Shown piece after piece: positions 1 to 64,000 of a stretch of 64,000 nucleotides of DNA. Position 1 is the stretch's first letter. Each line of letters starts with the position of its first letter. The notes under the pieces are model-generated. The model was not told the DNA's origin and made no database searches. It was given only the letters and a program-made list of their open reading frames with translations. A program made the translations under genes and the position numbers. This DNA comes from Alphaproteobacteria bacterium (GTDB lineage: Bacteria; Pseudomonadota; Alphaproteobacteria; UBA828). The DNA lies in contig OZ243972.1 in NCBI GenBank assembly GCA_965214705.1, forward strand, positions 1,344,001 to 1,408,000, read 5' to 3'.

Positions 1-2
1 GA

Positions 3-359
3 AGGAGGTACTTAGCATCGACTTACAAAGAGTTGTCCGATCAAAAAGTGTTTTATGCAGTATTTGATCTTATACACATTTTTCGTATTCTCACATTCGA
101 AGAGTTGGAACATGCGTTTCGCCGAATTTGGAAAAATGCTAGTCGCACAAACCTGCGGCGAGCTCTTTCCATTCTAGTGGCTGCGAATTATGTTTGGAGA
201 AGAGGCGATGACAACAACTACTTCTGTAAGAACCCATCGATGCAACCATTTTTGGATTTGCAAGATTTGGATTCGGATCAAGTTACAATGGAAGCTCTAG
301 ACCTGTACGAGAAGAGCTTTCCAGAGGTGGTAGGTGTGTTACGAGGCGTGAAGTCGTGA
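3..359 (+). CDS. C-terminal part of probable retron effector/accessory protein (5' truncated by window)
   Basis: Frame open to the window edge; stop overlaps the RT start (GTGA at 356-359); wHTH-like end (LRRALSILVAANYV). Confidence 0.65.
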   Translation, partial: RRYLASTYKELSDQKVFYAVFDLIHIFRILTFEELEHAFRRIWKNASRTNLRRALSILVAANYVWRRGDDNNYFCKNPSMQPFLDLQDLDSDQVTMEALDLYEKSFPEVVGVLRGVKS

Positions 360-1270
360 TAATTGATAAAATAGCCGGTGAGGCTGGTGTTGACAGTGCG
401 CGTTTACTTGAAGTCGCTATGACCGCAGAACATCGGTATAGGACGTATCAGATACCAAAGCGCAAGGGCGGACTTCGGACAATTAGCCACCCAACGCCCC
501 GCGTTAAATTCCTGCAACGATGGTTGAATAGGAATGTTTTCATAGGACTGCCTGTTCATCACACGGCATTCGCATACAGACGGGGGGTTGGAATCGCAGA
601 TAACGCGAAAAAGCATGTTGAAAATAGTTACTTGCTCAAAATTGATTTCGCTGATTTCTTCCCATCGCTGACGGCACGCGATGTACGAACGGTATTAAGG
701 AACAATAAGGAAGGCTTCAGTTTCGGTCCGCTCGAGGATGAGTTGGAGGTAATTGTAAGTATCGTATGCAGAAAGGGCGCTTTGACCATCGGAGCACCGA
801 GCTCCCCAATTCTGGCTAATGCAATTATGTACGAGTTTGACACATGTTTGTACGATTTCTGTCATACAAACGGTATAGTATACACAAGATATGCTGATGA
901 CATATTCCTTTCAACTAAACAACCCAACGTATTGTCGGGCGCTCTGAAATATGTGCGGCGTGACATAGCATCGCGAGAATCTCCTAGACTGTGTATAAAT
1001 GAGGCGAAAACAGTGTTCACATCAAAGAAACGTCGCCGACTAGTAACGGGCCTGGTCCTGACGTCGGATGGAAGGATATCAATCGGACGAAGGAACAAAA
1101 GAAAGACAAGAAGTCAGGTATATTCATATCTGAAGGGCGGGCTTGATAAAGAAGATGTGCTATATTTGAAGGGGTATTTGGCATTCGCAGAGTCTGTTGA
1201 ACCGGAGTTCGTAAGAGGCTTGTCGCTAAGGTACGGCGAAGACATTCTTGCAAAACTCCAAGAAGACTAG
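356..1270 (+). CDS. Retron-type reverse transcriptase
   Basis: YTRYADD catalytic motif, retron NAxxH (NAKKH) and VTG (LVTGLVL) motifs, GAPSSPILAN, KIDFADFFPS; 304 aa with no maturase domain. Confidence 0.93.
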   Translation: MIIDKIAGEAGVDSARLLEVAMTAEHRYRTYQIPKRKGGLRTISHPTPRVKFLQRWLNRNVFIGLPVHHTAFAYRRGVGIADNAKKHVENSYLLKIDFADFFPSLTARDVRTVLRNNKEGFSFGPLEDELEVIVSIVCRKGALTIGAPSSPILANAIMYEFDTCLYDFCHTNGIVYTRYADDIFLSTKQPNVLSGALKYVRRDIASRESPRLCINEAKTVFTSKKRRRLVTGLVLTSDGRISIGRRNKRKTRSQVYSYLKGGLDKEDVLYLKGYLAFAESVEPEFVRGLSLRYGEDILAKLQED

Positions 1271-1848
1271 CTCAGCGTATTCCTTGCTCGGCGACTTTGG
1301 TGCTCGGTTTTATACAGCCAAACGACATATCCATCGCCCTCGCGCTCGATGATCGCGGTCAACTGCTTGTTCATGCCGTGTCTCCTATTCCGAACACCGT
1401 CCTACCGTTGCCTGTCAAGAACGGTAGCGACAGCGCTTCGATGGCGGTCTTGAGGGCGGCTTCCCTATTGTGCCGCTTGTCACGGTATCCTTGCCAACAT
1501 CTGTTGCAGCCACCAAACCAAAACTGGCAGTATGGCGTGAGGTTGGCCGTGCGCGGGCGCATGCCTATGCACCTCCCGTTCGATCCGATGTCTCGGAACA
1601 GATCCGTGTCGTCTCCACCACTCGAGAACGGCACCGAGGACTATGGGCGATGACGGTGTGGCGTAGCGCGGCGTGGCGCGGCGTTTCTAGTTGCATCTCC
1701 AATTCACTCGTTACCGTGAGGGTGACCACTTAGGCAGACGTTCATCGAGAGGTTGTCGTCATTTGTCGACCAATGATAGGCGACACATTCACAGCCTCAT
1801 AGCCATTTGCCTCCGTATTCTGTGCGAGGGAAATAACAAAAAATTCCT

Positions 1849-2454
1849 TTAACGGGTTGCTAGTGCAAATCCAAGCGACTTGCACAACGCGAGATACACG
1901 GGATTTCTCGCAAGCCCATCACGACAGCTCTTAACGATATCCGAGGTAATCTGTTTATTTCCTCCAAATTGAAGACTCTCCAATAGCAGCAAGTCAAGAG
2001 CCATAGATTCCATCCAATCTATGTCTTTTGTATACCCGCTTACTGCGCTGGCATTAGTTGTCTCCAGGAATCGCCCAGCAGCGTTACCAGACAGGTTCAA
2101 TGTACTGCACGATGCAAAATGTATCAGACGATAGTTGCACCCACCCAACTCAGAGAGCTTCTCACCAACAGAAACAAAAGTCATCGCACTTCCAGTCTCG
2201 TCTTCGAATTCAACCTTGCCTGGTCGGCCGTGATAGCCCAAATATAAGATGGGAAACTCAGATGGGCGCAACTCTAGCCACTTACGTAGATTTAACTGGA
2301 ATTCTCTTTTGGTTTGGGCAGTGCGATGAATAAAGGGAACTTGCAAGAAACTCGCCTCGAGGAGTTGCAACATGGGTCGTACTGATGTCTGGTCCTTAGT
2401 ACCGAACCAAACCGTTTCAATGCAATAGATGCCGCGCCTCTTGCTCTTGGCCAT
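1849..2454 (-). CDS. Caspase/CHAT-like (DUF6642-like) protein
   Basis: ILYLGYHG and LIHFASCSTL (His-Gly and Ser-Cys dyad pattern), AVSGY..IDWMES. Confidence 0.65.
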   Translation of the reverse strand: MAKSKRRGIYCIETVWFGTKDQTSVRPMLQLLEASFLQVPFIHRTAQTKREFQLNLRKWLELRPSEFPILYLGYHGRPGKVEFEDETGSAMTFVSVGEKLSELGGCNYRLIHFASCSTLNLSGNAAGRFLETTNASAVSGYTKDIDWMESMALDLLLLESLQFGGNKQITSDIVKSCRDGLARNPVYLALCKSLGFALATR

Positions 2455-2511
2455 GATCACTTCTCTCTTGTTCCTTTGTAGGCTGTGAGCGAAGTTTTAA
2501 GTCATCGTACT

Positions 2512-3498
2512 TCAGTTTCGGTGATGCGCCGCAACGGTCGTGCACATGTCCGCTAGACGCTGGCGAAGATGAGCGGGGTTTTCCACCGTGACGCTCTCGC
2601 CCCAGGTGACGAGGTGCCAGCACATCTCGTCGATGCCGCCGGCAGTGAAGCGCACCGTAAGCGTGCCGTCGGCGTTCTCCTGCATCGTCTGGCTGGGGTG
2701 GAATAGAAAGGCAGATGCGTCCCGCTTCGCCTCGGCCGTGAAGTGCAGCACAACGTCCACCGGCTCCTCCTGAAAGGTGCCGAAGGAACGCCTGGCGTAG
2801 GCCTCCAGGTCGAAGCCGGGGTCGCGCGTGAAGCTCTCGCTCGTGACGCGGGCCTCACTCATGTTGGCGAGCCGCCACAACCGCATGTCGTCGTTCCAGT
2901 CCGTCCGCCCCACCAGGAAGGGGCGGTTGCCGTAGAGCAGGCCGTAGGGCTCGATGCGCTGCCAACTTCGGCGCCCAGTCGTTCGGGCGAGATAGCGTAG
3001 CGCGACGACGCGGCGGGTGATGATCGCCTCGCGCAGGAGCGCGAGCAGGTCCTGGTCGAGTTGCGGCCTTGGGCCGGGTCGCATGGCCAGTCCTTCCGCC
3101 TGCACCAGCGCCTCGATGTCGGCTTCGATCCGCGCCAGCGAGTCGGTGTGCATGGTGGCCCGCAGCTTGACGTCCAACTCCTGCAGCGCCGCCCCGCGCG
3201 CTTCGAAGCCGGTGCGCTCCAGCGTCTCGGCCGCGGACCCAAGCTCCGCCAGTTCTTCGCCAGACAGGGGGACAAGGCGCCGGAGCGCGTCCGAGCGGAG
3301 CCGCCAGTGGTTCTTGTTGTCGTCGTGCTCCACCGATTCCAGCACCCCGAACGCCTCTTGGACCGCGTCGCGCATGCGCTCGGCCGTTCGTCGACTGACG
3401 CCGAACTCGGCCTCGATTTCGTCGAGCGTCATGCCGCCGCGCAGGCCCTGCATCCGGATCGCCAGCTTCACGATATTCGTCAGCCCTTCGTAACGCAC
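2512..3498 (-). CDS. WYL-domain transcriptional regulator (HTH-WYL-WCX)
   Basis: HTH (FGVSRRTAERMRD), IEPYGLLY..PFLVG, RLWRL, WHLVTWGESVTVENP; GTG start at 3498 with a purine-rich RBS. Confidence 0.92.
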   Translation of the reverse strand: MRYEGLTNIVKLAIRMQGLRGGMTLDEIEAEFGVSRRTAERMRDAVQEAFGVLESVEHDDNKNHWRLRSDALRRLVPLSGEELAELGSAAETLERTGFEARGAALQELDVKLRATMHTDSLARIEADIEALVQAEGLAMRPGPRPQLDQDLLALLREAIITRRVVALRYLARTTGRRSWQRIEPYGLLYGNRPFLVGRTDWNDDMRLWRLANMSEARVTSESFTRDPGFDLEAYARRSFGTFQEEPVDVVLHFTAEAKRDASAFLFHPSQTMQENADGTLTVRFTAGGIDEMCWHLVTWGESVTVENPAHLRQRLADMCTTVAAHHRN

Positions 3499-3584
3499 CG
3501 GACACCCCTCTCCCGGCACTGCGGGTTCCGCGACCCTCACCCTAACCGGCGAGCACAGGGCGCGGAACCCGTGCACTGCGCTGC

Positions 3585-5666
3585 CTACAGTCCGAAGCCG
3601 ACGGGCCGAGGCCGGTCCGGCTTGGCTGCGCATTCGGCGCTCAGCATGGCGGCCAGTGCTGCCGGTTCTTCCAACCGGCCGAGGAGCGCGGCCTTCCGCC
3701 GCACCACGGCGAAGTCGGCGGGGGTAAGGGCGGTTAGACTTGCGATCTCCGCCGGCGGGACGAGGCCGAAATAGGTGCGGAACGCCGCCTTCGCCTGCGC
3801 TGGCGAGAGATAGTCGAACGCGACCTTGAAGACGAAGCGGCGGAAGGTCGCCGCGTCCAGGTGCTCACCGAAGTTGGTGGTGCAGGCGAAGGGCAGGGGG
3901 TGGCTCTCCATCCAGGTGAGCATCTCGTTCACCCGACTCACCTCCCAGGATTGCTCGGCGCCGCGGCGGTCGGCGAGCACAGAGTCTGCTTCGTCGAAGA
4001 TCAGGAACGCGCCCGCATCGCGCGCCTGGGCGAAGGCGGCGGCGATGTTTCGCTCCGTCCCTCCAACCCACATTGACATCAGGTCGGAGGACCGCTTCTG
4101 CATCACCTCCAGACCCATTCGCTCCGCGAGGTAGCGGACGAAGGCGCTCTTTCCCGTCCCTGGCGGTCCTTGCAGACAGAGCGAGAAGCGCCGCTCGCCG
4201 CTCGCCGTCAGGCTGTCCGCCAGCACGACTGGGTCGGTATCGGCCCGGATCAGCGCGGGGTCGAAGATCAGCGGTGCCCCTTGCGGCGGCGCCTCGCACG
4301 AAAGCACGCGGGAGAGGCCGCGCACTCCCAGCCGCACCGTCTCGATGCCTCCGCCGGCGATCCCCGCGGCCGCGGTGGCGCCCGCAGCCACGCCGGGGGT
4401 CGCAGTGAACTCCTGCGCCAGCGCGTGAGCCTCGTCGGGGCCGGCCTCGATTCCGTGGCGCTCAAGCTGGCGCTTCCAGACTTGTTCTCTGACCGCGGCG
4501 GTCGGCGGGCGAAGCTCCAGCGCAAACATCATGCGACGCAAGAGGGCTTTGCTGACTGCGCTCGCGTCGTTGAGCACCCAGAGCGTCGGCGCGGGCGCCC
4601 GCTCCAGCAGCCGATGCGTGTAGACCTTGGAGCCGCCGCTACGGGAATCGGAGAAAATCGGCTGCCCGAAGAGCGAGAGGCCGCCGCCGTCAGAGCCCGA
4701 CAGCAGATCCTCCATCTCGTCGAAGAGAAGAAGAGCGCTACGGTTTCGCGACACAAGGCGCTGGGCGAGCCGGAGCTCCTGCAGCCTCTCGCGGCGGCTG
4801 GGCTCGTCGCCCCCGTCGTCCGCCTCGCCGATGCCGTAGAGAGTAACGCCGAGGCGTTCGGCGAGGACCTTGCACAGCTCCGTCTTGCCAGTGCCGGGCG
4901 GTCCATACAAGAGGACGTTCACGCCCTTCGCTCCGCTCTGGAGCGCACCCCGGATCAGGCGTTCGATGTGATCGCGGCCCTCGGCGATATGACCAAAGTC
5001 CGACCATTCAAGCTCGCTTGCAGGCGCGGCGTCCAGCAGCAGGCGATGCACGTCGAGGCCGGCGCTACCGGGCACCGTAGCCAGGCGCCGCAGCCGATCA
5101 ACGATCGTCACGTCCCCATCGCTCTCGACGGAAAGAAGCCCCGAGCTCACCAACGGCGCGCTATCGGAAAGCCGGTCGCGGATGGTGCTGGCGGAAATGC
5201 TGAGAAGGGCGGGAACGATCGAGCCCTTGAGCGTGCGGGTGGCGAGCCTCTCGAACAGGGTCGAGCGGAGCATGACATCGTCGATCATCGACTCGATGAC
5301 GGGCTGCGTGTGATAGCGCAGCAGCAGCTCCAGGATCGCGACGTCCGTTCGATCGAGGCCAGTCGTCTGTGCCAGGCGTTGCAGCCGCCGCGCCGTGAGG
5401 TCGGGCTTGGGTTGCGCCCCCGTCGCGCGTTCCTCCTGCAGGGCTCGCTGAAAGACGCGCCATTCGCTCCTGGACAGCTTATCGTCAGGATCGATGTTCG
5501 CCCGATCCAGGCGGGAGCGAAGGCGCCTGCTCGCGAAGGCGACGCCTTGCTCGTTCTCCATCACCCATTCGGCCAACGCATCCGCCGCCCTGTCGCGGTG
5601 ACGGAGCCGCGCTGCGGCATTGGCCAGGTAGGTAACGATGAGATGTCGTTCGTAGTCGGTTGTCAT
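3585..5666 (-). CDS. Tandem AAA+ ATPase
   Basis: Two Walker A motifs (GPPGTGKT, GPPGTGKS), two Walker B motifs (LLFDE, LIFDE), C-terminal VGF. Confidence 0.92.
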   Translation of the reverse strand: MTTDYERHLIVTYLANAAARLRHRDRAADALAEWVMENEQGVAFASRRLRSRLDRANIDPDDKLSRSEWRVFQRALQEERATGAQPKPDLTARRLQRLAQTTGLDRTDVAILELLLRYHTQPVIESMIDDVMLRSTLFERLATRTLKGSIVPALLSISASTIRDRLSDSAPLVSSGLLSVESDGDVTIVDRLRRLATVPGSAGLDVHRLLLDAAPASELEWSDFGHIAEGRDHIERLIRGALQSGAKGVNVLLYGPPGTGKTELCKVLAERLGVTLYGIGEADDGGDEPSRRERLQELRLAQRLVSRNRSALLLFDEMEDLLSGSDGGGLSLFGQPIFSDSRSGGSKVYTHRLLERAPAPTLWVLNDASAVSKALLRRMMFALELRPPTAAVREQVWKRQLERHGIEAGPDEAHALAQEFTATPGVAAGATAAAGIAGGGIETVRLGVRGLSRVLSCEAPPQGAPLIFDPALIRADTDPVVLADSLTASGERRFSLCLQGPPGTGKSAFVRYLAERMGLEVMQKRSSDLMSMWVGGTERNIAAAFAQARDAGAFLIFDEADSVLADRRGAEQSWEVSRVNEMLTWMESHPLPFACTTNFGEHLDAATFRRFVFKVAFDYLSPAQAKAAFRTYFGLVPPAEIASLTALTPADFAVVRRKAALLGRLEEPAALAAMLSAECAAKPDRPRPVGFGL

Positions 5667-5710
5667 GGCTCACTCCGTTCTTGGGGCTTGGATATAAGCT
5701 AGCGGAGGAG

Positions 5711-5729
5711 TACGTCAGATACGGTCGTA
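5711..5729. promoter_or_regulatory. Imperfect palindrome, possible WYL operator upstream of the AAA-WYL genes
   Basis: TACGTC-N7-GTCGTA about 45 bp upstream of the AAA start; function inferred only. Confidence 0.25.
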
Positions 5730-6276
5730 TCCTAATCGAGAAGACAACGATTTCGTAGTGCCACTCGCAAGACTCCTGAATGAGAACGCCGTCGTCGCCG
5801 CCGGTCTCTCGTAACGTGTTGCCGTTCACGGCGATGGTATGGCCAAGATCGCCGTCAAGTCACGTCTCGCCAGCGCCGGCCTCGCCAGGAGGCAAGTTCG
5901 CAGCCCATGTCTCAGGCTGATGAGTGGATGAACAGGAGCCTTCGTCGCTGAGCCCGACACCGATACCTAAGAGTGTCAACGCAATTGCTGTGTGGTGACG
6001 TTCTGCCTGATCAGTTAAGCTACCAGTCAGGGAGACGAGTAGGCGAATCATCTTGGCGGCTCTTGCCATTCTGGACATTATAGGAATTGAAGCCGCTGAG
6101 GCCTCGCCTACCCGGCGCTTTAAGCATCCGAAAGAGTAAACCAAATGCAGCCCCCGCAACTCCCGGCAACCGACATCCTTTCCATACCACCGACGTACTT
6201 CGGCGGTCGTCAGGTATTCCCTGGTGGTCCACAGGCTTTGGCCGGCACTGCATGTCATGCGTTCTCATCAACCGCA

Positions 6277-7095
6277 ATGCATCTTGGTGCACCGCTGCGC
6301 ACACCAGCTCCACGTGTATGTTCCATAGTACGTTTTGTGATATTTCTTTGCGTGTTCGTGTTCTTTGTTGCATCCCAAGTCGAAGCATTCTCGTCGCTTC
6401 GTTATATCCCTCGCGTAACCGACGAAGTGTTCGACAAGCTTCTCGACTTATCAAAATCGACGGGTGGAACGAAGAAAGTTGGAAAACTTCATGATGAGAC
6501 TTTGCCGTCTCAAGTGCTGGAATTATCCCCTCCAATTCGGGAGGAACTTCTGGCCGGGACTTTTCTACACTTGGCAGTCAGAAAGGGCGTGCTTCCTTCC
6601 GAAGAAGCAGTAGGAATGTTTTTCAGGCTGAGAGGCGTCAAGGGCTTTCGTGAAACCCTCAGAAAGATTGTGGGAGTCAGTGATTCGGTGATGAAGGGTC
6701 ACTTGTACGAGCTGCGTCTTGCCAATGCTTCTTCGATACATGGATTCCGCGTCAAGCACATCAATGAACTCTATCACGACGGCCTAAAGAGGGGACCTAC
6801 TGATATCGACTTGGTATTGGAGAGAGGCGACGCATTAGTGGCAATTGAAGCCAAAAGCTATACTCCCCCGCTCGATAAGCTGCGCGCAGACATGGATACA
6901 CTAAAGGCTTACGTTGAGTCTGCTGCCCCACAACGGGTGATTCCCGTTCTCGCCATGCCCACGCCCAAGAATCAGAATACACGTCGTCTTGTGGATGAGG
7001 CAGCCAAAAGACGAGGCGTCGAGGTTATTCTAGGTTCTACAGACGATCAGGTTTTGCGTCTGAAGCATCTGACGTTTGCAGGTAATGCGCAATGA
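6277..7095 (+). CDS. Putative exported/membrane-anchored PD-(D/E)xK nuclease-like protein
   Basis: Hydrophobic N-terminus ending VEA; E...TDIDLV...VAIEAK motif; start uncertain (6145 or 6277). Confidence 0.6.
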   Translation: MHLGAPLRTPAPRVCSIVRFVIFLCVFVFFVASQVEAFSSLRYIPRVTDEVFDKLLDLSKSTGGTKKVGKLHDETLPSQVLELSPPIREELLAGTFLHLAVRKGVLPSEEAVGMFFRLRGVKGFRETLRKIVGVSDSVMKGHLYELRLANASSIHGFRVKHINELYHDGLKRGPTDIDLVLERGDALVAIEAKSYTPPLDKLRADMDTLKAYVESAAPQRVIPVLAMPTPKNQNTRRLVDEAAKRRGVEVILGSTDDQVLRLKHLTFAGNAQ

Positions 7096-8642
7096 GCCTT
7101 AGCCGTAGACGGTTGCTTTCGTACTGTGCGCTCACTTGCGTTGTCATTAGTGTAGCTGTCGTTTCTGCACTGGTCTACGTGCAACCCGGCTACGCCATTT
7201 TAGGAATTGGTCAAGCGGGCGGAAGTTTCGAGAGTTTCTATACTACCAAGGGCCTTAGCTGGATCGACTGGGCGATAGCTGGACTTTCGACCTTAGGGTT
7301 GGGAGTGGTTGTATTCTTTACGGGTGGATTGGCAAGCCCGCTATTGGTTTTGGCTCCTGGGGTAAAGGTCATTGCGACGTGGATTGGTGGCTTGGGAACA
7401 AAGCTCGCCGGCACAGCGGCCCTAAACCACGGTCTTGCCCTGCTTGGCGGAGGCACCATTGCAGCTGGCGGTTTGGGGAAGGCGGGAGGAGCTGCAGTGC
7501 TATCTACGGTGCTAGCGGGCGCATGGGAAGCGCCTTTCTGGACCGCTGGGGAAGTGTATGACGCGCTGGTAGTTACGGAGGACAGAGACTACGACTATAA
7601 TGGGCTTTTGCAGCAGAGGCGGAATTTTCTGGCGACATTGCCACTCCCGAAAAACCACTCGGGCCCGAAGGCCTATGAGGCAGGGATTGACGTTTTGGAA
7701 GAAATTGAAGACTTGAAAGATTTAAGTCGCGATGACGCACTATTGATTGTGCAGGAAAATCACCGCGTGCTAGTTGAGGCGATCCACGCGATACGATGGA
7801 ACTTGAATTCGGAAAGTGAATTCCGAAAACGACTGGAAATGATTGATGACACATTGGAGCTGTCGTCGCCACTAAATCAAGAAATCATTAACACGGCCGT
7901 AGGGCACTTGCTCTATGACACATGGGCCGTTGAAGATCTGGCAGACGCGTCTTTGCTTTCTCTTTTGTACTTCATCTTGAATGATTATGAACGAGCGAAG
8001 CAATACTCAAGCCGAGCTGAAATTATAGCCAGATACGAAGCCGGTTCCGCGAGCGATATTGATGAAGGGGCAAACTTGGCGATATTTGTTGGCGCAGTGA
8101 GTTCCTTGTACGATGAAGACTTCGACTGGAAGGAGGTGCTCGATAGAGTTGAGCGCTCTGTTCTATCTGATCCTGAAAATGTTCTGATTCCTCTGCTGTT
8201 GGCGATTTTGCTGGATCGAGTAGAGTTGCGAATTAATGACGGTTATCTTGACGAGCAGGCGTTTGCACAAATACTCGAGATCATGGAGCAACCTGAAATG
8301 GAAGAGTTCAGGTTTAAAAACTTCGTGATATTACTTTCCCGGTATCTGAAGCGCCTAGAGGTGGAGCGCCAAACTATCGAGGTCCTAGTGCGAACCGAGA
8401 ATGATACAATTCGAAGCAACCTAAAAACTCTGGAAACTGTTGAAGAGTCGCTGCGAGCGTACAAAGCTCTCTTGGACGAGGGTAGCTATGTTGAGAAGTG
8501 GATCACAGTGCTTCCACTAGAGGAAGAAGAGGATCGACGAAATGTGGTCAACGTTAGCAGCGCCTTCAGCCGGTACTCCTTCAAGACGCAGGAGCTTGTA
8601 GACTTGGTCGTCGGTCTTCGAGCATACCAAGCTAAGGGCTAA
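7092..8642 (+). CDS. Membrane protein with glycine-zipper hydrophobic region and helical acidic C-terminus
   Basis: 516 aa; N-terminal TM/signal; GLALLGGGTIAAGGLGKAGG; ATGA overlap with the upstream gene. Confidence 0.75.
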   Translation: MSLSRRRLLSYCALTCVVISVAVVSALVYVQPGYAILGIGQAGGSFESFYTTKGLSWIDWAIAGLSTLGLGVVVFFTGGLASPLLVLAPGVKVIATWIGGLGTKLAGTAALNHGLALLGGGTIAAGGLGKAGGAAVLSTVLAGAWEAPFWTAGEVYDALVVTEDRDYDYNGLLQQRRNFLATLPLPKNHSGPKAYEAGIDVLEEIEDLKDLSRDDALLIVQENHRVLVEAIHAIRWNLNSESEFRKRLEMIDDTLELSSPLNQEIINTAVGHLLYDTWAVEDLADASLLSLLYFILNDYERAKQYSSRAEIIARYEAGSASDIDEGANLAIFVGAVSSLYDEDFDWKEVLDRVERSVLSDPENVLIPLLLAILLDRVELRINDGYLDEQAFAQILEIMEQPEMEEFRFKNFVILLSRYLKRLEVERQTIEVLVRTENDTIRSNLKTLETVEESLRAYKALLDEGSYVEKWITVLPLEEEEDRRNVVNVSSAFSRYSFKTQELVDLVVGLRAYQAKG

Positions 8643-8715
8643 AGGGTCCACACATACCGCGCTTACAGGGGTTTCCGAGTTGCTGCGGCGTCGTTGGAGT
8701 TGGGGTGCTGGCATT

Positions 8716-9855
8716 TCAACCCCTTAGTAGCCGTGCGAGGCTCACTCCGATGCGTTCTGCCGCGGCCTCAGTCTCACGGTCGCCGACATGGGCGTAGCGC
8801 AGTGTCATGCCCGGATTCTTGTGACCAAGCAAGCGGGAGACCACTGGCAGGGGAATGCCTTGGAGCACGGCGTGGCTGGCGTACGTGTGCCGAAGGTCAT
8901 GAATTCGCACATCCTCGATCCCGGCTTCCCTGCGCGCGGAGTACCAGAGCGGCAGATCGGAGCACTGCGGCCGCTCCGGATCGAGCGGCGATGGAAAGAC
9001 GAAGGCGCTGCCCGACCGCGGCTGGCGCTCCAGGATGGCGCGGGCCGGCGCATTCAGGAACACCTGTCTCGGGCCGGTCTTGGCATCGGCGAGGTTGACG
9101 GTATCCCCGTCCACGTCCCGCCAGCGCATGGTCACAATCTCGCTCTTGCGGCAGCCTGTCAGCAGCAGGAGGCGGATGATGTCGGCCTGTTGCGCGCGCG
9201 ACGGCCGCGCGCCGGCGTAGCGGTCCAGCACGCGGTGAAGGCGATGGACTTCATCGCGCGAGAGGAAGCGGGTGAGCCTGGGTCGGGGGTTGCGCTTGAT
9301 GCCGTGCGTGGGGTTGGTGTCGAGGTGGCCGCAGTCGATTGCATGGTTCAGGATCTGGCGGAGCACGTTCAACGCACGATTGGCACCGCCGGGCGCGGTC
9401 CGGCTGTATTCGTCGAACCAGCGGGTCACGGCGATTCGGCCGATCCGGTCCACCGGAATCGGGCCGAAGGCCGGAAGCAGGAGCCCGTTGAGGACCAGGC
9501 GCACGCCCTTTTGCGTCGACGGCTTGCATGTGTCGAGCCGCGCCTGCGCCGGACCGGCGACGAAGTCCGCGAAGGTCGGGACCGCTCCCCGTTCCGGCCT
9601 GCCACCGTGCGGCGCGGTTTCGATTTTGAGGCACCGCGCACGCGCTTCCTCGACGCCCATGAGCGCAGCAGGTCCGAGGGTGATCCTGCGCGCGCCGCCC
9701 TCGCCCTTGCGGCAATACACGAAGCTGCGGTGTCCCGACGGGCGGACGCGGACGCCGAGACCCGCAAGGCGCGTGTCCCAGACCGTATACTCGCGCGCCG
9801 CTGGCGCAAGCTTCGCCACGTTGGCGTCGGTCAGACGCCGCCTCTTCGCGGCCAT
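8716..9855 (-). CDS. Tyrosine recombinase/integrase with arm-binding domain
   Basis: TGCRKSE, DAKTG, HDLRH, LLGH, RYAH catalytic set; N-terminal WDTRLAGLGVRV. Confidence 0.93.
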   Translation of the reverse strand: MAAKRRRLTDANVAKLAPAAREYTVWDTRLAGLGVRVRPSGHRSFVYCRKGEGGARRITLGPAALMGVEEARARCLKIETAPHGGRPERGAVPTFADFVAGPAQARLDTCKPSTQKGVRLVLNGLLLPAFGPIPVDRIGRIAVTRWFDEYSRTAPGGANRALNVLRQILNHAIDCGHLDTNPTHGIKRNPRPRLTRFLSRDEVHRLHRVLDRYAGARPSRAQQADIIRLLLLTGCRKSEIVTMRWRDVDGDTVNLADAKTGPRQVFLNAPARAILERQPRSGSAFVFPSPLDPERPQCSDLPLWYSARREAGIEDVRIHDLRHTYASHAVLQGIPLPVVSRLLGHKNPGMTLRYAHVGDRETEAAAERIGVSLARLLRG

Positions 9856-9858
9856 GCC

Positions 9859-10992
9859 TCAACCCTCCACCAGTGCGGCGCCGACGATGTCGGCCGCCTC
9901 GCGCACCATGGCGTCGGACAGATGGGTGTATTTCAGCGTCGTCGCCGGATTGCGGTGCCCGAGGAGGCGGCCGATGGTCAGCACCGTCTCGCCCTGCGCG
10001 AGCGCCATGCTGGCGTACGTGTGCCGGCAATCGTGAAGGCGGACATCGGACAGACCGGCTTCCGCTCCGACGTGGTGCCAGAATTTGCCGAGCGTCACCG
10101 TGTGCACGAAGCCGTCCGTCCGCGGCGAGGGGAAGATCCAGGTTGCCGTGCGAGGCAGTTCGTCGAGGACCGCGCGCGCGGCGGACGAGAGCCAGACCGT
10201 GCGCGGCCCCGACTTGGAATCGCGCAGGAACAGCTTGCCCTCGCGGTAGTCGCGCCATTTGAGCGAGACGATTTCGCCCTTGCGGCATCCGGTGAGCAGC
10301 AGCAGCCGTACGATCGCCACGGCTTGCGGATTATCGGCTTCATGGCGTGCCAGCACTTCGCCCAGCCGGCGCATGTCGGCGGCAGACAGGAAGCGCTCCC
10401 GGCCCTGGCGGCGGTAGCGCTTGATGCCGACGCACGGGTTGGTGCCCTCGGGCCGGTAGCCGTAGACCTCGGCCTGGCTCATGATGACCGAGAGCACCGG
10501 AGCCGAGCGGTCGGCGGCCACCGGGGTCTCGTGGAGCGAGGCGAACCAGCGCTTGACGTCGCTGGCGGCGATGTCCGCGATGGAACGCCCTTCGAACCAG
10601 GGCAGGATCTGGTTCTTGTAGTAGCCCCGGTTGACGTTGAGCGTGGACGGCTTCCAGTTCCGGGCGTAGCGGCGGAAGACTTCTTCTGCGACCGTCTCGA
10701 AGGCGACGTCCGCGGGTGCTGCGGTCTCGTCGCCGCTTCCGTTGCGGATCGCGGCCAGCAGGGTCCTGGCCCGGCTGCGGGCTTCGTCCAGGTCGATGTC
10801 CCCTGCCTGGCCGACGATCTTCCAGATTCGCCGCCCGTTGTGCTGGCTGTGGATGAAGTAGCGTCTGGCGCCCGAGGTCAGGACCCTTACGCCGAAACCC
10901 TTGAGTTCCCGGTCGCGCACGTCGTAGGCGGACTTGCGGGGCTTGAGCGCATCGACGCGGCGTTGGTCGAGGCGAAGCGTCGCCATCGGCAT
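9859..10992 (-). CDS. Tyrosine recombinase/integrase (tandem paralog)
   Basis: TGCRKGE, HDCRH, LLGH, KYTH; RBS spacing favours ATG 10986. Confidence 0.93.
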   Translation of the reverse strand: MPMATLRLDQRRVDALKPRKSAYDVRDRELKGFGVRVLTSGARRYFIHSQHNGRRIWKIVGQAGDIDLDEARSRARTLLAAIRNGSGDETAAPADVAFETVAEEVFRRYARNWKPSTLNVNRGYYKNQILPWFEGRSIADIAASDVKRWFASLHETPVAADRSAPVLSVIMSQAEVYGYRPEGTNPCVGIKRYRRQGRERFLSAADMRRLGEVLARHEADNPQAVAIVRLLLLTGCRKGEIVSLKWRDYREGKLFLRDSKSGPRTVWLSSAARAVLDELPRTATWIFPSPRTDGFVHTVTLGKFWHHVGAEAGLSDVRLHDCRHTYASMALAQGETVLTIGRLLGHRNPATTLKYTHLSDAMVREAADIVGAALVEG

Positions 10993-11100
10993 TCCTCCTG
11001 CGTTCCGTTGCAGCCGGGGCGAAATCGGGGATCGATTCCGTGTCGTCCGGCTAGATCAGGAGGAAAAAAGCAACGCTGTGTCAGTATATTAGCACCGTAG

Positions 11101-11544
11101 GTGCGCCTGATGGTGTTCGATCCTCAGTCGCGCGAGGCGGCGTTCGCATGTCCCCGCACCTGGGAGTTTGTCTCGAACGTCGTGAACCAGCGCGGCAGCC
11201 TCGACCCCGCCGCGGAGCGGGCGCTGTTCCGGGGCGCTGTCGGCGAGTCGGCGGCGGTCGAGTTCTCCGCCTTCCTCAAGGTCTGGCGCGAGCTGCCCCA
11301 TCCCCGGGCCGTCATCGACGATCCCGAGAACGCGGACGTACCCGAGAACGCCAGCGCGCTGATCGCGCTCTGCGGCTCGCTCTACCGCATGGCCGACGAC
11401 GTCAACCTCGGTTCGATCGTCAGCTACGCCATGAGGCTGAGGCGCGAGGTGGGCGAGTTCCTCGTCGGCTCGTGCGTGCGCCGCGAACCCGCGCTCCAGC
11501 ATACCGACGCCTTCATCCGCTGGGCCGCCGCCCGGACCCAGTGA
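11101..11544 (+). pseudogene. C-terminal fragment of a MoxR-like AAA ATPase
   Basis: FDPQS..AFACPRTWEFVS (sensor-2-type PR.W) but no Walker A/B; typical first gene of AAA / helical / vWA trios; a TAG at 11098-11100 directly precedes it. Confidence 0.75.
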
Positions 11545-11571
11545 CCCCCTGCCCATCGGGAGACTTCACCC

Positions 11572-12468
11572 ATGAACCTCACCCACGACGCCATGCTGGT
11601 CAGCTTGCGCATCACCGCCTGGTCCGGCCGGCTCTACGACCGCCAGGCCTCCAACCACGTCGCGGCCCAGCACGACGCCTCCGCCAGCGCCGGGCGCTAC
11701 AACAAGCGCCTGCTTCCCAAGGCCGCGTTCGCCGCGCTCACCGCCACCGTGAGCGAGGCGCGCACGCAGCACTATGCCAACTCCCTTCCCTGGGACGATC
11801 AGGGCTCGCGGCTGCTCACCGTCGCCAACTACGAAGCCTACACGGACCTGATGGACGGGCTCAGGGAGCGCATGGTGCGCGAGCGCGCCCGCTTCATCGA
11901 GGACTACGACGACAACATCGACCGCGCCCGGCTCGACCTGGGAAAACTCTTCCGCATCGGTGACTACCCCTCGAAGGAGGCGCTGCAGGGCAAGTTCGGG
12001 ATCCGCTACCGCATCGTGCCGGTGCCGGACGCGGACCACTTCATGGCAAAGCTCGCGTCCGACGACACCGAGCGGGTCAAGCGCGGCATCGAGCGCGAGA
12101 TCGAGGAACGCTTGCACGACGCCGTGGGCGATCTCTACCGGCGCCTCGGCGAGGCGGTCGAGCGGGTCTCGGAGCGCCTCACCGAGGACGGCGAGGGCAA
12201 GCCGCTGGTCTTCCGCGACACGATGATCTCCAACGTCCGGGACCTGGTCGACGTCGTGCCCCGGCTCAACATCTTCGGGGACGACCGGCTTGCCAGCCTC
12301 TGCCAGGAAGTGAAGGACAGGATCGCCCACGCGGATCCGGCGACCCTCAGGCCGTCGCCCAAATTCAACCCGAATGTGCGGCGCCAAGTGAAGCGCGACG
12401 CCGATGCGCTGGCGGAGAAGTTCGCGGGGTATTTCGGCAGCCCCGCCGTTGACCGGGAGGCCGCGTAA
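11572..12468 (+). CDS. Conserved mobile-element helical protein (DUF3150-like)
   Basis: GGAG RBS, GC3-rich frame, SLPWDDQGSRLL, DYPS; position between the AAA and vWA genes. Confidence 0.7.
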   Translation: MNLTHDAMLVSLRITAWSGRLYDRQASNHVAAQHDASASAGRYNKRLLPKAAFAALTATVSEARTQHYANSLPWDDQGSRLLTVANYEAYTDLMDGLRERMVRERARFIEDYDDNIDRARLDLGKLFRIGDYPSKEALQGKFGIRYRIVPVPDADHFMAKLASDDTERVKRGIEREIEERLHDAVGDLYRRLGEAVERVSERLTEDGEGKPLVFRDTMISNVRDLVDVVPRLNIFGDDRLASLCQEVKDRIAHADPATLRPSPKFNPNVRRQVKRDADALAEKFAGYFGSPAVDREAA

Positions 12469-13874
12469 TGGGCGCCCGCGCCCGCAAGGAGTCCGCCCGT
12501 CGCGTCAGCGACTGCGTGACCGCGCTGCTGCGCGACCAGCCCTTCTTCGGAAGCCTCGCGCTGCGCCTGCCCATCCGCCCCGACGCGGCCCGAGAGACGC
12601 TGGCGAGCGACGGGCGGGAGATCCGCTACTCGCCCGGCTGGGTCGCGCAGACCGATGCCGATCTCATAAAGACCGCGATCGGACGCGTGGTGCTGGCCTG
12701 CGCACTCAAGCACCACACGCGGCGGGGCGAGCGCGAGCCCGGGCGCTGGCAGCAAGCCTCCCAGCTCGTCACCCACGGACTGCTGCGCGATGCGGGCTTC
12801 AAGCTCCCGCCCGACGCCGAGGCGTGGGACGGTATCAGCGTGGAACAGGCTTACGACCGCCTGCCCGAACCGCAGGAGGGCGGCGGGGAAGGGAGCGACG
12901 GCCCGCCGTCGCCAGGCAACGGCGGCACTGCGGGCGGCCCGCAACCCGACACGGACGACAACGACGGCGGCGGCGATGACGGTGACGACGGCAACGGACC
13001 CGCCGACGCATCCGACGACGGCAATCCTGAAACCGACGACGACGGCGCCGCCGGTCACGGCGGTTCCGCCGATGACGGAGACCCGCAGCCCCCGGCCGAT
13101 TCATCCGGCGACAGCGACTCCGGCACGCCGCCGAGCTGCGATCCATCCGGCACCGGCGAGGTGATGGACGCACCGGCCGGCAGCGGCGACGAGGCCGGCC
13201 CCGGCCAGGCACCGCCCGACTTCTCCGCCGAGGAGCAGGCCTGGGACGAGGCGATGCACCAGGCGCTCAACCTCGCCAAGGCGCAAGGCAAGGCGCCCGG
13301 CGCGGTGGAGGAGACCGTCCGGGACGCCCACCGCAGCACCCTCGATTGGCGCTCGCTCCTGCGCCGCTACATGACCGACGCAGCCGCCCGCGACTATTCC
13401 TGGAGCGTGCCCAACAGGCGCTTCATCGACTCCGGTCTCTATCTCCCCTCGATCCGCTCGGAGGGGATGGGAACCCTCGCCGTCATCATCGACACCTCGG
13501 GCTCTGTCGACAGCGACGCTCTCGCGTCGTTCTGGTCGGAGGTCCGCGAGGTCGCGGCCGAGATCGAACCCGAGCGCATCGTCGTGCTCCAGGTCGACGC
13601 CGCCGTGCGGGACGAGCAGGAGTACGCGCCGGGCGAGTTGCCCGAGCAAATCGTCGTCAAGGGACGCTGGGGCACCGACTTCCGGCCGGGCTTCGCCTGG
13701 CTCGACGAGCAGGGCATCCGGCCCGCCGTGTGCCTGTATTTCACGGACATGGACTGCGACTGCTACCCCGTGACGGAGCCCGGCTACGACGTAATCTGGG
13801 CTGATTACGGGGAGGGCGTCGGGCTCTGGTGCCAGCCACCGCCCTGGGGCGAGCACGTCAGGATCAGGGACTGA
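12468..13874 (+). CDS. vWA-like (DUF2201-type) protein with degenerate metallopeptidase N-domain
   Basis: PFFGSLAL, acidic linker, MIDAS DTSGS, G.GTDF.P, YFTD. Confidence 0.85.
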   Translation: MGARARKESARRVSDCVTALLRDQPFFGSLALRLPIRPDAARETLASDGREIRYSPGWVAQTDADLIKTAIGRVVLACALKHHTRRGEREPGRWQQASQLVTHGLLRDAGFKLPPDAEAWDGISVEQAYDRLPEPQEGGGEGSDGPPSPGNGGTAGGPQPDTDDNDGGGDDGDDGNGPADASDDGNPETDDDGAAGHGGSADDGDPQPPADSSGDSDSGTPPSCDPSGTGEVMDAPAGSGDEAGPGQAPPDFSAEEQAWDEAMHQALNLAKAQGKAPGAVEETVRDAHRSTLDWRSLLRRYMTDAAARDYSWSVPNRRFIDSGLYLPSIRSEGMGTLAVIIDTSGSVDSDALASFWSEVREVAAEIEPERIVVLQVDAAVRDEQEYAPGELPEQIVVKGRWGTDFRPGFAWLDEQGIRPAVCLYFTDMDCDCYPVTEPGYDVIWADYGEGVGLWCQPPPWGEHVRIRD

Positions 13875-13943
13875 CCTTCGGCAGTGGGGCGGCATGTCCG
13901 CCCTGCCAACGATCGCCAGTCCGAAACCGAAGGAAATCACGCC

Positions 13944-14330
13944 ATGATGCCCACCGCCACCTGCCAGTACTGCGGCTGGAACGGGCCGGCAGACCGGTGC
14001 GGCCCGCTCAAGAACGCCGGGGAGCGAGTCGAGCCCGGAACTCCGTTGCCCGCCGGCGAGTGCCCGAACTGCAACGCCTCCGCGATGCTCGACGAGGCCA
14101 GGCAGGAGCCCAGCGTCACCATCGTCACCACGCTGGAGCCGGAACGCGCCACCAGGTTCGGCGTCCGCTCGACCGCCCAGGCCCTCGCCGACGTCATGTG
14201 GCTTGCCGCCAACAGGTACAGCTACCCCGTGCAGGATCTCGGCTCCTCCGGCTTCCGCGTCGCCGTCTGTCGCGAGACATCGAAGCGCGAGACCGTCCCG
14301 CGCGGCTACCTGCGCATCGAGACGGGTTGA
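13944..14330 (+). CDS. Small Zn-ribbon protein
   Basis: CQYCGW.G...PAGECPNC; AAGGA RBS. Confidence 0.7.
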   Translation: MMPTATCQYCGWNGPADRCGPLKNAGERVEPGTPLPAGECPNCNASAMLDEARQEPSVTIVTTLEPERATRFGVRSTAQALADVMWLAANRYSYPVQDLGSSGFRVAVCRETSKRETVPRGYLRIETG

Positions 14331-14346
14331 GAACACGGACGCCTTC

Positions 14347-14451
14347 GGGGCGTGAGGCTCCGGAGAAAGTGTGAACGCGCGTCTTGCGCGGGAGTACCCG
14401 GAGTCAATTGGAGGGAACGACCTCGCGGGTTCGAATCCCGCCCGCCCCACC
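14347..14451 (+). ncRNA. tRNA-like structured RNA (non-canonical)
   Basis: T-arm GCGGG-TTCGAAT-CCCGC (14425-14441); acceptor GGGGCG/CGCCCC followed by ACC; internal helix 14356-63/14398-405; no canonical D-arm. Confidence 0.6.
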
Positions 14452-14479
14452 TTTCCCCCGCATTGCCAGGAGCGACTCC

Positions 14480-14986
14480 ATGACGAAGGTAGAAACCGCC
14501 ACTTGCCAGGACTGCGGCTGGCGGGGTCCGGTGGAAGAGACGAAGGAGTTCCGCAACGTCTGGGACCGCGTTCTGCCGGGCGACGTCATGCCGGCCGGCG
14601 AGTGTCCCGAAGAAGGCTGCGGCGGCGCGGCGATGCTGGACGCGGATCGCGACCGCGCGGACGATCTCCGCCCCCAGATGGTCGCGCTCATGCTCGGGCT
14701 CAACCGGCTTCGCGAGGACCTCCGCAACGGCGTGCTGCGCTCTCCGGTTGCCTTTCACCTCGAGGAGCTTGCCGGCTACGCGCGCAGGGCGCTCGCGTCC
14801 GGCCCGCCCGTTCGGCCCGTCTGCAACGCCTGCGGCGGCACCGGCGTGCGGGTGGACGCCTGGGCGAGCTGGGACGTCCACGCCCAGCGCTGGGAGTTGC
14901 ACTCCGCCTGCGAGGCGGTCGCCATCTGCGCGGATTGCGACCTCGAGTGCAGCTACACGATGAAACCCGTCACGGAGGCGGCGTGA
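14480..14986 (+). CDS. Zn-ribbon protein, paralog of 13944 with a second CxxC pair
   Basis: CQDCGW.G...PAGECPEEGC, then C-terminal CNAC...CADC; AGGAG RBS. Confidence 0.75.
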   Translation: MTKVETATCQDCGWRGPVEETKEFRNVWDRVLPGDVMPAGECPEEGCGGAAMLDADRDRADDLRPQMVALMLGLNRLREDLRNGVLRSPVAFHLEELAGYARRALASGPPVRPVCNACGGTGVRVDAWASWDVHAQRWELHSACEAVAICADCDLECSYTMKPVTEAA

Positions 14987-15324
14987 TGCAGGAGAGAAGC
15001 GCGTTCGACTTCGGCGGCAACCGGATCGTCCGACAGTCCGAGCCGATGACGATCGGCAAGCACGAATGGCGGCTCACCCTCTACCGCTCCCCGCATCGCG
15101 AGCACCCGCTGATCGGCTACGAATGGCGCCGCGCCGACGGCGCGCCCATCCGCCGCACGTGCCCCGGCGGCGCCTACCGGCTCGACGGCTCCACCTGGAT
15201 GCGCGACCGGGACTGGCCCTCCTACAACCACAACGACGGAGAGTGGGGCGGCATGCCGCGCACGCTGCGCAAGCTCTGGGAACGGTGCCCGTGGGCGCAC
15301 ACCCGCGAGACCCGCCCGGCCTGA
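14986..15324 (+). CDS. Hypothetical protein
   Basis: TGATG coupling to the upstream gene, GGAGG RBS, Trp-rich 112 aa. Confidence 0.6.
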   Translation: MQERSAFDFGGNRIVRQSEPMTIGKHEWRLTLYRSPHREHPLIGYEWRRADGAPIRRTCPGGAYRLDGSTWMRDRDWPSYNHNDGEWGGMPRTLRKLWERCPWAHTRETRPA

Positions 15325-15567
15325 CCCTCCCCGATAGCGCGGCGCACCCTCGCCGGCAGCTCCACGGTCCCCGTCTCTCGCCGGCGCGAGTGGCGAAGCG
15401 CGCGCCCCGGGGCGACGGGCCGGGGCCATGGAGAGAGCCGATCGCTCCGCATCCCCGTTCCCGTCGCCCACACATCCGTCCCCGCGCCCACTGGCCTACC
15501 CACGGAGGCCTCGGCTCCACCCCTGCGGTGCGCGCCGATCCCGATCCGGCATCAACGAGGAATCGCA

Positions 15568-16305
15568 ATGGACCCACGAACCGACATCGTCGCAGTCGCG
15601 GCGCTGCTGGTCGCCGCGCGCACCGTCGTGGCCGATCCCGCGCGCTGGTGCGCGTACCCGCACGCGCTCGATGCGAACGGCCACAGTTGCGAGGGGCGGG
15701 CGGGCAACGCCGTCTGCTGGGGCGCTGCCGGCGCCCTCGACCGCGCGGCCGCCGACGCGGGGGCCGCCGAGCACGACATCGCCGAGGCGCGCCGGCAACT
15801 GAACCAGGCCGCTCTCCGCGTCGCGAGCGGCTGGACGGGCACGGCTTGGCTTCTGGATCGCAAGGCCGCCCACGCCATGACCGTCGCCGGTTTCGACGAC
15901 GCGATCCGCGCCATGCCCAGGCCGGAGACCACCGGTGCGGTCGATATCCTCAGCCTCGCCCGCACCCTCATCGCGCACCCCGGCCGCTGGGCGCAGGGCG
16001 CCATCGCGCTTGATCGGAACGGGCGGGCGCTGACCACCTTCGACGGCGGCTGCCGCTTCTGCGCCGCGGGCGCAGTGGGCCTCGCCGTCCATGTGCTGGG
16101 ACAGGACGAAGCGGCCCGCCGCAGCATCGGCCCCACCTTCGATTACGTGGGCCGTCTGCTCGACTGCGCCGCCTGCAAGCTCGGTGAGTTCGAGAGCTAC
16201 ATCGGCCTCAACGAGCACGACAGCCACGCCAACGTCGTCGCCATGTTCGACCATGCCCTCGGCATGGCGCGCGCGGACTCCGCTCCCGACCCGGAGGCAT
16301 CGTGA
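15568..16305 (+). CDS. DUF6197-like protein with two tandem domains
   Basis: Repeated W....A.D.NG......C..GA motif; GAGG RBS. Confidence 0.65.
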   Translation: MDPRTDIVAVAALLVAARTVVADPARWCAYPHALDANGHSCEGRAGNAVCWGAAGALDRAAADAGAAEHDIAEARRQLNQAALRVASGWTGTAWLLDRKAAHAMTVAGFDDAIRAMPRPETTGAVDILSLARTLIAHPGRWAQGAIALDRNGRALTTFDGGCRFCAAGAVGLAVHVLGQDEAARRSIGPTFDYVGRLLDCAACKLGEFESYIGLNEHDSHANVVAMFDHALGMARADSAPDPEAS

Positions 16306-16730
16306 CCATGACCGCCATCGCTCCCACGCCCCGCGACCTCCTCGTGGAGGCGCGCACGCTCATCGCCAGGCCCGAGGCCTGGACCCAGGGCGCCGGCGCG
16401 CGCGACGCCAATGGCGAGCCCGTCGGCGTCGAGCATGAGGACGCCGTCTCGTGGTGCGCCACCGGCGCGATCAACTGCGCCATGTACCGCCATGTGGATT
16501 CCCTAGAGGTCCCGCCGCCGCTGCAGCGCGCCCGCGAGCGCGCCAGCGCCATGCTCACCGACACGGTGCGCGCCCTGACCCTTGGCCACTACACGGAGGC
16601 CACCACTTACAACGACCGGACCAATCACGGCTGCATCGTCCATGCCTTCGACATCGCGATCGCCGACGCCGACAGGCGTTGCCGCAAGCACTCGACCGGC
16701 CGTGCCAGGGTTACGGAGCGCGCACGATGA
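16302..16730 (+). CDS. DUF6197-like protein
   Basis: AWTQGAGARDANG...WCATGAI...YND...FDIAI. Confidence 0.7.
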   Translation: MTMTAIAPTPRDLLVEARTLIARPEAWTQGAGARDANGEPVGVEHEDAVSWCATGAINCAMYRHVDSLEVPPPLQRARERASAMLTDTVRALTLGHYTEATTYNDRTNHGCIVHAFDIAIADADRRCRKHSTGRARVTERAR

Positions 16731-17635
16731 CCGCCGCCGCCCGTCTCCCCCGCACGATCCGGAATCCCTACCGCGTGCCGCTCCCTGCCGTGATCAGCTT
16801 CTCGGGCGGCCGCACCTCGGGATTCATGCTGAAAATGATCGTCGACGCTTATGGCGGTCGGCTACCCGATTCGGTCTCCGTGATCTTCGCGAATACCGGT
16901 CTTGAACGTCCCGAAACCCTGGAATTCGTGGAGGTGTGCGGCCGCGCGTGGGGGGTCGAGATCCATTGGGTCGAGTATCTGTGGGACGCACCGCACCGCA
17001 CCCGCGTCGTCGACTTCGCCACCGCGTCCAGGAGCGGCGAGCCCTACGCGGCATTGATCGACCGCAAGGGATTCGTCCCGAACGTCAAACTCCGCGCATG
17101 TAGCAGCTTCTTGAAAAGAGACCGCATCGAGTCCTACGCCCGGCACCGGTTGGGCCTGAAACGCTGGCACTCGGTGATCGGGCTGCGCGCCGACGAGCAG
17201 CGCCGCGTGCTGAGGATGCGCGCCATGAACTGCGGCTCGCGCACCGGCGCCCACGCCGTGCTGCCGCTCGCCGATGCGGGCGCGCGCCAGGCCGACGTGC
17301 TCGACTGGTGGAGGCGCCAGCCCTTCGATCTCGGCATTCCCTCCTACGCCGGAAACTGCACGCTCTGCATGCTGAAGGGCCGGGCCAAGCTGATCCGCCT
17401 CATCCGCGAGGATCCGACCCTGGCGGACTGGTGGATAGAGCAAGAGGCCAAAGTCGCGAACCGAACCGGCCCGGACGGCCGCGCCTGCGACTCCATGAAG
17501 CGCTTCCGGCTCGGCGAGACCTACGCCGAACTCAAGGCCGCGGCGCTCGCCCACCGCGACCTGTTCGACGATGCGGCGGCGTCCCCCGGCGAGAGCGCCG
17601 AGTCCGACTCCTTCGACTGCCACTGCACCGACTAG
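16727..17635 (+). CDS. PAPS-reductase-family (PP-loop) protein, phage type
   Basis: ISFSGGRTSGFM, FANTGLE, IGLRADE, GNCTLCMLK, C-terminal CHCTD. Confidence 0.85.
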   Translation: MTAAARLPRTIRNPYRVPLPAVISFSGGRTSGFMLKMIVDAYGGRLPDSVSVIFANTGLERPETLEFVEVCGRAWGVEIHWVEYLWDAPHRTRVVDFATASRSGEPYAALIDRKGFVPNVKLRACSSFLKRDRIESYARHRLGLKRWHSVIGLRADEQRRVLRMRAMNCGSRTGAHAVLPLADAGARQADVLDWWRRQPFDLGIPSYAGNCTLCMLKGRAKLIRLIREDPTLADWWIEQEAKVANRTGPDGRACDSMKRFRLGETYAELKAAALAHRDLFDDAAASPGESAESDSFDCHCTD

Positions 17636-17815
17636 CCGCCGGTCCATCCGACCCCGCCGGCACGGCCCGGAGAGGCCGAGCCCGGCGGCATCCCTCCGAG
17701 AGTCCCGGGCGCCCGAGAGAGCGCCCGCGGTCTTTTCCATCGACGCGCGATCGCACACGGCCGCGCGTCCCCCGTCCACTCGCCGCCTGCGTGCGGCCCA
17801 TCTCCGGAGAAGCCG

Positions 17816-20353
17816 ATGACCGAACCCGTCATCCGATCCATCCCGCTCCACCGCCTGGAGCCTTCGCCCGCCAACGTCCGCAAGACCGCGGCCGGCAACA
17901 ACGCCTTCGCCGAGCTCAAGGCCTCCATCGCCGCTCTCGACGTGCTCGAGAACCTGGTGGTCCGCGACGTCGGACCCGCCGAAGACCCCGGAACGGGTCC
18001 GGGGCAAGCTCTTGGCGAGCGCTTCGCCGTCATCGCCGGCGCCAGGCGCCTCGCCGCGCTCAACGAGCTCGCGCAAGAGGGCGTCATCGAGGCCAACCAC
18101 CCCGTCCCCTGCCGCATCGTCGCCAATGGCGCCGCCGACGGCGAGATCTCGCTGGCCGAGAACGTGGTCCGGGTCGCCATGCACCCGGCCGACCAGGTCC
18201 AGGCCTTCGGCGCGCTCGCGCTCGCCGGCGCGACTGTCGCCGACATCGCCGCCCGCTTCGGCGTCTCCGAGCGCACCGTCGAGCAGCGTCTCCGCCTCGG
18301 CCACACCGCGCCCGAGCTGCTGGATGCCTACCGGGAGAACGCCATCGACCTCGAGACGCTGAAGGCCTTCGCCGTGACCACCGACACCGCGCGCCAGATG
18401 GCGGTGTGGGAGCAGGTCAGGGACCAAGGCTACCGGCCCACCGGCTGGCAGATCAAGCGCATGCTCACCGACGACCGCATCCCCGCCGGCGCCGCGCTCG
18501 CCCGCTACGTCGGGGTGGACGCCTACGAGGCGGCGGGCGGACCGGTGCTGCGAGACCTCTTCGCCGACGAGCACGAGAACGGCGTCTGGCTGGAGGACCC
18601 GGCGCTCTTGATGCAGCTCGCCATGGACCGGCTCAAGGTGGCGGCGGACGAGCTCGCGACGCGGTGGAGGTGGGCCGAGGCCCGCCTCGACGTCGAGTGG
18701 TCCGACCTCGCCCGCTTCGGACGGGTGCGTCCCACTCCGGCCGAGCCCACCGACGAGGAGAAGGCGGAGATCGAGCGCCTGCATACCCGGCACGACGAGC
18801 TCGTCAACATGGACGAGGACGCGTGGACCGACGAGCTGATCGAGGAGGCCGAGGCGATCGAGCCGCGCCTCGCCGAGATCCAGGACGCCGTCAAGGCCCG
18901 CGCCGTCTTCAAGCCCGAGGACATCGCGATCGCGGGCTGCATCGTCACCGTCGGCGGCAACGGCGAGCTGCAGCTCGTCCAGGGGCTGGTGAAGCCCGAG
19001 GACATGCCGGCCGACGACACCGGCGGTGGCGACGCCGATGCCGCCGGCCAGATGCGGCACACCGGCGAGCAGCACGCTGGATCCGGCATCGCGGCGCCCG
19101 CCGTCTCCGGCCCGGCCATGCCGCCCGCGCGGCCCGACCCGGAAGCAGAGGCGCGCAAGGAGGCCGGTGTCGGCATCGGCCTCGCCGACGACCTCCGCGC
19201 CATCCGCACGGCGTTGGTCAAGACCCACCTCGCCGAGGACTTCGGGGCCGCCTTCGACCTCATGCTGTTCCAGATGGGGCGCGCGGTGTTCACCCCCGGC
19301 TATCACGACCATGCGCTCGACATCGCGGTGCGCGAGACCCGCGACCGCCCGCCGCTCCGCGTCAACGACGACGCCTTCGGCGACTGGAGCCCCGGCGAGG
19401 CCATGCTGGCCGACCGCTCGTCGCTCCCCTTCGACTGGCTGGAGATCGAAGACCGCCAGGAGTCATTCGCGGCGCTCCGGGCGCTCCCGGAGTTGGACAA
19501 GCGCCGCCTGTTCGCGGCCTGCGTCGCCCGCACGGTCAACGGCCAGCTCGCGTTCGAGGCGGACGCCCGGCCCGAGCTGGAAGCCACCGTCGCCCGCCTC
19601 GACATCGAGTTCGCGGCGCATGTCCGGCCCACCGCCGAGATGTTCTGGTCGCGCGTCCGCAAGGACAAGATGCTCGGCATCGCCCGCAAGGTCCTCGGCG
19701 TCGAGTGAACGCACGCCCACCGCAAGGACAAGAAGGCCACGCTGGCCACGGCGATGGAGACCGCGTTCGCCAAGGCCGATTCCCCTCCGCTCGGGGTCGC
19801 AAAGGAGGGCCACGCCGCCGCGCTCGCCTGGGCGCCGCCCGGCTTCGGAGCCTTCGACTCCGGCCACGTCGACGACGGCGAGACCGGCGAACCGGAAGCG
19901 CCACCTGCGGAGCTGCCCTCCCAGGACGCGGCGCCTTCGGACGAGGCTCAGTCCGGCGCCCGGCACGAGGACGCAGCGGAGCAGCCCGAACCCGCCGCCG
20001 ACGCCGAGGCTCCCGAGGACCGGGCGCCCGATGCGGGCGACGTGGACCAGTCCGCGCCGCCCAACGGGACCCCTGTGCCGGACACCGCCGGATCGCCCGG
20101 CGCCCCACACGGGGAAGCCATCGCCCCCACCAGCCACGAGGCGATCGACGCCATGAACGCCGTGCCCGTCGCGGGCGGCGGACCCAGGGTGATCGTGAAC
20201 ACCGTGGGCTTCGAGAACGGCGGCGACGGCGACGCCGATGCGTCCACCGAAGACGTCCCGCCCGCGCCGCCGGTCCCGGGCAACGGCCACGATACCGCCG
20301 GCGCAAGCGGCGGCGACGGACTCGAGATCCCCGCCTTCCTGCGCCGCACGTAG
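17816..20353 (+). pseudogene. ParB/RepB/Spo0J-family protein interrupted by in-frame TGA at 19706-19708
   Basis: ANVRKT, VIAGARRLAAL, SLAEN..R, HTH; ORF 19754-20353 is in the same frame with no further stop. Confidence 0.8.
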
Positions 20354-20477
20354 GCGCCGCGTCACTTCCCCGCGCCCCGCCGTTCGGCGGGCTTCGGGTC
20401 GGCGGCCTTCGGGTCAACGGCCCTTGGACTCGTCCGGCGGGGCGCCTTTCCATCCACCGCTTTCATGGGAGACCGCC

Positions 20478-22244
20478 ATGACCGATCCTTCCGATCTGCC
20501 CGCCACGATCCGGGCCCGCGTCCACGAGGGCGCCATCGACCGCGTCACGAGATTCTTCGATGCCGGGCTCGCCCAGGCGTTCACGGAGCTGATCCAGAAC
20601 TCGCGCCGCAGCGGCGCCACCCGCATCGCCGCCGTCACGGAGGTCGTCAGCCAGGACGAGCCTTCCTGCGCCATCCGCGTCACCGTCAGCGACGACGGCG
20701 ACGGCATCGCCGACCCCGCCGTCCTCCTCTCCTTCGGCGAGAGCGGCTGGGACGAAGACACGGCGGAGCGCGAGGACCCCGCCGGAATGGGGGTCTATGC
20801 GCTGTCGAAGCGCGGCTGCACGATCTCCTCGCGTGCGCGCGGGCCTCTGCTGGATCTCGCCCCCGGCTGGCGCGTCGCGCTCACCCCCGAGTGCTTCCTC
20901 GGCAAGGAGGAGGCCGCCGTGGTCGAGGGCCACGCTCCCTGGCCCCACGGCACGATCATCTCCTTCACGGCCCACGAGAGCCTCGCCACCATCGAGCGTG
21001 CTCTCGCGGACGCCGCCCGCTACTGTCCGTTGCCCGTCACCTTCAACGGGGAGGCCTGCAAGCGGAAGGCCTTCCTCGACGGCGCCGTCCATGCAGAGCG
21101 TTGGCGCGGCCTCGCCTTCGGCGTCTTCAGGAACAGGCTCGCCGGCTTCAACCAACCCGACCTCAACTTCCATGGCCTCACCCTCTCCGTGCGCCTGCCT
21201 TCGGTCGATCCGGTCGAGGGCGGCGCCTGGTCGGTGCGCGCCGACATCGAGGCCTGTCCCGAGCTGGAGCTGGTGCTCCCCGCCCGCCGCGAGGCGGTCG
21301 AAACCGAGTTCCTCAAGGAGATGCGCCACGCGGCGCGTCTCGCGATCTACCGCGCCATGGCCGCGGCCGATCCCGCGCCGCGCATCGCCTTCAAGGACCA
21401 CAAGAGAGCCGCGGACGCCGGCATCGCGCTCCCCGTGCCGCCGGCCGAGCTCCGCCCCTGGCGCCCCGGCATCGCCGACATCGACGACTGGCGCGACACC
21501 CCGTCCTATGCGCCCGTCGACAGCCGCACGCTGGTCATGGCTGTCGATCCGGAGACGCAAGATCAGCAGGCGTTCTGGCGCGCGGCGGACAGGGCGGGAA
21601 TCGTCGGCGCGGGATCCCTGTTCGAAGCCGACACGCGCTTCGAGGGATATGCCTGGTACGACGCGCTCGCACGGGTGACCGAGATCCGCATCGAGGTCAC
21701 GGAGGCCGGCGTGACGCACGCCCTCGATGTGCTGCGCGAGGCCCCCGACCCTGTGACCGGCGTGTCCACCGCGCCGGGCCTGCCGGATACGCTCGCCCGG
21801 CCCGACGAGATCCACATGCACCTTCGCATCGAGCGGGGCGACGGGCCGCCCGAGACCATGACCGTCCCTGCCGACGTCGCCTTCGTCGGCGAGGACGGGG
21901 CCTGGATCGAGGACGCCCGCCCGCTGGTGACCAGGGACAGCAAGCTCACGCCGATGCAGCTCACGCGGCTGCTTCACGCGAGCTATTTCTCGGCCTCCGA
22001 CGACGCCGACGCCGACAGCTACGACACCCAGTCCGCCCGCTTCGACCAGGACGCCACGCACATGGCGATCAAGCTGCTCGCCACGGAGGACGAGGCCCGC
22101 AAGCACACTATCGCGGAGGCCGTCTGGCGCGAAATCCTCTGGGTGATGCCGCGCGACCGCGAAGTCTCCATCAAGGTGCACGGCGGCAAGGTCGCGGTGG
22201 AGTTCGGGCCCGAAAACCCCGCGCCGCAGGAGGCCGCGGCATGA
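20478..22244 (+). CDS. GHKL (HATPase_c) ATP-binding protein
   Basis: ELIQNSRRSGA, VSDDGDGI, DPAGMG boxes; GGAG RBS. Confidence 0.85.
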   Translation: MTDPSDLPATIRARVHEGAIDRVTRFFDAGLAQAFTELIQNSRRSGATRIAAVTEVVSQDEPSCAIRVTVSDDGDGIADPAVLLSFGESGWDEDTAEREDPAGMGVYALSKRGCTISSRARGPLLDLAPGWRVALTPECFLGKEEAAVVEGHAPWPHGTIISFTAHESLATIERALADAARYCPLPVTFNGEACKRKAFLDGAVHAERWRGLAFGVFRNRLAGFNQPDLNFHGLTLSVRLPSVDPVEGGAWSVRADIEACPELELVLPARREAVETEFLKEMRHAARLAIYRAMAAADPAPRIAFKDHKRAADAGIALPVPPAELRPWRPGIADIDDWRDTPSYAPVDSRTLVMAVDPETQDQQAFWRAADRAGIVGAGSLFEADTRFEGYAWYDALARVTEIRIEVTEAGVTHALDVLREAPDPVTGVSTAPGLPDTLARPDEIHMHLRIERGDGPPETMTVPADVAFVGEDGAWIEDARPLVTRDSKLTPMQLTRLLHASYFSASDDADADSYDTQSARFDQDATHMAIKLLATEDEARKHTIAEAVWREILWVMPRDREVSIKVHGGKVAVEFGPENPAPQEAAA

Positions 22245-22738
22245 CGTGGTATTCGGTGCAGGCAGGCTACGCCGCTTACTACGGCAACACGGTCTCGGTC
22301 GAGGCCGAGACCCTCGAAGAGGCGCTGGAGAAGGCCATCGAGGCCGCCAACGACGACCCCAACTGGAAGTCGCTGGACCATTGCGGCCCGACTCACGTCG
22401 ATGCGTGCTGCATGGGCCGGGACGAGGGTCCGTGGGAGGACGGCAAGTCGCTGCCCGTGCCGGCCAGGTTCACGGAGCGCGGAGAGCCGCCCGTCGTCAC
22501 CTTGACCGGTCCCCACCCGCCCGGCGGCGTGGAGGTCACGGGCGGCACGGTCCAATTGCGCATCGTCGACCGCGCCGCGACCGTCACCACGGAGGTTTCC
22601 GATCCGCCGCCGCCGCCCGGCAGCAAGCCGGTGGTGACGGTCCGGCCCCGCCCCGATCGCGCCCCTGAGGTCGAAGTGACCCGCGGCAAGGCCATCGTAA
22701 GGATCGCGGGTTGGGAAGGAGGCGACCATGCCCAATGA
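22241..22738 (+). CDS. Hypothetical protein
   Basis: ATGA coupling, AGGAGG RBS, VEAETLEEALEKA. Confidence 0.7.
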   Translation: MTWYSVQAGYAAYYGNTVSVEAETLEEALEKAIEAANDDPNWKSLDHCGPTHVDACCMGRDEGPWEDGKSLPVPARFTERGEPPVVTLTGPHPPGGVEVTGGTVQLRIVDRAATVTTEVSDPPPPPGSKPVVTVRPRPDRAPEVEVTRGKAIVRIAGWEGGDHAQ

Positions 22739-23147
22739 ACCCGGCAACGCTGCCGCATTCGGCCCCGCGATCTCCACATACTCGCGCGCCCAGGCGATCG
22801 AGGACGGCATCCTCGTCGACGTCTCCGACACCGCGCGCGAAGCGGGCTTCAACATCCCCGTCGCGATCACGCGCACCGTCTGGAACCGCCTGATCGCCCT
22901 GCCCCAGCGCTACCGCGGCTTCCAGGACGAGCGCGGGCGCCTGTGGGACATGCTCTGGATGGCGCGCCACTACGCGCTCCGCGCCTCCGACCGCGACCGC
23001 GTGACCATGTGCGTGCTGGTGCGCGACATCCGCAAGGACCTCCGCGACAGCAACCGGCCGCCCCGCAAGCACTTCCCCATCGTGGCGATCGGCGCCGGCG
23101 ACGAGGGTCAGGCCGCAATCACCATCATGTTTCCCGAGGACGACTGA
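22728..23147 (+). CDS. DUF6573-like protein
   Basis: YSRAQAIEDGILVDVS...QDERGRLWDML...ITIMFPED. Confidence 0.75.
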   Translation: MPNEPGNAAAFGPAISTYSRAQAIEDGILVDVSDTAREAGFNIPVAITRTVWNRLIALPQRYRGFQDERGRLWDMLWMARHYALRASDRDRVTMCVLVRDIRKDLRDSNRPPRKHFPIVAIGAGDEGQAAITIMFPEDD

Positions 23148-23324
23148 GCGCGCCTTCGCCACACCGGTCTCTCCGGCGCCGCCAGCAGCAGGGCCGGGCG
23201 TCGGTCGGGCGAGCGGCGCGGAACCTGGAGGACTCCGGCGCCGCCTCCCGCTCTCCTTCGGCGCCCCGCCGCGGTCTCTCCTCCCGTGGCGGGGCGTTTC
23301 CATTCCCCGCCATGGAGCCGTGCC

Positions 23325-23669
23325 ATGTCCCATTCGAGCGCCGCCCTCGCGATCCCCGACCTGCCGCCCGCGCCGCCCCCGGACCTGCACCCGATGGACC
23401 CGCGCCGGGGCGAGAGCCTCTCGCCCATGTTCGCGGCATTCCTGTGCTGGCTGTTGGTCCTGGAACCGATGACCGACCCGGCGATCACCGGCATCGCCGT
23501 CTCCGGCCGCTCGGTCCTCGCGGCCACGTCCGACGATCCGCTGTTCAACGCCCACATCGGCGCGCTGGAGGAATTCGAGCGCAACCTGCGCGGATGGGGC
23601 GAGGCCTGCGGGGCCGACCCGCACACGGTCGACGCGCTGGTGGCCAGGCTCCGGAGGGCCGGGCGATGA
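23325..23669 (+). CDS. Hypothetical protein
   Basis: GGAG RBS, GC3 bias, coupled to radC. Confidence 0.55.
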   Translation: MSHSSAALAIPDLPPAPPPDLHPMDPRRGESLSPMFAAFLCWLLVLEPMTDPAITGIAVSGRSVLAATSDDPLFNAHIGALEEFERNLRGWGEACGADPHTVDALVARLRRAGR

Positions 23670-24330
23670 CCTTCTCCGACGCTACTGCCCCCGGCCTGCG
23701 CGACGTGGCGCCGTTCCCTGCGCCCGCGGCGCAGCACCCCGCCGCCGACACCGCTCTCGACGGCCTGCGCGCCCGCCTTCTCCGCGCCGGGCGCGAGGCC
23801 GTCGACGACCGCGAGCTTCTGCAGCTCCTCCTGGCCGGGTCCCACTCCACCGCCGAAGCCACGCAGCTCGCAACGGTCCTGCTCGACACCTTCGGCTCGC
23901 CCGCCCGCGTCCTCGCCGCCCGCCCCGACACGCTGCGCGCAGTCACCGGGCTGGGTGAGGCCGGCGTCGCCGCCATCAAGACCGCAGAGGCGCTCGGCAT
24001 CGCGATGGCGAAGGCCGCGCTGCCCGAGACCTTCCATCCGCAGCTCGCGACCTACGAAAAGGTGGTCGAATACTGCCGGTCGCTGACGGCGCACCGCGAC
24101 GTCGAGGAGTTCCGCGCGCTGTACCTCGACACCAAGAACCGACTGATCCGCGATGAGTGCCTCCAGACCGGCACGGTCAACCACACCCCGGTCTATCCCC
24201 GGCAGGTCTGCGTCCGCACGCTGGAAGTGGCCGCAGCCGCAGTCGTCGTCTTGCATAATCACCCCTCGAACGACCCCACTCCGTCGAGGGCGGACGTCGA
24301 GATGACCGCCCGCCTGCGCGACGCCCTCAA

Positions 24331-26490
24331 CCCAAGTTGGCACTTTTCCGCTGCCTGTGTTCCCTATTGGTTTGATTCAACGCGATATTTTTCTCGGTCG
24401 ATTCCAACATGGCCCCACATTTTGTGAGATTCTGTCAGCTCATCAGACGGGTCCTCGTGCGGTGGATGGCGGGGTCCACGCCCGCCGCCGAGGAGATTGC
24501 GGCAACCTCGGCGGCCGGGCGCGTGTCCTGGCGGTTGACGATCAAGGTGCCGTCGGTCTGGCGCAGGCGCGTGGTGATCCGCACCCAGGTCCGCATGCTC
24601 TCGCGGATCGACGCCCAGCACTTGTGGATGCCGCGCGCGGCCAGCCGGGTACGGATCAGATGCACGGCGTGGTAGGCCAGCACGGCGATCAGCAGGTGGG
24701 CCGCGATGCGCCGGTCGAGCTGGTGCCAGATCGGGCGAAGGCCGAGCTCGGATTTCAGGCTCCGGAATGTCGCCTCGATATCCGTGATCCGCCAGTACGT
24801 CCGCAGGACCGTCTCGATGTCCCAGTCGACGTGGCTGGTGCGCAGCACATAGGCACCGGCGCCCTCATCGGCCTCGTCGTATCGCGGCCTGCGCTTGAAG
24901 CGCACGGCGGTGGCATTGGGGCCGGTTTTCGCCCTCTCGACCGTGATCTCGTAGTGCCTGGCGACGGCGGAGAAGCGCTGCTTGAGGCGGCCTATGCTCT
25001 CCAGCACCTTGTCGTAGCGCTTGAGGCGGCCCTTGACCGCAAGGCCGCCGTGGAGCCTTTCCAGCGCCGCCTCGAAGCGGTTCCGCCTCAGGCCGATGAT
25101 CGCGTTCTCGGCCTTCTTCTTGCCCTCGCTGACGACGTAGAGCCGCGCCTCGCCGTCCTCGCTGGCAAGCCGCCAGGCCCGCACCTCGTGGCGCGCGCTG
25201 GTGATCAGCAGGGCCTCGGGTCCGCCCTCGGGCGGCGCAGGCCTGGCACCGCGGCTGACCGCGATCCAGTCGTAGCCCTGCTCGCCCAGCCAGACGATGT
25301 TCTCCTCGGTGGCGATGCCCGCGTCCATGACCACCGTGGGCTTCGGCGCCGTGCCGCCGCACACCGCCTCGAGCCGCGCCAGCGCCTCGTGCAGCGTGCC
25401 CGGCTCGCTCACGTTGCCCGGCAGGATCTCGCAACTGCGCGGGAAGCCCGCGCCGTCGAGCGCCAGCGCCAGCGTGATGAGGGGACAGTCGTCGCGCTTC
25501 TGCTTGGAGCGCCCGAACCTGGGAAGCTCGCCGCCCGTGTGGCCGTGGTAGTGGACGTTGGTGAGATCGTAGAAGGCGATCGTCTCGGGCAGGTCGAGCA
25601 GTGCGCGCTCACGGTTGAACAGCTCCCGCTGGATGGCGGCGCGGTGGCGCCAGAGCAGGTCGCCGATGCGGTAGAGCGTCTTGCGCCGCAGCGCCTTGCG
25701 GTCGCCCTCCAGGCCCAGGAGCTCGGCGGCCGCGCTGTCGTGGCGGAGCCAGCGGCTGGTATCACGCTCGCTGGCGGGATGGACCATCCTGGCGACGATC
25801 AGCGCGCTGGCGATGCGCCCGTCGCGGCCCTTGATGTCGAGGCCGTGGAGGATTTCGGCGAAGCCGAGGGCGTCGAGGGCCTTGAGGCACAGGCGCTCGC
25901 AGCCGACCGTGCGCGGGTTCTCGTGCTCCAGGGTATCGAGGTCGACGGTGGCGATGTCGGGCTTGCGCGCCTCTTCCTGCATCGCCTCGACGCGGAACCC
26001 CCTGGCCCTGAGCTTGGCGACGATGTCCTCGGCTGCGGCCCGCACATCCGCCTCGCCCTCGAACAGCGGCGGCTTGCCGTGAAGCAGCGCCTCGGCGAGT
26101 TCGGTGACGGCCTTCCACTTCTCGCGCGGCACCGGATAGTCGGTGCCGAGATTGAGCAGCGTCCTGTGGCGCACCTTGTCGCCGACGCGCTGGGCGAGCA
26201 CGAGGCGATGGCTTCGGACCGGCTGGCCGGCCTTGTCGGTGTGTGTCCTGGTTGCCTTGATGTACATGGCGGCGCCGTTTCTGCGATGCCTGTTTCGCAT
26301 ACACGGCGTTCGCGGCATCTGGCAAGAGGGATATCGACTCAACTCCAAAGTCCTGGCCCCACAATTGGCTTCCAGGACCACGAATGGCAAATGTGGGTCT
26401 CAGGTGTCCTCCAACCCCAACATCTAGTGGTTCAGCGCCGCAAAACTAGCTCGAACAGGCTCGGCTGGTCGGAAAAAGTGCCAACTTGGG
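24331..26490 (-). mobile_element. IS1634-family insertion sequence
   Basis: 17-bp perfect terminal IR CCCAAGTTGGCACTTTT; 4-bp target duplication TCAA (24327-30, 26491-94). Confidence 0.92.
24435..26267 (-). CDS. IS1634-family DDE transposase
   Basis: FYDLTNVHYHG, FGRSKQKRDD, VVMDAG, IEATFRSLKSELGLRPIWH. Confidence 0.9.
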   Translation of the reverse strand: MYIKATRTHTDKAGQPVRSHRLVLAQRVGDKVRHRTLLNLGTDYPVPREKWKAVTELAEALLHGKPPLFEGEADVRAAAEDIVAKLRARGFRVEAMQEEARKPDIATVDLDTLEHENPRTVGCERLCLKALDALGFAEILHGLDIKGRDGRIASALIVARMVHPASERDTSRWLRHDSAAAELLGLEGDRKALRRKTLYRIGDLLWRHRAAIQRELFNRERALLDLPETIAFYDLTNVHYHGHTGGELPRFGRSKQKRDDCPLITLALALDGAGFPRSCEILPGNVSEPGTLHEALARLEAVCGGTAPKPTVVMDAGIATEENIVWLGEQGYDWIAVSRGARPAPPEGGPEALLITSARHEVRAWRLASEDGEARLYVVSEGKKKAENAIIGLRRNRFEAALERLHGGLAVKGRLKRYDKVLESIGRLKQRFSAVARHYEITVERAKTGPNATAVRFKRRPRYDEADEGAGAYVLRTSHVDWDIETVLRTYWRITDIEATFRSLKSELGLRPIWHQLDRRIAAHLLIAVLAYHAVHLIRTRLAARGIHKCWASIRESMRTWVRITTRLRQTDGTLIVNRQDTRPAAEVAAISSAAGVDPAIHRTRTRLMS

Positions 26491-26547
26491 TCAAGACGAT
26501 CGACGTCGATCTCCACGACCACATCGTCGTGACGCCGGGCGGCGCGT

Positions 26548-26844
26548 TCAGCTTCCGCGAGAAGGGTCTCCTTTGACCTCCCGCGCTGCATCGCGGTCCT
26601 CGCCGCGCTTTCGCAACGCCCCGTAGGGATCGGGCGTGCCGTGACCCGGCGGCGGCGCCTTGCCGAAGCACCGCATCCCGCAGAGCTCCAGGTGTTCCAC
26701 GACTCTCTGCGCCACCGGCCGGAGCCGGTCGTGATCGCCGGGCACGCGTTTCCTCGGCCAGAAGCGCTCCGCCTTGAGCAGCGCCATCTCGACGGTGAAC
26801 AGCAGGTCGCCCCGCGAGACCGGGCGGTCGTAATCCTCGTCCAT
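26548..26844 (-). CDS. Small hypothetical protein divergent from SRAP
   Basis: Protein-like frame MDEDYDRPVSRGDLLFTVEMAL; shares the SOS-box intergenic region. Confidence 0.5.
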   Translation of the reverse strand: MDEDYDRPVSRGDLLFTVEMALLKAERFWPRKRVPGDHDRLRPVAQRVVEHLELCGMRCFGKAPPPGHGTPDPYGALRKRGEDRDAAREVKGDPSRGS

Positions 26845-26863
26845 CCGGCGGACACTGCCACAG

Positions 26864-26878
26864 GAACATTGCGAGAAC
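26864..26878. promoter_or_regulatory. Alphaproteobacterial-type LexA box GAAC-N7-GAAC
   Basis: GAACattgcgaGAAC, 40 bp upstream of the SRAP gene. Confidence 0.7.
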
Positions 26879-26918
26879 AACATGACAGCCCGCCGCCGCT
26901 GCGGGTAGGTTCGCGAAC

Positions 26919-27611
26919 ATGTGCGGCCGCTTCACCCAACGCATGTCATGGCGGGAGCTGCACGAGCGGATGGACCTCATCGGCACGCCGCTCAACCTGC
27001 GGCCCCGCTACAACGTCGCGCCGGGCCAGGACGTCTCCGTCGTGCGCGCCGCCGAGGGCGGGCGCAGCCTCGCCATGCTGCGTTGGGGGCTGATTCCGGC
27101 CTGGGCGAAGGATCCCGCTATCGCCTGGAAGCTGATCAACGCCCGGTCCGAGACGGCGGCGCAGAAACCCTCCTTCCGCGCAGCCTACCGCCATCGCCGC
27201 TGCCTGATCCCGGCCGACGGGTTCTATGAGTGGCGGCGCGAAGGCAAGCCCCGCCAGCCCTGGCTGTTCGGGCTCACGGACGGCGCGCCCTTCGCCTTCG
27301 CCGGCCTGTGGGAACGCTGGACGGTGCCGGCGGGTGCGGCGCTTACGGGCTCGCTCGCGGAGCGCAGTCAGGGCGACGCGGTCGAGACCTGCACCATCCT
27401 CACCACCGCCGCCAACGAGACGGTGGCGCCTGTGCACGGCCGTATGCCGGTCATCCTGCCGCGCGATGCTTACGACCCCTGGCTCGCGGGGGAGGACGTG
27501 CCGCTCCCACCCTTCCCGGCGAACGACATGACCGCTTGGCCGGTGAGCATGCTGGTCAACCGGCCGGCCAACGACGACCCCCGCTGCGTCGAGCCCGTCG
27601 CTCCGGCCTGA
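26919..27611 (+). CDS. SOS response-associated peptidase (SRAP/HMCES family)
   Basis: MCGRF N-terminus, RYNVAP, INARSET, RCLIPADGFYEW, HGRMPVIL. Confidence 0.95.
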   Translation: MCGRFTQRMSWRELHERMDLIGTPLNLRPRYNVAPGQDVSVVRAAEGGRSLAMLRWGLIPAWAKDPAIAWKLINARSETAAQKPSFRAAYRHRRCLIPADGFYEWRREGKPRQPWLFGLTDGAPFAFAGLWERWTVPAGAALTGSLAERSQGDAVETCTILTTAANETVAPVHGRMPVILPRDAYDPWLAGEDVPLPPFPANDMTAWPVSMLVNRPANDDPRCVEPVAPA

Positions 27612-27769
27612 TCCCCGGCCGCCCGGCGGCCTGACCGCTTCCCTCCCCACGTCTCCGCGCCCCTCGCCGGCGAGAGTCCGGCCAGCCGGCGCCGGGTGGG
27701 CCGCCGGTGCCGGCGCGGGACGATCCGCCGCAAGCCGGACGCCCACGCCCTTCCAGCCCGGAGGCCGCC

Positions 27770-28303
27770 ATGCTGCACAGGATCACCGGCCGCGCCGTCA
27801 AATGCGGCCCCGCCGCGATTTCCGCGATCGCCGGCGTGCCCACGCATGAGGCTGCCGCCGTCATCCGCCGACTGTTCGACCGTCCCGCGGTCAACGGCGT
27901 CTTCATCGACGAGCTCGCGGCGGCACTTCACGAGTTCGGCTGGACGCCCGAATGTGCGATCCGCCACCCCAACTATCGCGACCGCCGTTTCGCCCGCCGT
28001 GCGTGCGAATGGGAGCGCCTCTTCGCCGGCGTCCCCTCCCGCGTCCGCGCCGTGACCCTCGGCACCTTCCTCGACGCCGCGCCCGCCGGGACGTGGGCGG
28101 TTTCGGCGAGCAATCATTTCGTCGCCTGTGCGGGCGGCTTCGTCGCGGATTCCGGCGCCTGGTTCTCGCGCAAACCCGCCCTCCGGTCCCGCGCCGAGAA
28201 CGGCCACGGCCGCGTCGCGCTCAGGCGCGTCCGGGAAGCCGTCCGGTTCGTCCGCGTTTCCCCCGAGAACGCCCGGCGCGGCCCAGACACGGAGGAGTGC
28301 TGA
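27770..28303 (+). CDS. Hypothetical protein, possible papain-like fold
   Basis: CGPAAISAIAG and NHFVA (Cys...His); GGAGG RBS. Confidence 0.55.
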   Translation: MLHRITGRAVKCGPAAISAIAGVPTHEAAAVIRRLFDRPAVNGVFIDELAAALHEFGWTPECAIRHPNYRDRRFARRACEWERLFAGVPSRVRAVTLGTFLDAAPAGTWAVSASNHFVACAGGFVADSGAWFSRKPALRSRAENGHGRVALRRVREAVRFVRVSPENARRGPDTEEC

Positions 28304-28305
28304 CC

Positions 28306-28946
28306 ATGCCCCGCATCGTCGAGACCACGGTCTACACCATCGAAGAGCTGTCCGAAGCGGCCAGGCAGCGCGCCCGCGCGTGGTATCGCGAGACCTGCCT
28401 CGATTACGAGTGGTACGACTTCGTCTACGAGGATTTCCAGGCCATCTGCGAGATCCTCGGCGTAACACTCCGCACCAGCCCCGTGTGTCTCCATGGCCGC
28501 GGAACGCGTCAAAAGCCGCACCTGTACTTTCGTGGCTTCGCCAGCCAGGGAGACGGCGCGAACTTCGAAGGCTCGTACAGCAACGCCTGGGGCGTCGCCA
28601 GAGCCATCCGCGCGCGCCGCAGGACGCCGAGCTGCACCGCATCGCGGACGAGTTGCAGGCGGTGCAACGGCGCAATTTCCATGCCCTTGCCGCCACGATC
28701 CGCCCACACGGCCGCTATTGCCACGAGTACACCATGGCGATCGACGTCGAGCGCCACAGCCCGCACTGGCAGCCACCCACGGACGGCGCGCAAGACACGG
28801 TGATCGAGGCCATGCGCGACCTCGCGCGCTGGCTCTACCGCCAGCTCCGGCAGGAGTACGAGCATCTGACCTCGGACGAAGCGATCGACGAAACCCTCGC
28901 TGCCAACGAATGGACCTTTACGGGCGGCGGCGAGCGCTTCGGCTGA
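28306..28946 (+). pseudogene. Frameshifted conserved plasmid/ICE protein (family often mis-annotated as 'antitoxin of TA stability system')
   Basis: VYTIEELSEAARQRARAWYR...FRGFASQGDGA continues in another frame as APQDAELHRIAD...EYEHLTSDEA; shift near 28615. Confidence 0.7.
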
Positions 28947-29153
28947 CCCGGCCCGGCTCCGTTCCCGCGGCATCCGCCATTCCGGATCGGGATTCCGGCC
29001 GCTGACCCACCGCGCGGCCTGACCGCCTCATCGCGCCACGCCCCGAGGAGCACGGGTGGCGGCGGCGGGACAGGCCGGACGGAGCGTTGCGGGAGAATTT
29101 TCCTGCGCCGCTCCGGTGCCGGCTTCCCCGCAGCCCCTCACCGGAGCCCTCTC

Positions 29154-32100
29154 ATGCTCGACGCCCACCCGGCGCCGGCCGCGCCCGCGCGTCCGCCCAC
29201 CGCCGCACTCCCCGCCACCGCGCCGCAGCCCGCCTCCGCGCCCACAGCCTTGCTCACCGCGGCCCGTACGCTGCTGCCCGTCCTGGAAGCCGGCCGCCCG
29301 CTCGATGCCCGCACGCTCCGCAATGCGATAACGGGGGCCTTCGGCGCTTCCGACGCGGACGGCGCCTGGCTCTGGAAGGATTCCTACGAGGCGGCCGAGG
29401 CCGCGCTGGTGCTGTTCCTCCAGCGCTACGGACGCGCCATGCGGCGCGAGGCCGGCGCCGGTCCCGGCGGCTCCGCCGCCATGCTGCGGATGCTGGAGAC
29501 CCTGGCGGCCCTGGAGCCCTCGCAGACGCGGCGCTCCGAAGAGCAGCTCAAGTATCAGCAGTTCTCGACGCCGCTGCCGCTCGCCTACGCCGCTTTGCAG
29601 GCCGCGATGATCCGTCCCGGCGACGTCGTGCTCGAACCGTCGGCGGGCACCGGGATGCTGGCGGTGATGGCGCAGCTTGCGCTCGGCAACGCATCCGCCG
29701 GCGCGCTGCACCTCAACGAGATCGCCGCCACCCGCGCGGGCCTTCTCGCTGGGCTGTTTCCGGGTAACACCGTCACCCGCCACAACGCGGAGTCCATCAG
29801 GGACCGGCTGCCGGAACTGCGCCCCACGGTGGTGCTGATGAACCCGCCCTTCTCGGCGAGCCCGGGCGTGGACCGCATCCGCCACCACGCGGATCTCCAT
29901 CACATCCGCTCGGCCTTCTCGATGCTGCCGCCGGGCGGGCGCCTGGTCGCCATCTCATCTTCTCATTGCGTCCCCGGCGATGCCGCGTGGCAAGACGCCT
30001 TCGCCTCCCTCGACCCGCCGGCCCATGCGGTGTTCACCGCGCCCATCGACGGGCGCGCCTACGCAAAGCGCGGCACCACCTTCGACACCCGCCTCACCGT
30101 CCTCGACAGGGGCGGGGAGAAGCCTTCGCGGGTCTATGCCGGCCATCCCGTGCGCGACGCCGGCCATTTGCTGCAGGCGGTCACCGGCACCGTGCTGCCC
30201 CGGCGCCCCATCGAGCCCGTGCCCGGAGCGGACCTGTTCGGCCAGGCGCCAGCACCGTCGAGACGGTCCCGGCCCACACGGGCCAGGCGCATCAGGACCG
30301 CCCCGGAAGAGGCCCGGCCCCACGACTGGGGCCCGGTCGCGGAGCTCGCATACGAGGCGGTGCCGGCCGGCGCCGGTTCCGCCGGGGCCGCTCATCCCTC
30401 CGGCCCCTACGCACGATGGCGGGCATCGTGCATCCACGTGCCCGGCGCGGTCGAGCACCCGACGCCGCTGGTGCAGTCCGGCGCCATGGCAGCGGTGCCG
30501 CACCCCATGCCGTCCTACCGCCCGATGCTGCCGGAGAAGGTGGTGACCGAGGGGCTGCTGTCCGACGCCCAGCTCGAGAGCGTCATCCTCGCCGGCCAGG
30601 CGCACGAGAAGCACCTCGCCGCCGAGTACCGCATCGGCGCCGGCTGGGAGACCGTACGGCGCGTCGACGCCGACAGCGACGGCGACAACGATGCCGCGCC
30701 GGAGTCAGACGACGACGGCAAGACCGTCGACGCGGACGAGCCGCTGTCCGATCCGGTCCGCTTCCGGCGCGGCTGGATGCTGGGCGACGGCACCGGCTGC
30801 GGCAAGGGACGGCAGGTCGCCGCCATCGTCCTCGACCAGTGGCTCAGGGGTCGCAAGCGCGCGCTCTGGCTCTCACAGTCCGACAAGCTGCTGGAGGACG
30901 CGCGCCGCGACTGGTGCGCCGTCGGCGGGCGCGAGGACGACGTCATCCCCCTCGCCAAGGTTCGCCAGGGGGCCGAGATTCCCCATGCGCAAGGAATCCT
31001 GTTCGCCACCTATGCCACGCTGCGCTCGCCCGCCCGGCAGGGCAAGCCGTCACGCCTCGACCAGATCGTGGGTTGGCTCGCGGACGGCGGCGACGAGGAG
31101 GAGCGCCACGCATATCAGGGCGTGATCGTCTTCGACGAGGCTCACGCCATGGCCAACGCGGCGGGGTCGAAGGGATCGCGCGGCGAGGTGAGGCCGTCGC
31201 AGCAGGGTCGCGCCGGCTTGCGGTTGCAGAACGCGCTGCCCGACGCCCGCATCCTCTACGTCTCCGCCACCGGCGCCACCACCGTCCCTGGCCTCGCCTA
31301 TGCGCGGCGCCTCGGGCTCTGGGCCTCCGGCGAGACCCCGTTCGAGACCCGCACCGCCTTCGTCGCCGCCATGGAGGCGGGCGGGGTGGCCGCGATGGAG
31401 GTGGTAGCGCGCGACCTCAAGGCCCTCGGTCTCTACCAGGCCCGGGCGCTCTCCTACGACGGGGTCGAGGTCGACATCCTGGAGCACCCGCTCACGCCGG
31501 AGCAACGGCGCATCTACGACTCCTACGCGGGCGCCTTCAAGATCATCCACCAGAACATCCAGGAGGCGCTGAAGGCGACCGGGATCGTCGACGGGGACTC
31601 GACGCTCAACAAGAACGCCAAGTCCGCCGCGCTCTCGGCCTTCGAGGGCGCAAAGCAGCGCTTCTTCGGCCACCTGCTGACCTCCATGAAGTGCCCCTCG
31701 CTGATCCGCGCCATCGAGGCGGATTTGCAGGAAGGGCGCTCCGCCGTGGTGCAGCTCGTCTCCACCGGCGAGGCGCTGATGGAGCGGCGCATCGCCGAGA
31801 TCCCGGCGTCGGAATGGGACGACCTCTCCATCGACCTGACGCCGCGCGAGTACGTGCTCGACTTCCTTGAGCACGCCTTCCCGGTGCAGCTGCAGGAGCC
31901 CTTCGAGGACGATGACGGCAACCTCATGTCGCGCCCCGTCTTCGACGCCGACAACAACCCGGTGCTCTGCCAGGACGCACTGGCGAAGCGCGACGCGCTG
32001 ATCCAGAAGCTCGGTGCGCTGCCCCCGGTGCAGTCGGCGCTCGACCAGATCGTTCACCGGTTCGGCCACGACGCGGTGGCCGAGATCACCGGGCGTTCGC

Positions 32101-33662
32101 GCCGGGTGCTCAGGATCGAGGACGCCAGGGGCGAGCGCCTCGCACTCCGCTCGCGGCCCGCCTCCGCCAACCTCGCCGAGACCGCCGCCTTCATGGACGG
32201 GAGCAAGAGAATCCTGGTGTTCTCGATGGCGGGCGGCATCGGGCGCAGCTACCACGCCGATCTCGGTTGCCCCAACACCGAGCGCCGCATTCACTATCTA
32301 CTGGAGCCCGGCTGGCGGGCCGACCAGGCGATCCAGGGGCTGGGCCGGACCCACCGCACGCACCAGGCGTCCGCGCCGCTCTTCCGCCCCGTCGCCACCG
32401 ACGTGAAGGGCGAGCGGAGGTTCATCGCCACCATCGCGCGGAGGCTGGACAGCCTGGGCGCCATCACGCGGGGGCAGCGGGATTCGCAGACCGCCATGGG
32501 CGGCGGCGACACCGCGCTCTTCAGGGCGAGCGACAACCTGGAGAGCCTCTACGCCAAGTCCGCGCTCAGGCAGTTCTACATCGCGCTCTGGCGCGGCAAC
32601 ATCACGGGCTGGTCGCTCGCGGACTTCCAGGAGGCCACCGGGCTCAAGCTGGTCTACGAGGGCAACCTCAAGGAGGACCTGCCGCCCATGCCGCAGTTCC
32701 TCAACCGGCTGCTGGCGCTCCCCATCGACGAGCAGAACCAACTTTTTGGGGCTCTGGAGACGCGGATCGAGGCCAACATCGAGATCGCCGTCGAGGCCGG
32801 CACCTTCGAGCGCGGCGTCGAGACCATCGTTGCCGACTCGCTCTCCGTCGCCTCCCGCGAGACCGTGTTCACGCACGAGGGCTCAGGCGCCGAGACCGAG
32901 ATCGTCGAGATCGCGCGCAAGGACCGGCTGGAACCGCTCGGTGCCGATGCGGCGATCGAGCTCCACGCGGCCACCTCCAGCAAGCCGCCGCTCCTCATCG
33001 TCAACGGCCAGTCGAAGCGGGCGGCGCTGGTCATGGACGCGCCGTCGCGCACGCTCGACGACGGCGACGTGCAGGAGCGTGTGCGCCTGGTGCGTCCCGC
33101 CATCCGCGAGACCGTCGCCCGCAATGCTCTGGAAGCCTCGCAGTGGCGCGCCGCCGACGAGGACCGCTGGCGCGCCCTCTGGGACGCGGAGATCGCGGGC
33201 CTGCCGTCGAACAGGGAGTCCCGGTTCTGGCTTGTCGCGGGCCTGCTGCTGCCCATCTGGGACCGGCTGCCCGACGAGAGCATGCGGGTCCGCCGCCTGC
33301 TCTGCGACGACGGGGAGCACCTGATCGGCCGCGTGCTCGGCCCCGCCGAGCTCGGCGACTTCCGCGCCGCGCTCGGTCTCGACGGCGGCCCCGGCCTCAC
33401 CGCCGCCGAGGTCCACGACGAGATCATGGTGCGGGGCGCGTCCTTCCCCCTCGCCAACGGCTGGAGGCTCGCGCGCCGCCGCCTCATGGGGGCGATGCGC
33501 ATCGAGGTCGAGGGACCCGCCGACGGCGATACCGACGCGCTCAAGCGCATGGGCTGCATCGCCGAGATCGTCTCATGGCGCACCCGCCTGTTCGCGCCCG
33601 ACCGCGCAACGCTGGAGCGCATCGTCGAACGCTGGCCCGTCGCGGCGCCGGAGGCGTCCTGA
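29154..33662 (+). CDS. Strawberry-notch-family methyltransferase/helicase
   Basis: VLEPSAGTG and NPPF (amino-MTase); GDGTGCGKGR, DEAH, YVSATGA, QGLGRTHRT (SF2). Confidence 0.93.
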   Translation: MLDAHPAPAAPARPPTAALPATAPQPASAPTALLTAARTLLPVLEAGRPLDARTLRNAITGAFGASDADGAWLWKDSYEAAEAALVLFLQRYGRAMRREAGAGPGGSAAMLRMLETLAALEPSQTRRSEEQLKYQQFSTPLPLAYAALQAAMIRPGDVVLEPSAGTGMLAVMAQLALGNASAGALHLNEIAATRAGLLAGLFPGNTVTRHNAESIRDRLPELRPTVVLMNPPFSASPGVDRIRHHADLHHIRSAFSMLPPGGRLVAISSSHCVPGDAAWQDAFASLDPPAHAVFTAPIDGRAYAKRGTTFDTRLTVLDRGGEKPSRVYAGHPVRDAGHLLQAVTGTVLPRRPIEPVPGADLFGQAPAPSRRSRPTRARRIRTAPEEARPHDWGPVAELAYEAVPAGAGSAGAAHPSGPYARWRASCIHVPGAVEHPTPLVQSGAMAAVPHPMPSYRPMLPEKVVTEGLLSDAQLESVILAGQAHEKHLAAEYRIGAGWETVRRVDADSDGDNDAAPESDDDGKTVDADEPLSDPVRFRRGWMLGDGTGCGKGRQVAAIVLDQWLRGRKRALWLSQSDKLLEDARRDWCAVGGREDDVIPLAKVRQGAEIPHAQGILFATYATLRSPARQGKPSRLDQIVGWLADGGDEEERHAYQGVIVFDEAHAMANAAGSKGSRGEVRPSQQGRAGLRLQNALPDARILYVSATGATTVPGLAYARRLGLWASGETPFETRTAFVAAMEAGGVAAMEVVARDLKALGLYQARALSYDGVEVDILEHPLTPEQRRIYDSYAGAFKIIHQNIQEALKATGIVDGDSTLNKNAKSAALSAFEGAKQRFFGHLLTSMKCPSLIRAIEADLQEGRSAVVQLVSTGEALMERRIAEIPASEWDDLSIDLTPREYVLDFLEHAFPVQLQEPFEDDDGNLMSRPVFDADNNPVLCQDALAKRDALIQKLGALPPVQSALDQIVHRFGHDAVAEITGRSRRVLRIEDARGERLALRSRPASANLAETAAFMDGSKRILVFSMAGGIGRSYHADLGCPNTERRIHYLLEPGWRADQAIQGLGRTHRTHQASAPLFRPVATDVKGERRFIATIARRLDSLGAITRGQRDSQTAMGGGDTALFRASDNLESLYAKSALRQFYIALWRGNITGWSLADFQEATGLKLVYEGNLKEDLPPMPQFLNRLLALPIDEQNQLFGALETRIEANIEIAVEAGTFERGVETIVADSLSVASRETVFTHEGSGAETEIVEIARKDRLEPLGADAAIELHAATSSKPPLLIVNGQSKRAALVMDAPSRTLDDGDVQERVRLVRPAIRETVARNALEASQWRAADEDRWRALWDAEIAGLPSNRESRFWLVAGLLLPIWDRLPDESMRVRRLLCDDGEHLIGRVLGPAELGDFRAALGLDGGPGLTAAEVHDEIMVRGASFPLANGWRLARRRLMGAMRIEVEGPADGDTDALKRMGCIAEIVSWRTRLFAPDRATLERIVERWPVAAPEAS

Positions 33663-33755
33663 CCGTCCGCTTCCGGCGTCGATCCCACCGTCGGCGCACC
33701 TTGCCGCCCGCCTCCGCGCGGGCGGCTCCGCCCCACCGCAACGAGGACTCCTTCC

Positions 33756-34016
33756 ATGGCCACGCACGAACTACCCGATGAGCCGGTCTTCGCCTTCGCG
33801 CCGGCCTACGAGCTGCCCGACCAGCCGCAGCAGATCCGTATCGTCTTCGAGGGGATGGACGGCTACATACCCACCGCGCTCGTTGCGCTCTCGCTCGCCG
33901 ATGCGGAGACGCTTTGCGACAAGCTTAACCACCGCCTCGGGCTCGACCGAGAGGCGTGGAGCCAGCTTGTCGCGCGCTCCATGGCCGCCGGCCGGCGGGA
34001 TGCCCCACTTCACTGA
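33756..34016 (+). CDS. Hypothetical protein
   Basis: GAGGA RBS; 86 aa. Confidence 0.6.
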   Translation: MATHELPDEPVFAFAPAYELPDQPQQIRIVFEGMDGYIPTALVALSLADAETLCDKLNHRLGLDREAWSQLVARSMAAGRRDAPLH

Positions 34017-34124
34017 GATCCGCACCGCCACCCGTCACCCCGATGCACGCACGAGCGCCACGGTCGCCCCGCCCGTGCGATAAAGCGCATCGTTCGATTC
34101 GACCTCACCGCTGCAGGGATCGCC

Positions 34125-34886
34125 ATGACCCGACACCGCGCCCGCACCGCCGCAGCGATCGCGCTCGCCATCGCGGCCGTCCTCGCCGCCGGCCACGGCC
34201 ACGCCGCCGCCGAAACCTGGAACGGCCTCGCCGTCGCGCCCGAGCACCGCTGCGCGCCCTACGACCGGGGCGACTACCCCTATCCGCAGTCGGTCGAGGC
34301 CGAGATCGTCGCGTCCATGGGGAGCAGGATCTACGGTCCCTATACCGGGCGGCATTTTCGGAGTGCGCGCGAGACCGACATCGACCACGTGGTCGCGCTC
34401 TCGGAAGCGCACGACAGCGGCTTGTGCACCGCCGGCCCCACCGCCCGGCGCCGCTTCGCGTCCGACCTCCTCAACCTCACCCTCGCAGCTCCCGAGGTGA
34501 ACCGCTGCGGCGCCGGCGGCAAGTGTGGCTATGACGCCGCCGGGTGGCAGCCGCCGATGAACCGGTGCTGGTTCGCCGCGCGCATCGTCGCGGTCAAGCG
34601 CAAGTACCGCCTGACCGTCGATCGCCGCGAGGCCGCCGCGCTTGAGCGAATCCTCGCAGGCTGTGGCTCCACCACGATGATCCTGACCGCGCCGGGCGGG
34701 TCCACCGCCACGCCGCGCGAGCCGGCCGCCACCGCCTCCGACGCCCTGTGCCTCTACGACGACAATCGGAACGGCCGAATTACCTGCAAGGAGGCGCGGC
34801 GCCACGGAATTGCTCCCGTGCCGCGCGGCCACCCGGCCTACCAGTTCATGCGGGATGGGGACGGCGACGGGGTGGTCTGCGAGTAG
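34125..34886 (+). CDS. Secreted HNH-type nuclease with C-terminal excalibur Ca-binding domain
   Basis: Signal peptide; DIDHVVAL..NLTLA...VNR; C...HPAY..MRDGDGDGVVCE. Confidence 0.8.
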   Translation: MTRHRARTAAAIALAIAAVLAAGHGHAAAETWNGLAVAPEHRCAPYDRGDYPYPQSVEAEIVASMGSRIYGPYTGRHFRSARETDIDHVVALSEAHDSGLCTAGPTARRRFASDLLNLTLAAPEVNRCGAGGKCGYDAAGWQPPMNRCWFAARIVAVKRKYRLTVDRREAAALERILAGCGSTTMILTAPGGSTATPREPAATASDALCLYDDNRNGRITCKEARRHGIAPVPRGHPAYQFMRDGDGDGVVCE

Positions 34887-34904
34887 TCCCAGCCCGTCCG
34901 GGCT

Positions 34905-35348
34905 TCAGACGTCCAGCCCTCGGTGCCGGCGGCGGCGCGCGCACATCAGCCACGCCGGCAGGCTCGCCGCCGCCGCAACCGTCGCCACGGCAAGCGGCCC
35001 GAATCCCTCCAGCGCCAGCGTTCCCGCCACCGCCCCCGGCCCCAGCACGGCGAAAGCCGTGCAGGCAGCCCGCGTCCGGCCCCGCCGCCACAGCATCATG
35101 CACGCCAGCGCCAGCGGCACGCCTCCCGCCGCGAGCGCCGCCATGTGAGGCCACACGTCGGCATTTGCCGCCAGCACCATGCCTCCGGTCAGCGTCACTC
35201 CGAGGTGGAATCCGGCCGGCAGCCAGAGAACGCAGGCCGCGGCCGCGCCGATCCCCCGAAGCGGAAGCCGGACGCGCCGCCTGCCGCGCCTCCCGTCGAG
35301 GTTCCGCGGCGGGTAGCGAACCAGCGTGAGCGTGACCGGATCGGTCAT
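34905..35348 (-). CDS. Small membrane protein
   Basis: About four hydrophobic segments; weak support. Confidence 0.45.
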   Translation of the reverse strand: MTDPVTLTLVRYPPRNLDGRRGRRRVRLPLRGIGAAAACVLWLPAGFHLGVTLTGGMVLAANADVWPHMAALAAGGVPLALACMMLWRRGRTRAACTAFAVLGPGAVAGTLALEGFGPLAVATVAAAASLPAWLMCARRRRHRGLDV

Positions 35349-35572
35349 TCCAACGACTCTCTCCTTCCCGGCCGGCCGCCGGCTGACCCCCATGTAGTGA
35401 GGCGGACGCCGGGCCGCACTGCCGCAACCGCCGCGCTCCCCCGTTCCCTCCCCATCCGTTGCGATTCCGCCACATGGCCGCCCCGCACAGCCTCGATTCC
35501 GACACCCACGCACCAGCAGGAGAGGTGGAGAGGGGCCTGGTTCGGGCGAGCCATCTCAGGGAGGAGAGCACC

Positions 35573-36121
35573 ATGACACAGCTCGTCTATGCCGGCATCG
35601 GATCGCGCGCCACGCCGCCGCCCGTCCTCGAAGCGATGACCACCATGGCCGCCTGGCTCGCACGCCGCGGCTGGCACCTTCACTCCGGCGGGGCGGCCGG
35701 CGCCGACACGGCATTCGCGGCGGGAGCCCCTCCCGGGCACCGCACCGTGTTCCTGCCGTGGCCCGGATACCGCGGCTGCGGGGGACCCGACTGCCGCACC
35801 CTGCCGCCCGAGCGCATGCGCACCGGCCTCGCCATCGCCGCCGATCTGCATCCCGCCTGGTACCGCTGCTCGCCGGCCGCCCGGACTTTGCATGCCCGCA
35901 ACACCGCGATCCTGCTGGGCGAGCAGGCCGACACGCCGGTCCATGCCGTGGTCGCGTGGACCTCCCAGGGCCGGATTGCCGGCGGCACCGGCCAGGGCAT
36001 CCGCATCGCGCGCCGCTACGGCATTCCCGTGCTGAACCTGGGCTCCATACACCCGCGCGCGGCGTGCGAGCGGCTGGAGGAGATCCGCGCCGCCGCATCC
36101 CCGGTCGCCCCGTCTGGGTGA
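35573..36121 (+). CDS. SLOG/DprA-like protein
   Basis: YAGIGSR.TP, SGGAAGADTAF, LHARN, GGTGQGIRIA..GIPVLNL. Confidence 0.85.
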   Translation: MTQLVYAGIGSRATPPPVLEAMTTMAAWLARRGWHLHSGGAAGADTAFAAGAPPGHRTVFLPWPGYRGCGGPDCRTLPPERMRTGLAIAADLHPAWYRCSPAARTLHARNTAILLGEQADTPVHAVVAWTSQGRIAGGTGQGIRIARRYGIPVLNLGSIHPRAACERLEEIRAAASPVAPSG

Positions 36122-36211
36122 CGGCGGACCCTTGCCGCCGCGGCGGACGATGAGCCCTGGACCGCGAGGCGGAGGGGAGCACCGTCCGGGCGAGTCCGAA
36201 GGGAGGAGAGA

Positions 36212-36541
36212 ATGCCGAACATCGCGAACATGAGGGACCGGCCGGATCTGGTCCGGCTGCTGAACGGACGCACCCGGCACGGCGGCATCGTCCGCATCGA
36301 CCGCCGCACGCGGTGGGGAAATCCGTTCCGGATCCCGCAGCACGGATCCCGCACCCAGGTCATCGAGCTCTACCGCCGCCATCTCTGGCAGCGCATCCGC
36401 GCCGGCGAGATCGCGCTTGAGCATCTGGCGGATCTCCACGCCAAGACCGTTTTTCTCTGCCACTGCCATCCGCTGCCCTGCCACGGGGACGTGCTGGCGC
36501 GGGCGGCCGCATGGGCCGCGGCCCGACTCGGGAGGACCTGA
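36212..36541 (+). CDS. DUF4326-like protein
   Basis: IDRRTRWGNPF, CHCHPLPCHGDVL. Confidence 0.85.
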   Translation: MPNIANMRDRPDLVRLLNGRTRHGGIVRIDRRTRWGNPFRIPQHGSRTQVIELYRRHLWQRIRAGEIALEHLADLHAKTVFLCHCHPLPCHGDVLARAAAWAAARLGRT

Positions 36542-36543
36542 GC

Positions 36544-37104
36544 ATGACCGTCTTCGACCACGGCGCCGCGCTTGTGCCCAACCTCGTTACCGCGGCCGAG
36601 GAAGAGCGCATCCTGCTGCGCATCGCCCAGGCGCCCTGGCTCACCGACCTCAGCCGCCGCGTTCAGCACTACGGCTTCAAATACAACTATCGCGGGCCCG
36701 CCAACGGACGCCACGACCCGGCGCCCGCATTTCCACGCTGGGCCGAGGTCGTCGGGGCCAGACTCGCGCCCTACTTCGACGGGGCCATGCCCGAGCAGTG
36801 CATCGTCAACGAGTACCGGCCCGGCCAGGGGATCGGCATGCACGCCGACCATGCGTCCTTCGGCGACGTGGTGGTCTCGCTGTCCTTGGGCGACGCCTGG
36901 ACCATGAACTTCCGGTCCCGCTCGGCCCGCCCCTACGTCCGCGACGGGCTGGCGTCCGACGAGGTCGCGCTGCTTCCCCGACGCTCCGCCCTCGTCCTGC
37001 GCGGCGACGCGCGCCACCGCCACATGCACGGCATCGACCGCGCCGCCAACGCGCACCGGGCCGCCACGCGAATCTCCGCGACCTTCAGGACGACCTCGTC
37101 GTGA
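36544..37104 (+). CDS. AlkB-like 2OG-Fe(II) dioxygenase
   Basis: RRVQHYG, VNEYRPGQGIGMHAD (HxD), HGI, RISATFR. Confidence 0.9.
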   Translation: MTVFDHGAALVPNLVTAAEEERILLRIAQAPWLTDLSRRVQHYGFKYNYRGPANGRHDPAPAFPRWAEVVGARLAPYFDGAMPEQCIVNEYRPGQGIGMHADHASFGDVVVSLSLGDAWTMNFRSRSARPYVRDGLASDEVALLPRRSALVLRGDARHRHMHGIDRAANAHRAATRISATFRTTSS

Positions 37105-37286
37105 TCTCCACCGACGCTGCCGTCCGTGCCGGCAGCAAGGTCATAGGCTACCCGGCAGCCATCGGGGCGGACGGCGAAGGAGAGGTTGAGGAGAGCTTTG
37201 AGAGGGGTGAACGGGGAGGGGACCGAGAGGGTTCCCGACCCGTTCGTCAACCATCGTCATAAACCAGGAAGCATAGGAGACGAATC

Positions 37287-37745
37287 ATGGCTTTCGGATT
37301 GAACCTGGCCCAAGTGATCGGGCGGCTGGGCGACGACGTCAGCGTCAACCACCTGGCCTCCGGCGGGCGCGTTGCCAACATGAGCATCGCGACCGACGAA
37401 AGCTACATCGACCGGCAGACCGGCGAGCGGGTGGACCGGACGGAGTGGCACCGCTGCGTCAGCTTCCAGAACGGTCTGGTCGACATGCTCGAGAAGCACG
37501 CGAAGAAGGGCCGCCTGGTCTACGTCGCGGGCAAGCTCCAGACCCGGCGCTGGCGCAAGGACGGCGAGGACTCCGACCGGTTCTCGACCGAGATCCTGCT
37601 GGTCCCCGGCGGGCGCATCCAATTCTTGGACAAGCCGGCCGGCACCAACGGCAACGCCGCCCCGGCGTCCAACGGTGAGGCGGCCCCGACCGCCGCGTCC
37701 GGCACCGTGGATCCGTCCGAGGAGTCAGACCCTATCCCCTTCTAG
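37287..37745 (+). CDS. ssb: Single-stranded DNA-binding protein
   Basis: VIGRLG, TEWHR, G.LVYV.GKLQTR.W, acidic tail ending DPIPF. Confidence 0.95.
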   Translation: MAFGLNLAQVIGRLGDDVSVNHLASGGRVANMSIATDESYIDRQTGERVDRTEWHRCVSFQNGLVDMLEKHAKKGRLVYVAGKLQTRRWRKDGEDSDRFSTEILLVPGGRIQFLDKPAGTNGNAAPASNGEAAPTAASGTVDPSEESDPIPF

Positions 37746-37768
37746 CGGGTCCTCCCTCCCGCTGACCT

Positions 37769-37813
37769 GGGCCGGTGCCGCGTCCCTCCCGCGCGGCATC
37801 GGCCCTTCTTCTT
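37769..37813 (+). terminator. Intrinsic terminator-like hairpin after ssb
   Basis: GGGCCGGTGCCGCG...CGCGGCATCGGCCC followed by TTCTTCTT. Confidence 0.6.
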
Positions 37814-38014
37814 GCAGCCCGTCCAGAGCCGCCCCCGCCCGGACGGCACGGCTCGCGCTTCGCGCATCGCCCGCCGTCCCGGCGCCGGCGGGAGCCGGAG
37901 AGGGGCCGAGACCGGGCGTCCCCCCGGCAGCCGCGAGCGAGGATCTCCCATGCCCCCCAGAATTATCCGTCGTCCCGGCTTCGCCAGTGCCGTCATGCGC
38001 GCCGGAGGCGCGCC

Positions 38015-39028
38015 ATGAACGCCACCGCCGTCGCCGCCGCCCTCGGCGCGTGCGCCGAGGAGGTCTGCCGCCGCTACCTCCCCCACGGCCGCAAGCACGG
38101 CCGCTACTGGACCGCCGGCGACGTTCGCGGCGCCCGGGGGCGCTCGCTCTTCGTCCGCCTCGCGCCGCCCGGCGTCCCCGGCAAGTGGACCGACGCCGCG
38201 ACCGGCGAGCACGGGGATCTGCTCGATCTCATCCGCATCGCCTCCGGCGCGGGCTCGCTCCGCGCCGCCCTCGCCGAGGCTCGCGCCTTCCTCTCGCTGC
38301 CTCCCGCTCCCGTAGCCGGCGGCTCCGACTCCTACGACCGGACGGAAGCGGCGCGCCGCCTGTGGCAGCGCTGCCGCGCCATCGACGGCACCCATGCCGA
38401 GGCCTATCTGCGCGCCAGGGCGATCCACCGCTGCCGCTTCCCGGCGCTCCGCTTCCATCCCGCACTCTTCTACCGCGACCGCGGCGGCATGCGCCGCCTG
38501 CCGGCGCTCGTCGCCGCCGTCACCGGCGCCGCGGGGGAACACCCCGGTCACGGCGCCATCACCGGCGTCCACCGCACCTGGCTCGATCCCTCGCGCCCGG
38601 CCAAGGCGCCGGTGGCGCGCCCGCGCAAGGCGCTCGGCCGCGTCCACGGCCTCGCCGTGCGCTTCGGCGCGCCGGCCGCCGGCACGCTGCTGGTGGGCGA
38701 GGGCATCGAAACGGTGCTGTCGCTGGTCACCGCGATGCCGGACACCGTCGCCGCCGCCGCGCTCTCGGCCGGCAGCCTCGGCGCGTTCGCGCCTCCCGCC
38801 GGCCTCTCGCGGCTCGTCATCGCCCGCGACAACGACCCGGACGGCGGACGGGCGGCGGAACGCCTCGCCCGGCGCTGCGCGCGGGCGGGCGTCGCCGCCC
38901 ATGTCCTCGTTCCCGAAGGCGCGGACTTCAACGACGACCTGCTCGCGCTCGGCTCCGCTGCGCTACGCGCGCGCCTCGCGCCGCTTTCCCGCTTCGCGGG
39001 AGAGAGAGGAGAGCAGGAGTCGGTGTGA
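38015..39028 (+). CDS. Toprim-domain primase-like protein
   Basis: GKWTD.ATGEHGDLLD, GVHRTWL, GEGIETVLS, IARDND, DFNDDL. Confidence 0.88.
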   Translation: MNATAVAAALGACAEEVCRRYLPHGRKHGRYWTAGDVRGARGRSLFVRLAPPGVPGKWTDAATGEHGDLLDLIRIASGAGSLRAALAEARAFLSLPPAPVAGGSDSYDRTEAARRLWQRCRAIDGTHAEAYLRARAIHRCRFPALRFHPALFYRDRGGMRRLPALVAAVTGAAGEHPGHGAITGVHRTWLDPSRPAKAPVARPRKALGRVHGLAVRFGAPAAGTLLVGEGIETVLSLVTAMPDTVAAAALSAGSLGAFAPPAGLSRLVIARDNDPDGGRAAERLARRCARAGVAAHVLVPEGADFNDDLLALGSAALRARLAPLSRFAGERGEQESV

Positions 39029-39085
39029 ACAAGGGGCGGGATGGAGAGAGAGAACCCGCCCGCCAGGCACGAAGGGAGCACCCGG

Positions 39086-39322
39086 ATGGGACGCTATCGC
39101 ACCGACCTCACGTTCGAGCTCGCCACGCCCGACGAGGTGCGCATCTACCGCGACGGCGCGTACATCGGCGACATCTACAAGGACGAGGACGTCCTCAACC
39201 CCGGCCGGCACCACTACCTGATCCACCTCTCCGAAGACTGGCGCGGCTGGAAGAGGGTGACCGACCGCCGGGAGCTCCGCGTCGCCGCGGAGCACTGGGT
39301 CGACACCCACCCGTTGCTATGA
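39086..39322 (+). CDS. Hypothetical protein
   Basis: GGAG RBS; GC3-rich 78-aa frame. Confidence 0.55.
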   Translation: MGRYRTDLTFELATPDEVRIYRDGAYIGDIYKDEDVLNPGRHHYLIHLSEDWRGWKRVTDRRELRVAAEHWVDTHPLL

Positions 39323-39939
39323 GTCCGCCAAACCGCCTTGCGGCGGTCGCGGCCAGGGCCGCGAAGCGGCTGCCGCCGCTTGGGTGGAGGGGAGGGACTG
39401 CTCCCCGTCGTGAAGTCCGATCGTGTCACACGTGCTCGCTTCAGCAACCCTGCGGGTCCTCCGGTCGCTCCGCTCCCTGCGGCCTGGCCCAAGAAACTCT
39501 AGGGCGGGCCGTGAAAGTCGCCGACCGTGAAGATCGCTTACCTCCAATCACCAACCGCCTCGCGTGGGGCACGCCGGCCCCTGAAGCGCGGGGCCGGCGT
39601 GTCGGGCCGGCGCTGGCTAACCGCCCGGCGTCCGCTCCCCGGCGCCCAACGCCTCGCGTGAAGGCGCGGCCTCGCGATCGTCCCGCAGGCCCGTTCCTGG
39701 ACGGGCGCCGGAGAGCGGACGCCTCGAAGGCCTACTCGAAACGCGGCCAGTCCCCACGGATGCGCGCCGGCCCTCCCCAAGCGGCACGAACGCGATCTTC
39801 CGCACCAAGATCGGCGACTTTCCGCACCAACTCCCGCCCAAGAGCTTCTAGGGCCAGGTGCTGCCGCTGCGCGCGCGTGCCCCGAAAGGACATCACGACG
39901 GGGCACAGGGTCCCGGAGGATACACAGAAGGAAATCGTC

Positions 39940-40860
39940 ATGACCGACACTCACATCGACACCCAGACCGCATCGCCCACCGCCGCCGTCTGCGAGAGCC
40001 TCGCGCTTTACGGCGGAAGCCCGGAGCGCGGCGAGTTCGACAGCCGCGACGTCTGGGACCGCGACGACGCCCTGGATGCGCTGTCCGAAGCGATCCGCGT
40101 GATCGTGGACGGCGTCACCGTCGAGGGGACGCAGATGGCCGACGAGCGCGAGCCGCTGCTGTGGGGCTTCGTGAACACGCTGCACAGCCAGGTCGCCCGC
40201 CTCGACCGCGCCGTCGACCGCATCGTCCCCGAGCTGCGCGACCTCGAACGCGCACAGGACGGCACCGAGGTGAAGGCCTGGGAGCTGGAGACCCTGACCG
40301 ACCGGGCGCGGAACCTCGGCGACCGCAGGGACGCGTTCGAGACCATGCGCGACACCGCCGCCGAAGCCTACCGCGTCCACACCGGAGAGGTCTGGCGCCC
40401 GCGTCACGGCTCGCACGCCAGCCAGACCGGCCAGCTCACCTCGGCCGCCATCGACGCCCGCGACTTCCGGCGCGCGCGGAAGGACCGCGAGACGCAGGCG
40501 CACCTGCCCGACGGCACGCTCGTCGCCATCACGGGCGGGAAGAACGTCGCCGACGCGGACGCGGTCTGGACCACGCTCGACCGCACGCGCGAGAAGCACG
40601 GCGACATGGTGCTCTTGCACGGCGGCGGCCCCGGCATCGAGAAGATCGCGGCGAGCTGGGCGGACGCGCGCGGCGTCGACCAGGTGGTCTGCCGCCCGGA
40701 CTGGACCGTGCACGGCAAGGCCGCGCCGTTCAGGCGGAACGACGAGCTGCTGAACCTGCTGCCGAAGGGCGTCATCGCGTTCCCCGGCTCAGGCATCACC
40801 GGGAACCTGGTCGACAAGGCCCGGCAGCTCGGAATCCCGGTCCACCACGTCGGCGCCTGA
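39940..40860 (+). CDS. DUF2493/SLOG (YspA-like) protein
   Basis: VAITGG, LLHGGG.G.E.IA..WA, APFRRND, AFPGSGITGNL. Confidence 0.85.
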   Translation: MTDTHIDTQTASPTAAVCESLALYGGSPERGEFDSRDVWDRDDALDALSEAIRVIVDGVTVEGTQMADEREPLLWGFVNTLHSQVARLDRAVDRIVPELRDLERAQDGTEVKAWELETLTDRARNLGDRRDAFETMRDTAAEAYRVHTGEVWRPRHGSHASQTGQLTSAAIDARDFRRARKDRETQAHLPDGTLVAITGGKNVADADAVWTTLDRTREKHGDMVLLHGGGPGIEKIAASWADARGVDQVVCRPDWTVHGKAAPFRRNDELLNLLPKGVIAFPGSGITGNLVDKARQLGIPVHHVGA

Positions 40861-40884
40861 GGTCGGCGCGCCTGCCACTCGCAA

Positions 40885-40926
40885 GGGCCGGTCCTTCGCT
40901 GCCGCGAGGGATCGGCCCCCTTTTTT
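40885..40926 (+). terminator. Intrinsic terminator
   Basis: GGGCCGGTCCTTCGC-tgcc-GCGAGGGATCGGCCC, then a T6 run. Confidence 0.75.
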
Positions 40927-41795
40927 GCGCCGTGCCCGGTGCCGCGCATCGCGGCGCGGCGCTTCGCGCCGGCGCCGCTCGCGCTCCCGGCGCCGCCATC
41001 CCGCCTCGCTCCGCCCGACCGGGCTTCGCCTCCGGCTCGGCGCTGACGCGCCGTCGCCGGACGCTCACTGCTGCTTCCTTCCAGCTACGGCTCCTCCATC
41101 CTCAGCGCGTCGGCTCGCCGTCCTGCGGACGGCTTGTCGCCGCCGCGCTTCGCGTGCCGCCACCGGCCGCTTCCTCGAGCCTCGCTCTTTCCGTCATCGC
41201 ATCCGACGCCGCCAACAAGCGACCGCTTGCCTTCCTGTTCGGCGAGCCTTCGATCCCTACAGCCTCTCAGTCGTCTCCGTCCATGGTCGATGACGGCCCG
41301 GTATCGCCCGGTTTTCAGGTCAGATGGTAAGGGCGCCCGCCCGGTCCTTCGGACCGGTCGCCGGGCTCTGTTCCGCCGGGCGCGGCTCCGCCCCGCCCGG
41401 CTCCACAAGCCCGCTGCGCGGTCTTCGCCGTTCCGGTGACGATCCCTGCCGCCTTCGCTCCCTTCGGTCGCTGCGCGCTTCGCTTGCAGAACAAGGCGGC
41501 ACGGTCCCGTCTTTCCGCCGCCACGGCTCGGTCGCTCCGCTCCCATCGCCGGCGGCTCTCCCGACCTCAGGGACTCGCGCTTCGCGGCGCTTCGCTTCGC
41601 TCCGCCCTCGCTTGCGCCCGCCTCGCCGCCTTTCGGCGCCTCGCGGTCCCCCACGGCGTCGCAACGTGCCCGGCGCTGTCGCGCCGTCACCGCTGCTCGC
41701 CCTCTCTCCACATCGGCTACGCCGAACATCGACCACGGCTCATCGCTCTTCGAGCGATATCGCCCTCTCGCGCCCGGCGCTTCGCGCCTGCGCGC

Positions 41796-42101
41796 TCAGA
41801 AGGGATCGCGTCCCGATTCCGTCTCCGCCGCCTGAGCCACGGCCTTCGCCGCCTTGCGTCCCGGCAGCTCCCCCTTGTCGAGGAACGCTTTGAGGCTCCT
41901 CTCTCCGATTTCGATTCCCCGCGTCTTCAACACTTCGTGCATCTGCGCCACCGTGACGCCCTTGGACCGTTGCTCGACCATACGGTCTCGCAGACGGTCC
42001 AGGACGTCCTTCAGGCTCAGCTTCGGCGGCGCCAGCTTCGCCAGGTCGCCGTCGATGGCCTCGAAGTCGATGTCCGTCTCGTTGAAGCGCCTCGCCGCCA
42101 T
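41796..42101 (-). CDS. Small mobilization accessory protein (MobC/StbA-like)
   Basis: Divergent from the relaxase; ..KGVTVAQMHEVLK.RGIEI..RSLKAFL; GGAG RBS. Confidence 0.6.
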   Translation of the reverse strand: MAARRFNETDIDFEAIDGDLAKLAPPKLSLKDVLDRLRDRMVEQRSKGVTVAQMHEVLKTRGIEIGERSLKAFLDKGELPGRKAAKAVAQAAETESGRDPF

Positions 42102-42486
42102 TGTATCTCCCTCTCTCTTCGACCACTACATCTGGTGTGTCCGCATGATCGGCTGTCGGCCCCACCGTGTCAACGACGAGCCCTTATCGGGCTCGTATGG
42201 CGCCCGACTCGTCGTTCGGTCACCGCGATCCTGCTTTGGAATCCCCGTCTGACATGGTATCCTCGCTCGTAATGGCTAACTACGAGATAAGCCACTCTTC
42301 ACACCTATGCACTACAGTGCCAGTTGCCGAGAAGAAAGGCCGATGATACAGTCGACGGCTGATGGATGTCACGAGTCTATTGGGTAACGATCTGAAGCCG
42401 ATGGCGACTCCCTCATTCGCTCTTGCGGCTGCGGCGCTGCGTGCAAGCACGGTCGCCGCGTATCTGCCGGGCAGGGACACCGCAAC
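42102..42486. other. Putative oriT region
   Basis: AT-richer gap between the divergent mob genes; IRs at 42176-83/42189-96 and 42266-71/42281-86; nic site not identified. Confidence 0.55.
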
Positions 42487-45400
42487 ATGGTAGCCACCCT
42501 CGCCCAGGCCGCCTCGGCCTCGTACTACCTGGAGAGCCAGCGCTCGTTCCGACACCCTAACGAGTACTACACGGCAGGCGAGGAGCCGGACGGGGTGTGG
42601 TTCAATCCCAAGGGCCTACTCGGCCTTGAGAACGGAGGCAAGGTCGACAGCGGCGACTTCCAGCGGCTCTACAATGGCTTCGCGCCGGACGGCTCCAGCA
42701 GGCTCACCAAGAACGCGGGCAGCGAGACGCGCTCGCCGGGCGTGGACATGACCTTCTCGGCCGACAAGAGTGTGTCCACGCTCTGGGCCCTCGCCGATCC
42801 GGCCCTGCGTGGTGAGATCGAGCAGGCTCACAACACCGCCGCCCGGGTGGCCCTGGAAGAGACCGTGTTCCGCTACTGCGCGTATACGCGGATCCGGGAC
42901 AGGGAGGGGCGTATCAGGGTTCTGCCTGCCGATATCTCCGTGGCGATGTTCCAGCACGGCACCAGCCGTGAGAACGACCCGCAGCTTCATACCCACTGCG
43001 TGATCTTCAACGCGGCTCGCACGCACGAGGACGGCAAGTGGCGGGCCATGCACCAGTACCCGGTCTACAGCTGGGCCAAGGCTGCGGGCGCCGTCTACCG
43101 CAATGCCCTGGCCTGGAACCTGCGCGAGCGCCTCGGCATTCGCATGGAGCAGTACGGTCCCAATGCCGGGTTCACCCGCATCCAGGGCATGCCGGAGGAC
43201 CTGCAGGTCTTCTGGTCGAAGCGGCGGAAGGCGATCGTCGCCAAGGCCAGAGAGCTGGGCATTCCCTCGCTCGGCAACGCCTCGCGCATGGCCGGCGTCA
43301 ACAAGCTGACGCGGGCCGGCAAATCCCATGACAACGACCCGGAGGTACGTCACCGGCGCTGGATGGGTGAGGCGGAGGGTTTCGTCGAGCGCGAGGCGCT
43401 GATCGCCTCGGTGACCGGGCACGAAGTGAAGATCGATCAAGAGGCGATCCGGGAGCTGACGGACCGCCTCGACGATCTACCCGCTCACCTGGCTCGGGAA
43501 GAGGCCGTGTTCCGCCGTCCCGACATGGTGGAAGCGGCCGCGAATGCGGCGGCAGGCCTGATCGGCCCCGAAGCGCTGAAGACCTCCATCGAGCGGCTTC
43601 GCCGCAACCCCGAGATCGAGCGGCTGGAGCCGAAGAAGCCGACGGCAGAATCCCTCGCCGGCATGGTGCACACCGAGGTCTATTCCACCCGGCACAACCT
43701 CGGGCTCGAACAGGCCGTGAAGGACATGACGGCGGCCATGGCGACCGATACCGGCCACGGCCTGCCGGAAGAGGCGGTGAAGGAGAAGGTGGACGCACTG
43801 TTGGAGCAGGGATATCCGCTGAGCCAGGAGCAGTCGCTGGCCATCCGTCATGCCACCGTGAAGGGCGGCCGCGTGGTGGTGATCGAGGGTGCGGCGGGCT
43901 CGGGCAAGACCACCACGCTTCGTCCCATCACCGACCTCCACAAGGAGCGCGGCTACGAGATCGTGCCGACTGCAGTCGCCTGGCGCACTGCGGTGGCGCT
44001 CGGCGACGACTGTCACGCCAGGGCCTACTGCGTGGACAAGCTTCTCAAGCTCGCCGCCAAGGAGCAGGTCGAAATTGGCCCCAGAACCCTGATCGTGGTG
44101 GACGAGGCGGGGATGCTGTCCACCCGCCAGGCCCATCACATCCTGCAGCTCTCCGAGCGCCACGGCGCGAAGGTGGTGTTCGCCGGCGACACCCGCCAGC
44201 AGCAGCCGGTGGAGGCCGGCCCTGGGCTGCGGCTGATCCGCGACGTCGCCGGCAGCGTCCGCGTCGACCGCATCAGGCGCCAGAAGGCGGACCTCGAGGA
44301 CGTGCTGGTCCATGTCCACAAGGAGACGCCGGAGCAGGCGCGCTTCAGGGCCGGGCTGACCAATCGGCAGGAGCGCGACGCAATCCTTGCTGAGTACGAA
44401 GCACTGGAGAAGAAGCCCCTGTTCACGCCGTGGCAGCTGGCGGTCTCGGAGGCGCTCAGGGACGGCGAAGCCGAGAAAGCCATCGAGGCGTGGCATGTGC
44501 GCAACCGGATTCATCTCTGCCACGACGAGGAGAAGACGCTCACGAAGCTGGTGGACGACTGGGAGCGCCACGTGCGCGCACAGCCCGGCACGTCCACCGT
44601 CGTGCTCTCGCGCACGAAGGCGGAGGGCCGGGCGTTGTCGTGGCTGATGCGTCAGCGCATTCTCGCGCGGACCCCCGACGCGAAGCGCGCGGTCATCGAG
44701 GTGAGCCGGGACCTGGACGGGCGCCTGACGGAGCCGCTGGAGATCGCGGTGGGCGACCGCATCCGCATCGGCGCCACGCAGTGGGAGAAGCAGCTCTTCA
44801 ACGGCACCGTGGTCACGGTCGAGGACCTCGAAGTCAGGCCCGCAGAAGCTGCGGCGGTGTCGCGCAAGGCCCAGAACCGGCTAGCCGGCGGAGCCGCCGG
44901 GCGCACGGCGGAGCCGGACAGCGGCGCTCCCGAGCCGGAGTACTCCGTCCACATTACCGCGCGCACCGACGATGGGCGGCGCGTCACGTTCCGCCACGAC
45001 GAGATCCGCGACTGGCACGACAACATCCGCCTCGACTACGGCTACGCCATGACCATCGCCTCGGCCCAGGGGTTGACCGTGGACAGGGCGTTCCTCCTGG
45101 TGGACGACCGGCCGGCGCGCGAGACGATCTATCCGGCCGCCACACGGCACCGCGAGGCGCTCGACATCTACGTAAACCGGGCGCCGCTCGCCTTCGACAT
45201 CGCCGAGCACCGGCCGGAGGACGAGGCGGAGCGGCCCGTCCTCGACAGCGACGTCCGGGCGTATCTCGCCGAGCGCTGGTCGCGCTCGCAGCCCAAGGCG
45301 GCGGCTCTCGACTACGTCTCCGGTGGCATGTGGCGGGATGCGCGGGAGGACGCGCAGCATCACGAGCGCGATGCCGGAGACACGCGGCAAGGGACGGCCG

Positions 45401-46596
45401 AGTATCGTGGGCCGGCCAACGACAACGCGCTGATCCGCATCGCCCAGGAGATTCGGCACGCGGTCAACGGCTGGCGACACGGCACGGCAGTAGACGCGTT
45501 TGCGGCCGAGCGCAGCGAGGTTCTGGCGGCCTGGGACCGGCTGCGCGAGCAGGCGCGCGACGAGGGCGACGCGGTGGCGCTGAGCCCGGCCTTCCGCAAG
45601 ACCCTGGGCAGGCACGGCGCCCTGATGAAGCAGGCCGCCTCATTCAGGGCCCGGCCGCGCATATTCGAACGGTTGCTGGCGGAGCGCGCCGGGATCGGTC
45701 AGGGGGAGCTGGAGGAATTGCGCGAGGTGCATGCCCGCGCTCGCAAGTACCTGCGCTCGGTCAGCGCCAGGACGACTTCCGCCACCCGGCAAGCCGCGCA
45801 GCCCGAGGAAGCAAGAACCGGGATCGTTGCGGCGGATGCCCCGGCTCACGTCCCCGAGTCAACCGTCGACGAGCACGCAAAGGTACAGCCGAGCCAGCCG
45901 GCCGCTCCCGATCCCAGGCACGACACCGAACCCACCTGGGAGACCCTATACGACCGGCTGGAGCGCGACTGGAACGAACATGTCACCGTCGCCAACCGGG
46001 CCGGACTGCCGCTCCCGCTCGTGCGCGGGTACGACGAACTGATCGGCCGCGTGCAGGACCTCGCCGAACATCCGCGACTCCCCTCGACGGAGCGGGAGGA
46101 ACTGACAGGACTACTCGACTACCACCGCACGGAGACGGCCGCCCGCAGTGCCGTCCATGACTACGTCGCAGCGGCGGAGCGCCATGTGAAGGCCTTTGAG
46201 CCCCTCCAGCGCGATGCGGAAAGCCAGGGCGTACACGTTTCCGAGGTCGCCGGTTGGCCCGAGTGGCGCCACGAAGCGCAGCGTCTGGCAGAGGCCGGCA
46301 GAGCGATCCTTGCAGACGAGGGCACCTACGGTGCCTATCTTGACGCCCTTGCCGCCGGAAAGCCACGCGCTAGGCTTACGGTCGACCAGTTGCGCACCCG
46401 CATCGAGGACGGACGCGTCAAGGCAGCCAAGCCGGAGATACCCGAACCCCGCCGCGATTCCGCGGCCAAGCAGCAGGAGGGTATCGCGTATGTCCTTGAA
46501 GACCCCGCGAAGCTCAAGGAGCTCAGGGAGCAGCTCAAGAGGCGGGAGCGCCAAGTCGGTAGGCAACACAAGAGAAGCCGGGGCCTCAGCATCTGA
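42487..46596 (+). CDS. MOBF (TrwC/TraI-like) relaxase-helicase
   Basis: YY...YY, DMTFSADKSVS, HGTSRENDPQLHTH, GAAGSGKTT, VDEAGM, GYAMTI..AQG.TVD. Confidence 0.95.
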   Translation: MVATLAQAASASYYLESQRSFRHPNEYYTAGEEPDGVWFNPKGLLGLENGGKVDSGDFQRLYNGFAPDGSSRLTKNAGSETRSPGVDMTFSADKSVSTLWALADPALRGEIEQAHNTAARVALEETVFRYCAYTRIRDREGRIRVLPADISVAMFQHGTSRENDPQLHTHCVIFNAARTHEDGKWRAMHQYPVYSWAKAAGAVYRNALAWNLRERLGIRMEQYGPNAGFTRIQGMPEDLQVFWSKRRKAIVAKARELGIPSLGNASRMAGVNKLTRAGKSHDNDPEVRHRRWMGEAEGFVEREALIASVTGHEVKIDQEAIRELTDRLDDLPAHLAREEAVFRRPDMVEAAANAAAGLIGPEALKTSIERLRRNPEIERLEPKKPTAESLAGMVHTEVYSTRHNLGLEQAVKDMTAAMATDTGHGLPEEAVKEKVDALLEQGYPLSQEQSLAIRHATVKGGRVVVIEGAAGSGKTTTLRPITDLHKERGYEIVPTAVAWRTAVALGDDCHARAYCVDKLLKLAAKEQVEIGPRTLIVVDEAGMLSTRQAHHILQLSERHGAKVVFAGDTRQQQPVEAGPGLRLIRDVAGSVRVDRIRRQKADLEDVLVHVHKETPEQARFRAGLTNRQERDAILAEYEALEKKPLFTPWQLAVSEALRDGEAEKAIEAWHVRNRIHLCHDEEKTLTKLVDDWERHVRAQPGTSTVVLSRTKAEGRALSWLMRQRILARTPDAKRAVIEVSRDLDGRLTEPLEIAVGDRIRIGATQWEKQLFNGTVVTVEDLEVRPAEAAAVSRKAQNRLAGGAAGRTAEPDSGAPEPEYSVHITARTDDGRRVTFRHDEIRDWHDNIRLDYGYAMTIASAQGLTVDRAFLLVDDRPARETIYPAATRHREALDIYVNRAPLAFDIAEHRPEDEAERPVLDSDVRAYLAERWSRSQPKAAALDYVSGGMWRDAREDAQHHERDAGDTRQGTAEYRGPANDNALIRIAQEIRHAVNGWRHGTAVDAFAAERSEVLAAWDRLREQARDEGDAVALSPAFRKTLGRHGALMKQAASFRARPRIFERLLAERAGIGQGELEELREVHARARKYLRSVSARTTSATRQAAQPEEARTGIVAADAPAHVPESTVDEHAKVQPSQPAAPDPRHDTEPTWETLYDRLERDWNEHVTVANRAGLPLPLVRGYDELIGRVQDLAEHPRLPSTEREELTGLLDYHRTETAARSAVHDYVAAAERHVKAFEPLQRDAESQGVHVSEVAGWPEWRHEAQRLAEAGRAILADEGTYGAYLDALAAGKPRARLTVDQLRTRIEDGRVKAAKPEIPEPRRDSAAKQQEGIAYVLEDPAKLKELREQLKRRERQVGRQHKRSRGLSI

Positions 46597-49199
46597 GTCT
46601 CGACGTCGCCCCGATTCCGATTGATGGGGCACCACGAGCGAACCCGCGTTGCCCAGCGACCAAAACAGATGCCGTAATGGGGCACGGCATCAACCTGCAC
46701 CGTTGGAGCCTGTACCGATGGCGGCGAATCGGGGTGTCGTTGCCCTTACACGCTGAGCGTGTCCACGGGGTCTTGCCGAAAGGCGCGCCCCAATCCCTCG
46801 AAAGGAAAGGGCAACGATGGAGTGGACGCCCCCTCCCGACGGCATCGAATCGTGCCAAGGTGGTGTCGTGTTGAACCACCTGAGGAAGGAGGCGTCCATG
46901 GAGAAAGTTACCATCATCGGGATCGACTTGGCGAAGAACAGCTTTCAGCTGCACGGGGCGCGGGATGATGGCTCCGTCGCATTCCGGAAGAAGCTAAGCC
47001 GCGGAAAGTTGCTCGACTTCCTCGCCGGCCAACAATGCTGTGTGGTCGCCATGGAGGCCTGCGCGAGCGCGCACTATTGGGGTCGCGAGGCCCAAGCGCT
47101 TGGACACGAAGTCAAGTTGGTCCCGCCGATCTACGTGAAGCCGTTCGTGAAGCGGCATAAGAACGATATGGCTGACGCGGAGGCGACCACCGAAGCGGCG
47201 CAGCGCCCAACCATGAGATTTGTGGCCGTGAAGACGGAAGAGCAGCAGGCCATGGGGATGCTGTTCCGCACACGCGATCTCCTGGTACGCCAGCGCACGC
47301 AAACGATCAATGCTCTGCGGGGTCACTTGGCGGAGTTCGGCGTCATCGCTCCGCAGGGGCCGGCTCATGTCAGTCGGTTGGAAGCAGCACTCATGGATCC
47401 GGGCTCGGGGCTACCGGAGGGGGTTCGTGAACTGGGTGGCCTTCTGCTGGAGCAGATCGCGGGCCTCAACTTGAAGATCGTCGGTTTGGAGAAGGAGCTC
47501 CGCGCCTGCGCGCGCCAGGACGAAGAAGCTTCGCGACTGATGACGATACCAGGCGTCGGGCCGATCACCGCAATGGCGGTTCAAGCATTCGCGCCTCCGA
47601 TGGAGAGCTTCCGTCGCGGGCGCGACTTCGCCGCGTGGCTCGGGCTCGTTCCAAGGCAGCACACGACCGGCGGCAAGCCGAGGCTGGGCAAGATATCCAA
47701 GATGGGCCAACGTGATCTCAGACGGCTCTTGGTCGTGGGTGCCATGGCGGAGATCGCTTGGGTAGTTCGTCGCGGCACCACAAAGGATCCGTGGTTGCTC
47801 AGTATGATGGAGCGCAAACCGCGCAAGGTTAAGGGTTGGGCAGGCTCTCTCTCGAGAGCCTGCCCAACCCTTTTGAACGAAGCCGCGGGCCACGAGAGGC
47901 GAAGTTGAGCTATGTGGAAAGTGCGCTGATGTCAGCGTCAGGCGGCATCCACCGGCAGCAGAGTTGCGCATGAGATCGACGCTCGCGCCGGCCTTTCGGC
48001 AGGCATGCGGGCGCACGCTGCGAGGACTGAGCGGGATGTGAGCCGAGGGCTGTCAGCCCGGCCCAAGCGGAGACAGGTTCGGTCGTGCGTCGGCGCTTTG
48101 GCGCCGTTGCGCGGGGCCGAAGCGAGCGGGCGTCTCACGGTTTCCCCCTGTGGGTCGGCGGCACGGCCGGCGGACCGCGCGTCGAGCGGGGCTCATGGCG
48201 GCGGCGGATTTCGCGGACGAGGCGCATGACGCCGCCGCAGTGGGGGCAGGCCACGGGCGCGGTGCCGATCTCGGGCTCTTCGTCGGGCTCGGCCTGAGCG
48301 CCGTCCACGCTTCCCTCGGGGGCGGCGCAGCCGAGGGCGCCGAGAGCCTGGCGTGCTCTCTCCAGCGTGCTGGCGCGGCAGCCGTTGGCGAGAATGCCGA
48401 AGTAGCGGATGCGGTGCATGCCGTCCGGCAGGACGTGCATCAGGAAGCGGCGGATGAACTCGTCTGCGCTCACGGTGGCGATGCCGTAGCGCGGCTTTCT
48501 CTGCCCCGGCGCCTTCGGCTTGCGGTGGCGGAAGGAGACCGTCTCGCCGTCGAAGGAGACGATGCGGCTGTCGGAGATGGCGATTCTGTGAGTGTAGTGC
48601 GACAGGTACCGGAAGACCTGCTCAGGCCCGCGGAAGGGCCGCTTGGCGTAGACCACCCAGTCCCTGGCCCGGGCGGCGGCAAGCGTGGCGTGGAACTCGC
48701 CGGGATTGGCGAGGTGGGCGACGGTGCCGTGGAACTCCAGGTCCCCCCGGCCGTGGGCGCGGGCGAGCTCCTTGAGGAAGAGGCGGCGGAACAGGCTGCC
48801 GAGGACCTTGACGGGGGCGAGGAAGGTGGTGCTCCCCGTCTTCCACTCGCCGCTGTCTACGTCGAAGCCCGCGTTGGGCACGACCACGTGCAGGTGCGGG
48901 TGGAAGCGGAGCTTCTGATCCCAGGTATGGAGGACCGCGGTGCCGCCGATGCGCATGCCACCGTGGTGGGGATCGGCGGCGATGGTGCGCAGGGTCTCGG
49001 CGACGGCCCGGAAGAGGATGTCGAACACCACCCTTCGGTTGCAGAAGGCAATGGCGGCGACCTCCTTGGGCAGGGTGAAGACCACATGGAAGTAGGGCAC
49101 CGGCAGGATGTCCCCGGCGCGGGCCTCGCTCCAGAGGTTGGCGGCGAGACCCTGGCAGGTCGGGCAGTGGCGGTTGCGGCAGGAGTTCTTATGAGCTCT

Positions 49200-49532
49200 C
49201 TCCGCAAGGCCCGGCTTCATCTACGTCAATGGCATTCGCAATCTCTCCACTCGAATCCGCGGCCGATGTCCAGGCAGAACGTCGTTTCCACGCAGCGATC
49301 CGCCACGCTGCTCAGCTCTTATCCGGTTCGGAACTCCGGCGCTTGCCGGCTCCGTGACCCCAATACCGCATCCAGGCGGTGGTGACGTTCCGGGAGGCGG
49401 GACCCATCTGTAGAACGGTGCCAAGCGGCGACCCAACTCTTGCCCGGTCACACGCCTTGCCCGGCATCCTCCGCGGCCGCGTCCGACCACGTCGGAACCT
49501 CCTGTATTTTCCCGTTCGTTCGGCCGGTGCCC
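49200..49532 (-). ncRNA. Putative bridge/seek RNA of the inner IS110
   Basis: Target matches at 49434-44 and 49409-18, donor-junction matches at 49363-67 and 49316-22; RNA ends unknown. Confidence 0.65.
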
Positions 49533-50729
49533 TCAGGAGACGATGGCGCCCTCAGGCACCAGTCCTTGGGTGGCATAGCGCCACAGCGCGATCAGCAGCT
49601 TGCGCGCGACCCCCACGATCGCCCGCTTCCTCGCTCGCCGGTCCCTCCCGCCACCGGCATCCCTGGCGACGTAGGCGTGGAACCACTTCGTGATCGCGCT
49701 TTCCGGTTGCAGCTTCAGCCAGCGCCAAGCCATCTGGATCATGTGCTTCCTGACATGCGAGGGGCCGGCCTTGCTGATGCCAAGATCGTGGTCGACATCT
49801 CCGCTCGCCCACGGCACCGACGTCAACCCGGCCCAGCTGCCCAACTCCCGGCGATTGCGGAAGTCCCGATAGAACACCTCGCCAGCCAGCAGTGTGGCGT
49901 CATTGAGGCCGATGCCATGGATGCGCGTAAGCGCCGCGATCATCGCCGTCCCGTCACGATTGGTCGCGTCCTGGGCTTTCCGGCCAGCCTTCAGCAGGGC
50001 CCTCTTCTCGGCCTCGATCATCTCGATATGCTCCTCAACCAGGCGAAGCATCCCCACCGCCCTCTCAATCTCTGCCCGCGCACGCGGCGGCAACGGCGCC
50101 CCATAGCCCGTCCGCGCGGTCGCGAGGCGTTCGAGGAAGTCCGGCTTGCGCGGCGCCAGATCGAAGATGCCGTGCAACTGCAAGAGCCCTTTGATCCGGT
50201 TGTTGACGCGGGTACGCTCGCTGATCAGCGTGTCCCTCTCGCGCAGCAGGCGCTTGGCATCCTCCTGGTCCACATCGGGCACGCGCACCCAGGACATGGC
50301 CTCCGAATCGCCTTGGTCCCATGCCTTCAGAGCCCGAACCATCCTCCTCGCGTCGATACGGTCGGTCTTTTTCTTCTTGGCGCGCCGGTTCACCCGCAGG
50401 CTCGCCGGATCGTTCATGAAGATATCGATCTCCGCGTCACGGCGCTCGATATCGCGGGCAAGCCAGAACCCCTCGTAGCCCGCCTCGTAGGTCAGCATCA
50501 CCCGAGGACGGGCGCCGAGCTCCCTCGCCACCCGTTCCCGCACCGACCCGACGAGATCCAACAGTCCCGCCGTGTCGGCAGCAGCCAGTGTGTGGATGCT
50601 GATGCTGCCACCCGAGGCATCCGGGCAATGCACGCCAACGATCCACGATTTGAGGCTGATCTCCACCGCGACATAAATCGTGCTACTACTTGCGCCTGTC
50701 AGCGCGGTCGTGTCTGGACCATCCGACAT
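49533..50729 (-). CDS. IS110-family recombinase
   Basis: VAVEIS, YEAGYEGFW, KTDRIDA, WAGLT..PWASG, VGVARKLLIALWR. Confidence 0.93.
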   Translation of the reverse strand: MSDGPDTTALTGASSSTIYVAVEISLKSWIVGVHCPDASGGSISIHTLAAADTAGLLDLVGSVRERVARELGARPRVMLTYEAGYEGFWLARDIERRDAEIDIFMNDPASLRVNRRAKKKKTDRIDARRMVRALKAWDQGDSEAMSWVRVPDVDQEDAKRLLRERDTLISERTRVNNRIKGLLQLHGIFDLAPRKPDFLERLATARTGYGAPLPPRARAEIERAVGMLRLVEEHIEMIEAEKRALLKAGRKAQDATNRDGTAMIAALTRIHGIGLNDATLLAGEVFYRDFRNRRELGSWAGLTSVPWASGDVDHDLGISKAGPSHVRKHMIQMAWRWLKLQPESAITKWFHAYVARDAGGGRDRRARKRAIVGVARKLLIALWRYATQGLVPEGAIVS

Positions 50730-51032
50730 CCGTCCACTCCGTTGTTGACGATTCCGCTCGGAGAGAAGGTGCTGGCCTTCTCTCCGAGCTTGTCTAACCG
50801 CCAGAATCGATTCGGTGCCACCGTGCTCATGGTATCTGAAGAGCGGATGCTCGCGCCCGCAGCCCTCGCAGGCGTACATGTGGCCGCCGAGCACGGCGGT
50901 GCGGCACGCCTCGATGGCGCCCATGACCTTGAGCCGGGCGGCGTCGATGCGCCCTTTGTGGCGCTCACGGAAAGCGGCGCCGGCGCGGCGGAGGATCTCC
51001 GCCACGCCCGCGCGTTCGGCCTCCACGCGCCG

Positions 51033-51911
51033 TCAGTTGCGCAACGCTGCGAAGCCTGAGATCGGGTGGTCGAGGCCCTCGAACATCTTGCCGGTGACGC
51101 GGGCGTAGTGACGGGTCGTGTTCGCGCTTCGATGGCCGAGCATGTCCCGGATCACCTCGATATCGCCGCCGCGCTCGAGGAGATGGGTCGCCGCCGAATG
51201 GCGCAGGCAATGGAAGGTGTAGCTGCGGTCGAGCTCGGCAATGTCGCGCGCCCTCCTGAAGGCGGCCTGCAAGGTCTCCGTTGCGATGGGCCTGTCGAGC
51301 GAGACGCCGTAGAAGAGCCAGCTCGTCGGACGCGGCCAGATGTTCCTGTAGTAGGCGCGCAAGTAGTGGATGACGATGTCCGGCAACGGTGCCATTCTCT
51401 CGGTGCCGCCTTTGCCGGAGGGGATGTGCAGCAGCTTCTTCTCCGACAGGATGTCGCCGACCTTGATGGCCAAGGTCTCGGAGATGCGGAGCCCGCCGCC
51501 ATAGCCGGTGACAATGGCAGCACGGTGGCGGAGGTCGGGCGTCGCAAGGATGAGGTGCTCGACCTCCTGCTCCGACATGTAGCGCGGCAGCTTGCCGGGC
51601 TTCTTGCGGGAGCGCAGGCCGGCGACGTGGTCAGGCCAGCCGAGTGTGTCGATGTAGAGGAAGTTCAGCGCGGCGAAGGAGACGTTGGTCGTGCCCGGAC
51701 TGAGCCCCTTGTCGATCCGCCCCAGGTACCACTGGCGCACCTGCTCGGCGTCGAGCTCGTCCGGCGAGGCGTCGTAGTACCTGGCCAGGTTCTTGATCTC
51801 GCAGATGTAGGCCTTGGACGTGCTCGCGGCCAGATTGGCGATGCGGAGCTGCTCCTCCATGCGCTGGCGAAGAGGGGTGACGGTGTTCGTGTCGCACGCG
51901 GTCCCGGTCAT
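51033..51911 (-). CDS. Tyrosine recombinase of the IS91-like element
   Basis: TPLRQRM, GLRISE, GKGG.ER, HCLRHS.ATHLLE, LGH, HYA. Confidence 0.92.
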   Translation of the reverse strand: MTGTACDTNTVTPLRQRMEEQLRIANLAASTSKAYICEIKNLARYYDASPDELDAEQVRQWYLGRIDKGLSPGTTNVSFAALNFLYIDTLGWPDHVAGLRSRKKPGKLPRYMSEQEVEHLILATPDLRHRAAIVTGYGGGLRISETLAIKVGDILSEKKLLHIPSGKGGTERMAPLPDIVIHYLRAYYRNIWPRPTSWLFYGVSLDRPIATETLQAAFRRARDIAELDRSYTFHCLRHSAATHLLERGGDIEVIRDMLGHRSANTTRHYARVTGKMFEGLDHPISGFAALRN

Positions 51912-52245
51912 TATCGATCTCCCTGGATCGCGACGGCGCGCCGCCGGACCGATCCGGCGACGGTCCGTCGCAGGGGTCGATGCTAACCACTGGTGATCGG
52001 GAGGCTGCTGGGGATCCGCCACCCGACGGGCGGAGCGCCACTGACGCAACCGGGAAGCGAACGCACAGAACAAACGGCACCCGCGACGCCTCGGAAATGA
52101 ATGAACTCTACGCCGCTAACTCCGCGTAGCGGCTTCGTTCAAGGTCGTCGCCATCGCGTTGGCCAACCGCATGGCGCGCATCATCTGGGCACTGAACACT
52201 AAAAAGGAGCTCTACCAAGCTCCCGCCGCCGCCCTACAAGGGTGA

Positions 52246-52488
52246 ATGGCGGGCAGCCGTTGGGGGGATGTGAGCAGGTCGGAGGATCGGTAAGGGCAAA
52301 CGGTCAATGAGACGGGATCGGGAAAACCAGTTTCAATGTCAGAGTTTCGAACTCGGGGCAACGATATGGACTCGATCCTCGCATCTCCATACGGGCCAGC
52401 GGCGGCTGAATGCCGCACCAACAGGCCGGATAGACGACTGTACCTGACCACATGCACCAAGCCGTCCAAAAAAAGTGCTTGCATCACC
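52246..52488 (+). ncRNA. Putative bridge/seek RNA of the outer IS110
   Basis: Four exact guide matches to the target and donor junctions (see findings); RNA ends unknown. Confidence 0.75.
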
Positions 52489-52929
52489 GGGGGCGTCCAT
52501 AGACGGTTTTCGCCTGTCCCGCTCGTCAGGTGAACTCCATGTCGCCGCAATGCGGCCAAGCCTTCACAGCGCTCGTATGAAGCCACCGGGCACGTTCTCC
52601 GATCGCGGCCTCGTCCCAACCGGAAGACCTCTCTGGCCGGCATCACACTCACCGACATCCGCGTCGTGATGCTCGCTCCACGTAGAATCTCCTGCGAAGC
52701 ATACCGAATGCTGCACCGAAACCAGATCGAATTGGCAACAGGGCGGCCAGGACGTTACACATGAAGTAGGTGAAGAAGTACGTTCCTTCCAGTAATAGAG
52801 ATAGATCGACCCGTGATATGCTACGGCTGTGCGGTCCGGCTGATGACGTCGCAGCGTCTCATCTGAGTCAACACCACGCAGTTGGGCAGCTTCTAACCCA
52901 ATTGGAGGCACCGACGGAGGACTTGGACG

Positions 52930-53766
52930 ATGTGTGAGCCGAAGCGTACCGCCGTGATTTATGATTTCGACGGAACGCTCGCCCGTGGCAATCTACAAGA
53001 GACCAGCTTCATTCCGAAAATCGATATGAGCAAAGAGGATTTCTGGACCGAGGTGAAGGCTCGAACCCGCAATCATGATGCCGATGAAGTTCTCGTCTAC
53101 ATGCACCTCATGCTCGACATGGCGCAAGAAAAGGGCGTCAAAGTGACCATCGAAGACCTGCGGCGACATGGCAAGAAAGCTCGGCTCTTTCCCGGTCTCT
53201 CGGACCGGTCATGGTTCGAACGCATCAACCAGCACGCCGCAACACGCGGCCTCGCCCTTGAGCACTACATCGTCTCCTCGGGCATTTACGAGATGATCGA
53301 TGGATGCTCGATCCGCGATGCCTTCCGCCGAGTGTTTGCGTCAAAGTTTATCTATGTTGACGGTGTGGCGGCTTGGCCGGGTGTTGGTATCAACTACACG
53401 ACAAAGACCCAATATTTGTTTCGGATAAACAAGGGCATCGATAACCACTGGGACAACGCCTCCCTCAACAGCTTCATGCCGGAAGACGAGCGCCCGATCC
53501 CGTTCGACCGTATGATCTTCTTGGGAGACGGAGATACCGATATTCCGACCATGAAAACGCTTACCTACATGGGTGGTCACTCGATCGGAGTCTATGATTC
53601 TAATGGGCACAGCCGCGACCTCACCAAAATCCACAGACTGATTTCCGATGGCCGTGTCGACTTCGTGGCACCTGCTGACTATGAGGAGAAGTCGCAGCTC
53701 GACATCATCATTAAGGGCATCCTCGGGCGCATCGCGAGAAAGTACGGATACAGGCCCTCAGCATGA
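52930..53766 (+). CDS. HAD-superfamily hydrolase
   Basis: YDFDGTL, IVSSG, K, LGDGDTDIP; GGAGG RBS. Confidence 0.9.
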   Translation: MCEPKRTAVIYDFDGTLARGNLQETSFIPKIDMSKEDFWTEVKARTRNHDADEVLVYMHLMLDMAQEKGVKVTIEDLRRHGKKARLFPGLSDRSWFERINQHAATRGLALEHYIVSSGIYEMIDGCSIRDAFRRVFASKFIYVDGVAAWPGVGINYTTKTQYLFRINKGIDNHWDNASLNSFMPEDERPIPFDRMIFLGDGDTDIPTMKTLTYMGGHSIGVYDSNGHSRDLTKIHRLISDGRVDFVAPADYEEKSQLDIIIKGILGRIARKYGYRPSA

Positions 53767-53840
53767 CGTTCAGATCGGCAATTACGAGCTAGTGTCGATC
53801 TTCAGGCGTCAATAATCGCCACCATGACTGTTCGACCCTT

Positions 53841-54170
53841 TCGGCACGGCTTCGATCCCGGAGTGCCGGAGGAGCTTGGAGGTCGTGCTGTCGCTGAGCG
53901 CCCGGCCGTGCGCCGACGGGAAGACCAGTCCCGTCTTGCCCGAGGGTTCCCGCGCTCCGTGCAGCCGGCGCGCGTGCGGAGAGCGGCACCCGTTGATCGC
54001 ACTTTGCCTTCATGCGGCTCGCCGGCACAGTCCAGGTTTCGACTCCAGGTCCACCTCGCCCCATCTGGCGTGCCGGACTTTGACCGACAGGTCATCAGCA
54101 CCAGGAACTCGAGCGCCAGGGCTGCGCTCTCGAACGCCCCTGACGCCTTCCTTCACCTTGTCGAGCGACC
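53841..54170 (-). pseudogene. Degenerate fragment of an integrase similar to 61439-62686
   Basis: Shared DNA such as TCAGCACCAGGAACTCGA and TGTCGCTGAGCGCCCGGCC; TWTVPASRMKAK...RVPLSARA; multiple indels. Confidence 0.85.
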
Positions 54171-54769
54171 CGTCGACGTCGCTGCGGTCGGAGGGGGTCC
54201 CCGTGCTCGGCAACAGTGCGGCTGATCTTGCTGTGCCTATACGAAGCACATGTCCGGAGGCCGCGGATGAGCCCCATCGGCATCGCGATGGACCGACTGC
54301 CCCGCAGAGCCGATCTGGGCTCCCCAGGCGGGACGCGTGCCCCTCCTGTCGGAGGAGTTCACTGGACTGCGCCTGAGCGCCTTGGTAGGAACGAGTCGGA
54401 TGACCTGCGTGGCCATGCCTGACCGCGAAGCTGACCATAATCAGTCGTGGACACCGACAACGCTGGTGAGTACCCTTGCCCATGCTTAGTGGACGCCATA
54501 GCTAATGTCCATCTAGCAACACTACAAGCTCCACTCTAGGGCTGAAGAATTCAAGATACATCGGTTGTGCCGGCCATTCAACACCAACCACTCCAATAGG
54601 CAAGCGCTGATGATTCACCCATCCATCGAGAGGAGAGACTCGATAACTCAAACGAACCCGAAGGTGGGCACCTCTTGCGCTTATCCAGCGGCGACATTTA
54701 AAACACTTGCTCTCTTCATCAATTCGAACGAAGATTACTAGGAATACGTGCTACAGGCTGACATACGGA

Positions 54770-55894
54770 ATGAACTCCTATTACGATCTAATTGCTAAAC
54801 CTACCTTGGCACCCGAAGCGTGGCATACTTCCTGCACCCATAGCGAAACGACACTACACCAACTGTCGCCATACATTGGTAAACTCAAGAGTTCGATCGC
54901 TAAAGACCTCATTTGCGCATACTCTAAACCGGGTGATTTAATAGCAGATGTATTTTGTGGCAGTGGCACAGTACCCCTAGAATCGCTCAACTTAGGCCGT
55001 CGGATTTTTGCATCCGATGCCGGGCTCTATGCGATAACGTTGACTAAGGGTAAGCTACATGCGCCACAAGACATAGACGCTGTACACACCGCTTTGGACG
55101 AAGTGCTACTGGACGCACGCTCAGTGCGGATAGATCTCCGTAAAGTTCCCAAATGGGTACGAACCTTTTATCACCCAAGAACTTTGAAGGAAGCATTAAG
55201 CATACTTGAAGAGTTGCGCATCCGTGACGACAACTTCCTATTAGCTTGTTTGTTGGGTATTTCTCACCATCAGCGACCGGGTTTCTTGTCATTTCCTAGC
55301 AGTCACCTTGTTCCATACCTAAGATCCAACAAGTTTCCAGAAAGCGACTTTCCTGAGATGTACACTTATCGTCAGGTAGAGCCGCGTATTCGGGCAAAGG
55401 TAGAGCGTGCTCTTAAACGAGGTGCCAATCTTGATCAAGAGCTAATTGTTGACATCCAGAGAAGTTCCGTTGAAGACCTATCTATACCCTTCCAGATAGA
55501 CTGTTTTCTTACTAGTCCTCCCTATATGAATGCTCTAGACTACGGTCGGGACAATCGCCTTCGCAATTGGCTCCTAGGGTCCGACACTGCTGAGGGCGTC
55601 GACAACCGGCTATCCAGAGAAACCGGCTTTCGAAGTATGATTTCGGCGTTTGCGTTGTTAGTAGAGAAAACCTTAGCTACGCGGGGAACATGCGTGATAG
55701 TAGTCGGTGAAAAAACCGCGCGCAAATCTGATCGCTTCCCGTCAGAGGTAATATCTGATATCATGAGTGATTTGGCACCCTCAATCCAGCTCACAGACAT
55801 AATAAGCGACCACATTCCTGACATACGCCGGTCGCGCCGGCATCTTTCAGGTGTTAAGAGGGAACATATTCTTATCTACAAGAGGATCGCCTAA
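54770..55894 (+). CDS. DNA amino-methyltransferase (SPPY, probably N4-cytosine)
   Basis: HQLSPYIGKL, DVFCGSGT, TSPPY. Confidence 0.88.
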   Translation: MNSYYDLIAKPTLAPEAWHTSCTHSETTLHQLSPYIGKLKSSIAKDLICAYSKPGDLIADVFCGSGTVPLESLNLGRRIFASDAGLYAITLTKGKLHAPQDIDAVHTALDEVLLDARSVRIDLRKVPKWVRTFYHPRTLKEALSILEELRIRDDNFLLACLLGISHHQRPGFLSFPSSHLVPYLRSNKFPESDFPEMYTYRQVEPRIRAKVERALKRGANLDQELIVDIQRSSVEDLSIPFQIDCFLTSPPYMNALDYGRDNRLRNWLLGSDTAEGVDNRLSRETGFRSMISAFALLVEKTLATRGTCVIVVGEKTARKSDRFPSEVISDIMSDLAPSIQLTDIISDHIPDIRRSRRHLSGVKREHILIYKRIA

Positions 55895-55895
55895 T

Positions 55896-58415
55896 ATGCG
55901 TGAACACTTACCCGACGCTGCTCATTTTATGGGAAAGACGTTGCCCAATTTTCCAAATTATACAATTGTTGAGCACGTTGGGACCGGCTTTAATGGCCAT
56001 GTGTATCGAGCGCATGCTAGTGAAATCAGTAGTGACCTGGCATTCAAATTTGTTCCAACTCAGAATGTGCCCTCCGACAAGAGGGGCACCCCAATCAATT
56101 TGAATGAAGCAAGAAAAGCTAACATTCTCGAGAACAGATGTGTGGTACGCTACGTGGACTTTCATATTTGGGCTGATAGCGAACTGGGAGAGAGCTTTGT
56201 CGTTTTCGTTTGCGACTATGTTCCCGGGTCGTCTTTGGACAAGTTTATATCCAAGAGACCTGAAGATGTAACTTTGGGATTCATTGAAACCTTTCTCCGT
56301 ACGATACTTGACCTACTTTACGAAATGCAACAGCGAAACATGGAGCACGGGGATCTACACGCGGGAAACGTATTGGTTGCAGATTCAGCATTTACCCTTG
56401 ATAGCGAAGCTTTGTTTCGGGTAACGGACTTCGGTATAAGGGAGATTACCAGCGGTCCCCACAATAGTGACTTCCTGCACCTCGCAGAAACACTGAAAAA
56501 GCTACTTAAATGCGTAGATTACAGGGCCGAAGTATCCCGAAATAGATACGCTTTTGAAGTACTTCGCCATGAATTTCTTGGTCGGCATCTAATTGAGACC
56601 GACCCGTTGGCAGACCCTCTAGCTCGCAACCCCGAAGGGCTACACAGAAAATTGCGCGCTTTGGATGACAATTTTAGAGAAAAGAACAGAGAGCACGCGT
56701 CGGCAAGTATGGTAACACCATTCGACTATCCTAATTGCGAGCAAATGGGGAACTCACATCTGCTGCTGCGAAATCTATATTCTAACAGACTTTTGGGACT
56801 GAACGAGATTATGGCACGCTCCAACCTAGTTCTAACTGGTCCCCGTGGCTGTGGTAAAACAACCGTATTTAGAGCTTTGAGCCTCGAGTATCTTTTGTTT
56901 GTGGAGTCATCGGATCTTAGTAACCTGGAGTTCATAGGAGTCTATTATCGATGCGATGATCTATATTTCTCCTTTCCACGATACAGATTGCCGGTGCGGG
57001 AGGAAGCAATAGACATACCGATGCACTTCGTGGTTGTCAGCTTAGCGATCGAAACGCTGAGATATTTGTCCTCATGGGCTGAACGTCAACACGTCAAAGA
57101 ATTTCAGGAAAAGGAGGTAGAAGTAACAACAAAGCTTTGGGACGTCTTTGGATTGGCTCAACCGTCCGGCCCAGCTTCACAGAGGTTTGCTTACCTAGTT
57201 TCGAGGTTACTGAAGCAGCGTACACGGGCTGCGAAGAAGCAACGTTTTTGCCACGTACCAACCGAGCCGATAGAAGGATATGTTGGCCCACGAGCGTTGA
57301 TGGAGTTTTGCGCAGTGTTGCGATCGGAGTTTTCGTTCCTGCAGGATCGGCCCTTTTTCTATTTCATTGATGATTATTCTACACCAAAGATCACAGGTGA
57401 TTTGCAACAGTGTTTGAACCGGTTGTTTATGCATCGAAGCTCCGATATGTTTTTCAAGATTTCGACTGAAAGCCCAATTTCGTTTGAGCGGAGGGATATT
57501 GACGGAAAGGAGTATGTAGAGGAGAGGGAGTATAAGCTGTTGAATTTAGGACTTCGGTATTTGAGGAACGAAGGAGGACAGGTGGAGGCGTTTCTTGCTG
57601 ATCTGTTTGAGAAGCGCTTTCGAGAGATCGAGGCGTTTCGTTGTGATACTCTGGTTGAATTGCTGGGAGAGAATAATCGAAACGAAAACGAGACAGCAAG
57701 ACAGGTCCGTGCTGGCAAGGGTAACAACACTTTCTTTGGGATTCAAACAGTGACCGCAATGTGCAGCGGCGATATTCATTCCATGATCCGTTTGGTGGAG
57801 AAGATGGTAGAGGACGCAGGTGGCATGGGGTCCATCAGTACAAGCAGTCAAGTACCGCGTATAGCTGCCAACACTCAATCTAGCACGGTGAGAAGGGCTG
57901 CCGGCGAGTTTATGGAGTCTGTTCGAACGCTGCCGCAGAGGGGAGAAGGCCTTGCAAAAATTGTTAGTGCTATAGGTAATGTGGCTAGCTCCTACATGCG
58001 GTATCGGGATGCACGCAATGAAACGGGAAACCCTCCGCACCAGGCGTCTCGCATAGAACCTTACGAGCCTCTGTGCTTGTCCCAAGACGCCCAAGACTTG
58101 TTGAATGACTTAATACGGTTCTCAATTCTGTTGGTTGATCCACGGGGAAAAAGCCGGAGAGGAAATATTGTTCCGCGATTCTACCTGCGAAGGTACTTGA
58201 TACCACATTTCAATCTAACCTTCAGCAAGAGGGACTCGCTGGAGTTGGAGAACGCAGAAATTGAGCTGCTTCTAGTCGACCCGGCGAAGTTTCAAGAGAC
58301 GAAGCGGCTAAAGGAAGCCGGTACAAAAGAAAAGAGAGGTACCTCCGGGACTAGCGGCCAAAAGGAGCTCTTCGAAAGAGTTTCGGTAGCCAAGCAAGAA
58401 AACAAAGATGGTTAG
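55896..58415 (+). CDS. Ser/Thr kinase-like domain fused to a STAND/ORC-CDC6-like P-loop ATPase
   Basis: GTGFNGHV, AFK, HGDLHAGN, TDFG; GPRGCGKT, FFYFIDD; wHTH-like C-terminus. Confidence 0.85.
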   Translation: MREHLPDAAHFMGKTLPNFPNYTIVEHVGTGFNGHVYRAHASEISSDLAFKFVPTQNVPSDKRGTPINLNEARKANILENRCVVRYVDFHIWADSELGESFVVFVCDYVPGSSLDKFISKRPEDVTLGFIETFLRTILDLLYEMQQRNMEHGDLHAGNVLVADSAFTLDSEALFRVTDFGIREITSGPHNSDFLHLAETLKKLLKCVDYRAEVSRNRYAFEVLRHEFLGRHLIETDPLADPLARNPEGLHRKLRALDDNFREKNREHASASMVTPFDYPNCEQMGNSHLLLRNLYSNRLLGLNEIMARSNLVLTGPRGCGKTTVFRALSLEYLLFVESSDLSNLEFIGVYYRCDDLYFSFPRYRLPVREEAIDIPMHFVVVSLAIETLRYLSSWAERQHVKEFQEKEVEVTTKLWDVFGLAQPSGPASQRFAYLVSRLLKQRTRAAKKQRFCHVPTEPIEGYVGPRALMEFCAVLRSEFSFLQDRPFFYFIDDYSTPKITGDLQQCLNRLFMHRSSDMFFKISTESPISFERRDIDGKEYVEEREYKLLNLGLRYLRNEGGQVEAFLADLFEKRFREIEAFRCDTLVELLGENNRNENETARQVRAGKGNNTFFGIQTVTAMCSGDIHSMIRLVEKMVEDAGGMGSISTSSQVPRIAANTQSSTVRRAAGEFMESVRTLPQRGEGLAKIVSAIGNVASSYMRYRDARNETGNPPHQASRIEPYEPLCLSQDAQDLLNDLIRFSILLVDPRGKSRRGNIVPRFYLRRYLIPHFNLTFSKRDSLELENAEIELLLVDPAKFQETKRLKEAGTKEKRGTSGTSGQKELFERVSVAKQENKDG

Positions 58416-59454
58416 GGACATGTTAACCAGGGTGGACGAGAGACTGCGTTCTGCCAAGTGGCCAGCGCTGCGACCGTTAGACCGTTTGGATATGGGTGAG
58501 AGGGACTGCCTGTTAGTGGTCGGCGGTTTCGAGGAAAGGGCGTTATCGGTGCTGCGATCTGCCGTTGAAGAATCAGACAGTTTTCGGGTTGTCCTTATCA
58601 AGTATCTTCCGGTGGTGACAGAGAACAGAGATGAAGAGTGTGTGAAATTGTGCAAAGATGCGTGCTTGCCTTTAGATCAGCTTGTGTATGACAGGGAGAA
58701 TCCATCGAACGCAGGCGACAGCATAGCAGATTATCTATGTGGTTTCGACAACGTTTTTGTCGACGTGTCCGGTATGTCGCGGTTGCTGATTGTCCAAATA
58801 GTTGTGGCAATGATTGAACGTGGTAAGGCTTTTATTGTGCTTTACACTGAGGCAGATGTGTACCCACCGGAGGAAGATGAGTTTCTTCGAAAGCAACATG
58901 GAGAACGGGGAAGCGTATCTTTCATATCTAGCGGTATATTTGAGATTGTCTCTTGTCCCGAGTTGAGCTCAGTATCTATGCTTGGAGGTGCAATTCGTCT
59001 GATTTCATTTCCGTCATTCGATCCCGTACAGTTGTCTAATGTCGTACAAGAATTACAGCCAACCCATAATGATGTGATCAATGGGGTTCCGCCGGATCTA
59101 AGCATGGGGTGGCGGACAAATGCCATAAGTGAACTGAACAAAGCAAATATGAGCGCCCTGCAACGCGTCCGAGAGCATGAAGCAAGTACGTTCGACTATA
59201 GGGAGACGTTGGAGATAATATTAGAGCTGTATAAAATGCACTCTGTATATGACCGTATAGTGATAGCGCCCACTGGTAGCAAGATGCAGGCTGTGGCAGT
59301 TGGCATTTTACGTGGAGTACTTACAGACCTACAAATAGTATATCCCACGCCATTGATGTTTTTGGATCCTGCTCACTATACCGAAGGCTCAAAGGCTACC
59401 TTTCAGCTATCTATCGGTTCTGTATTGACAGACGTCGGAGATGTGTCCAGGTGA
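58408..59454 (+). CDS. Tandem Rossmann (CARF-like) protein
   Basis: LLVVGGFEER...VFVDVSGMSRLL and LISFPSFDP...IVIAPTGSKMQA; overlaps the upstream gene; fold is inferred. Confidence 0.6.
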   Translation: MVRDMLTRVDERLRSAKWPALRPLDRLDMGERDCLLVVGGFEERALSVLRSAVEESDSFRVVLIKYLPVVTENRDEECVKLCKDACLPLDQLVYDRENPSNAGDSIADYLCGFDNVFVDVSGMSRLLIVQIVVAMIERGKAFIVLYTEADVYPPEEDEFLRKQHGERGSVSFISSGIFEIVSCPELSSVSMLGGAIRLISFPSFDPVQLSNVVQELQPTHNDVINGVPPDLSMGWRTNAISELNKANMSALQRVREHEASTFDYRETLEIILELYKMHSVYDRIVIAPTGSKMQAVAVGILRGVLTDLQIVYPTPLMFLDPAHYTEGSKATFQLSIGSVLTDVGDVSR

Positions 59455-60490
59455 CGATTCAGGACTAGGAGGTGACGAGTATCTTTAGTCGGGCATAGTT
59501 GAGAATTGGGGGGCGGAGTTAGCGTATGTTGCTGACCCGACGGGTCGACAACGAAAAGCTAAGAAACGAGGGTCGGCGGTGGAGGGGGCCAAGGCTTTCG
59601 CCGGGTAGGCAAAGGCATCCGGTGTGGGGACGCGAGCCGAGAATGCGGAGACTATGATGCCGGATGGCGACACGGAGATTGCCGATCTCAGGCTGATGGG
59701 TCTAGGCTGAAGTACTATCTGTACAGCTAGCGCTCGAAATACAGTCAGCGGCTTGTCAATCAGCAGATCGAGGAGTTCGTAGTGAGCGCATCGGTGCGCT
59801 GGGTGGTGTGCTGGGTGGTGTCGGAGCGTGCCGCGTGGTCGGGGCGAAGGAGGTAAAGGGGGGCTGAGCCACCCGGAGGCCCGCCCAAATTGCGGTACGC
59901 GCGCATCTTGCATGCTAGCGTGAGGCAGGTGCCGGCGCCGACGGCCTGCAGGTGTTGCGGCTAGGGCGAGCTGTGGAAAGTCGACGAGGACAGGGCCGAA
60001 TCGCTAAAGGCGACCTTGCACCCGTGGAGAAGGAGACCCAGACCGTGGGCGAGATGTTCAGACCTCGAGCGATTTCACTGTTGCCAGTGCCCCCTTCAAC
60101 CAGTGGACCAGTCTCCGACAAGCTGCCTACGGGCAATAGAGCTGGCGGAAGTCGACTCCGTGGTCTCGGCGTTCAACAGACAGGTGATGCAGGAGATCGA
60201 CAACGACGATTTTCTGGAAGGCCAGCGCAAGCTGGTGTTGGTTGGCACCAACAGTGCCAGCCAGATCTATCTGGCAGTCGGTCCTGCACGTACGGGAGAA
60301 CCTGGAAGTGCTGATGCAACACGGTCCACCTGGTCACCTAGCTCGGGGGTAACCCGCAAATCAAAATGCCGCTTAAGGGAACGAGCCTCCCAGCGTCGAA
60401 CCGTCGTTGATCGATGACTTCACTGCGGGCATGGCTCATGATTAGCCCTCTTGCACTGGAACACAAGGCTACAGCCGATAGGATCCCACA

Positions 60491-61423
60491 ATGACAATTG
60501 GTAGCGAGGAAAAGAGGCAACTCGATGCGGTGCGACGCCTCGAACAAGTCACACGACGTCCTGTCAGCAAGGGGTTAGAGGACCTTCTCCACCAGGTGCT
60601 GCCCGTCCTCGATCATGGCTTTGTTAGAGTCGTTGATTATATGGGTGACGACTCTTCTGTCGTACAGGCTGCCCGTGTCTCTTACGGAACCGGAACTCGA
60701 AAAAAACGAGAAGATCACAATCTAATCAACTACTTGATGCAGCACAATCATACCACGCCATTTGAAATGGCTGAAATAAAGCTTCATGTGAAACTTCCAA
60801 TTTTCGTTGCACGTCAATGGATACGACATAGAACCGCGAGTGTCAACGAATACTCCGCACGCTACTCTGTATTAGATAGAGAGTTTTACGTACCGGATCC
60901 AGAGAATCTTGCCGCTCAATCACCATCAAATCGGCAAGGACGAGAAACCATTCTACACGGTGACGAAGCGCGCGAAGTCTTGCAAATGCTGCGTGACGAC
61001 GCGGAAACCGCCTACGAACACTATCAATACCTCCTGAACGAGGACTCGAAGGGAAAGAAACGCGACGAAAAGAGGCAAGGCCTTGCTAGAGAACTAGCAC
61101 GCTTGAACTTGAGCGTAAATTTCTATACGCAGTGGTACTGGAAAGTGGACCTCCACAATCTATTGAGGTTCCTTCAGCTAAGAGCGGATTCACACGCGCA
61201 GTACGAAATTCGTGTATACGCAGATCTGCTCCTAAATATTCTCGAATGTTGGGTTCCGCTGACTGCCCTAGCATTTCGAGAGCATCGTCTGGATGCCACT
61301 GTTTTATCTCGAACAGCAACAAACGTCATAAAAGAAAAATTGGCGGGAAAGTCGGTTTCTTTCGACGATAGTGGGCTGTCAAAACGTGAGTGGAACAATC
61401 TTACCAAAACACTTGGCTTATAG
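60491..61423 (+). CDS. thyX: FAD-dependent thymidylate synthase
   Basis: AARVSY, HTTPFE, RQWIRHRTASVNEYSARY (RHRx7S), ARELAR, HAQYEIR. Confidence 0.96.
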   Translation: MTIGSEEKRQLDAVRRLEQVTRRPVSKGLEDLLHQVLPVLDHGFVRVVDYMGDDSSVVQAARVSYGTGTRKKREDHNLINYLMQHNHTTPFEMAEIKLHVKLPIFVARQWIRHRTASVNEYSARYSVLDREFYVPDPENLAAQSPSNRQGRETILHGDEAREVLQMLRDDAETAYEHYQYLLNEDSKGKKRDEKRQGLARELARLNLSVNFYTQWYWKVDLHNLLRFLQLRADSHAQYEIRVYADLLLNILECWVPLTALAFREHRLDATVLSRTATNVIKEKLAGKSVSFDDSGLSKREWNNLTKTLGL

Positions 61424-61438
61424 TGCCTCCACGCTTGG

Positions 61439-62686
61439 TTAAGACCTACCACCGCCTCGGCGGTCGCCGCTTTTGGCCGATCGCCCGACGAACCCCGACC
61501 ATTCCTCCATCAACACCCGCCGTCGCTCGAACAGGTCGGTCCGCCGATACGCGGCCTCCACGCGATCTGAATTCACATGCGCGAGCGCGAGCTCGCAGAC
61601 CTCGCGGGGCGCATCCGAGCACTCCGCCGCCCAGTCGCGGAAGGACGACCGGAAGCCGTGCGGCACGGCCTCGATGCCGAGCTCCCGGAGCAGCTTGGAG
61701 ATCGTGTTGTCGCTGAGCGCCCGGCCCTGCGGCGAGGGGAATATCAGCCCGGACCGGTCCTCGAAGGCGCGCGCCTCCTCCAGGATCTCCAGCGCGCGGG
61801 CCGACAGCGGCACCCGGTGATCGCGCTTCGCCTTCATCCGGCTTGCGGGCACCGTCCATGTGCCCGATTCGAAATCGACCTCGTCCCAGGTTGCGAGCCG
61901 GACCTCGCCGGACCGAGTGGCCGTCAGCACCAGGAACTCGAAGGCGAGCGCGGTGAGCTGTTGCGCACCCGACGTCTTCACCTTCTTGAGCGCGGCACCG
62001 ACCTCGGGGAAGGGGAGGGCGCGCTGGTGCCGGCGCACGCTGCCGTTCTTCGGCAACGCGGCGGAGATTGCGTCGCCGGCGGGATTGTCGTCGCGGTAGC
62101 CCTGTGCGATGGCCCACTTCATCACCGCGCCGATCCGCTGGCGCACGCGCCGCATGGTTTCGGTCTTGGTGTGCCAGTGCGGGATCAGGACGGCCATCAC
62201 GTCGGCGGTGGTGATCTGGTCGACGCGCCTGCGGCCGAGCCGCTTCATGGCGTAGTCCCGGAGCGAGGCACGCCATTGCTTCTCGCTCTTGCCGGCGTCC
62301 TTCCAGCCTTCGCGGTGGATGGCGATCACGGTCTCGACTGCGTCCGCGAAGGTGGGCACGTCCGGTTTGCGCTTGAGCGCGATCGGATCGCCCCCCGCCC
62401 ATGAGATCTTCCGGTACTCGAAGGCCTTTTGGCGGGCTTCGGCGAGGGAGACGTAGGGGAATGCGCCGAGGCCCACGTCGCGGCGCATGCCGTTGACGGT
62501 TCCGCGCCAGATCCAGTGTTTGGAGATCGACTTCCGTTTGCGCGACTCGTAGACTCGGAGGCGCAGTCCGTGCTGGTCGCCGTAGACGCCGGGCCGGTTG
62601 ACGGTCTTGACGAATGCGGCGGTGAGGCGTCCTTTCTTTGGGACTTTGATGGCGGACGCGGAGGGAATCGAACGCGTTTCGGGCAT
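61439..62686 (-). CDS. P4-type tyrosine integrase of the island
   Basis: GLGAFPYVSLAEAR arm domain, TATRSGE, RMK..RDHRVPLS, HGFRSSFRDW, LAH, AAYRR. Confidence 0.95.
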   Translation of the reverse strand: MPETRSIPSASAIKVPKKGRLTAAFVKTVNRPGVYGDQHGLRLRVYESRKRKSISKHWIWRGTVNGMRRDVGLGAFPYVSLAEARQKAFEYRKISWAGGDPIALKRKPDVPTFADAVETVIAIHREGWKDAGKSEKQWRASLRDYAMKRLGRRRVDQITTADVMAVLIPHWHTKTETMRRVRQRIGAVMKWAIAQGYRDDNPAGDAISAALPKNGSVRRHQRALPFPEVGAALKKVKTSGAQQLTALAFEFLVLTATRSGEVRLATWDEVDFESGTWTVPASRMKAKRDHRVPLSARALEILEEARAFEDRSGLIFPSPQGRALSDNTISKLLRELGIEAVPHGFRSSFRDWAAECSDAPREVCELALAHVNSDRVEAAYRRTDLFERRRVLMEEWSGFVGRSAKSGDRRGGGRS

Positions 62687-62697
62687 GCTTTCCGGTA

Positions 62698-62718
62698 CCC
62701 ATAATGAGTCCCACAATG
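62698..62718. repeat. Possible integrase arm-type direct repeats
   Basis: CCCATAATG / CCCACAATG with a 12-bp period between the integrase and att. Confidence 0.45.
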
Positions 62719-62834
62719 CGATCGATATTGGCTGAGAACTGTGTAGAACGCAAGGCAAGAGTTGGGCCGGTAACCCTTTGATCTTGAACAACAGTTACGA
62801 ACGGTTGAGAAGCGTTGAAAACTCCCTTGGGCGG

Positions 62835-62849
62835 TCACCCCCTCCGCCA
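62835..62849 (+). repeat. att core: duplicated 3' end of a tRNA (Ser-like)
   Basis: TCACCCCCTCCGCCA resembles tRNA-Ser 3' ends, with no T-loop upstream; about 150 bp from the integrase start. Confidence 0.7.
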
Positions 62850-63002
62850 CCCAATCCTCGAATGGAGGTTCTCACGGGCGGCGGCGGAGTTGCTCAAACT
62901 CCTCAGTAAAATTTGTTCGAGCCTAGCTCGTTGGCGGCGTCAATGCTCGGCTGAGTGATCCTCTCCGCTGGCCTTCTCAGCGACTTCAAATCGGCGCCCA
63001 AA

Positions 63003-64000
63003 CTAAAACACAACGCGCAGGCCTACGTTCACCAGGTGGTCGCTGCGGGAGCCGTCGCCGGTGCGGCCTGAGTAGCCCAGGACAGCGCTCCCTTGCCCGC
63101 CGAGGCTCATGGAAACGCCGAGATCGACGCTCAGCCAGTCCTCGGGCGGCGCAAACCCCTCCACCGTGAACTGCCCGTTCATGGTGTTGGAGCCCGCCGT
63201 GACCGAGACGGGGTCGCCATGGAGCTCCTTGGCATAGGCGGCGGCAACGTAGGGACGAATGCCGAGGCTCTCCGAGCCCGCCTCGAACGAGAACCGGTAG
63301 CCGGCGCGGGCGACGAGGGAGCCGCGCTCGAACGCGGCAAAGTTCATGGCGGTGGAGGAGGTTCCGCTCTCGCGGTAGCCGTCCACCTCCTGATCGAGCC
63401 AGGAGAGACCGAGCGCGGGCCCGTGGCGGGTCCCCTCCGCCTCGCCCATCGTCCAGCCGAGGCCAAGATCGACGCCGACCTGACGCCCCGCCGTCGAGCC
63501 GCGCTCGGTGTTCACCGCCGGCCCGAGGGTCATGGAGCGCTCGATGTCCATACCGGTTCTGCCCAGGTTCACCGCGGCGCTGAGCTGCAGTCCGCCTTGC
63601 CGCCAGGTTCCGTGCAGCGAGCCGACGGCCGTCTCGCTCTCGAGGGAGGCACCCTCGACGCCGTTGTCGTGACGGCCCAGGCTGAGCGCCACGCCCCACC
63701 GGAAATCGCGTGACGCCCGCTGGCCGAAGCCGAGGGTCACGGCTTGCTCGTCGACCTGCGCCTCGCCGAGACGCGGCGGGGCCTCGACCGCGCGCCGGCC
63801 CGTGTGCGCAACCGCGTAGCTGTGCCAACGCCCGACGGAGTACTTTCGATCGGAAAGTTGCTCGGCCGCGATGACGCTGCGGTGTGCCGCCACCGCCGCC
63901 TCGCCCGCTTCGCCGGCGAGCGAGACCTGGAGCGGCGCCTTAAGGGTTGCCGTCACCACACTTGCGAGGATCGCGTGTGCCCCGCCGCTGGGGTGCTTGT
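63003..64000 (-). CDS. Autotransporter beta-domain of a GDSL esterase (EstA-like), 5' outside window
   Basis: KHPSGGAHAILA (GDSL block V-like) at the window edge, amphipathic beta strands, terminal Phe (VGLRVVF). Confidence 0.8.
   Translation of the reverse strand, partial: KHPSGGAHAILASVVTATLKAPLQVSLAGEAGEAAVAAHRSVIAAEQLSDRKYSVGRWHSYAVAHTGRRAVEAPPRLGEAQVDEQAVTLGFGQRASRDFRWGVALSLGRHDNGVEGASLESETAVGSLHGTWRQGGLQLSAAVNLGRTGMDIERSMTLGPAVNTERGSTAGRQVGVDLGLGWTMGEAEGTRHGPALGLSWLDQEVDGYRESGTSSTAMNFAAFERGSLVARAGYRFSFEAGSESLGIRPYVAAAYAKELHGDPVSVTAGSNTMNGQFTVEGFAPPEDWLSVDLGVSMSLGGQGSAVLGYSGRTGDGSRSDHLVNVGLRVVF

Follow-up and report, generated by a model that had tools for sequence, protein, structure and literature searches.

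A conserved tRNA-like structured RNA in the operon of an integrative conjugative element, with a putative role in RNA processing

A 149-nt gap between two plus-strand genes, in the long plus-strand operon of an integrative conjugative element, holds a 105-nt sequence (positions 14347..14451, plus strand) that is a real, conserved, non-coding structured RNA, and neither a tRNA nor a tmRNA nor an att scar. All positions refer to the whole 64,000-nt stretch of alphaproteobacterial DNA analysed, called the window hereafter. The element retains the "top half" of a class II tRNA, i.e., a 6–7-bp acceptor stem on a 5-bp T-stem, a T-loop, a variable-arm-like hairpin and a terminal purine-C-C. From its sequence, it looks to have descended from a class II tRNA in which one long arm has replaced the D and anticodon arms. 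Tentatively, and short of even confidence, we read it as a cis-acting tRNA mimic, a processing or stability signal for RNase P and other tRNA-end enzymes.

Architecture of the element

The acceptor-like 5′ strand, GGGGCG (14347..14352), pairs with CGCCCC (14443-14448), and these pairs are G-C in 19 to 22 of the 22 copies that we have identified. The third pair is G-C in all 22, leaving no G3-U70. A T-G-A junction (14353..14355; invariant in the 22 copies) takes the place of tRNA positions 7–9. At the seventh acceptor position, T14353 is opposite C14442 (a mismatch), for which RNAalifold gives the alternative of a G14354-C14442 pair with T14353 bulged. The D and anticodon arms are replaced by a long arm, P2 (14356..14405), made up of an 8-bp helix (14356-14363/14398-14405) that includes one G-T pair, an internal loop (14364-14375 and 14391-14397) and a 15-nt distal hairpin, CGCGC-GTCTT-GCGCG (14376-14390). 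A linker and a small hairpin, P3 (14406..14424), follow and match the way the variable arm opens in a class II tRNA (TGGAG...); GAGG (14411-14414) pairs with CCTC (14421-14424), with three alternative registers possible.

The T-arm, GCGGG/TTCGAAT/CCCGC (14425..14441), has a stem of 5 bp and a loop of 7 nt, and is followed by the 3′ acceptor strand CCGCCCC, a purine discriminator and CC (14442..14451; in the window copy, A14449, C14450 and C14451). Beyond lies the 28-nt leader (14452..14479) of the downstream gene P0001, with the Shine-Dalgarno sequence AGGAG at 14468-14472. The element together with the Shine-Dalgarno sequence holds four GGAG motifs. A first-pass annotation, made from the letters of the window alone, had described the perfect T-arm, the 6-bp acceptor stem with its T-C seventh pair, the discriminator A and CC, the GAGG/CCTC hairpin before the T-arm, the 8-bp helix enclosing the CGCGC-GTCTT-GCGCG hairpin and the lack of a G3-U70 pair; this anatomy stands in every part.

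The minimum free energy (MFE) fold of the isolated 105-nt RNA is a four-way junction with exactly these pairs (-51.9 kcal/mol, z = -2.92), and one in 200 shuffled sequences folded as well. When 27 and 34 nt of flanking sequence are added, the 5′ acceptor strand pairs with an upstream complement (~14339-14343) instead, and the energy of this longer transcript is ordinary (z = +0.56; 137 of 200 shuffles as good). Two further pairings were considered and rejected: that of the P2 5′ strand with the first GGAG copy (14391-14394), where the partner column has G, A or C opposite an invariant C, and a GUGU/GUAC helix in the P2 loop, which was predicted from the single sequence and is not kept in the other copies.

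The T-loop motif by itself occurs at chance level in the window, with 19 matches at no more than one mismatch against 18.8 expected. The case that the element is more than chance is made, therefore, by its conservation in 22 copies and not by the motif alone.

Screening against known RNA classes

ARAGORN finds 0 tRNA and 0 tmRNA genes in the whole window, and none with the options -ps, -ps90 or -i either; with -i -ps and with -ps80 it returns only implausible calls with an "intron" of 25–39 nt. No Rfam family matches the element at the gathering thresholds. In a permissive Rfam scan of 14200-14600, the sole hit at E < 0.01 is an 18-nt T-arm match to tmRNA, scoring 14.1 bits where the gathering threshold is 47. 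Both programs thus agree with the earlier opinion that this is neither a normal tRNA nor a tmRNA.

The acceptor stem and T-stem and the UUCRANY T-loop are those of a canonical tRNA, save for the seventh pair (a U/C mismatch, or the bulged-U alternative). A canonical anticodon arm is missing: the candidate loop, 14381-14385, varies in length (3–11 nt across copies) and in sequence (mean identity 0.47), so freely that it cannot hold an anticodon. The first-pass annotation had offered a decoy against anticodon nucleases as one of three functions, and with no anticodon loop other than this candidate, such a decoy is unlikely. As to tmRNA, there is no tag reading frame and there are no pseudoknots, and the long arm is closed by a hairpin. 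Of the "tmRNA-style architecture" proposed earlier, the tRNA-like part is sound, whereas the likeness to tmRNA is superficial, given the hairpin-closed helix, the missing mRNA-like domain and the missing G3-U70. An att duplicate does not fit, as the 5′ acceptor strand is present and conserved and the element does not lie at an element border beside an integrase. The structure does have what a t-element-like minihelix has, an acceptor/T-arm with an intact T-loop and a terminal R-C-C (21 of the 22 copies).

Genomic setting

The host genome (7.9 Mb, 67% G+C, three contigs) is alphaproteobacterial, has its own permuted tmRNA elsewhere, and encodes a type A RNase P RNA (263 bits). At the head of the conjugative element, two tandem tyrosine integrase genes (8716-9855 and 9859-10992, minus strand) are 3 nt apart; the RNA lies 3.4 kb from them, within the operon. 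The gene order runs from the integrases through an ATPase fragment, DUF3150, a DUF2201 VWA/metallopeptidase and P0002 to the tRNA-like RNA and P0001, and continues with a PAPS-reductase/SspD-like gene, a ParB-like gene, a HATPase, DUF6573 and a strawberry-notch helicase-methylase (Sbno), with a MobF relaxase further on. Neither a promoter nor a terminator came up when 10900-16500 was scanned for consensus sequences. Further down, a DDE transposase gene on the opposite strand (24435-26399, minus) sits in the middle of the plus-strand operon and is probably an insertion sequence.

The upstream gene, P0002 (13884..14330, plus strand; likely start ATG at ~13944), has an N-terminal zinc-ribbon motif. 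P0001 (14480..14986, plus strand) encodes a protein of 168 aa with two Cys-rich zinc-ribbon-like domains and no named family: no Pfam, PHROG, NCBIfam or PADLOC family matched it. Its AlphaFold model has a pLDDT of 75 and found no match in the PDB at E ≤ 0.001. The Atlas gave weak leads only, namely unnamed clusters and a Lar-type zinc-ribbon family at 0.78, and about 100 clusters of the protein are ENA-only. The N-termini of P0002 and P0001 have in common the Cys-rich zinc-ribbon motif TATCQxCGW...PAGECP, which is paralogous between the two. Relatives also have short forms of P0001 (~121 aa) that are devoid of the helical middle and appear as a 440-nt skip in contigs.

Copies, distribution and modularity

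By BLAST and a covariance model (R1, built from alignment A3), we identified 22 copies in total, all in the same conjugative-element operon and scoring 99–147 bits. Eighteen full-length copies occur in 11 of 21 genomes of the host genus, and the host genome itself has a second copy 180 kb away from that in the window. The others comprise two in one metagenome-assembled genome (MAG) labelled Gammaproteobacteria (L038 and L057), one in a further MAG contig and one in a metagenome. A pattern scan of metagenomes returned 78 stretches, of which only two, identical to each other, are the element; the other matches, all discarded, are real tRNAs, att halves or unrelated sequences. Across nine other genera of the family (23 genomes), the covariance model gave no strong match (one hit, in G033, reached 35 bits), and blastn found none in the plasmid collection; the single pattern match in viral contigs is not the element. 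Run labels link the host genus to sponge and coral samples. The family is narrow, i.e., one genus and a few metagenomic relatives, and its immediate reach is modest.

The upstream neighbour differs by copy: it can be P0002, a gene plus a G+C-rich hairpin, or a gene ending in ...LADLLH. Downstream, 20 loci have a full-length P0001 homologue, and the RNA precedes it in 13, is represented by a decayed 3′ half in one (L049, 15.9 bits) and is missing from six. At L039, where the upstream gene is as in L038, the same place is taken by a short hairpin with both acceptor strands and an A-C-C tail. At L057, the RNA, the leader and the Shine-Dalgarno sequence precede a different gene of 166 aa. G005 shares the backbone but has 120 nt in place of the stretch that corresponds to 14458-15516 of the window, with P0001 and a small downstream ORF. 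The two sequences part 6 nt past the RNA; in this copy, the 3′ half, otherwise invariant, carries four changes, and no integrase adjoins it. In 21 copies, the start codon follows the acceptor end at a distance of 31–35 nt. RNA and leader move as a module.

Each window contains one such element only, and we are therefore not dealing with a general punctuation system. In genome G003, three RNA copies, each with a P0001 homologue, are found within 200 kb (contig C2, ~1186555, 1273601 and 1377970), which suggests several related conjugative elements side by side.

Conservation and covariation

Identity to the window copy is 0.78–0.95 over the element, 0.46–0.93 over the 28-nt leader and 0.42–0.91 over the first 480 nt of the downstream gene, the proteins of which are 59–89% identical across copies; upstream, it drops to about 0.3–0.4 where the upstream gene differs. 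By this measure, the element is better conserved than the genes that flank it, and we take it to be under selection. Within the element, mean pairwise identity among the 22 copies is highest in the U-G-A junction (1.00), the T-stem and T-loop (0.96–1.00) and the 3′ acceptor strand (0.97), remains high in the stems of the distal hairpin (0.90–0.95), is 0.65–0.71 in the flanks, and falls to its 0.47 in the distal loop. In a 19-copy alignment, T-G-G-A at 14409-14412 is invariant, and A-G at 14393-14394 and A14366 of the internal loop are kept in all. The tail reads ACC in 14 copies, GCC in seven and GTC in one; the base after it is A in six of the 22, and CCA is encoded in five, while position -1 is C in 20.

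The element is non-coding, since indels of 1 and 2 nt occur inside it while the downstream gene stays intact. Because the T-loop consensus, the one-sided G-U/A-U changes and the orientation of the flanking genes all point to the plus strand, we take it to act from that strand.

Over the 22 copies, 94.0% of the cells are paired, against about 50% in slid controls. Both sides have changed at two of the 29 pairs; pair 14362-14399 is G-C in 19 copies and C-G in two, and pair 14416-14420 is mostly A/A, with U-A in two copies and C-G in four. RNAalifold recovers the same junction with one compensatory pair. Among 500 shuffles, one reached the observed percentage paired and two the covariation score, excesses that relatedness alone can produce; 239 reached the observed number of pairs changed on both sides, and 270 that of further standard pair types. 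The covariation is weak. The first-pass annotation had proposed a search for homologues with covariation as a check; the homologues exist, and the covariation is as thin as these counts.

For the acceptor stem, there are no compensatory and three wobble-compatible changes, and in about five of the 22 copies a mismatch or a 1-nt deletion (three to five disruptions) goes uncompensated. Four pairs of P2 vary on one side only and remain paired, and 14357-14404 is not kept (unpaired in 12 of 22). None of the five T-stem pairs varies, and they are thus uninformative on covariation. In P3, all three changes between L057 and L038 favour the GCCGG/CCGGC register.

Relation to class II tRNA

When the host genome is ranked with the covariance model, the best scores after the two copies belong to real tRNAs, led by tRNA-Ser(gct) at 29.8 bits. 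The exact 25-nt 3′ core (T-arm, 3′ acceptor strand and discriminator) occurs in 13 of 79 pattern-matched metagenome loci, and these 13 are tRNA-Leu(UAA) genes or att-type 3′ halves. In this tRNA-Leu(UAA) lineage (L093, L113, L119 and others), the core is identical to that of the element, the 5′ strand reads GGGGCGG as compared to GGGGCGT in the element (6 of 7 positions match), and the variable arm starts with the same TGGAG. Counted by hand over the 41 positions that run from TGGA to the discriminator, 34 agree, among them 14 of the 21 that the search pattern does not fix. Unlike the tRNA-Leu(UAA) genes, the element has no D-arm, no anticodon arm and no anticodon, and is not called a tRNA by ARAGORN. 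The host's own tRNA-Leu genes differ from the element; no tRNA of the host has its 3′ end and, the copies aside, no match in the host genome exceeds 20 nt.

Five metagenome loci (L094, L100, L132, L137 and L140) carry the 3′ half of a tRNA-Leu(UAA), from the anticodon loop to the discriminator, after unrelated DNA. Such halves are typical att duplicates of elements that integrate there. They have no 5′ strand, which the element keeps.

Other tRNA-like sequences came up in the same searches. A 119-nt sequence with a T-arm and an ACCA end (L095:883-1001, minus strand; L122:52-170, plus strand) scores 30 bits with the covariance model, has no ARAGORN call and may be an unusual long tRNA or another mimic. 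The host genome, G000, has outside the window at least six copies of a repeat of more than 100 nt (C1:620588, C1:1331263(-), C3:383317(-), C3:1417972, C3:2066461 and C2:673826(-)), which includes a T-arm-like hairpin, GCGGGTGCGAATCCCGC, and looks like an insertion-sequence end or another mobile repeat. Two near-identical stretches of the same genome (C1:511171 and C1:4166519) end in a T-arm-like GCGGGTTCGACTCCCGC followed by CCG, and ARAGORN calls no tRNA there. ARAGORN does call "tRNAs" of 91–94 nt at five other places in G000 (C1:256637, 511597 and 649902; C2:11055; C3:2795779), which have mismatched stems and unstructured long extra arms and are probably false positives in G+C-rich DNA.

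Possible functions

Of the three functions put forward in the first-pass annotation, that of an RNase P processing signal for the operon appears to match the anatomy best. In the mechanism we envisage, the element would be co-transcribed with the operon and recognised by the host enzymes that read an acceptor/T-arm minihelix. RNase P, the main candidate, would cut between C14346 and G14347; further candidates are a 3′ endonuclease, exonucleases and perhaps the CCA-adding enzyme. The polycistronic message would be divided by this cleavage, and the downstream mRNA, carrying the leader and the zinc-ribbon gene or another following gene, would keep a structured, recessed 5′ end, by which its stability or translation could be set independently of the upstream genes.

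The predicted determinants for RNase P are in place: 7 + 5 stacked pairs form a 12-bp stack next to a canonical T-loop, and R-C-C is kept in all copies but one while A76 is not, in a host with a type A RNase P RNA. The position inside an operon with neither promoter nor terminator near it is in line with this reading. According to the parts of the review drawn upon here, RNase P cleaves tRNA-like and mRNA substrates, including operon mRNAs and the precursor of the phage P1/P7 C4 RNA (PMC11143913), and the cited portion of the work on plant mitochondrial t-elements describes tRNA-like structures at mRNA ends, put forward as cis-acting signals that RNase P and/or RNase Z would recognise (PMC1920247).

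In one RNA library, a coral metatranscriptome, assembled contigs of relatives with 88–90% identity extend from the upstream gene across the RNA into the downstream gene. These contigs are compatible with co-transcription, with the provisos that DNA may have been carried over and that contigs are blind to RNA ends; they read through both borders and show no cutting, and are neither proof of transcription nor informative on processing. Against a processing signal stand the weak covariation and the acceptor stems disrupted in about five copies, as well as the ability of the window-type 5′ strand to pair upstream, as it does in the MFE fold of the longer transcript. At position -1, nearly all copies have C, whereas bacterial RNase P prefers U. 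The element is, moreover, dispensable for the downstream gene, to judge from the six loci out of 20 that do without it and the one with the decayed half, and a single element per window does not make for general punctuation.

Alternatively, the element may act in trans, as an RNA of ~105 nt excised at both ends, perhaps CCA-tailed, and released as a free particle. It could then sequester, as a decoy or sponge, proteins with affinity for the acceptor/T-arm (tRNases directed at the acceptor or T-loop, modification enzymes or defence sensors), or be a partner of the zinc-ribbon proteins encoded on either side. We hold this to be unlikely, albeit the strongest of the alternatives. The parts that a protein could read are nearly invariant, i.e., the T-arm, the 3′ acceptor strand and the U-G-A junction, and the A-G and A14366 of the P2 internal loop are kept; the AGUA and GAA strands of that loop presumably recall a loop-E or bulged-G protein-binding motif. 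The RNA persists where the downstream gene has been replaced (L057) or deleted (G005), and operons of this kind carry counter-defence genes, here the ParB-like gene, the PAPS-reductase/SspD-like gene and the Sbno helicase-methylase.

On the other side, CCA is not encoded in most copies, the A/G flips of the discriminator are at odds with a fixed aminoacylation identity, and the leader and Shine-Dalgarno sequence travel along, suggesting a role in cis. The four changes of the G005 copy, which has no downstream gene, look like relaxed constraint. That the host tRNA-maturation enzymes excise and CCA-tail a free, anticodon-less mimic, which then serves in trans as a decoy for tRNases of defence systems or competitors that attack the acceptor stem or T-loop, or as the RNA partner of both zinc-ribbon proteins, we regard as more doubtful again. 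If true, the free mimic would be an RNA-based counter-defence or sensing device made from a captured tRNA-Leu.

As a third possibility, the RNA might be a regulatory leader that controls translation of the gene 28–33 nt downstream without being cleaved, as a platform for a protein (e.g., in autoregulation by one of the zinc-ribbon proteins) or for the ribosome. The steady distance between acceptor end and start codon, the joint movement of RNA, leader and Shine-Dalgarno sequence and the four GGAG motifs would all suit such a role. We nevertheless judge it improbable: a perfect T-loop and an R-C-C tail go unexplained in a translational operator, the Shine-Dalgarno sequence, which pairs with CUCC in the window, does not do so in other copies, and the fold of P0001 has no match at E ≤ 0.001.

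A role at the DNA level is more improbable still, be it as a cloverleaf in the transferred single strand (in priming or single-strand initiation) or as a site of recombination or integration, the last of which was the remaining proposal of the first-pass annotation. The conjugative element does encode a MobF relaxase, homology between element variants breaks at both borders of the RNA, and G003 has its three related elements within 200 kb. Homologous recombination alone, however, predicts breakpoints beside a conserved stretch, and the T-loop is kept as an RNA consensus on the coding strand. Integration in particular finds no support: no host tRNA offers the same 3′ end, the RNA lies well inside the operon, no integrase adjoins any copy examined, the metagenome att duplicates differ in being without the 5′ strand, and the copy with the altered 3′ half, in G005, sits alongside a plain 1-kb deletion.

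Least probable of all is a functionless, decaying pseudo-tRNA, a reading to which the apparent class II derivation, the absence or decay at seven of the 20 homologous loci and the weak covariation would lend themselves, but which is disfavoured by conservation, as the element has changed less than the coding DNA next to it and far less than the leader, and its stems differ from its loops in the manner of a folded RNA.

Comparison with known systems

Organelles, plant viruses and a few long RNAs of the nucleus provide the textbook cases of tRNA look-alikes that steer RNA processing. The bacterial cases known to us comprise tmRNA, the Y RNAs and a small number of simple hairpins for RNase P. The mascRNA/MEN-beta elements and the bacterial YrlA Y RNAs are tRNA mimics within or beside longer transcripts that are read by tRNA-processing enzymes; the former are eukaryotic and nuclear, and YrlA is linked to the gene for Rsr/Ro60. 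Among the 15 ORFs that we scanned against Pfam, none encodes a TROVE-domain protein.

The tRNA-like domain of tmRNA has, like the element, an acceptor stem and a T-arm, no anticodon arm and a long helix in its place. Unlike tmRNA, the element has no G3-U70, no tag frame and no pseudoknots, and its long helix is capped by a hairpin.

Our full-text search of the literature returned no paper on a tRNA-like RNA within the operon of a conjugative element. A conserved four-way tRNA mimic in such an operon would imply that the tRNA-end machinery of the host may be put to use by mobile elements to adjust the expression of genes inside a long transfer-associated operon or, under the alternative reading, that these elements may make a tRNA decoy.

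The processing signal that we favour has its nearest counterparts in two sets of known or proposed RNase P substrates. Bacterial non-tRNA substrates (intercistronic sites in operons, the P1/P7 C4 precursor and pre-tmRNA), as treated in the sections of the review cited (PMC11143913), present an acceptor/T-stem-like stack and a 3′ RCC(A), as does the element; most of those described there are simple hairpins or transient folds, whereas the element forms a complete four-way junction that includes a canonical T-loop and a hairpin resembling a variable arm. The t-elements of plant mitochondria, in the part of the account considered here (Forner et al. 2007, PMC1920247), are likewise tRNA-like, non-decoding signals at mRNA borders; they are organellar, have ends mapped by experiment and bear no sequence relation to the element. 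Narrow in distribution and putative in function, the element belongs to the known kind of tRNA-like elements.

Follow-up and report, generated by a model that had tools for sequence, protein, structure and literature searches.

A three-gene cassette in an alphaproteobacterial genome, predicted to encode an amino-methyltransferase (g1), a protein kinase joined to an ORC/Cdc6-like AAA+ ATPase (g2) and a tandem-CARF protein (g3), is found with little change in very distant bacteria. This self-contained mobile unit most likely provides nuclease-free, methylation-linked immunity against phages or other invading DNA; defence is suggested by genomic context, and on balance we lean towards this reading.

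Gene layout and island setting

The cassette lies in a stretch of DNA of 64 000 nucleotides that was analysed as a whole, termed the window (table 1). One base separates the g1 stop codon from the ATG of g2, and g2 and g3 overlap by eight bases; the open frames of g1 and g2 begin earlier, at a TTG (54707) and a GTG (55851), respectively. The database copy of g3 has 344 aa, which indicates that the gene caller took its second Met, and the start there leaves a 4-base gap to g2. The G+C content of g1, g2 and g3 is 47.6, 47.5 and 47.5%, compared with 67.9% for positions 1–50000 of the window; the three-gene block stands at 47.5% and the host genome at 68%. Scans found five promoter-like sites where 6.7 ± 2.9 were expected, and four terminator-like sites where the expectation was 7.2 ± 3.0.

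Table 1. Positions of the cassette genes and flanking features in the window.
Feature	Positions	Strand	Length	Description
Integrase-gene fragment	53812–54149	−		Left edge of low-G+C block, ~7.8 kb from the matching part of the full gene
g1	54770–55894	+	374 aa from ATG	Amino-methyltransferase (predicted)
g2	55896–58415	+	839 aa from ATG	Kinase + ORC/Cdc6-like AAA+ ATPase (predicted)
g2, N-terminal part	55896–56780	+		Hanks-type protein kinase domain, residues 1 to ~295
g2, C-terminal part	56781–58415	+		ORC/Cdc6-like AAA+ with helical insert, lid and winged-helix-like end (predicted)
g3	58408–59454	+	348 aa	Tandem-CARF protein (predicted)
g3–thyX spacer	59455–60490			59.6% G+C; unconvincing ORFs only
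thyX	60491–61423	+		Flavin-dependent thymidylate synthase, intact RHRTASVNEYSARY motif
Tyrosine integrase, P4-type	61439–62791	−		Right edge of low-G+C block; Arm-DNA-bind_3, Phage_int_M, Phage_integrase

The low-G+C block is bounded by an integrase gene and a fragment of one. Direct repeats D1–D3 (72–84% identity) link the two, and by tblastn the fragment aligns in two frames with integrase residues 272–387 at 48–61% identity. Transposases and a TrwC relaxase also lie near the cassette in the window, and directly upstream of it is a PADLOC candidate PDC-S34 gene (E 2.6e-104). No tRNA that might mark an attachment site was found in the window. Genes g1–g3 are a horizontally acquired unit in mobile-element cargo, and the tight coupling, lower G+C and island setting described in a sequence-only reading of this DNA are borne out by the gap and overlap, the base composition and the integrase flanks.

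Recurrence and distribution of the cassette

Across 89 related loci, a set that includes near-duplicate contigs such as L017/L018/L075, g1 lies directly upstream of g2 in 63 of the 66 testable cases and g3 downstream of g2 in all 64. The three genes are colinear in eight of nine genome loci, spanning Gammaproteobacteria, Vicinamibacterales, Spirochaetia, Nitrospinota and Enterobacteriaceae. Because the same order is found in dozens of unrelated contigs, the cassette is far beyond chance, and neighbourhood conservation, which the sequence-only reading had proposed as a check, upholds the three-gene linkage. Locus L026 is an exception, in which another full-length PF01555 DNA methylase (E 4e-55; PADLOC MTase_II E 7e-68) stands right after g3; judged by sequence, it reads as a non-orthologous replacement of g1, which speaks for a DNA methylase being required in the cassette. 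In L067 and L081, both testable, g2–g3 is present and a recognizable methylase upstream is absent, so g2–g3 may not be lethal without g1. A 320-aa ORF upstream of g2 in L067 was rejected as a methylase and looks spurious, and a methylase within a 1366-aa ORF in L004 was dropped as a true fusion because the first 994 residues have no Pfam match.

Only g1–g3 recur across the loci; the other neighbours vary and are often defence-island genes. Type I restriction-modification (RM) genes are neighbours in eight loci, a DUF1156 methylase, GmrSD and an SNF2 helicase in L008, and Vsr/Dcm (L006), ParE/Phd (L007), McrBC (L091) or Tn7 TnsD/TniQ (L005) elsewhere, while ordinary metabolic genes flank the cassette in L002, L003, L009 and L067. 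The family comprises 969 ATPase-family representatives at 50% clustering, and at 90% identity there are 781 clusters for g2 and 864 for g3. Searches of 40 other related genomes, 20 of them of the same genus, gave no g2, which marks it as an accessory gene. No relative is present in 50,697 phage records, and a phage-encoded counter-defence module is therefore rejected.

Mobile surroundings invite a different explanation, in which the kinase-ATPase and CARF proteins are toxic unless g1 methylates their target, so that the carrier island cannot be lost. The position of the cassette, flanked by an integrase and the remnant of one and close to transposases and a relaxase, fits such an addiction or maintenance module, as do its presence in Tn7 cargo (L005) and on a plasmid (L097) and the translational coupling of its genes with the methylase first. 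Against this, relatives occur in just two of 72,556 plasmid records, both distant, and in no phage record; many copies are chromosomal and their fetched flanks lack mobility genes, and L067 and L081 seem to retain g2–g3 without g1. We consider the maintenance explanation unlikely, and it overlaps with the immunity reading, since RM-like systems can be addictive and defensive at once.

A recurrent fourth gene, thyX, was absent from the sequence-only reading. In the window it matches Thy1 (E 4.5e-54) and has a G+C content of 47.7%, equal to that of g1–g3; the host genome has another thyX, on contig C2, and a search of the genome for thyA gave none. Between g3 and thyX lies a spacer whose ORFs at 59485–59913 (−) and 60016–60417 (+) have no Pfam or PADLOC match, and which is probably an insertion or decayed DNA. 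The gene adjoins the cassette in seven of the 89 loci (L009, L015, L016, L042, L052, L053 and L082). It is in or beside the cassette in nine of 91 loci in all, counting this window and L097, a 28%-identical split version of the cassette with thyX on a Bradyrhizobium plasmid. The recurrent link is a new observation here, and thyX is a probable co-acquired accessory gene of the cassette.

Predicted proteins and their relatives

The best matches of g1 are to DNA methylases: PF01555 N6_N4_Mtase in Pfam (E 6e-11), the PADLOC type II MTase (E 1.7e-16; 45 PADLOC MTase models match), M.MboIIA as the sole PDB sequence match, and nearest Atlas clusters that are every one named ‘DNA methyltransferase’. 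Its translation contains both FCGSGT and TSPPY, in the order motif X/I (HQLSPYIGKLKS ... FCGSGT), a gap of ~180 aa and then motif IV (TSPPY), so that by sequence it is best described as a permuted relative of the β-class N6/N4 DNA methylases. Among 57 unique homologues, at least 90% conservation is seen in motif I, in TSPPYMN.LDY.RDNRLR and, between the motifs, in LGI.HHQRPGFLS.PSSHLVPYLR. Blocks conserved to this degree thus occur between motifs I and IV, the expected site of a target-recognition domain, and such family-wide conservation there is unlike typical RM and BREX methylases.

RNA or protein are possible substrates of g1 given that conservation and the matches to the RlmKL-like family PF01170 (Pfam, E 6.9e-6) and to Trm14 (NCBIfam, E 0.01–0.1). 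The (S/D/N)PPY amino-methylases include rRNA and tRNA m2G enzymes and protein-glutamine enzymes. If g1 were of this m2G- or HemK-type, the cassette would act in stress or conflict and centre on nucleotides or translation, and thyX would share in a nucleotide-metabolic function. An inter-motif region conserved as though the target were universal, and the recurrence of thyX beside the cassette, agree with that picture; the ranking of g1 matches, the canonical DNA methylase standing in for g1 in L026 and the ORC-like winged helix predicted on the g2 ATPase all oppose it, and we regard it as highly improbable. Membership of a type II RM system is rejected for want of a cognate endonuclease: the Pfam, PADLOC and NCBIfam matches of g1, g2 and g3 include no nuclease family, in agreement with the earlier finding of no nuclease motif, and no nuclease neighbour is conserved across the loci.

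The N-terminal half of g2 matches the Pfam Pkinase profile over residues 22–189 (E 7.9e-12), with no match to the Pfam kinase profile in the stretch after DFG. A profile of 46 homologues (mean column identity 65%) searched against the PDB retrieves protein kinases only at positions 17–187 (CDK9, ULK1/2, PknA and StkP), and residues K51, H151, D153, N158, D178 and F179 are invariant across these homologues. The motifs GTGFNG, AFK, HGDLHAGN, DFG, GPRGCGKTT and IDDYS are present in the translation, and all 46 homologues retain their key residues without variation. Sequence comparison suggests that all catalytic motifs of the cassette are under purifying selection (46 g2, 48 g3 and 57 g1 homologues), and the kinase, Walker and SPPY motifs first reported as intact do have conserved key residues in the g2 and g1 sets.

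The C-terminal half of g2 matches PF24389 ORC-CDC6-like over residues 302–785 (E 1.7e-42). Walker A (GPRGCGKTT) has an arginine within the P-loop, R317, which is invariant, Walker B is IDDYS, and the winged-helix-like end carries a basic, invariant hairpin (D748–P770). The predicted structure (pLDDT 91.1) is closest to 2qen (Z 14.6, 309 aligned, rmsd 4.6) and 2fna (Z 13.3), followed by Orc1/Cdc6 2qby (Z 11.7; ORC range 10.5–11.7), NLRs (Z 11–11.8), RdrA (Z 9.4) and BrxC (Z 8.2–8.6). Foldseek by itself did not pick out ORC, placing HslU first; VIA-align was clearer. PAB2304 (2qen), SSO1545 (2fna) and archaeal Orc1/Cdc6 have the layout of g2, an AAA+ core with a lid and, at the C terminus, a winged helix, at 9–13% identity, whereas g2 adds a long helical insert and the kinase, and its genomic role differs from theirs. 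The ATPase had been called a STAND protein. For that label, nSTAND3 is matched below threshold (Pfam, E 0.024), and in structure archaeal ATPases, NLRs and ORC all match with scores close together; from profile and model, ORC/Cdc6-like AAA+ is the best name, and STAND, though close, is a candidate label.

Protein g3 matches PADLOC CARF6 models (E 1.9e-13 for CARF6--CARF_CARF_CARF, to 1.2e-4) and Pfam Csa3_N at 18.9 bits (cut-off 27), and has no NCBIfam match. The CARF6 label is said to come from Makarova and colleagues (NAR, 2020). The predicted structure (pLDDT 84.9, pTM 0.88) consists of two Rossmann-like halves, ~30–150 and 190–320, that would form a pseudo-dimer like Can1 or SAVED. Its best structural match is Can1 6sce across both halves (Z 14.8, 242 aligned, rmsd 4.2), followed by Csm6, Can2, Card1, Csa3 and Cam1 (Z 11–12.6; the first four at 11.7–12.6); the best 20 chains are CRISPR-associated CARF-family proteins with two exceptions, VC1899 at rank 8 (1xmx) and, at rank 16, a viral SAVED ring nuclease. 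Foldseek alone was mixed (tandem USP, Csm6, Can1 and KaiC, E ~1e-5), and VIA-align was again clearer. Loops after strands 1 and 4 of each half are invariant (G40-F41-E42, D119..S124, F201..D205, P288..Q294): DVSGMSR (119–125) follows strand 116–119 and PTGSKMQ (288–294) follows strand 282–287, their residues invariant or almost so in 48 sequences. In the 2014 account by Makarova and colleagues, the CARF signature reportedly consists of a conserved polar loop that follows the first strand and a [DN]x[ST]xxx[RK]-like motif that follows the fourth. On the model, g3 has the CARF fold and the CARF loop motifs, and ligand binding is predicted; the two CARF-like repeats of the sequence-only reading are thus supported as a tandem CARF fold.

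Single-chain tandem-CARF or SAVED receptors of type III CRISPR and CBASS share with g3, by the model, a single polypeptide and a pseudo-dimeric pocket (SAVED Z 8–10), but identity to these structures is 8–16%, and neither a nuclease nor another effector is fused to g3. Another explanation builds on this likeness: g3 would sense a cyclic oligonucleotide made by Cas10 or a CD-NTase and unleash a toxic kinase-ATPase in abortive infection, with the methylase as passenger or regulator. In its favour, the closest structures are cOA receptors (Can1, Csm6, Can2, Card1, Csa3, Cam1) and the ligand-loop positions are invariant. The host genome also has a SMODS match at C1:3.51 Mb, ~2.1 Mb from the cassette, and Cmr2-like pieces on C3, and genome G043 has a Cmr2 match above the cut-off. 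The Cas10 search used TIGR02577 and TIGR02578, PF22335 (Cas10 palm) having been dropped as it also matches Escherichia coli controls. However, the cassette travels without any cyclase: unlike type III CRISPR and CBASS ancillary effectors, g3 does not sit beside Cas10 or a CD-NTase, neither of which was found in the window or in the recurrent neighbour clusters of the 89 loci. Of five cassette-bearing genomes, one has a SMODS match only, and G042 has neither a Cas10-type nor a SMODS match. The methylase is too constant for a passenger: it occurs in 63 of 66 testable loci, and in L026 another DNA methylase takes its place. Abortive infection driven by such a signal is improbable.

Proteins g2 and g3 appear by sequence to be a split member of a kinase–AAA+–CARF family. 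The PADLOC model CARF6--CARF_STK_AAA (PDLC01925) is matched by g2 at positions 330–678 (E 2.7e-21) and by g3 at positions 875–1184 (E 4.7e-12). A word-indexed search, a weak test, gave no longer, fused forms of g3; an exhaustive search with the ATPase profile later recovered kinase-ATPase-CARF fusions of 1219–1244 aa in three of the 150 best representatives, and the g3 profile aligns to residues 873–1202 of one of these fusions (hhalign probability 98.5%, E 4e-15). For g2(296–839) with g3, complex prediction, a check that had been proposed earlier, gave a median score of 0.48 (runs 0.48, 0.74 and 0.47) against 0.00 for the best control, with at least 82% of contacts shared between runs and partner pLDDT of at least 81. 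Of 80 solved complexes 58 reach the pass mark, as do two of 110 mismatched pairs; passing scores of 0.60 or below belong to seven of the 80 and to both mismatches, counts that hold roughly here, where our own alignments were used. The prediction gives weak support to a physical complex.

As far as the available part of Makarova et al. 2014 (PMC4012209) goes, that family fuses a Zn ribbon, a Ser/Thr/Tyr kinase, an AAA+ ATPase, a CARF domain and a wHTH, with the same domains, order and P-loop arginine (GPRGCGKT) as g2–g3. In the fused proteins the CARF domain is part of the chain, whereas here it has its own, translationally coupled gene. A Zn ribbon was not detected in the cassette, which adds a methylase, on which the same part of that paper is silent, and in some copies thyX. 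The earlier suggestion of an undescribed system therefore stands in part: the g2/g3 family is in that paper and in PADLOC-DB models, and the methylase linkage was not found in print. No name or experiment for the cassette was found in the literature searched either, and the available portions of the CoCoNuT, Tn7-cargo, BREX-diversity, MADS and DefensePredictor papers neither describe nor test it.

Pgl/BREX type 2, in the available portion of PMC12839542, likewise joins a DNA methylase to a protein kinase and an ATPase of the ORC/Cdc6 clade, and a dedicated restriction endonuclease was not originally recognised in it. Its parts are the PglX methylase, PglW kinase, PglY/BrxC ATPase and PglZ phosphatase, without a CARF protein; the cassette lacks PglZ, a BrxB-like module, a NERD nuclease and a pseudokinase, and its methylase is not PglX-like (g1 matches PADLOC PglX at E 6.3e-4 over 38 residues only). 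PglZ has no match in g1–g3, the window neighbours or the recurrent neighbours of the 89 loci, and g2 matches no BrxC model, with a structural Z below that of more than 35 other AAA+ chains. Without PglZ, a PglX-type methylase or a BrxC/PglY ATPase, membership of Pgl/BREX type 2 is rejected. MADS (mad1–mad8), according to the available part of PMC13662399, also has a single operon for methylation-based discrimination, with P-loop ATPases alongside a kinase, but it has eight genes with two ATPase-nuclease modules (MAD3/4 and MAD7/8), while the cassette has three and is nuclease-free. The g2 kinase resembles PADLOC mad6 (E 2.9e-12, residues 19–181; NCBIfam MAD6 20.7 bits, cut-off 460), and matches to mad3 and mad8 span little beyond the P-loop. 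With this single resemblance and no nuclease genes, MADS membership is rejected.

A proposed model of nuclease-free immunity

Beyond the domain identities and gene linkage, the steps of the immunity reading are ones that we infer. The sequence-only reading had proposed that methylation would mark self and that the ATPase and CARF-like proteins would switch on the kinase. Methylation of host DNA by g1, at N6-adenine or N4-cytosine in a family-wide motif, would supply a self mark. The ORC/Cdc6-like half of g2 would use the basic hairpin of its winged helix to bind nucleic acid, and would act as an ATP-dependent switch triggered by unmarked DNA. Bound to g2 as in the single-polypeptide relatives, g3 would take a nucleotide-type ligand into its composite CARF pocket and so gate or amplify the switch; no source of such a ligand is encoded within the cassette. 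The output would be the g2 kinase, whose phosphorylation of host or phage proteins would stop phage replication or shut down the cell. In the subset of copies with their own thyX, including this one, the enzyme may keep dTMP synthesis host-independent during the response, or alternatively may counter phage interference with thymidylate supply.

A bolder version, which we put forward as doubtful, is that the cassette embodies a new immune logic: a fixed-specificity methylase sets the self mark, and an ORC-like sensor and a stand-alone CARF protein license a kinase as the only effector, without nuclease or cyclase. Under this logic the invader itself would produce or perturb the nucleotide that serves as CARF ligand, in place of a host-made cyclic oligoadenylate; given the recurrent thyX, that ligand could be a metabolite of the pyrimidine or thymidylate pathway.

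If the cassette defends its hosts, it would represent a widespread system in which epigenetic self-marking is linked to phosphorylation and not to the cutting of DNA, with a CARF receptor working outside CRISPR/CBASS signalling and sometimes bringing its own thymidylate synthase. A three-gene construct could then test what CARF domains sense without a cyclase, and the cassette would offer a way to ask how nuclease-free, BREX-like systems stop phages and to find the infection-time substrates of bacterial Hanks-type kinases.

The cassette and its island setting

The cassette spans positions 54770–59454 and is filled by three plus-strand genes, here termed g1 (methylase), g2 (kinase–ATPase) and g3 (tandem CARF). 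A sequence-only reading had presented them as a tightly coupled, low-G+C operon in island cargo, and ORF calls, translations and base composition bear out its gene limits, spacing, composition and motifs. The G+C content is 47.5–47.6% in g1–g3 versus 67.9% across window positions 1–50000. The database copy of g3 begins at the second methionine (344 aa), a start that leaves a 4-base gap after g2.

Features of the cassette and its surroundings (window coordinates)
Feature	Positions	Strand	Remarks
Region derived from a conjugative element or plasmid, insertion sequences nested within it	42487–52073		TrwC relaxase-helicase (1369 aa), IS110- and IS91-family transposases, tyrosine integrase
ORF in this region	49533–51026	−	497 aa; IS91 zinc-finger and IS110 domains together
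HAD-family hydrolase gene	52930–53766	+	PADLOC candidate single-gene defence family PDC-S34, E 2.6e-104; G+C 53.9%
Fragment of related integrase	53812–54149	−	Left of low-G+C block; residues 272–387, two frames
g1	54770–55894	+	374 aa; stop 1 base before g2 ATG
g2	55896–58415	+	839 aa; 8-base overlap with g3 ATG
g3	58408–59454	+	348 aa
Spacer, g3 to thyX	59455–60490		1 kb; G+C 59.6%
thyX (flavin-dependent thymidylate synthase gene), intact	60491–61423		1 kb downstream of g3
P4-type integrase	61439–62791	−	Right bound of low-G+C block
Autotransporter beta-domain protein	63003–63959	−	E 2.5e-34; right end of window, outside island

The description as island cargo is also correct, given the integrases, transposases and TrwC relaxase around the low-G+C block. 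The integrase fragment shares 72–84% DNA identity with its counterpart in the full gene, and the two form direct repeats approximately 7.8 kb apart that bracket the block, which suggests tandem or nested island insertions. To the left of the fragment lie another integrase, IS110 and IS91 transposases and the relaxase; neither a tRNA nor a clear attachment repeat was found in the window. The PDC-S34 gene just upstream of the cassette is a second candidate defence gene, and its adjacency is not conserved at other loci.

When one genome per species is sampled, a g2 relative is encoded at nine loci. The three genes are colinear in eight of these, at 42–67% identity (Gammaproteobacteria, Vicinamibacterales, Spirochaetia, Nitrospinota and Enterobacteriaceae), and the ninth holds a truncated g2 adjoining transposases. 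The addition of 80 metagenome loci brings the total to 89, with near-identical contigs included in the counts. The three-gene linkage is conserved across them: g1 lies directly upstream of g2 in 63 of the 66 loci with room to test (gaps between alignments are mostly 5–12 bases), and g3 is downstream of g2 in all 64 testable loci. There are three exceptions: at L026 a different, canonical PF01555 methylase directly follows g3, and L067 and L081 have no recognisable methylase. The trio is a unit, and clustering of flanking ORFs at the 89 loci found nothing conserved beyond it, the sole recurrent extras being type I RM genes (HsdS in eight loci) and thyX (seven loci).

Flanks resembling defence islands are frequent and include type I RM, Vsr/Dcm, McrBC, ParE/Phd, Tn7 cargo and a DUF1156 methylase with GmrSD and SNF2 helicase, while some neighbourhoods are plainly metabolic. 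The ATPase family comprises 969 representatives at E ≤1e-3 and 255 at ≤1e-30. No g2 was found in 40 related genomes searched, including 20 congeneric ones, or in 50,697 phage records; only two of 72,556 plasmid records hold a relative, both distant. This is a genuine, widespread and mobile cassette. A role as an addiction module is improbable.

Domain identities of the three proteins

The g1 protein matches PF01555 (N6_N4_Mtase; E 6e-11), PF01170 (E 6.9e-6) and 45 PADLOC methylase models (best E 1.7e-16), and in the PDB only M.MboIIA matches it by sequence (E 0.003). Residues 41–83 align to positions 168–210 of the 221 in the beta-class profile, where SAM is bound, and TSPPY follows some 180 residues later; g1 is therefore a permuted beta-class relative, with motif I ahead of motif IV. 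Conservation across 57 unique homologues reaches at least 90% in motif I, in TSPPYMN.LDY.RDNRLR and, unexpectedly, in a block between the motifs, LGI.HHQRPGFLS.PSSHLVPYLR. The conservation of this region suggests a single target common to the whole family, which is unusual among restriction-type methylases and compatible with a substrate other than DNA. Every Atlas neighbour of g1 is named a DNA methyltransferase, and we consider a non-DNA methylase very unlikely.

At two gammaproteobacterial loci, the gene directly upstream of the cassette encodes a 576–578-aa protein (L002, 2789–4519; L003, 2782–4518) in which a class I SAM-methyltransferase domain is present, joined in L002 by an HNH_4 domain. 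At L004 (1899–5999), the methylase sits at the end of a 1366-aa open frame without Pfam matches in its first 994 residues; this frame may be a genuine fusion or an artefact of high G+C content.

Separate searches confirm each half of g2. The Pkinase match covers residues 22–189 (E 7.9e-12), and all PDB matches of the g2 profile over positions 17–187 are Hanks-type protein kinases (CDK9, ULK, PknA and StkP); PF24389, an ORC-CDC6-like family, matches residues 302–785 (E 1.7e-42 for the whole protein). In an alignment of 46 sequences with a mean column identity of 65%, the invariant positions include kinase residues G31, K51, H151, D153, N158 and D178-F179, the full Walker A (G315–T323, P-loop arginine included), Walker B residues D492-D493 and a basic C-terminal stretch from D748 to P770. 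The model of residues 296–839 (pLDDT 91.1) has an AAA+ core bearing a long helical insert, together with a lid and an end that resembles a winged helix. It resembles the archaeal ATPases 2qen (Z 14.6, 309 aligned) and 2fna (Z 13.3), plant NLRs (Z 11–11.8), Orc1/Cdc6 and ORC subunits (Z 10.4–11.7), TnsC (Z 11.3), MuB (Z 11.1), RdrA (Z 9.4) and BrxC (Z 8.2–8.6), and Foldseek gives weaker, mixed matches. The protein had been called a STAND ATPase; the P-loop ATPase stands, but because the structural matches are mixed the STAND label is close rather than established, and ORC/Cdc6-like AAA+ is better supported.

The identification of g3 as a tandem CARF protein holds. Pfam gives only Csa3_N, below the cut-off (18.9 bits), whereas PADLOC CARF6--CARF_CARF_CARF models match g3 (E 1.9e-13), as does the C-terminal third of CARF6--CARF_STK_AAA (E 4.7e-12); the CARF6 label reportedly comes from Makarova et al. 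2020. When the confident model built from 48 homologues (pLDDT 84.9, pTM 0.88) is used in an exhaustive structural search, nearly all of the top matches are CARF or SAVED proteins: tandem-CARF Can1 spans both halves (Z 14.8, 242 residues), followed by Csm6, Can2, Card1, Csa3 and Cam1 (Z 11–12.6) and SAVED domains (Z 8–10). In both halves of g3, the loops that follow strands 1 and 4 are invariant; CARF ligands bind at these positions.

Among the best 150 of the 969 representatives, three proteins of 1219–1244 aa are single polypeptides with a kinase, an ATPase and a tandem CARF part, and a 922-aa protein joins ATPase and CARF; the g3 profile aligns to one of the fusions at residues 873–1202 (probability 98.5%, E 4e-15). 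As these fusions in relatives indicate, g2 and g3 probably act together. Structure prediction weakly supports a complex between g2(296–839) and g3: the median score is 0.48 (runs 0.48, 0.74 and 0.47), and the highest of three control scores is 0.00. The runs have 82% or more of their contacts in common, and the partner's pLDDT is no lower than 81. Of 80 solved complexes, 58 reach the pass mark, as do 2 of 110 mismatched pairs; a score ≤0.60 is seen in only 7 of those 80 and in both mismatches that pass. These counts hold only roughly here, the alignments being our own.

Linkage to thyX

The downstream thyX has a G+C content of 47.7%, equal to that of g1–g3, and so came in together with them. 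The genome carries a second thyX, 54% identical, in 67% G+C DNA on another contig, and no thyA was found in it. The intervening spacer has no convincing gene: its ORFs are rich in arginine and proline and match no family. It may have arisen by decay or by an insertion, parting thyX from the operon.

Overall, thyX lies in or beside the cassette at 9 of 91 loci examined. It overlaps the g1 start in L042, L052 and L053 and the g3 end in L016, follows g3 in L009 and L015 (in the latter, at 8847–11015, split by an intein that contains an HNH endonuclease domain) and lies 2 kb downstream in L082. A deeply diverged cassette on a Bradyrhizobium quebecense plasmid (L097; NZ_CP088025.1, 69538–75559), with g2 and g3 28–30% identical, has the order methylase, kinase, ATPase, CARF, thyX, its kinase (247 aa) and ATPase (653 aa) being separate overlapping genes. 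Two genes upstream is a gene annotated as a restriction endonuclease.

Relation to known systems and proposed working

As in the cassette, methylation is paired with a kinase and ATPases in Pgl/BREX type 2 and in MADS, as described in PMC12839542 and PMC13662399, respectively. The cassette is rejected as the former (no PglZ, no PglX-type methylase) and as the latter (no nuclease modules, MAD6 score far below cut-off); lacking an endonuclease, it does not qualify as a type II RM system either. Judged by its location, the cassette is no ancillary gene of CRISPR or CBASS. The trio had been proposed as an undescribed defence system, and no name or experiment for it was found in the literature; however, the g2–g3 architecture is modelled in PADLOC-DB and was described in 2014 (PMC4012209) for a small family of fused proteins, in which the P-loop arginine is likewise present. 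The cassette is only partly catalogued, and the original interpretation is partly supported, its underlying observation being confirmed.

From the domain identities, catalytic-residue conservation, gene linkage, g2–g3 fusion in relatives and mobility, all directly observed, we infer the rest, and lean towards a nuclease-free, methylation-linked immune system. The g1 protein would mark host DNA; DNA would be read by the ORC-like AAA+ module of g2 through its basic winged-helix hairpin; g3, seated on g2, would supply nucleotide-ligand input, and the kinase would be the output. With no nuclease present, the outcome would be replication block or abortive shutdown via phosphorylation.

Against this immune reading stand the unusual conservation of the g1 inter-motif region, the apparent absence of g1 at two loci, the lack of a ligand source encoded in the cassette and the outcome for five cassette-bearing genomes searched, of which one (G042) has neither a Cas10-type nor a SMODS match and another (G041) has a SMODS match only. 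An abortive effector driven by cOA is unlikely. In the window's own genome, Cas10/Cmr2-like matches fall in several short frames on another contig, C3 (G000:C3:1650383–1652100), and may represent a type III CRISPR gene that is broken or has a frameshift; contamination of this assembly is estimated at 8.7%.

The cassette probably combines known kinds, a methylation-linked, kinase-bearing defence and CARF-regulated effectors, and its most intriguing features are the linkage to thyX and the cyclase-free CARF.
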